A stretch of DNA of 30,070 bases from Promethearchaeota archaeon (GTDB lineage Archaea; Asgardarchaeota; Lokiarchaeia; Sigyniarchaeales; SOKP01): positions 1 to 30,070 of the forward strand of contig JBHLME010000051.1 of NCBI GenBank assembly GCA_048938445.1, in the 5' to 3' direction. Positions 1 to 30,070 of this stretch are shown here, piece by piece. Under the pieces are notes generated by a model. It worked only from the letters and a program-made list of their open reading frames with translations. It ran no database searches and was not told the origin of the DNA. The position numbers and the translations under genes are program-made. How positions within the stretch are numbered: the first letter of the stretch is position 1; each line of letters opens with the position of its first letter.

Positions 1-1206
1 GAGAATTCCAATTTTTAAGATTTCTTCTTGATTATTACTAAGGTTTTCTAAATTTAAATCCTCTAATTTACTGCCTGAATAAATTTTCGCAACCTTCATT
101 TTATTTTCCGTTAAAGTTCCTGTCTTATCAGTTGCTATTACTGTTACACTCCCCAAAGTTTCAGCAGCATTTAATCTTTTTATTAGTGCGTTTCTTTTTG
201 AGAGTTTTATAGCACCTAGAGCTAGTACAATAGTGATTATAATAGGTAATTCCTCTGGAATGGTTGCAAATGATAAACTTAGACCTGTTAGAATCATTAC
301 TATTATATCACGTCCTTGGATAATACCAATTATTGGGATCAAGATACAAAAGAATAATGCAACCCATACAAGCCATAGAGCCAACTGTTTCATTGCCTTT
401 TGCAATGGAGTTTTTGGTTCCTTTATCTCCAGAGTTATTCCCGCAATTTTTCCTAACTCAGTGTTAATACTTGTAGCAACAACTATACCTTTTCCTTTAC
501 CTCTAATTATTGTTGTTCCCGCAAAAACCATATTTCTTCTTTCAACTAATTCAATTTCGGGATCTAAAACTTCTTCGTGGTTTTTAAAAACCGCCGTTGA
601 TTCTCCTGTTAATAGCGATTCATCGACTTGTATACCATAAGATTCAATAAGCCGAACATCTGCGGATAATTTTTGACCTATTTTTAGTAAAATTATATCC
701 CCAGGGACTAGATCTTTCGTATCCACTTCTACATATTTGCTATCTCTTAATAAAGGACTTAAAGGAGCGGCTAGCTTCTTAAGAGAAGCAATATTCTTCT
801 TTGCTTTAAATTCATTATATATCTCTACAAATATGAGCACTCCTATTATCGTAAAAATTGTTATCGAATCATAGAGTTCTCCCCATATTGGAATGCTATA
901 AAATACACCAACAAATAACAGAAGAAGAATCATTGGTTCAACTATTTCATGTTTGAAAACCTTAAATAAACTTATATTTCTCTCTTGTACCAAAATATTA
1001 GGTCCGTATAATGTCTTTCTATTATTAGCTTCGCTTTGGGATAAACCTTTCTCAGGATCGACTTTAAGTTTATTTATAATTTCAGGTACACTTACACTCC
1101 ATGGATTATCGATACATCCAAAATTTATATTTGAATTTTTTGAAGATTTTTCACTAGGGTTATCATTACCCATTTCAACTTGAATTCCTAGTTCCTTTTT
1201 TGACAT
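1..1206 (-). CDS. Cation-transporting P-type ATPase (P2A/Ca2+-type-like), N-terminal ~400 aa; runs off the window start
   Basis: Not in the ORF track; translated manually from ATG at 1206 (MSKKELGIQ...). It has LVPGDII, DESLLTGES (actuator), FATIPEELP (TM4) and IATDKTGTLTEN (phosphorylation motif, Asp codon at 127-129), all in one open frame. Confidence 0.95.
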   Translation of the reverse strand, partial: MSKKELGIQVEMGNDNPSEKSSKNSNINFGCIDNPWSVSVPEIINKLKVDPEKGLSQSEANNRKTLYGPNILVQERNISLFKVFKHEIVEPMILLLLFVGVFYSIPIWGELYDSITIFTIIGVLIFVEIYNEFKAKKNIASLKKLAAPLSPLLRDSKYVEVDTKDLVPGDIILLKIGQKLSADVRLIESYGIQVDESLLTGESTAVFKNHEEVLDPEIELVERRNMVFAGTTIIRGKGKGIVVATSINTELGKIAGITLEIKEPKTPLQKAMKQLALWLVWVALFFCILIPIIGIIQGRDIIVMILTGLSLSFATIPEELPIIITIVLALGAIKLSKRNALIKRLNAAETLGSVTVIATDKTGTLTENKMKVAKIYSGSKLEDLNLENLSNNQEEILKIGIL

Positions 1207-1397
1207 TAATTCATCAAATTAGTCTTATTTGCTTAATTTTCTAATTTCAATTGAAATAAATAATTGCAAATTAAATTGCGTTGATTCACTTTTATAATTA
1301 TGGATTTCAATACATAAATCACTACACGACATCTATGTAAAAATTTTAATATAAATAGTCGGATTGAGAATTAAATTTAGTTATGATATAGAAAGAT

Positions 1398-2603
1398 TTA
1401 GTTTTTGTTTAAAATCTTTGAGAAATCTGTTTTAATAAATATCAACATACTAATCAATAACATAATTGAAACATAAATAAATGCAAATATAAATGAAATA
1501 TTGTAAATAAATCCGAATATGATCGATTCAAAAAAAGATATCAGACCAACTGATAAATAATATGCTCCATAAGCCCTTCCCGCTTTATTTTTTCCTGCTA
1601 AATCCGCAACATAAGCACGTGATATCGGATCTACAGATGCCATATAAAATCCAAACATAAGAAAAACCAAAATAATTAAAATCAAAGAGAAAATAGAAAT
1701 TTGAATTGGTATTGCTAATATAATTGAAAGGGTTAATAACACTATTAAACCAGTAGAAATTACCTTTTTTCTACCGATCTTATCTGATAAAATCCCATTA
1801 ATGGGGGAAAATATAGTATACACAATATTACTCATCATATAAAGAAGTGGAATTAAAAAAAGAAAACTTGTAAAATTCTCTGCTCTGACTTGAATGAAAA
1901 TAATGTCTACACTTGCAAATTCAATAATTCCTAAAATACTAATCAACTTAATAAAGTTTTTATTAATTTTATCTACTTTTTTTTCTCCTTGATATTTTAA
2001 TTTTGTTTGGTCAATTTGATTAGGATCTATGTCTTTTACAGATAAAATTAAAAAAATCGCGATTAATCCAGGAAATATTGAAAATAAAATTATTTGAGAA
2101 AAGCTCCATGTAAAAAATAAAAATAAAAATGCTAAAAAAGATCCTGTAACAGCTCCTAACGTATCCATAGCTCTATGCAAGCCAAAAGCTCGTCCTTTCT
2201 CTAAGGAATAATAAGAAATCATTGAATCTCTAGCAGATGTTCGAACACCTTTTCCAAATCTATCTGTTGTTTTTAAGGCTAAAATATATCCCCATGAAGG
2301 ACTAAATGCCATAAGGGGTTTTGATAAATTTGAAATAGTATATCCTGCTACTACAAAAGGTTTTCTTTTATTTATTTTGTCAGATATCCAACCAGTTACA
2401 CCTTTAAATATATTAGAAATTGCTACAGTTGTACCACCTATCACTCCCAAAATCAATGCATCACCACCTATTTGTATTATAAAGAATGGCAATATACTAG
2501 TTATCATTTCAGAAGATACATCCGTAAAGTAAGAAACTAATCCCATGATAATCACGGGGATGCTGACATCTAAAATAATTCGCGGAGTTTTTTTTTTTGA
2601 CAT
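1398..2603 (-). CDS. Major facilitator superfamily transporter
   Basis: About 12 hydrophobic helices; MFS motif A in both halves (GWISDKINKRK, GILSDKIGRKK); DRFGKGVRT and GRAFGLHRAMDTLGAV motifs typical of an archaeal/bacterial MFS subfamily. Confidence 0.93.
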   Translation of the reverse strand: MSKKKTPRIILDVSIPVIIMGLVSYFTDVSSEMITSILPFFIIQIGGDALILGVIGGTTVAISNIFKGVTGWISDKINKRKPFVVAGYTISNLSKPLMAFSPSWGYILALKTTDRFGKGVRTSARDSMISYYSLEKGRAFGLHRAMDTLGAVTGSFLAFLFLFFTWSFSQIILFSIFPGLIAIFLILSVKDIDPNQIDQTKLKYQGEKKVDKINKNFIKLISILGIIEFASVDIIFIQVRAENFTSFLFLIPLLYMMSNIVYTIFSPINGILSDKIGRKKVISTGLIVLLTLSIILAIPIQISIFSLILIILVFLMFGFYMASVDPISRAYVADLAGKNKAGRAYGAYYLSVGLISFFESIIFGFIYNISFIFAFIYVSIMLLISMLIFIKTDFSKILNKN

Positions 2604-2762
2604 GTTTACACTTATTCTTTCTACTTCCTTTATAATACATATTCAAGTTATAGGTTAAACAATAGTATATAAATTATCTTTTTAATATATAAATATTCTA
2701 ATGAAAAATTTTAAATCAATACATTACATATTCAATAATTATAGCCAAATTTTGTGAGTAGA

Positions 2763-3422
2763 ATGACAGGAGAAAAAAACGCCATAAATATTATTGATGA
2801 AGCTCTTGTAACTACAGATGAAATTTTTAAGAAGTTTAAGGATGTATTAATTACCGCAAGATCTGAAGTTCTTAACCTCGAGTCAAAAAAAAAACAAGCA
2901 GAAGAAGAAAAGAATAGATTAGAGGACCATGAAGCAGAATTAGAAGCTGAAAAAGCTAATTTAGAAGATATCAAAAAGCAATTAGAAGAAGAAACAAAAA
3001 AGTTAGAACAAGAAAAAAAAGAGAGAGATCAAAAGATTGGGGCAATGACAGAAGAACAAATGAGATTACTAGATGAATACGAGAAAGTAAAAGTTGAATT
3101 AAAGAAATTTGCTCAAGCAGCTGCAGAACATGAAGAATCAGAATTAAATTTTGAGAAAATTCAGGCCTTATTATCAATTTATAGGGTTTTAATTGAGGAA
3201 ATTTGGCAAGGACAAGCACATTATCGCATCCTACACGTTCTCCATGGAGATAAAGAAGAAATGAATCGAGAAGAATTGAAAAACTCAACAGGAGTAGGAG
3301 GTGCTTTTGTCTTGAGATCAGTTCAGGAGCTAGCACGCGTTGGTCTTATAGATTATAATGAAGATTTAGGAACATCTAAGTTAAAAAAAAGACTTTTTCC
3401 AAAAAAAGCGTTGGAAGAATAG
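2763..3422 (+). CDS. Long coiled-coil protein with C-terminal winged-helix-like domain, function unknown
   Basis: E/K-rich heptad region over about 100 aa, then HYRILHVLHGDKEEMNREELKNSTGVGGAFVLRSVQELARVGLIDY, a wHTH pattern. ATG at 2763 is preferred over the in-frame GTG at 2754. Confidence 0.8.
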   Translation: MTGEKNAINIIDEALVTTDEIFKKFKDVLITARSEVLNLESKKKQAEEEKNRLEDHEAELEAEKANLEDIKKQLEEETKKLEQEKKERDQKIGAMTEEQMRLLDEYEKVKVELKKFAQAAAEHEESELNFEKIQALLSIYRVLIEEIWQGQAHYRILHVLHGDKEEMNREELKNSTGVGGAFVLRSVQELARVGLIDYNEDLGTSKLKKRLFPKKALEE

Positions 3423-3455
3423 ATAAATTAATTAATAAGAAATAGTAATTTAAAA

Positions 3456-4529
3456 TTATTTTGCGATTACCATCTCATGAAGTGTATTTCCTTCTTCTTT
3501 ATATATCTCACCATTATGTTGAATGTTCACATTGAATTTTGATTTTAATCTGAAATAACCTGGCTTGAGTTTTAAAATATTTTTTACTATAAACCTCAAA
3601 ACTGGACCTAATTCAAATAGAAGGTTATCAGCATCTATGATCTCTTGAACTTCAAGTTTAACTTTTTGTTTCTCAGAAATATTAAATTTAAGAATCTTGG
3701 GATAATGATTATTAACATATTCATGAAATTGAAAATCTTCTGCAATTATATCAGACTCTCCGGTGCTTAAAAGGATAGTTTCTCCCTTGGCGAGCATCAT
3801 TACTTTTATACCATGATCATTCATCTTTTTATTGCATTTGATATATGCATATATAAGAGTGAAGTTATCGGAATAGATTCTCCCCCAATACCAGTACTCA
3901 ACTACTCTCACGAGATTAAAATTCAGCCAATTATGGTCATGATACCCGATCCCCTTTGCTGGAATAGTTTTACCTTCAACTTTAATAGTACCTTCCACAT
4001 CTGCTCGAGGAAGAGCTATGCACCATCCAAAATGGCCAAGATCTCCGAATTCAGTATATCCTTTTCCTGGCATCCAACTTTGGACAGTTGCCTTGTATTT
4101 TAAATGAATTCCATATTCTCCTTCATCTAAAAAAATTTCATATTCAGGTAATTTACTGTTAGAGAAGTCAACCTTGATATAATTATTACCTATTTTAACA
4201 TTAGCATCCTTGCTAGTAGCAGTTAAATCCGAACGAGTATAATCATATATTTTTTGAATTTTTGTTCCATCCGGTTTGTATATCGTGATTTCAACACCCG
4301 TCTTACCTGTTCTTTCGTGTTTTGCTCTAAAAAATCCAACAACGAAATGACCATCCTCTAGACGGGCATCAAAATACCACCATTCGGCATTACCTTTCTT
4401 TTTCATGTCAATGTGCAAACCATCATGTTCAGGTTTGAACACGGTTATCGTTCCATCCTTATTTCCAGGTCCTGTCCAAGCTTCCTTGATCATAGGACCA
4501 ACATTATATTCTTTTTTCATTTTATTCAC
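3456..4529 (-). CDS. AttH/CrtC-like (hydroxyneurosporene synthase/lipocalin-like double beta-barrel) protein
   Basis: Family-type motifs AEWWYFDA, GIGYHDHNW and WYWGRI; beta-rich; overlaps the stop of the upstream SCP2 gene. Confidence 0.75.
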   Translation of the reverse strand: MNKMKKEYNVGPMIKEAWTGPGNKDGTITVFKPEHDGLHIDMKKKGNAEWWYFDARLEDGHFVVGFFRAKHERTGKTGVEITIYKPDGTKIQKIYDYTRSDLTATSKDANVKIGNNYIKVDFSNSKLPEYEIFLDEGEYGIHLKYKATVQSWMPGKGYTEFGDLGHFGWCIALPRADVEGTIKVEGKTIPAKGIGYHDHNWLNFNLVRVVEYWYWGRIYSDNFTLIYAYIKCNKKMNDHGIKVMMLAKGETILLSTGESDIIAEDFQFHEYVNNHYPKILKFNISEKQKVKLEVQEIIDADNLLFELGPVLRFIVKNILKLKPGYFRLKSKFNVNIQHNGEIYKEEGNTLHEMVIAK

Positions 4530-4935
4530 TTAAAAGTTTCATTATTTTCATTAAAACTAATAATTTTAAAAGTCCTTTCAACTTTACCTTGCGTGTTATT
4601 ACTTTTACCAACATTCCAATTAATGATAGTCTTTTCATCGCGAATGCTAAAAATATCTGGGTATCCATTTCGATATATGCGTCCCAACCAACTTTTTCTT
4701 TTTTCAAGTTGTCTGCTGGTTTATTAGGAATGCTCTCCACCCGTAATTTACCTTCATTGATTATGATTAATGCTGCAAAGTTAGCATTCTTAGCATTGAT
4801 GAGTATCTTAACATTTATTTCCGAAAAGTTTTCTTTAAATTTCTCATTTTCATTTAAAGAGGCAAGGACATTGTTCAAAAGTCCTGCAAAGCCTCTAACT
4901 TTTTTTACTTCCATTTCAGTCTCATTCATTATCAT
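4522..4935 (-). CDS. SCP2 sterol/lipid-binding domain protein
   Basis: 137 aa; pattern of IIINEGKLRV, DAYIEMDTQIFLAFAMKRLS and ITRKVKLKGLLKLL matches the SCP2 fold (K.K.KG motif near the C-terminus). Confidence 0.75.
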   Translation of the reverse strand: MIMNETEMEVKKVRGFAGLLNNVLASLNENEKFKENFSEINVKILINAKNANFAALIIINEGKLRVESIPNKPADNLKKEKVGWDAYIEMDTQIFLAFAMKRLSLIGMLVKVITRKVKLKGLLKLLVLMKIMKLLSE

Positions 4936-4947
4936 TAAACCATTTTT

Positions 4948-6531
4948 TTATTTTTCAATCTTGTCTGATGTTTCTGGTGAAATATAAAATCCAGAATCAG
5001 CAATATTATTTGGATCAAACGCAGTTTTGATTTTCCTCAACCATAAATGATAATTTGATGTATGAGGTCCATACATATCATGCATTTTATCGCCTTCTAC
5101 AAAAAATGGTGCACCTAAATGTTTAACAAGGTCAAGTTCATTACTCCTCTCCAAGTACTTTGCCATCCCTTTAACGCTATGCTCTTTAGTTTGATCAAAC
5201 ATTGTAGGGATTTCCATGTGAAAATAATGCCCACCTTCATAAGAAGACATCCATTGACCTTCTCCAAAATCATTAGGAAGTGCCTCCATTTTTATAAATT
5301 CTTTTTTTAGAGGGATGTTCATTTTTGCACTACGAAGACATATTTTTGCTGTATCACACACTCCTTTATTGCTTTGAAAACCACCTGTGGCAATGAATCC
5401 ATGTTGTCCTAAATTAGAACGTAAAGCTTCAGCATAAAAAATAGGTTCAGGTATATATTTTGTTCCAATAATATTTTCTAGCTTGTGCTTTTGAATCACG
5501 TAGTCCATTACTTTTTGTTTATAGTCAAATTCTCGTTTAGTGCGAGCTGCAATGATTGTTACAATAGGAACTTGCATCGTTCCAATTGCCATTAAATCCA
5601 TCAATTTCTCAATGGAGTTAGCAAAAATCGCCATCACGGCAAATCCTGCTAAAAAACTACACATGAAGGATATTTCTTCTTTTTCAATACTTAACATTAC
5701 CTTCTCAAGGTTTTTATGAGTTCTACAATCCATCACGTATAATCGCATGTAATCAGGAATCTTAAATCCATAGTTAGGAGAATGTCCATTGATATTAAAA
5801 TCAGTCTTGCATGGATAAGGAAATAGCTTTACTGCAACTTTAGTGAATACTCCTATCCCCGATTTTGCTCCTGCCCAACCTCTCATTATTCCCCTGAGAC
5901 TAGGTCCTGGACCATCTCCCATGTACCAATCAGGATTATTTTTTAATCCATAAGAACCTAATTTCATTATTTCTCCATCAGGTAAGACCCATTCAACACC
6001 TAACACGTTTCTAGAACTATGTCCTGTACATGGTGAGGTAAAACCAGGACCATTCATGCTAGTTGCACTCGCAAGAGGAGATACTTGGGGACCTGCACCA
6101 GGCATGTGGCAATTGAGACCATACTTCATTATTTCTACTTGAAGTTGCGAACCGCTAACATAAGGTTCTATAACAGCATAAAGGTTCTTTTCATCAATCT
6201 TTACAATTTTATTCATGCGACGTAAGTCTAAAATGACGCAATTATCGGTTGAAACATTGTTCCAAGGGCCTAATCCAGTTGATTGTGCTTTAAACTGCAT
6301 CCCATATTTATTACATAGTTGAATGATTCTCTGAACCTCCTCTGTTGTCGAAGGCAGTAAAACAGCTTTAGGTCGAGGGGAATATGGAATAGGTTCCTTG
6401 CCATCCATGTAATTAATTAATTCCATACACCAATTATATGCATATGCTTCTGTGATTACTTCTCCACCATTAATGTTTTTAGGACCAACTACACTTTCAA
6501 ATTCACTATAAATCTCTTGATTTAAGACCAT
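4948..6531 (-). CDS. FAD-binding oxidoreductase (VAO/PCMH family, GlcD-like)
   Basis: PKAVLLPSTTEEVQ, LDLRRMNKIVKIDEKNLYAVIEPYV, NVLGVEWVLPDGEI, GIGVFTK and C-terminal KIKTAFDPNNI. Confidence 0.9.
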   Translation of the reverse strand: MVLNQEIYSEFESVVGPKNINGGEVITEAYAYNWCMELINYMDGKEPIPYSPRPKAVLLPSTTEEVQRIIQLCNKYGMQFKAQSTGLGPWNNVSTDNCVILDLRRMNKIVKIDEKNLYAVIEPYVSGSQLQVEIMKYGLNCHMPGAGPQVSPLASATSMNGPGFTSPCTGHSSRNVLGVEWVLPDGEIMKLGSYGLKNNPDWYMGDGPGPSLRGIMRGWAGAKSGIGVFTKVAVKLFPYPCKTDFNINGHSPNYGFKIPDYMRLYVMDCRTHKNLEKVMLSIEKEEISFMCSFLAGFAVMAIFANSIEKLMDLMAIGTMQVPIVTIIAARTKREFDYKQKVMDYVIQKHKLENIIGTKYIPEPIFYAEALRSNLGQHGFIATGGFQSNKGVCDTAKICLRSAKMNIPLKKEFIKMEALPNDFGEGQWMSSYEGGHYFHMEIPTMFDQTKEHSVKGMAKYLERSNELDLVKHLGAPFFVEGDKMHDMYGPHTSNYHLWLRKIKTAFDPNNIADSGFYISPETSDKIEK

Positions 6532-7851
6532 TTATGCAATCTCCTCCACTATTTCTTTAAATTTTTCTAAATCTTTTCCTATTGCTAATAAAATTAGCTC
6601 ATTAATATCATAATATTTTAATTTTGAACCATATTCTTGAATGGCATCTTGAAAATTTGTAGAACAAAAAGGACACGCAGATATTAAAGCATCAACTCCA
6701 GTGCTTTCAGCTTCTTCTAACCTAGTTCGAGCCGTATTGAGTGCAAGTTCAGGGAATGCTGATTTTACTCCACCACCAGCACCACAACAATATGAATATT
6801 CTTTTATTCTCTCCATCTCGACAAGTTTTAAACCAGGTATGCTCGATAAAATTCGTCTTGGAGCATCATATATACCTTTAGCACCACATCTTTTAGGCTT
6901 CTGTGGTATTGCGATGGATACTAATGGCATCAATGGAACAATATCACCATCCCATTCTTCATATCTTTCAGCATTTCTTCCTAAATGACATGGATCATGG
7001 TATGTAACTGTCAAGGGGACTTTATTCGTTAATTTTAATTCCCCGCTCTCAATTAATTCGTTAAATAATTCAGTAGCATGGATTACTTTAAAGTTATAAT
7101 TGCGAAACATAGAATAATCTACTTTAAACGTATCAAAGCAACCAGAACATGCAAAAACCACTCCTTCTATATTTTGCTCTTCTATTGCGTCTAAATTACT
7201 CTTCATTGACTCCAAGAAGGATTCTTTATCACCTGCACGTAATATCGGACTGCCACAACACACTTCATCATCTAAAAGACGGAATTTTATTCCTACAGCA
7301 TTCAATATTCGAGCAACAGCAATAGCCATTTCTTTTCTTCTATATGATGCTGTACAACCAACAAAGAATAATGTTTTCGAATTTGGATCTATTTGGATGT
7401 CTTTTGGTAACCAATCAGTTCTTTTATTGTGTGGTTCATTATAAGGATTATTTACATTTTTTACAGCCTCAATATACTCTTGTTGCTTAGGCATTGGACC
7501 ACATCCCGCTTTTACCAAGTTCTCTCTAAGTTGGTTTATGATTTCTAAAGGCTCTAAATTATTCAAAAATTTGCAGGATACGGCACATCCTCCGCATACA
7601 GTACATTTATACACGAGGTCTCTCAGTTCTTCTGTTGGTTTAATCCTTCCCATTTGCAGTGAAAGGGCTAATATTATTTTTCCACCACCACTATAGGGAT
7701 GAAAGTTATACATGTCAATAGCAGGACATATTGTTGCATATTTTTGACTCTTAATTTGTAATTGTGGTATCCATTTACAAATAGAACATCTTAGGCAAGT
7801 TTTAATCATTTCATTATATTCATTCTCATCCATGATAATCGTTTTTTCCAT
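6532..7851 (-). CDS. HdrD/GlpC-like Fe-S oxidoreductase (4Fe-4S dicluster plus two CCG domains)
   Basis: CLRCSIC...CP, CTVCGGCAVSC, FFVGCT, VCCGSP, CSGC, YHDPCHLGR, YCCGAGGG and ACPFC. Confidence 0.93.
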   Translation of the reverse strand: MEKTIIMDENEYNEMIKTCLRCSICKWIPQLQIKSQKYATICPAIDMYNFHPYSGGGKIILALSLQMGRIKPTEELRDLVYKCTVCGGCAVSCKFLNNLEPLEIINQLRENLVKAGCGPMPKQQEYIEAVKNVNNPYNEPHNKRTDWLPKDIQIDPNSKTLFFVGCTASYRRKEMAIAVARILNAVGIKFRLLDDEVCCGSPILRAGDKESFLESMKSNLDAIEEQNIEGVVFACSGCFDTFKVDYSMFRNYNFKVIHATELFNELIESGELKLTNKVPLTVTYHDPCHLGRNAERYEEWDGDIVPLMPLVSIAIPQKPKRCGAKGIYDAPRRILSSIPGLKLVEMERIKEYSYCCGAGGGVKSAFPELALNTARTRLEEAESTGVDALISACPFCSTNFQDAIQEYGSKLKYYDINELILLAIGKDLEKFKEIVEEIA

Positions 7852-7865
7852 ATTAGTTTAAAATT

Positions 7866-9329
7866 TTATTTATCAAAACACAAAACTCCTGGATTCAAAA
7901 CATTTTTTGGATCAAAGATCTTTTTTACTTTTTTTAAAGCCATTTGAGTGGAATCTGCATGTCTATTAAATACTTCATCTGCCCATAATCCATAAGGTCT
8001 ATTAAAAAAGGCTCCATTATCCATCAGTTCCTTGCTAATGCCCATATAGCGTTCTTTAAAATCTTGAGATCTAGCATACTCCTCAGGATTGTAAAAAAGA
8101 TTGAATTCACAGTGATATGATGTTCCTTGGTTTATAGGTTGAATATAAATTCCTAGATCATTAGAAACTTGCTTTTTAACAAGCGAAATAAATTTTGGAA
8201 TATTATTATAATTTGATATGAAAAATATATTTTGAGATCCCCCTCTTAACCTCATCCTCCAAGGATTATTGCTAGCTTCAGTTAAGAATTTAAGAATATC
8301 AGCACTAATTAATGTCTTAGAAGATTTCAAGCTAATAAGACTTTCTTCTTCAATTATATCATTAATATCTCCTTCAAGGTATGAAATTCTATCATTAGCT
8401 AACTCACCTCGACCAGAAATAACATATATCAAATTCCATTCATTTAATTCATTAGCAAGATCAAGAATCTTTTCCGAATCTTGTCTTATCAAACTGGCGA
8501 GGTTAAGATCATTTAAAACCAATAATTCATCACATAATCTGTACTTTAGTAATTTTTGTTGAAAGTTCAGTAAATCTTCAATTTTATCTGATTGAATGTG
8601 AAATACTTTTTGTTTTGTAGGTAATAGTTCCACTTTAATAGTACACCAAGCAACGACCCCCATACTTCCTTGGGCTCCTTGAATTACTCTATAAGGACTG
8701 AATTGTGTAGGTCCCATTGGATTTATTTGAGCTTGGCCCATTTTTTTTTGTTGTTTGATTGTTCCTGGACCTGCAGCTGTTCCAGTTCTAAATAAATCTC
8801 CAGTTCCGAATATTACTTCGGTACATAATAAAGGATCTGAACTATCCCACATATATCGAGGTATTGTGGTTGGTTCTCTTTCAAGAACGCAAGATAACAC
8901 CGACTTTGAGACTCGAGGGAATAATGGTAAAGATAATCTTAATCCCTTTTTTTTTAATTTTGGTATGAGGTCTCCATATGTAACTCCAGGTTCAACCATT
9001 ATTACACGATTTTTTTCATCAATTTCTAGGATTTTATCCATTTTTGATAAGTCTAGAATCACAGAATTATCCTTACGTGGAATAGTATCACCATTTTGTC
9101 TTGGTCCTGCTTTTGAACTTATTGGAATGAGAGAGAAATTTAAATTATTTGCTAATTTAACGGTTTCCTCGATTTCCTTGGTTTTTGATGGCCAAACTAC
9201 ACATAAAGGTGTCATTTCTTGTAAAAAACTTAGATCTTTCGAGTAATCTTTTAGGATTTCGTCATTATTCGATAAAGCATTAGGTCCATAAATATTTTGT
9301 AAGTTTTCAAAAATTTGAGAATTATTCAA
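7866..9329 (-). CDS. FAD-binding oxidoreductase (VAO/PCMH family, GlcD-like); first gene of the operon
   Basis: VVWPSKTKEI, LDLSKMDKILEIDEKNRVIMVEPGVT, GAQGSMGVV and C-terminal KKIFDPKNVLNPG. TTG start preceded by a GGAG SD-like site. Confidence 0.9.
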   Translation of the reverse strand: MNNSQIFENLQNIYGPNALSNNDEILKDYSKDLSFLQEMTPLCVVWPSKTKEIEETVKLANNLNFSLIPISSKAGPRQNGDTIPRKDNSVILDLSKMDKILEIDEKNRVIMVEPGVTYGDLIPKLKKKGLRLSLPLFPRVSKSVLSCVLEREPTTIPRYMWDSSDPLLCTEVIFGTGDLFRTGTAAGPGTIKQQKKMGQAQINPMGPTQFSPYRVIQGAQGSMGVVAWCTIKVELLPTKQKVFHIQSDKIEDLLNFQQKLLKYRLCDELLVLNDLNLASLIRQDSEKILDLANELNEWNLIYVISGRGELANDRISYLEGDINDIIEEESLISLKSSKTLISADILKFLTEASNNPWRMRLRGGSQNIFFISNYNNIPKFISLVKKQVSNDLGIYIQPINQGTSYHCEFNLFYNPEEYARSQDFKERYMGISKELMDNGAFFNRPYGLWADEVFNRHADSTQMALKKVKKIFDPKNVLNPGVLCFDK

Positions 9330-9560
9330 AATTATTAACTCCAGAGGATGGATCTCTTATTTTATTCACACTTTTAATATTAAGTAAAGAAATATAATTA
9401 ATTTCGACTAAATATTTCCAATTAGATATTTAGATGCTAATCTTTATTAACTTTTAAAAATTGATAAAAAAATTCACAAAAATGTAAGGTTTTTTTTATA
9501 AAATGATTAAAAATACTAATTAAAATAAGAGTAAATATGAAAAGCTTATAAAAATCGAAA

Positions 9561-9971
9561 TTAAAATCCATCCCAGAATTTTTTAATTGGATCTTCTAAT
9601 TGATCTCCAATTTGATCCTCAAATTTCTGAAATATAGAGACATCATTATCCCATTGTTCAAAAAAACCTTCTGGAAATCGTTCAGTAAATTTATCAGCTA
9701 CTTTTTCTAATTCGGGAATAATTTTTTTCTCCTTATGTTTTTTATCACTATTCGAGACAAAAAATAAACCTTGTTTTTTTAATAAATTGAAGCGTTTATT
9801 ACTTAATTCAAAACTGGATAATCCTCCTTCTACAATGGTTTCTGCGAAGGTATTCAAAGCAGACATGAGCCCACCAAATAATTGATCACTTAAATGGGTA
9901 TCAAAAGTCCTATGATACAACACGACCCCCGTGTCCATTAAAATCCATAGATCTTGTATGACTTTTGCCAA
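9561..9971 (-). CDS. Stand-alone longin-like domain protein
   Basis: beta-beta-alpha-beta-beta-beta-alpha-alpha pattern: IQDLWILMDTGVVLYHR / DQLFGGLMSALNTFA / LSSFELSNKRFNLLKKQGLFFVSNS / LEKVADKFTERF...W.NDVSIFQKF, typical of Asgard longin-like proteins. Confidence 0.75.
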   Translation of the reverse strand: MAKVIQDLWILMDTGVVLYHRTFDTHLSDQLFGGLMSALNTFAETIVEGGLSSFELSNKRFNLLKKQGLFFVSNSDKKHKEKKIIPELEKVADKFTERFPEGFFEQWDNDVSIFQKFEDQIGDQLEDPIKKFWDGF

Positions 9972-10144
9972 GAATTATCCCATTTAGAATTATTTTTAAC
10001 TAAAATTTAATAAACTCTTTATTAGTAATATGTTGATCAAGATATATAAATTATAATGAGTTATTGAATTATGAAATTTGAGTTGAATTAAACTTGTATA
10101 AATTAGTCTTAATTTATCATATATAAATTAAAAGAAAAAAAAAA

Positions 10145-10819
10145 TTAAAATAGACCTAAAGCATAAGCTAGAATGCTGAATTTTGCGATAAATATAAGGA
10201 TAAATACAAATATCCAAGTTAATGAGTAACCAATGAATTTGCCGATATATTTTTTCTCTTTAGGATCTATAGAAAAAGCTAGTATGTGTGGAGCTGTTGC
10301 TACAATAAATACTTGAGTGTAAACGATAGGTGCTGAAATGTTGTAAAATGTCATAAATTCAGAAGCTCCAGGTTGTATTCCTATTGCAAAATAAGCAGAA
10401 ATTACGAACATCTCTAAAAAAAGTAATAATACCATTGTAAAAATTATCGAAAATATTCTAATTATTTTTGTCCCTATAAAATTTCCTGATCTTTGCAATG
10501 CACTTTCTTTACTGTTGTCTTTGGACGCTAAGAACATAATAAATCTGACCAATTCATACCCGTCAATATTCAATTTCAAGAATGCTACAATAAAAATGGA
10601 AATGTAGAGAAATCGAAGAGGAGAATTTATTAATACAGAATAGAATATAGGGAATTCTAAGTATGGTACGATTGCCAACAACATCGATATTATTATGATA
10701 TTAGAACTAACTGATATTCCGAAAACAATGAAATACATTATTTTAAATGCCAATAAATTCGCTTTTGTTTCTATTATTTTCGTTTCTTTCAATGTTCTTT
10801 CTTCACTTTGACTTATCAT
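10145..10819 (-). CDS. Uncharacterised 5-TM membrane protein, paralog 1 of 3
   Basis: Five hydrophobic segments; shares YELVRF..FL, R..G.FIG.KIIRIF and QVF..A.APH...FS with the two neighbouring ORFs. Confidence 0.85.
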   Translation of the reverse strand: MISQSEERTLKETKIIETKANLLAFKIMYFIVFGISVSSNIIIISMLLAIVPYLEFPIFYSVLINSPLRFLYISIFIVAFLKLNIDGYELVRFIMFLASKDNSKESALQRSGNFIGTKIIRIFSIIFTMVLLLFLEMFVISAYFAIGIQPGASEFMTFYNISAPIVYTQVFIVATAPHILAFSIDPKEKKYIGKFIGYSLTWIFVFILIFIAKFSILAYALGLF

Positions 10820-10966
10820 CCTAAACCACTCATTATTATTTTTGATTTGTTTTGATTTCTTTAATTTTTTTAATTTAAACTTCGTTAATGGATAAGTTTT
10901 CGGGATTTAAATGCAATTTCTTATTGAAAACTTTAAATAAAAAAAATTAAAATGTATATATAAAAT

Positions 10967-10987
10967 AATATGGACTGATTTTTTACA
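10967..10987 (-). promoter_or_regulatory. Shared promoter element copy 1 (TGTAAAAAATCAGTCCATATT), directly upstream of a TATA box
   Basis: The + strand reads aatatggactgattttttaca; followed on the minus strand by ATTTTATATA; about 148 nt from the start at 10819. Confidence 0.75.
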
Positions 10988-11167
10988 AAAAAAGCAAATT
11001 ATAAAAAAACTCGTTCAGACATGACTTTATACCCTTTTTTATTAACTTATAACATCTTATATAATCTCTTAAGGTTATAACATAACAAAGATTTTTTAAC
11101 TTAATCCTGGAAATACTTGTACAAAATAAACTTTCTTAATTTAGTCTTAATCAAAAATTTAAATTCT

Positions 11168-11181
11168 AAAAAAAAAAAAAA
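11168..11181 (-). terminator. Oligo-T archaeal terminator
   Basis: 14-nt A run on + (T14 on -) immediately after the stop codon of 11182..11859. Confidence 0.6.
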
Positions 11182-11859
11182 TTAAAATACTTTAAAATAG
11201 AACATAAAAATACCATATTTGAAAGTCAATATTAGTATTAATATAGATATCCAAGTTAATGAATAAGCAATGAATTTACCCATATATTTATTATTCCTAG
11301 GTTCAATTGAAAATTTTAGTATGTGTGGAGCTGTCGCTGTAATAAATACTTGAATGTAGACGAAAGGTACGAAAATGAGGTAAAATGGTATAAATCCAAC
11401 CGCTTCAGGCATAAATTCTATTGTTAGGTACGTGTATACTACACTAAACTCCAAAGCGATTAATAATATCATCGTAAAAACAATAGAAAAGATTCTAATT
11501 ATTTTTGATCCAATAAAATCTCCTGATCTTTGCAATGCACTTTCTTTACTATTATCTTTAGATGCTAAGAATATTATATATCTCACTAATTCATACCCAT
11601 CAACTATCAGTTTTAAAAATGCTACAATAAGAATGTCAATGTATAGAAATCGTAAAGGAGAATCTATTAATAGATAATATAAACCAGGATATTCCAAAAA
11701 TGGCACGATTTCCAATAATCCAAATATTATTACGATATTAGAACTTAATGTTAATGCGAAAATTATGAAATTTATAATTTTAAATGCTAATAAATTTGCT
11801 TTTTTTTCTGTTAATTCCAGTGCTCGTTCTTCACTTCTTTCTTCAGTTTGACTTATCAT
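11182..11859 (-). CDS. Uncharacterised 5-TM membrane protein, paralog 2 of 3
   Basis: Highly similar to 10145..10819, e.g. identical FLASKDNSKESALQRSG. Confidence 0.85.
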   Translation of the reverse strand: MISQTEERSEERALELTEKKANLLAFKIINFIIFALTLSSNIVIIFGLLEIVPFLEYPGLYYLLIDSPLRFLYIDILIVAFLKLIVDGYELVRYIIFLASKDNSKESALQRSGDFIGSKIIRIFSIVFTMILLIALEFSVVYTYLTIEFMPEAVGFIPFYLIFVPFVYIQVFITATAPHILKFSIEPRNNKYMGKFIAYSLTWISILILILTFKYGIFMFYFKVF

Positions 11860-12004
11860 TCTAAACCACTAATTTTTTTTTGATTTGTTTTGATTTCATT
11901 AATTTTTTTAAATTCAATTTCGTTAATGGATAAGTTTTCTGGATTTAAATGCAAATTCATATTGAAAACTTTATATAAAAAAATATTAAATGCATATTTA
12001 AAAT

Positions 12005-12025
12005 AATATGGACGGATTTTTTACA
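12005..12025 (-). promoter_or_regulatory. Shared promoter element copy 2 (TGTAAAAAATCCGTCCATATT)
   Basis: The + strand reads aatatggacggattttttaca; followed on the minus strand by ATTTTAAATA. Confidence 0.75.
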
Positions 12026-12055
12026 AAAAATTTGATTTTAATGAAAGCAATATAT

Positions 12056-12727
12056 TTAATACACTATAAACCATCTTAGATCAAAGAAATTTATGAAAAG
12101 GAGTACAGCTATCCAAATATTTGAATAAACTATTATTTTAGTTATATATTGTCTTTTCTTATAATCTAAAGAAAAGGACATTAAATGTGGTGCTATAGCT
12201 TGAGTAAATACTTGAACACAGATAACCGGAGCAAATATCATATAAAATAACATAAATTCTGGAATCCCAAAATCTGAAGCTTCTGGTGGTCGAGGTCCTG
12301 ATAAAAATGCATCTGCTACTATTATACAAATTTTCATTACAATTATTAAAATAACCATAAAAACGAGGTAAAAAATTCTAATAATTTTAGTCCCTATAAA
12401 ACCCTTAGCTCTATGAATCGCACCCTCTGCATCCTTAATATTAGTTTTTAAGAATAACATAAATCTTACTAATTCATAAATGCTAACATTCATATTTATG
12501 AATGTTATTGTAATAATTATAATATATAGAGTCAGAGTATAATCAAAAAATATCCAGCGGAAAAGAGGGTAATCTAATTTTGGTGCAATCGTGAAAAATA
12601 TTGAGAGTATTATGATATTAAGGCTAAATGTTATTATAAAAATACAAAAATATAAGATCTGGAGCGCATTGAAATTTACTTTAATTTTTCGTTCTTTGAT
12701 CGTCTTTTTTTCCTGTTGACTTAACAT
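12056..12727 (-). CDS. Uncharacterised 5-TM membrane protein, paralog 3 of 3 (most divergent)
   Basis: Keeps YELVRFMLFL, HRAKGFIGTKIIRIF and QVFTQAIAPHLMSFS; has a Pro-rich loop insertion GPRPPEASDFG. Confidence 0.85.
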   Translation of the reverse strand: MLSQQEKKTIKERKIKVNFNALQILYFCIFIITFSLNIIILSIFFTIAPKLDYPLFRWIFFDYTLTLYIIIITITFINMNVSIYELVRFMLFLKTNIKDAEGAIHRAKGFIGTKIIRIFYLVFMVILIIVMKICIIVADAFLSGPRPPEASDFGIPEFMLFYMIFAPVICVQVFTQAIAPHLMSFSLDYKKRQYITKIIVYSNIWIAVLLFINFFDLRWFIVY

Positions 12728-12858
12728 CCTGAATCCCTTATTTATTTGTGATTATATTTTTTTTTAATTAGATTTCGCTATATAGAAGCATTTTAAATTA
12801 ATATGACCTATTTATTTAGAACTTTATTATAATAAAACAATTAGTATATATTTAAAAT

Positions 12859-12879
12859 AATATGGACTGATTTTTTACA
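12859..12879 (-). promoter_or_regulatory. Shared promoter element copy 3
   Basis: The + strand reads aatatggactgattttttaca; followed on the minus strand by ATTTTAAATATA. Confidence 0.75.
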
Positions 12880-13068
12880 TAAAAATTAGCGAAAAAAGTT
12901 ATCAAAATATGTTAATATATTTTTCATAATAATTACTTCATCCTATAATGCGGTCGGAGTTAAAACTATTTAAAAAAAAATGATTCATTATAAAATATTT
13001 TTATAGATTTTCCATAAAGTTTTTAATCTTTTCGTAGGAAAAAAAGAAATCAATTAATATTATTAAAC

Positions 13069-14481
13069 TCAATCATTGATAATATAAGGATCACATTTCC
13101 ACAGATCATTTAAATATCCCCAATCTCCATACTCGGGACACCCATAACCCCCAAAAAGCCAGAGATTATCATCGGAATCCGTCCAAGAAATGGCACTTTC
13201 TCTGCCCCCAGGATGAGTTTCCGTGTTTGGAATACCTTTCATACCATAGATGCCATATACTCCATTTGTTTTTTTTCCTGACATCCATGTCCAATTCACA
13301 CCATCATATTTCCATAAGTCGCTTAAATGTCCCCAACATCTTTGATCCAAAGATTGCCAACCTCCAAAAAGCCAGAGGTTATCATCCGAATCCGTCCAGG
13401 AAATGGAGTTTTTTCTGCATCCGGGAAAATTTGCTATATTTGGAATCCCCTTCGTACCATGAACGCCGCTTACACCACATGATTTGCTTCCCGACATCCA
13501 CGTCCAGTTCACACCGTCATATTTCCATAAATCATTTAAATATCCCCAGTCTCCATATTCGGGACACCCATAACCCCCAAAAAGCCAGAGATTATCATCG
13601 GAATCCGTCCAAGAAACAGCATTTTCTCTACCCCCGGGATAATTTAAAGAGTCTGGCACACCTCTCGTGCCATATACACCATTTACATCAGTAATTTTAC
13701 TTCCCGACATCCACGTCCAGTTCACGCCGTCATATCTCCAAAGGTCATTTAACCATAGAGAATGTCCATATTCCGGACGCCCATTACCTCCAAAAAGCCA
13801 GAGATTATCATCGGAATCCGTCCAAGAAATGGCATATTCTCTACCCCCGGGACAATTCAAAGAATTTGGCACACCTCTCGTTCCATATACGCCACTTACA
13901 CCACATAATGTGCTTCCTGACATCCACGTCCAGTTCACGCCGTCATATCTCCATAAATCATTTAAAAAATCTACAGTATACCGCTCTGAACGTCCTCCAA
14001 AAAGCCAGAGATTATCATCGGAATCCGTCCAAGAAACGGCACCTTCTCTACCCCCGGGACAATTTGAAGAGTCTGACACACCTTTCGATCCATATACACC
14101 ATTTACATCTGCAATTTTACTTCCCGACATCCACGTCCAGTTCACGCCGTCATATTTCCATAAATCATTTAAATATCCCTGTTCTCCCGTTTCTGGATAC
14201 CCATAACCTCCAAAGAGCCAGAGATTATCATTAGAATCTGTCCAAGAAACGGCACCCTTTCTACTCCCAGGATAATTATTTGCGCTTGGAACACCTTTCA
14301 AACCATACACACCATTTAGATTAACTGTATTACTTCCCGAAATCCACATCCATTCAATGTAGGAATAATCATTAGGAAAAAAAGTAGAAACGTAGAAAGA
14401 TCCTAAGATTCCAAGAGATGTTCCACCCATGATCAAACCGATAAAAATTGCTATATACTTTTTTCCACTTCCATTTACCAT
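13069..14481 (-). CDS. Membrane-anchored/secreted kelch-repeat beta-propeller protein (6 blades)
   Basis: N-terminal KK plus hydrophobic helix; six ~71-aa repeats W.WMSG...GVYG..G.P....PG.R..A.SWTDSDDNLWLFGG....L.DLW.YD with the kelch GG/Y/W signature. Confidence 0.9.
   Translation of the reverse strand: MVNGSGKKYIAIFIGLIMGGTSLGILGSFYVSTFFPNDYSYIEWMWISGSNTVNLNGVYGLKGVPSANNYPGSRKGAVSWTDSNDNLWLFGGYGYPETGEQGYLNDLWKYDGVNWTWMSGSKIADVNGVYGSKGVSDSSNCPGGREGAVSWTDSDDNLWLFGGRSERYTVDFLNDLWRYDGVNWTWMSGSTLCGVSGVYGTRGVPNSLNCPGGREYAISWTDSDDNLWLFGGNGRPEYGHSLWLNDLWRYDGVNWTWMSGSKITDVNGVYGTRGVPDSLNYPGGRENAVSWTDSDDNLWLFGGYGCPEYGDWGYLNDLWKYDGVNWTWMSGSKSCGVSGVHGTKGIPNIANFPGCRKNSISWTDSDDNLWLFGGWQSLDQRCWGHLSDLWKYDGVNWTWMSGKKTNGVYGIYGMKGIPNTETHPGGRESAISWTDSDDNLWLFGGYGCPEYGDWGYLNDLWKCDPYIIND
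13090..14350 (-). repeat. Intragenic tandem repeat, six units of 213 bp (one spacing of 207 bp)
   Basis: Anchor ccaaa(a/g)agccagag starts at 13151, 13364, 13577, 13790, 13997 and 14210. Confidence 0.92.
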
Positions 14482-14570
14482 TTTTAAACATTACCTGTAT
14501 TTTGACTTTATTTTGCTTTTTTTTATAATTTCGACATTTGGTTTATTATCCATGTGATTATATTTAAAAC

Positions 14571-14591
14571 AATATGGAAGGATTTTTTACA
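14571..14591 (-). promoter_or_regulatory. Shared promoter element copy 4 (kelch gene)
   Basis: The + strand reads aatatggaaggattttttaca; followed on the minus strand by GTTTTAAATATA; 90 nt from the ATG at 14481. Confidence 0.72.
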
Positions 14592-14719
14592 AAAAAAAAA
14601 AGTAAATAACAAAAAACTTGGGCAGATAGGTTTTGTCCACTATTTTATTAATATGTAACATCTTTTGATTTCTTAAACCTATAACTTATCAGACATTTTA
14701 TCTCATTTATGGTATTATT

Positions 14720-14740
14720 TGTAAAAAATTAGTCCATATT
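14720..14740 (+). promoter_or_regulatory. Shared promoter element copy 5 (inverted; faces the Zn-ribbon membrane gene)
   Basis: TGTAAAAAATTAGTCCATATT on + followed by GATTTATTAA (TATA-like); 96 nt from the ATG at 14836. Confidence 0.72.
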
Positions 14741-14835
14741 GATTTATTAATGAACTTGGAATTATTTTTAATAAGGAATTATTTTAACATAAAAGCGAAA
14801 CCAAAAGATAGAAAAAATAATGAAAGTGAATTAAC

Positions 14836-15879
14836 ATGTATGATTTTTGTATTAAATGTGGTGAAAAAAAATTAGAGGATAATACTAATTATTGCTTGAA
14901 ATGTGGGAGCCCTCTTTTCCCCAAAAGTCAAAATAACAAATCTACTATTCTTTTACTAGAATCTGTTGATCAAGATGATCAACCTAACCAATTAGAGGAG
15001 TTAAATGGCAAAATTCATGATGTTTATGTTAAAAATAAAAAAAGAGTTTACATTGGTGCGGTTCTATTTTTAGTTGCATTAACCTTAGACCTTACTATAT
15101 TTAATAGAGCTATATCTTCAATTTCAGTTATTCCAATTGAACCAATAATGGTAATTGCGGTTATAATCATTTTAACAGGTCTTAGAAGAAAAGGGAAAGG
15201 AATAATGTTAAACTTAATTGGAGTAGTATTAGTTGTATTGACATCTTTAATAGTTATATTTTATAATGTGTCTCCTGAATTTGTCGAATTGAAGATAGAT
15301 ATAGGTTTTATATTAATAATTATATGGGTAATTGCCTTTCATTTGCCCGGAATGTGGATTTTAATGAATAAAGGTAAAAATAGATTTTTATTACTTATAC
15401 TTAGTCTTATATTTTGTACTATATTATCATCGATGCCGTTATTTCTATTCCTTCCAATTGAATGGTTGGATTTATCATTTTTTATAAGTGCTCTTCTATT
15501 AGGCTTTTGGATTTTACTTATTGTAATTCCAGGGTATTATCTTTTAAAGAAGAATGAAAAAAAAATTAAATGGATTCTTTGGTTAGATTTAATTGGTATA
15601 ATGATATATGTAGGAATGGTAATTTATATTCCTATAAAGTATAGCACCTCTACAATTTATACTCCTGGTTATATCCCCCCACCTTGGTTTGAACTTCCAG
15701 ATTTGAACTTTCGAGACTTTTTTTTCGATAATTTATGGAATAACATTCTAATTGGATTTGGTATAGGTTTTGCTATATTTTGTGGTGTTTTATTGTTAAT
15801 AGTTGGTATTGGTATAGCTTTTGAGGATCTAATAGACAATATTAAGACCTATAATAGGAAGAAATCTAAAAATAATTAA
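14836..15879 (+). CDS. Zinc-ribbon-containing polytopic membrane protein
   Basis: N-terminal CIKCG...NYCLKCG zinc ribbon, polar linker, then about 8 hydrophobic helices. Confidence 0.85.
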   Translation: MYDFCIKCGEKKLEDNTNYCLKCGSPLFPKSQNNKSTILLLESVDQDDQPNQLEELNGKIHDVYVKNKKRVYIGAVLFLVALTLDLTIFNRAISSISVIPIEPIMVIAVIIILTGLRRKGKGIMLNLIGVVLVVLTSLIVIFYNVSPEFVELKIDIGFILIIIWVIAFHLPGMWILMNKGKNRFLLLILSLIFCTILSSMPLFLFLPIEWLDLSFFISALLLGFWILLIVIPGYYLLKKNEKKIKWILWLDLIGIMIYVGMVIYIPIKYSTSTIYTPGYIPPPWFELPDLNFRDFFFDNLWNNILIGFGIGFAIFCGVLLLIVGIGIAFEDLIDNIKTYNRKKSKNN

Positions 15880-16050
15880 AAAAAGCTTTTTAGATTATAT
15901 TAAATTATCTAAATTTTTCATTTTTTATTTATTTATTCATTCTATAACCTCTATTGTAGTTTTTGATAAATATAGTTGAGTTTTACGTTATACATGACAA
16001 TTAGTTTAATTTATAATTCATTTAAGATTACATTTGTAAAATTTCTGCAA

Positions 16051-17358
16051 TTATTCAGGTGATTGTTCTTCTGCGTCTTCATCAAAATTTATTTCTTTTT
16101 CATCCTTTAATTCCTTGTATAACTCTAAAAAATCATCATGAGAACTCACGGGCGAGCGAATTAATTCAGCTTTAATCTGTTCCAAGTCCTCCTCGTTCTG
16201 AAAAATCTGATTATATTTATCATTAAGCTGTAAGGGAATTTTCGCATACTCCTTTGAGACCAAGAGAGGGTGGCGTTCAGTCGGGATGATTCTGTAAGGG
16301 AAATTCGAGAAATATTTGTCAATGAGTAAATAAGCAGGTTCATAACGTTTCTTGTCCTTACAAGAGGTCTTTAAAAGGTATTCAAATTGCTCTTCAAAAT
16401 CGATGGTAAAATTTTTGACACAATCTCGTAGAAGAATCGAAGATTTAGAGGTTGCTAAACCAACCGTGATGAATTTAGAATCATATACTATTAAAATACC
16501 TTCCTGCAAGTTGATATCTAATAGTCGCCCCACATGCATCACCTTCTCGCTCATTATTTGCACAGCATTTATGAATCCCGCGAAAATATTTTCACCTATT
16601 TCAGATTCGGACCAATCATGATCAAATAAGGGAAAACCATCATGATCCTTTACCACAATCCTGTGGACGATGAACGGAAGGATATAGAATAATTTGGGTT
16701 CCATTATGAAAATATAGATAAAAACAGACCATCCTATTATCAAAATTATATCAGAGAATATAACAAATGTAGGATGTAAATATATAAGAAATAAAAATAT
16801 CAAACTATTGGGTAAAATTAACAGTGTTGTAATAAGTAGAATCGATGCTTCTTTTTTATATAAGAATGGAGTGTTATTCCAAACTAAAATACTCCAATAT
16901 AATAGAAAAATAAATAATATTAATGTGTATATAACAACTAAAAAATCAAATATACCTATAGATGCAAATTTAGTATAACCAAAAATAGGAACACTAATTT
17001 GCTCTATCGAATCAGGTAAAAAAGCGAAAATTACGAAAATAGGACTAAATACGCATGTTATAATCAATTCAGTAGAATATATTGTCTCTTTTTTTGACAA
17101 GCTTATAAAAAGTATAAAAAATATTAAAAGAGGTATATAAAATAAAAAAGATAATTGACTAAGAAACACAATTAAAAATAAGTCCGCCAGACCTTCAAAG
17201 AGCCAAGTTAAAAACATAAATAAAAAAGTTAATTTAATTGCGATTAATGATTTAAATTTAATATCTCTGAGTTTCAAATGAAAAATAACTAATCCTAATA
17301 ACATTATGAATGCAGCACAAAAATTAATAATTATTTCAATAGACCAGTTTATTGCCAT
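16051..17358 (-). CDS. 7TM-longin fusion membrane protein, copy A
   Basis: Seven hydrophobic helices in the first ~220 aa, then a longin-like domain (HRIVVKDHDGFPLFDHDW...IFAGFINAVQIMS...LLDINLQEGILIVYDSKFITVGLAT...LRDCVKNFTIDFEEQF) and an acidic tail. GAGGT SD site overlaps the upstream stop. Confidence 0.8.
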   Translation of the reverse strand: MAINWSIEIIINFCAAFIMLLGLVIFHLKLRDIKFKSLIAIKLTFLFMFLTWLFEGLADLFLIVFLSQLSFLFYIPLLIFFILFISLSKKETIYSTELIITCVFSPIFVIFAFLPDSIEQISVPIFGYTKFASIGIFDFLVVIYTLILFIFLLYWSILVWNNTPFLYKKEASILLITTLLILPNSLIFLFLIYLHPTFVIFSDIILIIGWSVFIYIFIMEPKLFYILPFIVHRIVVKDHDGFPLFDHDWSESEIGENIFAGFINAVQIMSEKVMHVGRLLDINLQEGILIVYDSKFITVGLATSKSSILLRDCVKNFTIDFEEQFEYLLKTSCKDKKRYEPAYLLIDKYFSNFPYRIIPTERHPLLVSKEYAKIPLQLNDKYNQIFQNEEDLEQIKAELIRSPVSSHDDFLELYKELKDEKEINFDEDAEEQSPE

Positions 17359-17374
17359 TTTATTTACAATACCT

Positions 17375-18130
17375 CTACATTTCCATTGATATTAAATTAA
17401 CTTCCTGATTATTTTGCATATTATTTACAATATTAGTAATCACTTCACTTATTAAAGCCCTTTTATTCAATTTTATGGATAATCTCTTCTCACCTTCAGG
17501 TGAAGGGGATATTATTCCATATTTTGTTAATTTCTTTAAACGATAATAAACCTTTTCCCTTTCAAGATTCAATTCTTTGTATATAATTGCTCTATTTATC
17601 TCTTTTTTATCTAGTATTAATTTAACTATAGCCCTATTTAAACCATCACTTAAGATGAAATAAAGCATTCCTTCCTCATCGCTCACCTCAACGGGAAGAA
17701 AAATAGTATAATTATTTACTTTTACCTTTTTTACTAAATTGAATTTGATTAATTTTTCTAAGTGCCAAACTAAATGACCAACACCTATTTCATGATCTTT
17801 ATATCTCGCACACGTCTCTTTTAACGAGGAAAAATGGATTCCTATATTAGTCTTAATAATCCTGTAAATAAATTGTCGAAAGTTATTCTTTAAAATCGTC
17901 TCATTCGTGAATCTTGATCCATCTACTAATATTTTTCTATTTATTAGCATTTGAATAATAGTTTTAAGCCCACTACGAGGAATTTTTAATTTTTTCTTAG
18001 CTCTATTGTATAATAATTCGGTATTGATTAACCTGTGTTCTTTGGTGAGCTCTACCGCAACATCTATTACTTGTTGAACAGTTGGGTGGTCTAATCCTAA
18101 AGAAAGAGGATACTTTTTCTCTATACACAT
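17375..18130 (-). CDS. Multi-winged-helix (COG3398-like) transcription regulator, copy A
   Basis: RQFIYRIIKTNIGIHFSSL...GHLVWHLEKL and RAIVKLIL...EREKVYYRLKKL wHTH domains plus an N-terminal wH. Start moved to ATG 18130 (MCIEKKYPLSL), which gives 251 aa, the same length as the paralog. Confidence 0.85.
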   Translation of the reverse strand: MCIEKKYPLSLGLDHPTVQQVIDVAVELTKEHRLINTELLYNRAKKKLKIPRSGLKTIIQMLINRKILVDGSRFTNETILKNNFRQFIYRIIKTNIGIHFSSLKETCARYKDHEIGVGHLVWHLEKLIKFNLVKKVKVNNYTIFLPVEVSDEEGMLYFILSDGLNRAIVKLILDKKEINRAIIYKELNLEREKVYYRLKKLTKYGIISPSPEGEKRLSIKLNKRALISEVITNIVNNMQNNQEVNLISMEM

Positions 18131-18181
18131 TAGGCAATCATATATAATGGTGAGAATCGAATTGACATAAATGTAAATTGC

Positions 18182-18208
18182 ATATTGATATAAAATCGTT
18201 ATCAATAT
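18182..18208. promoter_or_regulatory. Inverted repeat ATATTGATA-N9-TATCAATAT overlapping a TATA-like box, candidate operator
   Basis: Perfect 9-bp arms; conserved at the equivalent position of the duplicated module (20400-20426). Confidence 0.55.
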
Positions 18209-18292
18209 TAATAAAGATTACTCATGATTAACTAATTGTTAGATATCAAATTTAATGATTATTTTAAAATATTAATAATTCAAATTTAGAGA

Positions 18293-19573
18293 TTATTCCG
18301 GTATTGATTCTTCGGTTTTTTCATCAAAATTTATTTCTTTTTCATTCTTCAGCTCATTATATAACTCTAAAAAATCATCATGAGAACTCAAGGGTGAGCG
18401 AAGCATTTCAGTTTTTATCTGTCCCAAATCTTCTTCGTTCTGAAAAATCTGATTATATTGATTATCAAGTTGTAAAGGAATTTTCCCATATTCACTTGAG
18501 ACCAACAGATTTTGATGTTTACTAGTTATGATTCCATAAGGGAAATTAGAGAAATGTTTATCAATAAGCAGATAAGCTCGTTCATACATTTTCTTTTCCC
18601 TGCAAGATGTCTTTAGAAGATATTCAAATTGTTCTTCAAAGTCCAGGGCAAAATTTTTAAGGCAATCTCTGAGGAGTTTCGAGGATTTAGAGACTGCAAG
18701 ACCAACTGTAATGTATTTTGAATAATATACAATTAAAAACCCTTCTTGTAATTTAATATCTAATAACCGACCGACATGCATTACCTCTTGGCTCATTATT
18801 TGAAGAGCAGATATGAATCCCGCGAAAATATTTTCTCCTATATTAGATTCCGACCAATCATGATCAAATAAAGGAAAGCCATCATTATCCTTTACTACAA
18901 TCCTGTGGACATTTAAAGGAAGAATATAAAACAATTTAGGTTCTATCATTAAGATTATTATCATAATAGCTTCAAAAAGAATAAATAGTATTTGTGATAA
19001 GTAGACAAGAACATGAATCCAAATTGCTAGAAAACTTATGAGATAAGCAATGGGGATCAGAATTAGTATACAGAGAAAAAATGTCAGTGCTTCTAGTTTG
19101 TATAAAAATGGAGAATTTCGCCAAATAATAGTACCTCCATAGACTATAAAAATTGCAAATATCGTATTCATTATATTATTGAATAAGCTTAATAATTCCA
19201 ATGAATTGGGTAAAAAGGATATTACAATATTCACAGGCATACATATGCATAATAGAATTAAAGGAATGGAATATGGTGATTCTTTTGTTGACAAGTTAAG
19301 ATAAATTACAAATAAGATAACCTTTGGTAAGACCAATAGAGATGATAAATGAGCAAGGAAATATGATAAGTCAGCAAGGAGGGAATTCATAAGTAAACCT
19401 GCTATACTTTCTAATAACCATCGTATGCTTACAAATAAAATACATAATTGAAAGAATTTTATAGATTTAAAATTAAAATTTTTAAGTCTTAAATAGAATA
19501 CAACCAATAATACAGATGTTATAATTGCATGAGTTAAATACACGATTACTTCAATAGACCAGTTTAATGTCAT
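18293..19573 (-). CDS. 7TM-longin fusion membrane protein, copy B
   Basis: Same architecture as 16051..17358; C-terminal longin half nearly identical, TM half divergent. Confidence 0.8.
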   Translation of the reverse strand: MTLNWSIEVIVYLTHAIITSVLLVVFYLRLKNFNFKSIKFFQLCILFVSIRWLLESIAGLLMNSLLADLSYFLAHLSSLLVLPKVILFVIYLNLSTKESPYSIPLILLCICMPVNIVISFLPNSLELLSLFNNIMNTIFAIFIVYGGTIIWRNSPFLYKLEALTFFLCILILIPIAYLISFLAIWIHVLVYLSQILFILFEAIMIIILMIEPKLFYILPLNVHRIVVKDNDGFPLFDHDWSESNIGENIFAGFISALQIMSQEVMHVGRLLDIKLQEGFLIVYYSKYITVGLAVSKSSKLLRDCLKNFALDFEEQFEYLLKTSCREKKMYERAYLLIDKHFSNFPYGIITSKHQNLLVSSEYGKIPLQLDNQYNQIFQNEEDLGQIKTEMLRSPLSSHDDFLELYNELKNEKEINFDEKTEESIPE

Positions 19574-19589
19574 TTTTATTTCTATACCT

Positions 19590-20345
19590 CTATATTTCCA
19601 TTGATATTAATTTAAGTTCCTGATTATCTTGTAAATCATTTAAAATATTAGTTATAACTTCATTTATTAAAGCTCTTTTACTCAATTTTATGAATAATCT
19701 TTTCTTATTTTCAGGTGAAGGGGATATTACTCCATATCCAATCAAATTCTTAATACGATAATAGATCTTTTCCCGTTCAATGCTTAATTCTTTGTATATG
19801 TCTGATCTTTTTATTTCTTTTCTTTCCAATATTAATTTCACTATAATTCTATTTAGATCATCACTCAAAATAAAATATAACATTCCTTCCTCATCGCTCA
19901 TTTCAACGGGAAGAAATATCGTAAAATTCTTCACTTTTAATTTTTTTACTAAATTGAATTTAATCAGCTTTTCTAAGTGCCAAACCAAATGACCAACGCC
20001 TATTTCACTATCTTTATATTTCGCACACGTCTCTTTTAAGGAGGAAAAATGGATTCCTTTATTGGTCTTGATTATACTATAAATAAATTTTCGAAACTTG
20101 TTTTTTAATATCGTCTCTCTCGTGAATTTTGAACCATCCACTAAAATTTTTCTGTTTATTAACATTTGAATAATAATTTTCAGCCCACTTCGAGGAATTT
20201 TTAGTTTCCTCTTAGCTCTATTATATAATAATTCGGTATTAATTAATTTATGCTCTTTTGTGAGCTCTACCGCAACATCTATTACTTGTTGAACGCTTGG
20301 GTGGTCTAATCCTAAAGAAAGAGGATACTTTTTTTCTTTATACAT
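19590..20345 (-). CDS. Multi-winged-helix (COG3398-like) transcription regulator, copy B
   Basis: Close paralog of 17375..18130; very basic. Confidence 0.85.
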   Translation of the reverse strand: MYKEKKYPLSLGLDHPSVQQVIDVAVELTKEHKLINTELLYNRAKRKLKIPRSGLKIIIQMLINRKILVDGSKFTRETILKNKFRKFIYSIIKTNKGIHFSSLKETCAKYKDSEIGVGHLVWHLEKLIKFNLVKKLKVKNFTIFLPVEMSDEEGMLYFILSDDLNRIIVKLILERKEIKRSDIYKELSIEREKIYYRIKNLIGYGVISPSPENKKRLFIKLSKRALINEVITNILNDLQDNQELKLISMEI

Positions 20346-20399
20346 TAGACAATCATTTAATATTATAATTAATACAAAATTGACATTAATGTAGATTTC

Positions 20400-20426
20400 C
20401 TATTGATATAAAATCAGTTTCAATAT
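20400..20426. promoter_or_regulatory. Second copy of the candidate operator (cTATTGATA-N9-TtTCAATAT)
   Basis: Homologous to 18182-18208, with the arms slightly degenerate. Confidence 0.5.
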
Positions 20427-20523
20427 TAATAAAGATTTCTCATAGATTGCTAATTATTTAATATCAAATTTGATTCATTTATTGCTTTATTTTATATATT
20501 AATTCTATTAAGTTTGATATGAT

Positions 20524-20778
20524 TCAACTATAATGTTCAATATCTATAATACCTAATAGAATAAAGAAGATAAATCCGCATCCAAAAGCTGCTCCTAGAT
20601 ACAACCAAAAATAGTCTCTAAAATTTTGGAAAAACAGATCATAAGGAAAAGGAGCAAAGTCTTGTCCCCAATTTCTAACAATCATCGAAACTGTAAAAGC
20701 AGGAATCACAAACAAAGCAATAATTGACACAATTAATCCTATAATTACGTAGGTAAGTACTCTATATTGTGGTTTCAT
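20524..20778 (-). CDS. Small 2-TM membrane protein
   Basis: Two hydrophobic helices; strong SD (GGGTGA) before the ATG; preceded by a copy of the shared promoter element. Confidence 0.8.
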   Translation of the reverse strand: MKPQYRVLTYVIIGLIVSIIALFVIPAFTVSMIVRNWGQDFAPFPYDLFFQNFRDYFWLYLGAAFGCGFIFFILLGIIDIEHYS

Positions 20779-20856
20779 TTGATTTCACCCAAATACAATT
20801 CTTTAACTTTAATTTTAAAGAATTATAAAATAAATATTTTTTTTTGTATTTAAATC

Positions 20857-20877
20857 GATATGGTAGGATTTTATACA
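20857..20877 (-). promoter_or_regulatory. Shared promoter element copy 6 (degenerate, TGTATAAAATCCTACCATATC)
   Basis: The + strand reads gatatggtaggattttataca; followed on the minus strand by GATTTAAATA, the same spacing to TATA as in the other copies. Confidence 0.62.
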
Positions 20878-21028
20878 AAAAAATCTTTAATCTTAGTAGT
20901 TAAGATCAAAGAAATCCATTTTAATTAAACCAATTTTAATTTTACCCAATTTAGTTATTAGGAAATAATTAAACTTGGAACTATTAAAAATGTTTATTAT
21001 GTTTTAATAAAAAAAATTAATGATAAAT

Positions 21029-23626
21029 TTAAGAAATTTTATGAAATTGTAATTCATCCTTTTTATTGGTATCAACTCGAACAATGTCATTTTCCATAAA
21101 TTCTCCTTCCAAAATTTTCAGAGATAGTGGATTTTGAATATAAGTTTGGATTGTTCTCTTTAATGGTCGTGCTCCGAAATTTGGATCAAATCCTTTTTCA
21201 CTTAGAAATTCTTTTGCTTTTTCAGTGAGTTGTAATTGAATTCCATGTTCAGATAAAATCTTATTTAAATTCCTTATTTGAATATCAACAATATCTTTGA
21301 TTTGCTCCTTTTCTAAGTATTTAAAAATTATGATATCATCAACGCGATTTATAAATTCTGGTCTAAAATACCCTCTTAAGGCATTTAAAACTAATTCTTT
21401 ATTTTTCACGAAATCTATCTTGCTTGAGTCTGATAAAAATTCAGAGCCAATATTACTCGTCATGATAATTATTGTATTTTTGAAATCAACGGTTCTTCCA
21501 TGACCATCAGTTAAACGTCCATCATCCATTATTTGTAATAAAATGTTAAATACCTCGGGATGAGCTTTTTCGATCTCATCAAATAGAATTACAGAGTATG
21601 GTCGTCTTCTCACTGCTTCTGTTAGATATCCTCCTTCATCATATCCTACGTATCCCGGAGGAGCTCCAATTAATCTTGCGACACTATGTCTTTCCATGAA
21701 TTCTGACATGTCTATGCGTACCATCGCATTTTCAGAATCAAATAAAAATTCTGCTAGAGCTTTGGCCGTTTCTGTCTTTCCAACTCCAGTTGGACCCATA
21801 AATATAAAAGAACCAATTGGTCTGTTAGGATCTTGAATTCCTGCTCTTGATCTTCTTATAGCATTAGAAACCAATTTCAAGGCAGAATCTTGTCCAATCA
21901 CTCTTTTTTGTAATCGATCCTCCATTTTTAGTAATTTTTCACGTTCACCTTCAAGCATTCTTGAGATTGGGACTCCTGTCCATTGTGAAACAATTTTTGC
22001 GATATCTTCTTCATCTACTTCTTGCTTTAGCATAGTCTTGTTCTTTTGAATTTCATTCAATTCAGAATTGTATTTTTCCAAATCTTTTCTTAATTGATTG
22101 AGAACACCATATGTCAATTCAGCAGCTTTCCCTAAATCACCTTGTCTTTCTGCTCGTTCCGCTTCAATTTTGGTTATTTCCATCTTTTTTTGAAGCTCAT
22201 TGATTTTAGAAATAATTTCTTTCTCATTATGCCATTGTGCTTTCATTGCATCGCTTTTTTCTTTAAGATTACGCAATTCTTCGTCAATTTTTTCTATTTT
22301 CTCTGCACAAGACTTATCATTTTCTTTTTTTAAAGCTTCTTTTTGAATTTGCAATTGTATGATTTTTCGTTCGATTTCATCGATTTCAGTAGGCATACTA
22401 TCAATTTCAATTCTTAATCGTGAAGCAGCTTCATCCATCAAGTCAATTGCTTTATCTGGTAAGAATCTATCTGTGATATAACGATGTGATAACGTAACCG
22501 CGGCAAGTATGGCTGCATCTGTTATTCTTACTCCATGATGAATTTCATATTTTTCTTTCAAACCTCTTAGAATAGCAACTGAATCCTCAACTAAAGGTTC
22601 TGATACATACACAGTTTGAAACCTTCTAGTTAAAGCGGCATCATTTTCAATATATTTACGATATTCATCTAAAGTAGTAGCACCCACACATCTCAATTCT
22701 CCTCGAGCTAATGCAGGTTTTAGCATGTTTGAGGCATCAATGGCACCTTGAGCGGCACCTGCACCTACTAAGGTATGTAATTCATCAATGAAAAGGATAT
22801 ATTTTCCTTCACCTTTTTCGACTTCTTTTAGAAAGGCTTTTAATCTATCTTCAAATTCTCCCCTATATTTCGCTCCAGCAATAAGGGCACCTAGATCTAA
22901 AGATAATATGTCCTTGTCTTTTAAAGAATCGGGAACATCATTACTTGCGATTCTCAATGCGAGCCCCTCAACAATGGCGGTCTTTCCAACACCAGCTTCA
23001 CCGATTAATACAGGATTGTTTTTTGTCCTTCTTGAAAGAATATGCATCAATCGTCTTATTTCATCATCTCTCCCTATAACAGGATCTAACTTTCCTCTTC
23101 TTGCTAAATCTGTCAAATTACGGCTGTATTTCTCAATAGCTTGGTATTTTCCTTCAGGATCTTGATCAGTTACTGTCTGATGCCCTCTAATACTCATTAA
23201 TGCTTGTAAGATCCTATCTTTGGTTATACCATATTTTTTAAATATTGAATTTATAGAAAGAGAGCTATTTGCACTCATTGCTATAAGTAAATGTTCAGTG
23301 CTTAGAAATTGATCTCGTAAATTCTCGGCTTCTTTCCATGCAGAATCAAAAAGAGTACTACTTTCTCTCGATAATACAACATCAGATGCTCCTGACCCAG
23401 TGACTTTAGGAATCTTTCCAATTTCATTAAAGACGTCACTTAATACTTGGCGTATATCGACACCTAATTTTTGTAATAGAGGTGACGTGATTCCCTCTTG
23501 TTGATCTATTAGTGCTATCAATACATGAAATGGTTCGATATGTTGTTGATTTCGTTCTTGAGCTAGTGCTCGTGCAGCCATTATGGCTTCTTGAACCTTA
23601 ATCGTGAATTTATCAAATTTCATCAT
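21029..23626 (-). CDS. clpB: ATP-dependent disaggregase ClpB
   Basis: Clp N-domain, [15 protein letters not shown], Walker A GEAGVGKT and GPTGVGKT, long coiled-coil M domain (ending [11 protein letters not shown]), [19 protein letters not shown]; no obvious IGF loop. Confidence 0.97.
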
Positions 23627-23639
23627 TATTATTTTTCTC

Positions 23640-24656
23640 CTATAAACCTGTTTTTTTTAGTTTTTCTAATAATTCTCTTTGTTCTTTGTTTAGTTTTTTG
23701 GGTATTTTAATTTTAATCTCTACCAAGTGGTTCCCTCTATTTTCTGAACCTGTCTTATAAAATCCTTGATTTTTTAATCTTAATAATGATCCATCTTTAG
23801 TACCAGCAGGAACTGTTACACTTAAAGTTTTCTCAATCCCTTTTACATCAACCTTTCCACCTAAAACTGCGGTTGTAAAGGGAATTTCTTTTTCAGTATA
23901 TATATCATCTCCTTCCAACTTAAAACTTGGATGAGATTTTATATTAACATTTATATATAAATCACCCGGAGGTCCACCATTCATACCAGGCATTCCCTTG
24001 CCTTTTAATCGTAATTTCTGCTGGTCTTTTATACCTCTTGGAATCTTTACTGTTAGAGTTGCTTGTTGTCCTGTAGTTGGATCTTTATATGATATTTTCC
24101 TCTGACCACCATTGAATGCATCCATAAAATCTATTTCCATGTCATATCTTAAATCTTCTCCTTCGATAGGACGGCTGCCAAAACCCCCGTTTTTTACCCT
24201 TGAACTTGTCCCTTGTTGTGTAAAAACATCAAATATATCTCCTAAATCATTAAAGAAATCAAATCCTCCAAATCCTCTATTTGATCTTGATTTTCCACCG
24301 TTTCCAAAAATTTCACTGAAGTCAAATCCTCCAGGTGATCCAGTAGTTGAATAATAATAGGTTGTTCCATCAGGACCTCTATGAACACGTCCGCCTCGAG
24401 GTATTCCACCACCCCATTGTTGATATGAATCGGGATCTCCTTCTACAACACCAAATTTATCGTACATCTCTCTTTTTTTATCATCGCTTAATATACTATA
24501 AGCCTCATTAATTTCTTTAAACTTTTCACCCGTTTTAGGCTCATCTGGATTCACATCTGGATGATATTTTCTTGCTAACTTGCGGAATGCTCTTTTGATT
24601 TCATCTTTACTTGCATTCTTATCCAAACCTAGTATCTCATAATAATCCTTTGCCAT
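23640..24656 (-). CDS. dnaJ: DnaJ-class co-chaperone, class B/CbpA-like (no Cys zinc finger)
   Basis: J domain with HPD, G/F-rich region with DIF, C-terminal domain with PGDLY; no CxxCxGxG repeats. Confidence 0.92.
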
Positions 24657-24677
24657 TATTTTTCACCTTTTTTTTAA

Positions 24678-24754
24678 TAGGCCTGGCAGGATTCGAACCC
24701 GCATTGGTAGGAGCTTAAATCGCAATATTTTAGTCCTTTACACACATCAAGCCT
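24678..24754 (-). tRNA. tRNA-like element / degenerate tRNA (TAA at the anticodon position, Leu-like, atypical)
   Basis: Acceptor AGGCTTG/CAGGCCT plus discriminator A; T-arm GCGGG-TTCGAAT-CCTGC; anticodon arm TGCGA-TTTAAGC-TCCTA with one C-C mismatch; weak D-arm, no U8, no long variable arm. Confidence 0.55.
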
Positions 24755-24761
24755 TTTATTT

Positions 24762-24783
24762 AAAAAAATAAAAAAAAAAAAAA
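24762..24783 (-). terminator. Oligo-T terminator after dnaK
   Basis: T14-A-T7 on the minus strand, starting a few nt after the dnaK stop. Confidence 0.55.
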
Positions 24784-24789
24784 TTTTAT

Positions 24790-26691
24790 TTATTCATAAT
24801 CAGCATCAACCACACTGTCTTGTCCACTGGCTCTCCTGAATTTTTCTTCTTCAATTTCATCCTGAGTTTTTCCTTGGTACGTATAAGCTCCTGGTGGCAC
24901 GTCACCCATTCCTCCAGGGGGCGCTCCTTGAAATCCTCCTTGTCCTGGTTGTTGTCCATACATTCTACTAGATACTCCATGTAAAGCATTTTGTAAGGCT
25001 TCAGTCGTGCTTTTGATTCTTGAAACATCTTCAGATTCCATTGCAGCTCTAAGATCGGAAATTTTACTCAAGATTCCATCCTTTAAATCACCGATTAGCG
25101 ATTCATTTTCTTTCATTAATTTTTCTGTCTGATAAATTAAAGCTTCACCATGGTTCTTAACTTCAGTTAATTCCCTGAATTTTTTATCTTCCTCAGCGTG
25201 TCGTTCAGCATCTCTTATCTTTTGGTTGATTTCATCTTCGGACATTTTTGTGGATGCCGTGATGGTAATTGATTGACTTTTCCCCGTTCCTTTATCCTTT
25301 GCTGAAACGTTAATGATTCCATTTTGGTCTATATCAAATGATACTTCGATCTGTGGCACCCCTCTAGGTGCTGGTGGAATTCCTGTCAAATGAAATTTGC
25401 CTAAGGAGATATTATCCATAGCTTTTGGCCGCTCGCCTTGTAAAACATTTATCTCTACAGCGGGTTGGTTATCAGCTGCGGTTGAGAAGATTTCCGTTTT
25501 TCTCGTAGGAATTGTCGTGTTTCGTTCTATCAACTTAGTAAAAACACCACCTAATGTTTCGACTCCTAAAGAGAGTGGAGTCACATCTAGTAAGAGTAAA
25601 TCTTCAACTTCACCAGTTAACACTCCTCCTTGAACTGCTGCGCCCATAGCAACACATTCCATTGGATCAATGCTTCGTTCAGGGGTTTTTCCAAGATATT
25701 CCTCAAATTTCTTTTGAACTACTGGCATTCTAGTTGGTCCACCGACTAAAATGACTTTATCTACATCACCCTTGTTAAGGCCGGCATCTTGAAGTGCTTT
25801 TTTAATAGGTGCATCTAATCTTTGAATAACAGGATCAATTAATTGCTCTAATTTTGCCCTTGTCAAGGTAAGATTCATATGTTTTGGCCCTGAATCCGTC
25901 GCAGTAATATATGGTAAATTAATATCAGTTGATAGAGATGTAGATAATTCTATTTTGGCTTTTTCAGCAGCTTCTCGAACTCTTTGCATTGCCATTGCAT
26001 CTTTACTCAAGTCTACACCTTCGGCTTTCTTAAACTCTAACACTAAATACTCCAAAAGAATTCTATCCATATCAGTTCCACCTAAGGCGGTATCACCTGC
26101 AGTCGAGATTACTTCGAAAACCTGGTTGTCCATTTCCATCAAGGTAACATCAAATGTACCCCCTCCAAGATCCAAAACTGCAATTCTTAAGGACACTCCT
26201 TTCTTGTCGAGGCCATAGGCGACCGCAGCGGCAGTAGGTTCGTTAATTAAACGTTTTACATTTAATCCCGCGATCCTCCCCGCATCTTTGGTCGCCTGGC
26301 GTTGATTATCATTGAAATATGCAGGTACGGTTATTATAGCATCAGTTACTTCCTCACCTAAATACGCACTTGCATCCTCTTTAATTTTTCTTAAGATCAT
26401 TGCTGATATTTCTTGTGGAGTATAATCCTTCCCATCAATGGTTACCTTGTAAGACGTTCCCATTTTTCGTTTTATTGCCTGAATGGTACGTTCTGGATTG
26501 GAAACTGCCTGTCGTCTTGCAGGTTCTCCAATTAATCTTTGTCCATCCTTAGTAAAAGCAACATATGAAGGAAATGCCTTGCCACCTAATGTGTTTCCTT
26601 CTGCACTTGGTATGATTGTTGGCTTGCCACCTATCAATACAGCAGCAGCTGAATTACTCGTTCCTAAATCGATTCCGATTATTTTTCCCAT
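24790..26691 (-). CDS. dnaK: Molecular chaperone DnaK (Hsp70)
   Basis: [61 protein letters not shown]-terminal VVDADYE; lacks the N-terminal insertion of Gram-negative/eukaryotic Hsp70. Confidence 0.99.
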
Positions 26692-26721
26692 ATTTTTTCA
26701 CTCCTTTTATTTAATTTTTAA

Positions 26722-27390
26722 TTAACTTTCAGATTTTGATTTTTTTGAAATTACGACCATTGCTGGTCTTAATACTTCATTGTTATATAAATAACCTTTA
26801 TTTAATTCTTCTACAATCGTATTCTCTGGGAGATCATCATTTATTCTAACTAATTTTACTTCATGCTTGTATGGATCGAAAATTTGTCCTTCAGTCTCCA
26901 TGGGAATTACCTTTTCTTCGGCAAGTACTTTTTCGAAATTTTTTATAAGTAAATTAAATCCTTTCTTTATTGAATCCCCATTTTCAATAGTTTCAATTAT
27001 TTTTTCAGCTCGTAGTAAATCATCATAGTGATTGATTAGTTTTATCAATATTTTTTCCAAAGCATATGTTGTATATTTTTGTTTCTCGCGATCTGAAATT
27101 TTTTTATAATTTTCAAGATCTGCTTTTGCCCGAACTAATGATTCAAAATATTTTTTATTTTGCTCCTCAAGTTCTTTTAGTTTTCTTCCATCTTCCTTTA
27201 GTCGTTCGATTTCTTCAATTAAAGTTTGATTTTGTGCCTTGATTTCTTTATATTCCGAGTAAAGCGCTTCTAATTTTTTAGCTTTTTCTAAAAGTAATTC
27301 ATATTTTTCTCTTGAAATAGTAATCTTTTCACGTGGATCTTCAAGATAGCGACGACCATTGAAAAAATTATCAAAAGCGTTTTGAAACAT
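26722..27390 (-). CDS. grpE: Nucleotide exchange factor GrpE
   Basis: LVRAKADLENYKK, FDPYKHE, KGYLYNNEVLRPAMVVI; directly upstream of dnaK. Confidence 0.95.
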   Translation of the reverse strand: MFQNAFDNFFNGRRYLEDPREKITISREKYELLLEKAKKLEALYSEYKEIKAQNQTLIEEIERLKEDGRKLKELEEQNKKYFESLVRAKADLENYKKISDREKQKYTTYALEKILIKLINHYDDLLRAEKIIETIENGDSIKKGFNLLIKNFEKVLAEEKVIPMETEGQIFDPYKHEVKLVRINDDLPENTIVEELNKGYLYNNEVLRPAMVVISKKSKSES

Positions 27391-27474
27391 TATTTATCAC
27401 TCATCTCCCATTTTTTTAGGGTTACTATCATAATTCATTTTTATTTTGTAATTTTTTTTTGTTAATTTATTTTT

Positions 27475-27515
27475 TGTCAACCCTTAATTGACATTAAGTA
27501 ACTTACATATTTAAA
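27475..27515 (-). promoter_or_regulatory. grpE-dnaK promoter: TATA box (TTTAAATA, 27508-27515) and downstream inverted repeat TGTCAA-N7-TTGACA (27475-27493)
   Basis: Read directly; the palindrome lies around the expected transcription start. Confidence 0.55.
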
Positions 27516-27612
27516 TCTTTGGGTTTTTATTTCAAAATAAGATTTGTGATAAAAATCTATTTAAAATGGTAATTATTCCAAATATAGCATCAATTAAGGA
27601 ATTATATAACAT

Positions 27613-28020
27613 CTAATCTTCGAATAAGTCTTGAAAGTTATATCCAAGAACTTTTGAAAGTTTATCTAATTCCTTCTTTGTATAATTACTTTCTAGTTCA
27701 CTATTGCTAATTTTCCTCAAATCTTCAATCCTTCTCCTATCCATACCCGTTTCATCAGCTATCCTTTCCAATTCATCGATTGTAGTACTTCCTATTATAT
27801 CTCTAATAACTGGTTCTAAAAAGAAAATATCCTCGGTCGGCTTATCAAAAATTCTTGCGATATTTAACGATAAAGTAAGTTTAGGTGTATATGTACCCTT
27901 CTCTAAATAGTAAATGGTCTGGCGAGACACTCCCAAGAGCTTTGCCAAATCTTGCTGTTGCATGTCTTGTTCCTCTCGGAGTTCTTTTATTCTTGATACT
28001 AATTTTTCTCTAAAGCGCAC
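27613..28020 (-). CDS. XRE/Cro-family transcription regulator (COG1476-like N-terminal HTH plus second HTH-like domain)
   Basis: RIKELREEQDMQQQDLAKLLGVSRQTIYYLEKGTYTPKLTLSLNIARIF; GTG start with an AGGCGA SD-like site. Confidence 0.9.
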   Translation of the reverse strand: MRFREKLVSRIKELREEQDMQQQDLAKLLGVSRQTIYYLEKGTYTPKLTLSLNIARIFDKPTEDIFFLEPVIRDIIGSTTIDELERIADETGMDRRRIEDLRKISNSELESNYTKKELDKLSKVLGYNFQDLFED

Positions 28021-28091
28021 CTATTTCTCGCCTTCCATTACGGTATAAAATTTTAATTTTACTTTAAATAATTAAATAAAAAAACTAAATT

Positions 28092-28931
28092 TTAGGTTAA
28101 CTCAAAGAGATCTTCGATCTTACAATTTAATACTCGAGCAATTTTATAAGCTAATGCTAAACTTGGATTGTATCGTCCTTCTATTAAGTAATTTATTGTT
28201 TCAATGGGTACCCCAACCTTTTCTGCTAGGTCTGATTCCGTGAAGTTTGCATTTTCCATGCGTTCCTTAATTGTAGTTCTTAGTTTTTCACCTTCTCGCA
28301 TTTTTGACATGATATAACTTATGAAATTATCAAATGCGAGTTCTTCTGGTTTAAAGATCTTATCTTCCAATCCACTGGGAATCTGCGAATATTTTGTCAA
28401 CATTTCATTAATTTTATTTTCAATGACATGTGGATCCTTTAATCCAGGGATATATCCTTCAGGTCTAATTTTTCCTCCCTGTCCTCCTCCAGCACCACTT
28501 GATCCCGCTGTTTCAATTTTAACAGTAAAAATTTTAAACATCCTGTCGAAAATTCCATTTACAATCGTAATATTCTGTATTCTACTATAAGGAATGGTAG
28601 CTCTAGTGCGAGTCAGGACACCATGATTAACTATAATCTTATCCTCTATGATTCTATAAGAAAATCTTCGGACATAAGCCGAATAATATATAGCAGTTAA
28701 GATCACCGCCGCAATATAAGGAATAATGCCTCCTAACACGATAATCCAGAGAGACCATTCCAATCCTAAATTAAATTCCGCCTCAACTATATCAATGCCT
28801 ATGATCATTAATACAATCCATAGCAAGTTTGGGACAATAATCAAGCCATAAATAAAGAAATTTTTTAGAATTTGTTTTTTTCTGAAATCTCTTGAGATTG
28901 TTCCTTCATATGAAAGCTCATCTTTACTCAT
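28092..28931 (-). CDS. Membrane protein: 2 TM + bacterial PH domain (bPH_2/YdbS-like) + C-terminal XRE HTH
   Basis: SYRIIEDKIIVNHGVLTRTRATIPYSRIQNITIVNGIFDRMFKIFTVKIETAG is the bPH_2 pattern; LAEKVGVPIETINYLIEGRYNPSLALAYKIARVL is an XRE HTH. Confidence 0.87.
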   Translation of the reverse strand: MSKDELSYEGTISRDFRKKQILKNFFIYGLIIVPNLLWIVLMIIGIDIVEAEFNLGLEWSLWIIVLGGIIPYIAAVILTAIYYSAYVRRFSYRIIEDKIIVNHGVLTRTRATIPYSRIQNITIVNGIFDRMFKIFTVKIETAGSSGAGGGQGGKIRPEGYIPGLKDPHVIENKINEMLTKYSQIPSGLEDKIFKPEELAFDNFISYIMSKMREGEKLRTTIKERMENANFTESDLAEKVGVPIETINYLIEGRYNPSLALAYKIARVLNCKIEDLFELT

Positions 28932-29001
28932 TTTTTAATTTTTCACCTTTTTTTTTTTATTGTTTTAAATTTTATAAAATTAAAAAAAATTAATTAATTA
29001 A

Positions 29002-29748
29002 TTAAGTTTTTCCGTGCCTCTTGAATAGTAGTATTGCAATTATAATTATGACCATTGTAATGATCAAATTAATAGCAAAATCAATCCAAATATTAAAATT
29101 GGTCAAAGCAATTCCATCAAAGATTAGTGTTAAAGCATCCATAGGATAATAGACTGGCATGAATTTTCTAAATAATTCTGCTTCAGGAAGTGTAAAAAAC
29201 ATTATATTTAGCTGTGGCATGCTATAAAGATTCGCATATCCAGATCCATTTTGAATGGTTTTAGCCAGAATTGCACATATAAGTCCAAATCCAATTGTAC
29301 CTATATAAAAAATCGTTATAATTAAACCTGCCAACGCGATTCCTGCAACACTTGCATTATACTGAAAACCAGTGAGAGCTATGAATACTGATAGTAATCC
29401 GATTTGCACAATAGCTATAATGCTGTTTGTAATAATAACACTTCCTAAAAATTCTTTAGCAGTAGTCGGTGTAGTGTATATTCTTTTTAACAATCCTTCT
29501 CCTTTTACCTGAGAGAATGATATAGAAACAAATATCATACCTACAAGAGCGGGCATTACAAGTAATCCTGGAACCATTGTATCAAATATGGTCTTTCCAG
29601 ACATTGGAACGGACACTTTTCCAGTAAACAAGTATAACATACCACCTATCATTAGAGGAAAGAGTAATAGCATTACAAGATAACCTGGTTGCCTCATTAG
29701 TTTTTTAAATTGAATATTTAAACTGGCCATAACTCTTTGCGTCTTCAT
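29002..29748 (-). CDS. ABC-2 type exporter permease
   Basis: Six TM helices; MVPGLL, GEGLLKRIYTTP and FMPVYYPMDAL motifs; ATGA overlap with the ATPase gene. Confidence 0.9.
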   Translation of the reverse strand: MKTQRVMASLNIQFKKLMRQPGYLVMLLLFPLMIGGMLYLFTGKVSVPMSGKTIFDTMVPGLLVMPALVGMIFVSISFSQVKGEGLLKRIYTTPTTAKEFLGSVIITNSIIAIVQIGLLSVFIALTGFQYNASVAGIALAGLIITIFYIGTIGFGLICAILAKTIQNGSGYANLYSMPQLNIMFFTLPEAELFRKFMPVYYPMDALTLIFDGIALTNFNIWIDFAINLIITMVIIIIAILLFKRHGKT

Positions 29749-30070
29749 TGTTCAATCCCCTCCAAGATTCTTCTTCCTGTTATTTTTATGAATACTTCTT
29801 CCAAATTTTTAGATTCATGCATTTCCATTAATTCTTTTGGAGTACCTACTGCAACTAACTTTCCATAATCAATAATTGCGACTCTATCGCAGAGTATTTC
29901 AGCTTCTTCGATATAATGAGTCGTTAAAATGATTGTTTTATCAGTTTGCTTTAAGGATCCTATAAAATTCCATATAGCTCGTCGAGCTCGTGGATCCATT
30001 CCGACTGTAGGTTCATCTAAAAAGAGAATTTGTGGATCATTTATTAATGCAATTAGGAGATTTAATTTTC
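29745..30070 (-). CDS. ABC transporter ATP-binding protein (DrrA-like), C-terminal part; 5' end outside the window
   Basis: The frame stays open to the edge: KLNLLIALINDPQILFLDEPTVGMDPRARR (Walker B/D-loop), LTTHYIEEAE (H-loop), LEEVFIKITG. Confidence 0.95.
   Translation of the reverse strand, partial: KLNLLIALINDPQILFLDEPTVGMDPRARRAIWNFIGSLKQTDKTIILTTHYIEEAEILCDRVAIIDYGKLVAVGTPKELMEMHESKNLEEVFIKITGRRILEGIEQ

Follow-up and report, generated by a model that had tools for sequence, protein, structure and literature searches.

A conserved promoter element, a candidate winged-helix factor and a putative membrane sensor at a lokiarchaeial surface-protein locus

The TFB-RF1 (PF1088) regulon of Pyrococcus furiosus is among the described archaeal systems closest to the present locus. 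Its site closely precedes a weak BRE and a good TATA box, at a distance that is conserved, the regulator is co-encoded with a partner gene and heads its own operon, a transporter is among the targets, and the element is conserved across a family (PMC5937170). Each of these traits has a counterpart here. TFB-RF1 binds a 13-nt palindrome, TCTGAANTTCAGA (PMC5937170), whereas the site reported here, called class A, is polar, spans 16-20 nt and runs into the BRE slot; its consensus lacks the palindromic TCTG-N5-CAGA motif. The protein partners also differ, being a tandem winged-helix (wHTH) protein and a seven-helix (7TM) longin protein, with mostly surface proteins as targets.

A membrane-linked archaeal activator of surface structures is known from Sulfolobus acidocaldarius, in which ArnR/ArnR1 is a single chain (HTH-HAMP-sensor-2TM) that binds 15-bp inverted repeats further upstream, in a -43 to -84 fragment (PMC6396743). 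Class A has separate sensor and factor genes and a single polar site. A sibling class, C, carries surface domain, TM and wHTH in one chain and is closer than class A to the ArnR/ToxR-like design. In Asgard genomes, longin domains are also found fused to signalling domains (Liu et al., bioRxiv 10.1101/2020.10.19.343400; Tran et al., PMC10933270); here a longin domain, which matches the folds of Sec22b, VAMP7, AP-sigma and TRAPP, is fused to a sensor-type domain. The fusions described in the available parts of these two papers join GTPases and two-component domains, and those parts contain neither a 7TM-longin protein with a transcription factor nor a DNA site. No paper describing the element or the gene cassette, and no Asgard regulon with matched factor and site, was found in a literature search that left most subscription journals outside its scope; the family tables of Liu et al. 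may list 7TM-longin proteins.

The DNA analysed, called the window, is a stretch of 30,070 nt from a Promethearchaeota genome (contig JBHLME010000051.1). The best overall explanation of its promoters, which we consider probable, is an activator of the TFB-RF1 kind under the control of a membrane sensor with a HisKA_7TM-like domain and a longin tail, a reading in which we infer the binding, the activation and the link to the sensor.

The class-A element and its promoter context

The class-A element reads TGTAAAAWWTYVKWCC, followed by exactly 7 nt and then the TATA box. The window holds the following sites and target genes.

10957..10987, minus strand: class-A element, 7-nt spacer and TATA box, 38.3 bits; serves 10145-10819
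11995..12025, minus strand: class-A element, spacer and TATA box, 39.2 bits; serves 11182-11859
12849..12879, minus strand: class-A element, spacer and TATA box, 38.5 bits; serves 12056-12727
14561..14591, minus strand: class-A element, spacer and TATA box, 40.8 bits; serves the kelch-propeller gene 13069-14481
14720..14750, plus strand: class-A element, spacer and weaker TATA (TTTATTAA), 32.0 bits; serves the Zn-ribbon membrane protein
20847..20877, minus strand: class-A element, spacer and TATA box, 33.5 bits; serves the 84-aa 2-TM gene
10145..10819, minus strand: multi-TM protein, paralog 1, 224 aa; target, no Pfam family
11182..11859, minus strand: multi-TM protein, paralog 2, 225 aa; target, 63% identity to paralog 1
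12056..12727, minus strand: multi-TM protein, paralog 3, 223 aa; target, 43% identity to paralog 1
13069..14481, minus strand: N-terminally anchored kelch beta-propeller, 470 aa; target, Kelch_3 E 3e-20
14836..15879, plus strand: zinc-ribbon and 8-TM protein, 347 aa; target, Zn_Ribbon_1 E 5.5e-4, below cut-off
20524..20778, minus strand: 2-TM protein, 84 aa; target

An earlier note on this DNA had described a 21-bp consensus in six copies, and all are present, at 10967-10987, 12005-12025, 12859-12879, 14571-14591 and 20857-20877 on the minus strand and 14720-14740 on the plus strand. Measured from the end of the 21-mer, the gene that each copy faces is 78-147 nt away (79-148 in the earlier note). 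The consensus itself needs trimming: conservation covers a core of 16-20 nt, and the ATATT tail is mostly specific to this window. The TATA box that was placed 1-3 nt after the 21-mer exists, poorer at 14720, and its spacing is fixed, with 7 nt from CC to TTTA in 15 of 15 sites of the genome. The sites at 10987 and 12025 share 157 nt at 90% and come from one duplication, so the window holds five independent copies, not six.

The earlier note had proposed a genome-wide matrix scan. With a 21-nt matrix built from the six window copies, 7 positions of the 4.63 Mb genome reach 20 bits or more, against 0 in the reversed genome. A 31-nt matrix that includes the TATA box (11 seeds chosen by eye, then iterated) finds 15 sites at 30.7-40.8 bits, six of them inside the window and nine on other contigs, with a runner-up at 18.9; leave-one-out scores of the 15 are 23.7-39.6, and in the reversed genome the threshold of 20 bits yields 0 matches and that of 15 bits yields 2. 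All 15 sites are intergenic and each is oriented toward a gene. No other position in the window exceeds 7.1 bits, which means that the chaperone and metabolic genes lack the element, as had been noted.

The element is not a general archaeal BRE, the reading that would have undone the earlier proposal: among the 3043 genes that have a gap upstream, it precedes only 15, and CC at -9/-8 occurs in just 24 of 775 other TATA-anchored promoters. Element promoters also lack the purine/AAA-rich BRE of 6-7 nt directly before TATA, with AAA at -5..-3 in 0/100 of them versus 152/1260 others (control offset 113/1260), the genome-wide BRE signal being itself weak in this AT-rich DNA. Conservation extends to -4, inside the BRE slot (T at -7 0.82, T at -4 0.96), and the site is polar and no more than a loose pseudo-palindrome. 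In 80 related loci, 72 element-TATA matches fall at the one spacing versus at most 8 at any other.

The earlier note had left room for an alternative TFB as the driver, in which case one of the 15-16 TFB paralogs would recognise the element as an extended BRE. The genome does encode 15 full paralogs and a divergent one, a TFB gene has one site (C190) close downstream of it, CC at -9/-8 is common to three element classes, and TFB paralogs can have distinct regulons with different BRE-TATA spacing (bioRxiv 10.64898/2026.09.06.749720). No extra domain is present in any of the 15 full paralogs, and of the 1033 ORFs at the cassette and site loci a single one is a TFB. The contacts of TFB reach only some 7 bp upstream of TATA, and the element tracks the wHTH genes instead. 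The C190 TFB was rejected as cognate factor, since it or a sister paralog (the one TFB clade profiled across genomes) is present in 124/135 genomes and the pattern in 54. A TFB-read element is thus very improbable.

The tandem winged-helix candidate factor

Next to the class-A sites lies a duplicated pair of genes, called the cassette.

19590..20345, minus strand: candidate cognate factor 1, tandem wHTH, 251 aa; basis, co-location with the element
17375..18130, minus strand: candidate cognate factor 2, tandem wHTH, 251 aa (ATG at 18130); 82% identity to factor 1
18293..19573, minus strand: candidate sensor 1, 7TM, longin and helical tail, 426 aa; predicted model
16051..17358, minus strand: candidate sensor 2, 7TM-longin, 435 aa; 56% identity to sensor 1

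Class-A wHTH proteins have no TM. In factor 1, two wHTH domains stand out clearly (about 73-152 and about 150-245) with a third helical domain in front, and its predicted model (pLDDT 90.6) matches ArsR/MarR/Fur-type wHTH folds at Z 10-11.8. The nearest family is HTH_HVO_0163_N (PF24266), an uncharacterised archaeal tandem wHTH, which the middle domain of the window proteins matches at E 6e-6 to 2e-5 (2e-5 for factor 1, with TrmB at 3e-4, both below cut-off). The window proteins differ from that family in scoring 25-26.7 bits against its cut-off of 31 and in their extra N-terminal domain; many close homologs bear the label. The one paper found on HVO_0163 is a proteomics study. NCBIfam and PDB sequence searches gave generic HTH matches only, the single Foldseek match at E <0.001 was to ESCRT-II tandem winged helices (TM 0.26), and a metagenome scan with the window wHTH gave 369 pattern matches with 0 confirmed.

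Co-location ties this protein to the element. In this genome all three class-A wHTH genes, the third being on contig C139, stand beside sites, as do 0/11 other paralogs. At 53/60 test loci in relatives, the cassette has a site no more than 400 nt away, and 55/60 have one anywhere in the locus, with a maximum of 10.5 bits in 623 kb of reversed control; many of these loci are orthologous within two genera, so the counts overstate independence. A first locus set had a site in 15/26. The loci without a site at 14 bits (11/26 and 5/60) belong mostly to one genus's expanded clade and two other families. When whole related genomes were scanned by exact patterns, the strict pattern was present in 45/60 genomes with the sensor versus 8/74 without; inside the two large genera the figures are 21/28 versus 1/26 and 18/22 versus 4/20. 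Such co-variation of site and protein, read from sequence, could be co-inheritance. Class-A wHTH genes without an adjacent sensor gene keep the site (L086, L174, L195, L235, L236, L239). The pattern also occurs in six genomes in which no class-A wHTH was found (G003, G011, G149, G080, G129, G140); G003, with 4 sites, is 83% complete, and G011 and G149 are 96% and 95% complete.

Site variants also follow wHTH clades. A second wHTH of one genome (G072) is nearest the window's clade, and its CCTTCC-type site is the same as that genome's distant sites. Each of two paralogous wHTH clades, B and C, goes with an element of its own that likewise ends in CC-N7-TATA, with almost no cross-match, the 5' words being TGTAAAA in A, TWCTTCA in B and GGGAAAG in C. 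Class-A loci give 22/29 A, 0 B and 0 C matches; class-B loci give 0/10 A, 9/10 B and 1/10 C; and class-C loci give 1/29 A, 0 B and 29/29 C, the C matrix coming from only 3 sites. A fourth element class (ATCATACC) merged into classes A and B on iteration and was dropped.

The element is therewith the predicted binding site of the class-A tandem wHTH, encoded twice in the window and once on C139. The protein very probably binds it as one chain, in which the family-wide domain would read the TATA-proximal WCC half and the variable domain the class-specific 5' half. From there it would probably activate by recruiting TFB/TBP to a weak BRE in the manner of TFB-RF1. The dedicated activator of the earlier note can in this way be given a named candidate, the local wHTH, on the strength of co-location and clade specificity; its sign we infer.

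The opposite sign deserves weighing. A wHTH repressor with a footprint of -23 to -4 would cover part of the BRE and block TFB, and the membrane sensor would lift repression by sequestering it. The conserved TWAT at -7..-4 falls in the BRE slot, the closest solved folds to the wHTH are ArsR/MarR-type repressors, and regulators bound within promoters hinder TFB or TBP, as stated in the TFB-RF1 study (PMC5937170). Fixed spacing and a single orientation, however, would be required for contact with TBP/TFB and not for a steric block; ahead of the TATA boxes of this genome, cores in reversed orientation show no peak, with at most 2 per spacing, the same register is kept in three paralogous classes, and promoters without an AAA BRE would be weak unaided. 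Repression is the unlikely sign of the two. Autorepression through a reversed site before the window wHTH genes was also considered and rejected, the best core scores there being -3.5 to -7.5.

The seven-helix longin protein as a putative sensor

Each wHTH gene in the window has a 7TM-longin gene directly after it, with gene gaps of 16 nt. In the sensor 1 model, seven helical segments align with ACER3 (Z 14.7, rmsd 3.4, 195 aligned), and the longin domain aligns with Sec22b (Z 13.9, rmsd 2.5, 120 aligned) and VAMP7 (Z 13.5); sensor 1 is without a 16-residue loop that the alignment shows in relatives. In Foldseek the best longin match is to AP-sigma at E 1.7e-3, and Pfam longin matches neither window sensor. 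The GPCR-topology proteins (ACER3/CREST, mGlu2, Ste2) share the seven-helix bundle over about 200 residues at Z 12.4-14.7 and rmsd 3.4-3.6, with 6-14% identity only. Z values in that range are common among helical bundles, and the prokaryotic HisKA_7TM domain (PF16927) of histidine kinases and diguanylate cyclases is the nearer relative. The membrane domain superposes full length on predicted models of that family: residues 1-225 of sensor 2 fit HisKA_7TM-bearing Atlas models at TM 0.70-0.75 over residues 5-225, with scores under the Atlas naming bar. No sensor examined exceeds the PF16927 cut-off, 1 of 29 full-length members matching at E 0.0024 and 1 of 10 isolated membrane domains (residues 13-216) at E 2.7e-4, or 21.3 bits versus a cut-off of 28.6. 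HisKA_7TM proteins carry a kinase or GGDEF output, whereas the candidate sensor carries a longin domain and helical tail. The conserved CREST zinc-binding histidines are absent, with at most 17% His in any membrane-domain column of 29 sequences. Nor was a G-protein gene seen in the cassette.

The sensor may, with odds slightly in its favor, be the input of the system: its longin/tail domain, placed in the cytoplasm, would hold or release the wHTH on an outside or membrane signal, forming a kinase-free two-protein relay. The rival is that the wHTH activates through the element while the 7TM-longin protein is a mere co-regulated neighbor, or signals otherwise (e.g., by a small GTPase), without binding it. 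Asgard longin domains do pair with GTPases, as one survey reports (PMC10933270), and several class-A wHTH genes have no sensor gene beside them in the sequences examined. The sensor and wHTH genes adjoin at 60/60 test loci, which were selected on the sensor; the pair is duplicated as a unit in the window; at three loci (L072, L080, L081) the order is swapped and the genes are still together; and one natural sensor-wHTH fusion of 676 aa is known from a single record. These facts make the neighbor reading improbable. The predicted complex of sensor and wHTH scores 0.60 versus 0.00 for the best control, with runs agreeing in at least 63% of contacts and partner pLDDT of at least 81. The mark for this score was reached by 116/157 solved and 2/215 mismatched pairs, and at or below 0.60 stand 18 solved pairs and both mismatches; the modelled complex is weak support for binding, a point in the neighbor's favor.

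A wider reading can be offered tentatively, and it is more doubtful than the relay itself. Promethearchaeota (Loki) would use a sigma-factor-like promoter code, in which single-chain tandem winged-helix activators dock at WCC 7 nt before TATA, the variable domain picks the class, and every class is membrane-tied, class A by way of a seven-helix receptor, the longin tail of which would bind the factor directly, neither a kinase nor a G protein taking part. If true, the code would govern the variable surface coat of these cells, and the longin domain would be the first to serve as adaptor from receptor to transcription factor; in either case one of the many orphan Asgard longin domains has a proposed job, the relay of a seven-helix receptor's signal to a transcription factor. 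Asgard cells grow slowly and are hard to manipulate. The three predicted factor-site pairs can be tested in vitro with a soluble protein of 250 aa and a 31-bp oligonucleotide.

Target genes and their turnover

The earlier claim of a dedicated element shared by non-homologous envelope genes holds, membrane or surface proteins making up 12/15 targets in this genome versus 765/2971 other genes. The regulon is wider than the envelope set then proposed, with nine more targets elsewhere and 3/15 cytoplasmic ones. Surface or membrane proteins are 70 of the 80 targets examined. The six window genes are a lineage-specific cargo set around a conserved regulator-sensor cassette, not one conserved system. 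The output would be surface adhesin-like propellers and membrane proteins, in a set that changes, joined at one locus type by a sugar ABC importer; genes would enter the set by acquiring the element. Dozens of surface proteins and a GOLPH3/GPP34 homolog are thus grouped under one predicted control, a grouping relevant to the way in which Asgard cells remodel their surface.

An alternative without a dedicated factor is that the repeats serve for recombination or integration, or that they are copies of a single promoter hitch-hiking at a hypervariable locus. Behind the cassette-adjacent site, large surface genes are gained and lost, two loci (L123, L131) have sites on both sides, 36/135 sites have no same-strand ORF of at least 70 aa within 450 nt, and two window sites have their 157 nt in common. 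Similarity nevertheless ends at the element edges (element 0.71-0.97, flanks 0.30-0.55; one duplicated pair is the exception), TATA always follows at 7 nt, three wHTH clades go with three different elements, and the nine sites on other contigs precede unrelated genes whose paralogs lack the element. This reading is very improbable. Simple inheritance of the element with its target families was likewise rejected; the element is absent from 5/5 other full-length kelch paralogs, 7/10 SBBP-family genes and 5/7 C98/C152-family genes tested.

The 84-aa 2-TM gene lies just upstream of the cassette on the same strand, 178 nt from the wHTH gene, and the element before it makes positive feedback possible; similarity of its product to the 83-aa 2-TM target of L174 was not shown. 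A GGGAGA..GGYGAAATC motif 3' of some sites in relatives gave no consensus pairs of a structured RNA in 18 sequences. The three multi-TM paralogs, once called 5-TM, have 4-6 helices by hydropathy, and homologs of paralog 1 (10145-10819) are headed by the element in two other genomes (L086, L186). The sites at 14720 (plus) and 14591 (minus) stand back to back. Sites divergent from the wHTH gene were checked for bidirectional use, and 12/27 have a TATA-like word on the far side at spacings of 4-10.

The class-A element and its target genes

The six copies reported in the earlier note stand where it placed them, each aimed at a gene 78-147 nt away. The window is one entire contig of a draft genome (4.63 Mb, 29.6% GC), and public-record labels of its genes' relatives are Promethearchaeota or Lokiarchaeota. 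A 21-nt matrix of the six copies gives seven matches at 20 bits genome-wide, one more than the six, and none in the reversed genome. With the TATA box included, 15 sites score 30.7-40.8 bits (next best 18.9; reversed control none at 20 bits; leave-one-out 23.7-39.6), a scan that is partly circular since 11 sites chosen by eye seeded the matrix. A matrix from 75 relatives' sites, themselves recovered with the first, ranks the same 15 highest (19.6-40.4; reversed-control maximum 19.6). The consensus is TGTAAAAWWTYVKWCC, then 7 nt (TWATNNN), then TTTAWATA. Similarity among window copies stops at the element's borders (flanks 0.30-0.55, element 0.71-0.97), except in one duplicated pair.

A general BRE, which would have undone the proposed regulon, is ruled out: the element heads 15 of the 3043 genes having an upstream gap. 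Among other TATA-anchored promoters, 24/775 carry CC at -9/-8. The ordinary BRE signal of this genome is AAA at -5 to -3 (152/1260 anchors vs 113 at the control offset), and it occurs in 0/100 element promoters. Most paralogs of the target genes are without the element (5/5 other kelch genes, 7/10 SBBP-family genes and 5/7 C98/C152-family genes), so the regulon's genes were recruited individually. A further arrangement, CTATCATACC-N7-TATA, precedes a uvrB-like gene and an 82-aa gene (C112:30313 and C226:13744 (-)); it did not hold as a separate promoter class.

Targets beyond the window include three SBBP propellers, a 1223-aa LVIVD-repeat surface protein, a second two-anchor surface protein, a sugar-binding protein at the head of an ABC importer, an SDR-type reductase, a 161-aa unknown and the following gene:
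L007:5587-6282 (contig C158), GPP34/GOLPH3-family homolog with a class-A site, E 1e-8, above cut-off

A membrane helix is predicted in 12/15 targets vs 765/2971 background genes, two paralog trios reducing independence, and in relatives in 70/80 non-regulator targets vs 168/766 neighbours. Nine additional targets in relatives are the wHTH gene itself, and no ORF of at least 70 aa follows 36 of their 135 sites. The multi-TM family of the window is element-headed in two other genomes. Immediately downstream of the target cluster, at 9561-9971 (-), is a stand-alone longin-like protein gene (Fuz_longin_1, E 5e-4, below cut-off) without the element.

Co-location of the element with a cassette of wHTH and putative sensor

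A gene pair occurs twice in the window, a wHTH gene being followed after 16 nt by a membrane-protein gene:
19590-20345 (-), wHTH gene; 18293-19573 (-), candidate sensor gene
17375-18130 (-), wHTH gene; 16051-17358 (-), candidate sensor gene

The sole other close wHTH copy in the genome (C139) is divergent from another class-A site, and no site lies within 5 kb of 11 more distant wHTH paralogs (best 9.4 bits). A strict element pattern matches in 9/60 relatives (control 0), and in four the site touches the same cassette. In a first set, going from cassette to site, a site of at least 14 bits is present at 15 of 26 loci, with no reversed hits at 9 bits in 305 kb. The test set was the 60 loci at the top of the sensor-match list (E at most 4e-148), leaving out loci examined earlier and five more (four of them examined separately); a site is present at 55 and within 400 nt of the cassette at 53, and the reversed DNA peaks at 10.5 bits over 623 kb. 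Control loci with distant homologs are without a site in 15/16 cases, the single match being of a sibling class.

Across 134 family genomes, the pattern occurs in 45/60 whose sensor match is strong (E up to 1.2e-104) vs 8/74 of the others, nine weak or partial matches being classed with the latter. The split is 21/28 vs 1/26 and 18/22 vs 4/20 in two large genera and 6/10 vs 3/28 in the rest; kin are non-independent and many loci orthologous in such counts, cassette neighbourhoods being nonetheless varied. Of the eight genomes that have the pattern but no strong sensor match, G147 carries the wHTH gene and G156 part of a sensor, and no class-A wHTH was found in G003, G011, G080, G129, G140 and G149. 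Where wHTH and sensor are separated, the site accompanies the wHTH (L086, L174, L195, L235, L236, L239). Site variants track wHTH clades, which co-inheritance could also produce. The layout of G025:C91 mirrors the window, with six matches (10-23 bits) before membrane genes surrounding one cassette.

At L250 (G142:C149), a sugar-ABC locus, the wHTH gene is absent, the sensor matches in part only and contains a stop, and a site was not found; this is a possible joint loss. In L114-L157 (two genera), the cassette has a fixed place near Vps4/ESCRT-III-like genes (names judged from translations), and the slot behind the site holds differing surface genes of 580-1450 aa. A conserved GGGAGA-N4-8-GGYGAAATC motif lies 45-75 nt past the post-sensor site there, often with no gene behind. 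One variant closes a hairpin ahead of a T run, and a consensus RNA structure is absent over 18 sequences; the motif could be a small RNA or what remains of the start of a lost cargo gene.

The candidate factor, the candidate sensor and sibling elements

In the wHTH model (pLDDT 90.6), two domains match ArsR/MarR/Fur-type winged helices (Z 10-11.8), with a third helical domain N-terminal of them; the Pfam matches, HTH_HVO_0163_N and TrmB, are below cut-off. In the model of the membrane protein, seven helical segments are followed by a longin domain and then a helical tail. The longin assignment is clear (Sec22b, Z 13.9, rmsd 2.5, 120 aligned). The bundle matches ACER3 (Z 14.7, rmsd 3.4, 195 aligned), mGlu2 (Z 13.0) and Ste2 (Z 12.4), values that helical arrangement alone can give, and has no conserved histidines. 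Closest to it are the prokaryotic HisKA_7TM sensor domains (TM 0.70-0.75; sequence match in 1/10 sensor domains, E 2.7e-4, below cut-off), so on these models the protein is a HisKA_7TM-like sensor with a longin tail at the kinase's usual place. Sensor and wHTH form one chain in a single 676-aa record. When sensor residues 218-416 are modelled together with the wHTH, the predicted complex scores 0.60 vs 0.00 for the best control (at least 63% of contacts agree, partner pLDDT 81 or more). The score mark is reached by 116/157 solved vs 2/215 mismatched pairs, 18 solved pairs and both mismatches lying at 0.60 or under; the prediction thus weakly favours direct contact.

Listing every promoter with WWCC-N7-TTTWWA reveals two additional elements in a register identical to class A. 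Class B, TWCTTCA-N6-TWCC then N7-TATA, has 25 promoters above threshold (reversed control 0) and 34 matches at 20 bits (0 reversed). Three sites surround the C32 wHTH paralog, many class-B-headed genes are surface or membrane genes, and the element could be common to eight related wHTH paralogs. Class C, GGGAAAGTTTATWCC-N7-TATA, has three promoters; two of them stand before operons that encode a surface-domain/TM/wHTH fusion. Places of the two classes in this genome include:
C32:6733-13657 (L254), class B
C80:4079, class B
C163:4527, class B
C43, class B
C68:8367, class B
C71:47182-49087 (L255), class C
C145:14141-16156 (L256), class C
C57:34284, class C

In relatives, class-A wHTH loci carry element A at 22/29 and B and C at none. 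Loci of C32 wHTH orthologs (close class B) carry A at 0/10, B at 9/10 and C at 1/10; distant class-B loci carry A at 0/6, B at 3/6 and C at 0/6. Class-C loci, the best 29 among the matches listed, carry A at 1/29, B at 0/29 and C at 29/29. Class C probably explains some stray class-A-like matches in G009 and G011. Between wHTH paralogs the middle domain keeps its LxWHL helix and the last domain varies in its recognition helix, a pattern that would fit a common WCC half-site joined to a class-specific one. Class-C homologs extend to other families, including the single-contig genomes G044, G050 and G055, where the class may be easier to test.

Proposed mechanism and known systems

An alternative TFB, the other reader proposed in the earlier note, is a fair idea that is not supported. 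Full TFB paralogs number 15, next to one divergent, and one TFB gene (C190) adjoins a site. However, this TFB or its sister paralog, the one clade profiled across genomes, is near-universal (124/135 genomes), and among 1033 ORFs at loci of the cassette or the site a single one encodes a TFB. A TFB reaches about 7 bp upstream, and none of the full paralogs has an extra domain for reaching 23 bp. The CC common to the classes may well be read by a TFB. The TFB genes are spread over 16 contigs, the divergent protein has 415 aa, and four paralogs (C7, C57, C67, C182) have altered recognition helices.

The data above establish the site, its register, its distribution, its place beside the cassette and the protein folds. 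The class-A wHTH very probably binds the element. It would then probably bring TFB/TBP to a weak BRE and so activate transcription of the targets. What favours activation is the fixed spacing and orientation together with the missing AAA BRE, as in TFB-RF1: the CC-to-TATA spacing is the same in 15/15 sites, 72 matches in 80 loci share that one spacing, and reversed cores before TATA boxes peak at no spacing in the genome scan. Against activation, the conserved bases extend to -4, inside the BRE slot. Direct gating of the wHTH by the sensor is slightly favoured, and a surface or membrane cue is our guess for the input, because of the target types.

The 20847-20877 site may act on the cassette by way of the 84-aa gene (20524-20778, (-)) and so give positive feedback, as sites directly upstream of the wHTH gene would in relatives. 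A 178-nt gap separates the 84-aa and wHTH genes, and a 97-nt stretch containing imperfect palindromes, 82% kept, lies upstream of both wHTH genes:
18160-18256, first copy
20378-20474, second copy

Gap and duplication leave room for a separate cassette promoter, and the stretch may hold that promoter or another operator.

The working logic, a weak BRE with a site at fixed distance, appears to be that of TFB-RF1 as described in PMC5937170; the element lacks the palindrome of TFB-RF1, and the likeness is one of promoter logic. ArnR combines membrane activator functions in a single chain and uses inverted repeats (PMC6396743). In Asgard archaea, longin domains joined to GTPases or to two-component domains have been described (bioRxiv 10.1101/2020.10.19.343400; PMC10933270), and the protein families named for Asgard archaea include 7TM proteins (bioRxiv 10.64898/2026.10.28.762692). 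The accessible portions of PMC12993045, PMC13466386 and bioRxiv 10.64898/2026.09.06.749720 hold no Asgard factor-site pair. No literature on the element or cassette was found, and supplements, outside the search, may list the sensor family. The regulon put forward in the earlier note is real and specific, and larger than was seen there: 15 genome sites with a candidate factor and a candidate sensor, part of a three-class promoter code. Its logic is known; its parts and lineage are new.

Elsewhere in the window are two further arrangements:
2754-3422 (+), long coiled coil, then a MarR-like winged helix
27613-29999 (-), ABC-2 exporter genes, then a bPH_2 + XRE-HTH fusion and a second XRE-HTH gene

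The latter genes lie upstream of a grpE-dnaK-dnaJ-clpB-like run, the chaperone names being judged from translations.

Follow-up and report, generated by a model that had tools for sequence, protein, structure and literature searches.

Tandem gene pairs for a winged-helix protein and a 7TM-longin protein in an Asgard archaeon

Gene layout of the locus

The window analysed here is a 30,070-nt stretch of DNA from a Promethearchaeota archaeon. Four open reading frames in the ORF list of the window, all on the minus strand, form two tandem gene pairs, in each of which a gene for a winged-helix protein (wHTH) precedes a gene for a membrane protein with a longin domain (7TM-longin; Table 1). The domain borders of 7TM-longin-A were taken from the alignment to copy B. 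The open frame of wHTH-B extends to a TTG at 18205 (18205..17375), and both wHTH-A and the 251-aa homologues align from residue 26 of this TTG frame. Both wHTH-to-7TM junctions read TAG-AGGTAT..., so that the final G of the stop codon is part of the GAGGT motif. The reading frames and both junctions thus agree with a preliminary description of this DNA, which had noted two tandem copies with genes 16 nt apart and an SD over the upstream stop. That description had also stated that kinase, receiver, and cyclase domains are missing, and the Pfam search of all four proteins found none of them.

Table 1. Positions of the genes, protein domains, and intergenic elements of the two pairs in the window.
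Feature	Position	Strand	Basis
wHTH-A (pair A, first gene), 251 aa, multi-winged-helix, basic with a pI of 9.8	20345..19590	(-)	ORF
7TM-longin-A, 426 aa	19573..18293	(-)	ORF; family profile E 6.8e-158
7TM-longin-A, 7TM half	18944-19573	(-)	
7TM-longin-A, longin domain	18533-18943	(-)	
7TM-longin-A, acidic tail	18296-18532	(-)	
wHTH-B, 251 aa from ATG at 18130	17375..18130	(-)	ORF
7TM-longin-B, 435 aa	17358..16051	(-)	ORF, AF2 models, fold searches, positive-inside count
7TM-longin-B, 7TM half	16702-17358	(-)	
7TM-longin-B, longin domain	16291-16701	(-)	
7TM-longin-B, acidic helical tail	16054-16290	(-)	
Junction of pair A, 16 nt, GAGGT overlapping the wHTH-A stop codon	19574..19589	(-)	sequence
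Junction of pair B, 16 nt, GAGGT overlapping the wHTH-B stop codon	17359..17374	(-)	sequence
Upstream (putative promoter) region of pair B, duplicated	18160..18256	(-)	direct repeat D3
Upstream (putative promoter) region of pair A, duplicated	20378..20474	(-)	direct repeat D3, I8 palindrome

The repeat unit has a period of 2215-2242 nt and takes in an upstream stretch of 97 nt, which is 82% identical between the two pairs. Upstream of pair B, this region holds a TTTTATAT stretch and the near-palindrome ACATTTATGT; upstream of pair A, it holds TTTTATAT and the 10-bp palindrome ACATTAATGT (I8). Judged by their sequence, these elements may represent a TATA box and an operator. Each pair could quite possibly be the operon of a kinase-free receptor-regulator system, a reading that we favour tentatively.

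The membrane half and its relatives

The N-terminal half of the 7TM-longin protein forms seven helices in the AF2 model, with a pLDDT of about 90. Over 43 members, the predicted inner loops contain on average 9.14 lysine and arginine residues vs 1.28 in the outer loops. Together, the helices and this positive-inside count support an N-out/C-in orientation, which places the longin domain in the cytoplasm. Conservation within the membrane half is highest in the cytoplasmic loops and the linker after TM7 (0.79-0.81).

Structure matches of the 7TM half in the Atlas were HisKA_7TM clusters (TM 0.70-0.75), and its comparison with GPCRs by Foldseek gave E values of 4e-3 to 5e-2. With VIA, the full model matched human ACER3 best (Z 15.2, rmsd 3.4, 195 aligned), besides class C and other GPCR bundles (Z 13-14; for class C about 200-212 aligned, rmsd 3.3-3.8) and adiponectin receptor 2 (Z 12.3), scores to be set against the Z of about 13 that arrangement alone can give to helical bundles. 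The window's 7TM-longin proteins have no Pfam match to HisKA_7TM or 7TMR-DISM_7TM; among 115 relatives, sub-threshold matches to 7TMR-DISM_7TM and HisKA_7TM were obtained for five and one, respectively, and the best E values among these six were 4.9e-4 and 2.6e-3. The modelled 7TM half therefore resembles both bacterial HisKA_7TM sensors and GPCR bundles, and the receptor-like character ascribed to it earlier is upheld by the helices, the fold matches, and the charge distribution.

The ACER3 match also suggests a different role, namely that the 7TM half does not act as a sensor but works as an enzyme or transporter in the membrane, of the CREST/alkaline-ceramidase type, under regulation by the longin domain. 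CREST hydrolases (ACER3, PAQR) carry a conserved His/Asp metal site within the bundle. Such a site would require invariant or nearly invariant His/Asp residues, but across residues 1-219 of the 43 members no column that is invariant or conserved at >=90% holds a His or Asp. Moreover, many GPCR bundles score within 1-2 Z units of ACER3, and the same 7TM half serves as the N-terminal module of histidine kinases, which leaves this role very improbable despite the matches to ACER3 and adiponectin receptor 2.

These kinases belong to a wider set of relatives. In Asgard archaea, the 7TM-longin core forms a large family of 834 representative clusters and occurs in 108 of 301 genomes of the phylum. 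Four proteins of one genome carry the same 7TM half (profile positions 1-228) fused to PAS-HisKA-HATPase(-REC), and in five other proteins 7TM-longin is fused to HisKA-HATPase. Since relatives use it N-terminally in signalling enzymes, the 7TM half is a genuine sensor module. A two-component system was nevertheless rejected for the window, as HisKA/HATPase_c and receiver domains are absent from its four proteins and occur only in the fused relatives elsewhere.

In bacterial histidine kinases, diguanylate cyclases, and HD phosphohydrolases with HisKA_7TM or 7TMR-DISM_7TM modules, an N-terminal seven-helix module is likewise followed by a cytoplasmic signalling part. The likeness is expressed in the TM scores, the weak Pfam matches in 6/115 relatives, and the kinase fusions, whereas the cytoplasmic part in the window consists of a longin domain and an acidic tail in place of a kinase, cyclase, or HD domain. 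With GPCRs, the 7TM-longin model shares a seven-helix bundle, a predicted outside N terminus, and fold similarity to class C transmembrane domains (Z about 14; Foldseek E 4e-3). This likeness is at the level of the fold, within the range that helical bundles reach by arrangement, and the window's 7TM-longin is not known to have a heterotrimeric G-protein partner. A preprint mentions "7TM proteins" of Asgard archaea and a structural cluster labelled "class C GPCR" (bioRxiv 10.64898/2026.10.28.762692).

The longin domain and the acidic tail

Longin domains are recognized here by a five-stranded sheet in the order b1-b2-a1-b3-b4-b5-a2-a3, with two C-terminal helices and without an N-terminal helix. 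The AF2 model of residues 220-435 shows this order (E12-19, E24-29, H37-55, E60-65, E68-74, E78-84, H89-111, H117-131; core pLDDT about 90). With VIA, the domain matched the VAMP7 longin best (Z 13.3, rmsd 3.3, 122 aligned), followed by Sec22 (Z 12.8), chain 7q3d_C of the CPLANE complex (Z 12.7), Mon1-Ccz1 (Z 11.6), and a Lokiarchaeota longin (8yqg_B, Z 10.6). Foldseek returned AP-2 sigma (1.4e-4), sedlin, and Sec22b, and the 28 matches at E <= 1e-3 were a mixture of longin and roadblock proteins. The C-terminal domain, as modelled, is thus of the longin fold, and the earlier assignment is confirmed by the agreement of the AF2 order with both searches.

Neither the two 7TM-longin proteins of the window nor the isolated longin domain matched any Pfam family at the curated gathering cut-off, the longin families (e.g., Fuz_longin_1, PF19036) included. 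Below threshold, Fuz_longin_1 was found in 4 of 115 relatives (best E 9.6e-4) and in two stand-alone longins of the window's genome. Roadblock/LC7 domains are distinguished by a helix ahead of b1 and a single or no C-terminal helix, and this class was rejected: in the model, about 10 residues separate TM7 from b1, and b5 is followed by two helices. In VIA, the alignment of roadblock proteins is limited to model residues 8-108, and Robl_LC7 was matched on a paralogue only (E 0.085).

A strongly conserved linker of 8-10 residues joins TM7 to the longin domain, and the tail behind it is acidic (pI 4.4), helical, and conserved. In the window's genome, the tail domain is confined to three paired receptors. 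The eukaryotic longins (VAMP7/Sec22/Ykt6 SNAREs, AP and COPI small subunits, TRAPP, Mon1-Ccz1, Fuzzy/CPLANE) and solved Asgard longin/roadblock proteins share the fold and the strand/helix order over about 120 residues (Z 10.6-13.3). Sequence identity is 6-17%, however, and the window's domain differs from them in that it is fused to the final helix of a 7TM receptor and has no known GTPase partner. In passages by Liu et al., Asgard longin domains are fused to two-component signalling domains, so that there, too, the longin is a module of prokaryotic-style signalling; these passages make no mention of a 7TM-longin receptor or a wHTH partner, and the form in the window is kinase-free (bioRxiv 10.1101/2020.10.19.343400). 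In the two-component relatives of our family, the longin domain lies between sensor and kinase, so that it may transmit the signal internally and not provide a docking site.

The winged-helix protein and its pairing with the receptor

The product of the first gene is predicted to be a DNA-binding protein that is basic, has more than one winged helix, and belongs to the archaeal HVO_0163/ArsR/TrmB type. In the window's wHTH proteins, HVO_0163_N matches residues 84-153 (25-27 bits vs a cut-off of 31) and TrmB/HTH_27 residues 172-224 (TrmB 19-21 vs 25.6); for wHTH-A, the E values are 2e-5 (HVO_0163_N) and 3e-4 (TrmB), both below cut-off. Sub-threshold matches thus cover two of the three winged helices proposed previously, and the N-terminal ~80 residues have no family match. 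The Atlas neighbours are ArsR/HVO_0163 clusters, and the paralogue L091 (family profile E 6e-29) exceeds the curated cut-offs of HTH_24, HVO_0163_N, HTH_11, MarR, and HTH_5. With a pI of 9.7 for the wHTH protein, its charge is complementary to that of the tail, as had been pointed out before. Distant wHTH paralogues in the window's genome lie directly after large surface-protein genes in 5 of 12 cases.

Winged helices do not always bind DNA; in ESCRT-II, tandem winged helices serve as protein-protein modules. The wHTH protein could by analogy be an ESCRT-II/PCI-like adaptor that forms a membrane complex with the longin-tail receptor for trafficking or remodelling. The window's wHTH proteins stay below all Pfam DNA-binding cut-offs, and Asgard proteins that combine longin, HTH/PCI, and ESCRT-related domains are described in a portion of PMC11188069. 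Yet the family signals all point to ArsR/TrmB/MarR/HVO_0163 DNA-binding wHTH and none to ESCRT-II, L091 passes five wHTH cut-offs, and the high pI fits nucleic-acid binding, which makes an adaptor quite unlikely.

The pairing depends on the form of the receptor. At all 29 loci (in 29 other genomes) of the long form (~435 aa with the acidic helical tail), a wHTH gene adjoins, and at 27 of them it lies directly upstream on the same strand. None of the 60 loci examined of the short form, which occurs phylum-wide, has a wHTH neighbour. The window's genome contains three strong wHTH genes and three long-form genes, each adjacent, and a stand-alone tail-domain protein is encoded just upstream of the wHTH gene at 6/29 loci. 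The tail thus co-occurs strictly with the wHTH gene, and the pairing expected to be conserved in other genomes is so only for the tailed long form and, in the genomes searched, only within the window's own taxonomic family.

Alternatively, the wHTH protein may be only the local transcription factor of the operon, and 7TM-longin may signal otherwise, most plausibly through a small GTPase docked to the longin domain, as on eukaryotic longin GEF/GAP platforms. Among the best fold matches are GTPase-platform longins (CPLANE chain 7q3d_C, Mon1-Ccz1, TRAPP, AP sigma), and at 9 of the 60 short-form loci a convergent Ras/Arf-like GTPase gene lies 27-47 nt away, an arrangement conserved within two separate genera. 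A role as local regulator would agree with the palindrome in the duplicated upstream region and with the distant paralogues, which follow surface-protein genes like ordinary local regulators, so that the family may simply control neighbouring envelope genes. However, the nine GTPase-adjacent loci represent only two independent lineages; being convergent, the GTPase genes are not co-transcribed with the short form; and with 81 small-GTPase-like ORFs in the genome, chance adjacency is not negligible. No GTPase gene stands beside the two pairs in the window, and it would be left unexplained why the tail domain adjoins only this wHTH family. We regard this explanation as possible but rather unlikely.

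Duplication and divergence of the two copies

The two copies are homologous far beyond chance (7TM-longin-A vs 7TM-longin-B, E 2e-169; wHTH-A vs wHTH-B, E 9e-154 and 82% identity), and the duplication of the unit appears lineage-specific. Identity between the receptors amounts to 36.5% in the 7TM half (23 gap columns), 83% in the longin domain, and 72% in the tail. The strong difference between the 7TM halves, indels included, is therefore as first reported, whereas "nearly identical" was an overstatement for the cytoplasmic halves. One indel is a 16-residue deletion in the TM4-TM5 outer hairpin of copy A, the other a 7-residue insertion after TM2. Copy A is the faster-evolving one, with an end branch of 0.56-0.59 vs 0.24-0.26 for copy B, and the tandem duplication was accompanied by asymmetric divergence of the sensor half.

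Among 43 family members, column conservation is 0.53 for the 7TM half vs 0.79 for the longin domain. Judged from this alignment, the contrast is a family-wide rate difference and no special property of the duplicate, and the preliminary notion of diversified sensing with a conserved output is qualified accordingly. With comparable dS in the two halves (0.94 vs 1.05), the contrast is to be ascribed to constraint, not to gene conversion.

Proposed mechanism and comparison with known systems

The wHTH/7TM-longin pair is a new arrangement of known modules, and the two-gene unit resembles a kinase-free signalling route. In the receptor-regulator reading, the second gene would encode a membrane receptor composed of a prokaryotic-type 7TM sensor, a linker, a cytoplasmic longin domain, and an acidic helical tail. 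A stimulus at the 7TM bundle would alter the state of the longin-tail module, which would bind or release the cognate wHTH protein at the membrane and thereby set the amount free to act on DNA, with the pair's own duplicated promoter region among the targets. Coupling of the two proteins is favoured by the paired loci, the restriction of the tail to paired receptors in the window's genome, the opposite charges of tail and wHTH protein, and the conservation of the cytoplasmic loops and the post-TM7 linker. We infer the physical contact between receptor and wHTH protein, the DNA binding, and the direction of control.

Some known membrane proteins govern soluble DNA-binding regulators without phosphorylating them: Mlc is a transcription factor sequestered by the membrane protein PtsG, and BlaR1-BlaI is an operon of a sensor with a protease domain and a winged-helix repressor. 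As in operons of the BlaR1-BlaI type, sensor and wHTH regulator are encoded together in the window. The window proteins are unrelated to either system, the Pfam search found no protease domain in them, and the mechanism proposed here is by comparison a conjecture.

A further speculation, which we consider unlikely, is that 7TM-longin proteins are archaeal receptor-GEFs, in which an outside signal on a GPCR-like bundle would switch the fused longin platform and so drive loading or unloading of a small GTPase of the Ras/Arf type. The long form in the window would then be a derived branch, where the GTPase was replaced by a directly bound wHTH protein captured by the new acidic tail. If true, receptor-to-G-protein signalling would have a counterpart in prokaryotes, which might even be its forerunner.

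A membrane-tethered one-component regulator of the ToxR/CadC type was rejected for the window, where receptor and wHTH protein are encoded by separate genes. One fused form exists in another genome, a 676-aa protein of 7TM-longin-tail and a full wHTH unit (E 1.6e-69); it speaks for coupling of the two proteins, but as a single sequence that joins the receptor to the downstream wHTH, it may also stem from the loss of a stop codon between tandem genes. Likewise in favour of coupling, two proteins of the window's own genome (L022 and L033) have a TrmB/HTH match below threshold behind a longin-like domain.

Tandem organization of the receptor and regulator genes

The window corresponds to contig C159 of a 4.63 Mb genome in 256 contigs (96.5% complete, 8.2% contamination), and the relatives of its proteins carry the source labels Promethearchaeota or Lokiarchaeota archaeon. 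The preliminary description proposed two tandem gene pairs (A and B), each consisting of a winged-helix regulator (wHTH) followed after 16 nt by a receptor-like protein with a seven-helix membrane half, a cytoplasmic longin domain, and an acidic tail (7TM-longin). The open reading frames and the junction sequences agree with this layout: the junction measures 16 nt in both pairs and reads TAG-AGGTAT in both, so that a GAGGT motif overlaps the stop codon. wHTH-A and wHTH-B are 82% identical (E 9e-154), and 7TM-A and 7TM-B align over their full length with 56% identity (E 2e-169). A 97-nt upstream stretch has been duplicated too (82% identical) and, as it lies within the duplicated unit, provides each pair with its own putative promoter region. 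The GC content of the duplicated unit (0.25-0.31) is similar to that of its neighbourhood. The duplicated upstream region also contains a palindrome, which is reported as an observation only, and an ACATT(A/T)ATGT site that would be a candidate target of the wHTH proteins; inspection by eye of the wHTH upstream regions from 31 loci for a shared operator gave a heterogeneous picture.

Genes and sequence features of the window
Feature	Coordinates	Strand	Remarks
Stand-alone longin-like ORF	9561..9971	-	136 aa
Three tandem paralogous ORFs	10145-12727	-	223-225 aa, 63% and 43% identical to the first; hydrophobic, without Pfam family; just downstream of the stand-alone longin-like ORF
Kelch-repeat protein	13069-14481	-	470 aa, N-terminal hydrophobic segment; local GC 0.415 vs 0.24-0.32 in the surroundings
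Zinc-ribbon-like protein	14836-15879	+	347 aa; sub-threshold N-terminal zinc-ribbon, then ~8 hydrophobic segments; convergent with the 7TM-B gene
7TM-B	17358..16051	-	ORF
wHTH-B	18130..17375	-	ORF; open frame extends to TTG at 18205
Duplicated upstream stretch, pair B	18160-18256		97 nt
7TM-A	19573..18293	-	ORF
wHTH-A	20345..19590	-	ORF
Duplicated upstream stretch, pair A	20378-20474		97 nt
Hydrophobic ORF	20524-20778		84 aa; separates pair A from the chaperone cluster
Chaperone cluster	21029-27390	-	ClpB, DnaJ, DnaK, GrpE; directly upstream of pair A

The seven-helix membrane half

The proposed 7TM topology was borne out by an AF2 model of the membrane half, which consists of seven helices plus a beta-hairpin linking TM4 and TM5, and by the distribution of positive charges in 43 family members. 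On average, 9.14 Lys+Arg residues are found in the predicted cytoplasmic loops versus 1.28 in the outer loops, which places the longin domain in the cytoplasm and the N terminus on the outside. Within the membrane half, conservation is highest (0.79-0.81 vs 0.47-0.50 in the outer loops) in two segments of the inner face, the TM5-TM6 turn (W..KTW.NAPFLIKKEA) and the linker following TM7 (EPKLLYILPF).

Structural searches with the membrane half returned human ACER3 (Z 15.2) and class C GPCR bundles (Z ~14). According to the search tool, the arrangement of helices in a bundle can by itself give a Z of about 13, so these scores indicate nothing beyond membership in a common fold class. Among the Foldseek matches listed (the best ~50), only GPCRs were present (E 4e-3 to 5e-2). 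The bundle contains no conserved His or Asp, which argues against a hydrolase of the CREST type, the membrane hydrolase class to which ACER3 belongs, and this reading was rejected. A structure search of the Atlas yielded bacterial HisKA_7TM sensor modules (TM 0.70-0.75), and weak Pfam matches to 7TMR-DISM_7TM and HisKA_7TM were observed in five and one of 115 relatives, respectively. The most telling evidence comes from the domain architecture of relatives. In four proteins of one genome, a match to the 7TM part alone of the family profile is followed by PAS-HisKA-HATPase_c(-receiver), and five further proteins match the 7TM + longin profile and continue with HisKA-HATPase_c, the longin domain sitting where PAS, GAF or HAMP usually stand. 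These kinase fusions show that the 7TM bundle is a genuine input module of signalling proteins and identify the 7TM half as a sensor module.

The cytoplasmic longin domain

Neither Pfam nor NCBIfam contains a family matching 7TM-A or 7TM-B, and a sequence profile search against the sequences of solved structures gave nothing meaningful (a single match, E 2.1). A first AF2 model of the full-length protein was confident in the membrane half only, with pLDDT <50 in the cytoplasmic half. The cytoplasmic fold was resolved in a second model, for which the C-terminal part was taken alone and paralogues were added to the alignment; here, the core reaches a pLDDT of ~90 and has the order b1-b2-a1-b3-b4-b5-a2-a3. 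A structural search against representatives placed VAMP7 on top (Z 13.3, rmsd 3.3, 122 aligned), together with Sec22 (Z 12.8), chain 7q3d_C of the CPLANE complex (Z 12.7), Mon1-Ccz1 (Z 11.6), and a solved Lokiarchaeota longin (Z 10.6); AP-3 sigma and SRX-type SRP receptor domains were also among the top matches. Roadblock proteins align solely to the part of the domain without the two C-terminal helices. Foldseek likewise agrees with a longin (AP-2 sigma, 1.4e-4), and the cytoplasmic domain of 7TM-A and 7TM-B is, by its modelled structure, the longin domain claimed for it at the outset.

In sequence searches, Fuz_longin_1 was matched below threshold by 4 of the 115 relatives, by the stand-alone 136-aa ORF of the window (E 5e-4, 20.7 vs 26.1 bits), and by a second stand-alone longin paralogue encoded in this genome. 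When the genome was searched with a profile of the C-terminal domain, ~25 ORFs of very different lengths were matched; a broader profile matches 44, one of which is the 136-aa ORF. Four very long multidomain proteins of the genome (L017, L018, L024, and L030; 681-1487 aa) end in, or close to their end contain, the same longin-like domain, combined with prenyltransferase-like, Ig-like or TPR parts among others.

Two receptor forms and the pairing with the regulator

In a search of 1.84 billion representatives, the 7TM-longin family profile matched 834 clusters at E <=1e-3, 546 at E <=1e-10, and 246 at E <=1e-30. In a phylum-wide sample of 301 genomes, 108 carry a match at E <=1e-10. A short form of ~355-365 aa, consisting of 7TM and longin, is present in many families of the phylum. 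The long form (~430-440 aa) has an additional conserved, acidic, helical tail and, among the genomes searched, is confined to the window's own taxonomic family with 1-5 copies per genome. In 7TM-B, longin and tail together span residues 220-435, and the tail takes up residues 357-435.

The pairing with a wHTH gene turned out to be conserved beyond the window. The top-scoring long-form loci were taken from 29 genomes, one from each, a selection that favours good matches; in all 29, a wHTH family member adjoins the receptor gene. In 27 of them this gene immediately precedes the receptor gene on the same strand, and in the other two it lies downstream in a tandem-array-like setting, one of these loci being cut by the contig end. 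In contrast, the 2-3 kb flanks of 60 short-form loci in other genomes contain no wHTH family member, so the presence of the wHTH partner follows that of the tail. In the window's genome, the strong wHTH genes and the long-form receptor genes both number exactly three and stand side by side as pairs, the third of them on contig C139.

In its distribution, the tail behaves like an independent domain. In six of the 29 loci (L035, L040, L042, L043, L045, and L055), a stand-alone tail-like protein of 125-154 aa (E 1e-8 to 1e-12) is encoded immediately before the wHTH gene and forms a three-gene unit with the pair; in the window's genome, the tail is found nowhere outside the three paired receptors. 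Furthermore, a single 676-aa sequence from another genome (P0193; locus L136, 159-2186, + strand) runs from 7TM, longin, and tail into a complete wHTH unit (E 1.6e-69); it may be a true fusion or may have arisen from a tandem array by loss of a stop codon. A search for longer fusions (763-2175 aa) found none, a negative that counts as weak evidence. In two proteins of ~250 aa from the window's genome (L022 and L033), sub-threshold TrmB/HTH matches follow a longin-like domain, and these proteins point in the same direction as the 676-aa protein.

The eukaryote-like proteins of Asgard archaea include longin domains. In the 7TM-longin family, one such domain has a definite setting: it is joined to a seven-helix sensor in hundreds of clusters phylum-wide. 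One branch of the family is strictly linked to a DNA-binding partner, and other branches are linked to histidine kinases. This offers a concrete, testable system in which the longin may act as a docking site for the regulator, as an internal transducer, or as a GTPase platform. The expansion of longins in Loki-type archaea is known, with 41 longin domains predicted in one genome (PMC10933270, a paper in which the word 'transmembrane' does not occur). Two preprints describe longin domains fused to two-component domains (Liu et al., bioRxiv 10.1101/2020.10.19.343400) and Asgard '7TM proteins' and a 'class C GPCR' structural cluster (2026, bioRxiv 10.64898/2026.10.28.762692). Our literature search found no description of a 7TM-longin receptor or of its wHTH coupling, although preprint supplements may list the family, and the pair thus seems to be a new combination built of known modules.

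Duplication and divergence of the two copies

Copies A and B are sisters in trees of species representatives (support 100) and after addition of the closest metagenome proteins (support 87), and the branch of copy A is ~2.3 times longer than that of copy B. A same-genus genome contains one copy, and in another genus two tandem copies are again each other's sisters, indicating that tandem duplication recurs.

Divergence between copies A and B by region (the lower dS of tail and wHTH rests on few sites)
Region	Amino acid identity	Gap columns	dN/dS	dS
7TM	36.5%	23	0.58	0.94
Longin	83%		0.09	1.05
Tail	72%		0.25	0.63
wHTH	82%		0.17	0.55

The strong difference between the 7TM halves, indels included, which was part of the preliminary description, is evident from these values and from the outer TM4-TM5 hairpin, where copy A has lost 16 residues. 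As dS is similar in the 7TM and longin halves, the contrast between them comes from constraint; these dS values give no support to gene conversion as the cause of the conservation in the 3' half. The sensor half is free to change and the cytoplasmic half is constrained, and the same pattern is seen family-wide.

The winged-helix regulator and a possible signalling route

The wHTH protein is basic (pI 9.7) and had been described as a triple winged helix. Its matches to HVO_0163_N and TrmB/HTH are sub-threshold, and one paralogue passes five wHTH cut-offs. In the Atlas, its neighbours are archaeal ArsR/HVO_0163-type regulators; two-domain relatives align to residues 71-243. The third winged helix is plausible; the N-terminal 80 residues have no assignment, and an internal profile comparison of the three segments was uninformative (probabilities <3%).

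The reading that we tentatively favour over its rivals, a leading possibility short of a firm expectation, is that each pair is a kinase-free receptor-regulator system. The 7TM bundle would respond to a cue at or within the membrane and relay it, by way of the linker and the conserved inner face, to the longin-tail module. This module would bind or release the basic wHTH protein and thereby set the amount of free regulator. The analysis establishes the domain anatomy, the topology, the sensor nature of the 7TM half, and the co-occurrence of tail and wHTH; the longin-tail/wHTH contact, the binding of the wHTH to DNA, and the direction of control are what we infer here. A complex prediction for longin plus tail (residues 225-435) and the cognate wHTH-B, both entered as alignments (score 0.01, mark 0.32), gave no answer and is counted neither way. 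If the receptor indeed holds and releases its partner, the pair would be a compact membrane-to-DNA route that works without phosphotransfer.

Of 12 distant wHTH paralogues in the window's genome, five are encoded immediately behind a gene for a large surface protein, which fits a regulator family associated with envelope genes. The arrangement is seen on contigs C80, C206, C8, C168, and C127 (loci L084-L088 and L091), where paralogues of 221-235 aa come 3-36 nt after genes for surface proteins of 677-1879 aa (beta-helix/NosD, CBM, lectin-like, beta-propeller). This arrangement feeds the main rival explanation, in our estimate an unlikely one, that the wHTH is an ordinary local regulator and that the longin domain signals to a small GTPase. 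A Ras/Arf-like GTPase gene is indeed located 27-47 nt away and convergent in 9 of the 60 short-form loci; however, conservation of this adjacency is limited to two genera, and 81 GTPase-like ORFs are present in the genome. Should 7TM-longin proteins act on small GTPases, they would bear on the origin of receptor-G-protein signalling. The GTPase-adjacent loci are L066-L068, L097-L099, L082, L120, and L126, with tandem pairs in one genus, and a wHTH-TPR protein of ~640 aa is also encoded near L066-L068 and L097-L099.
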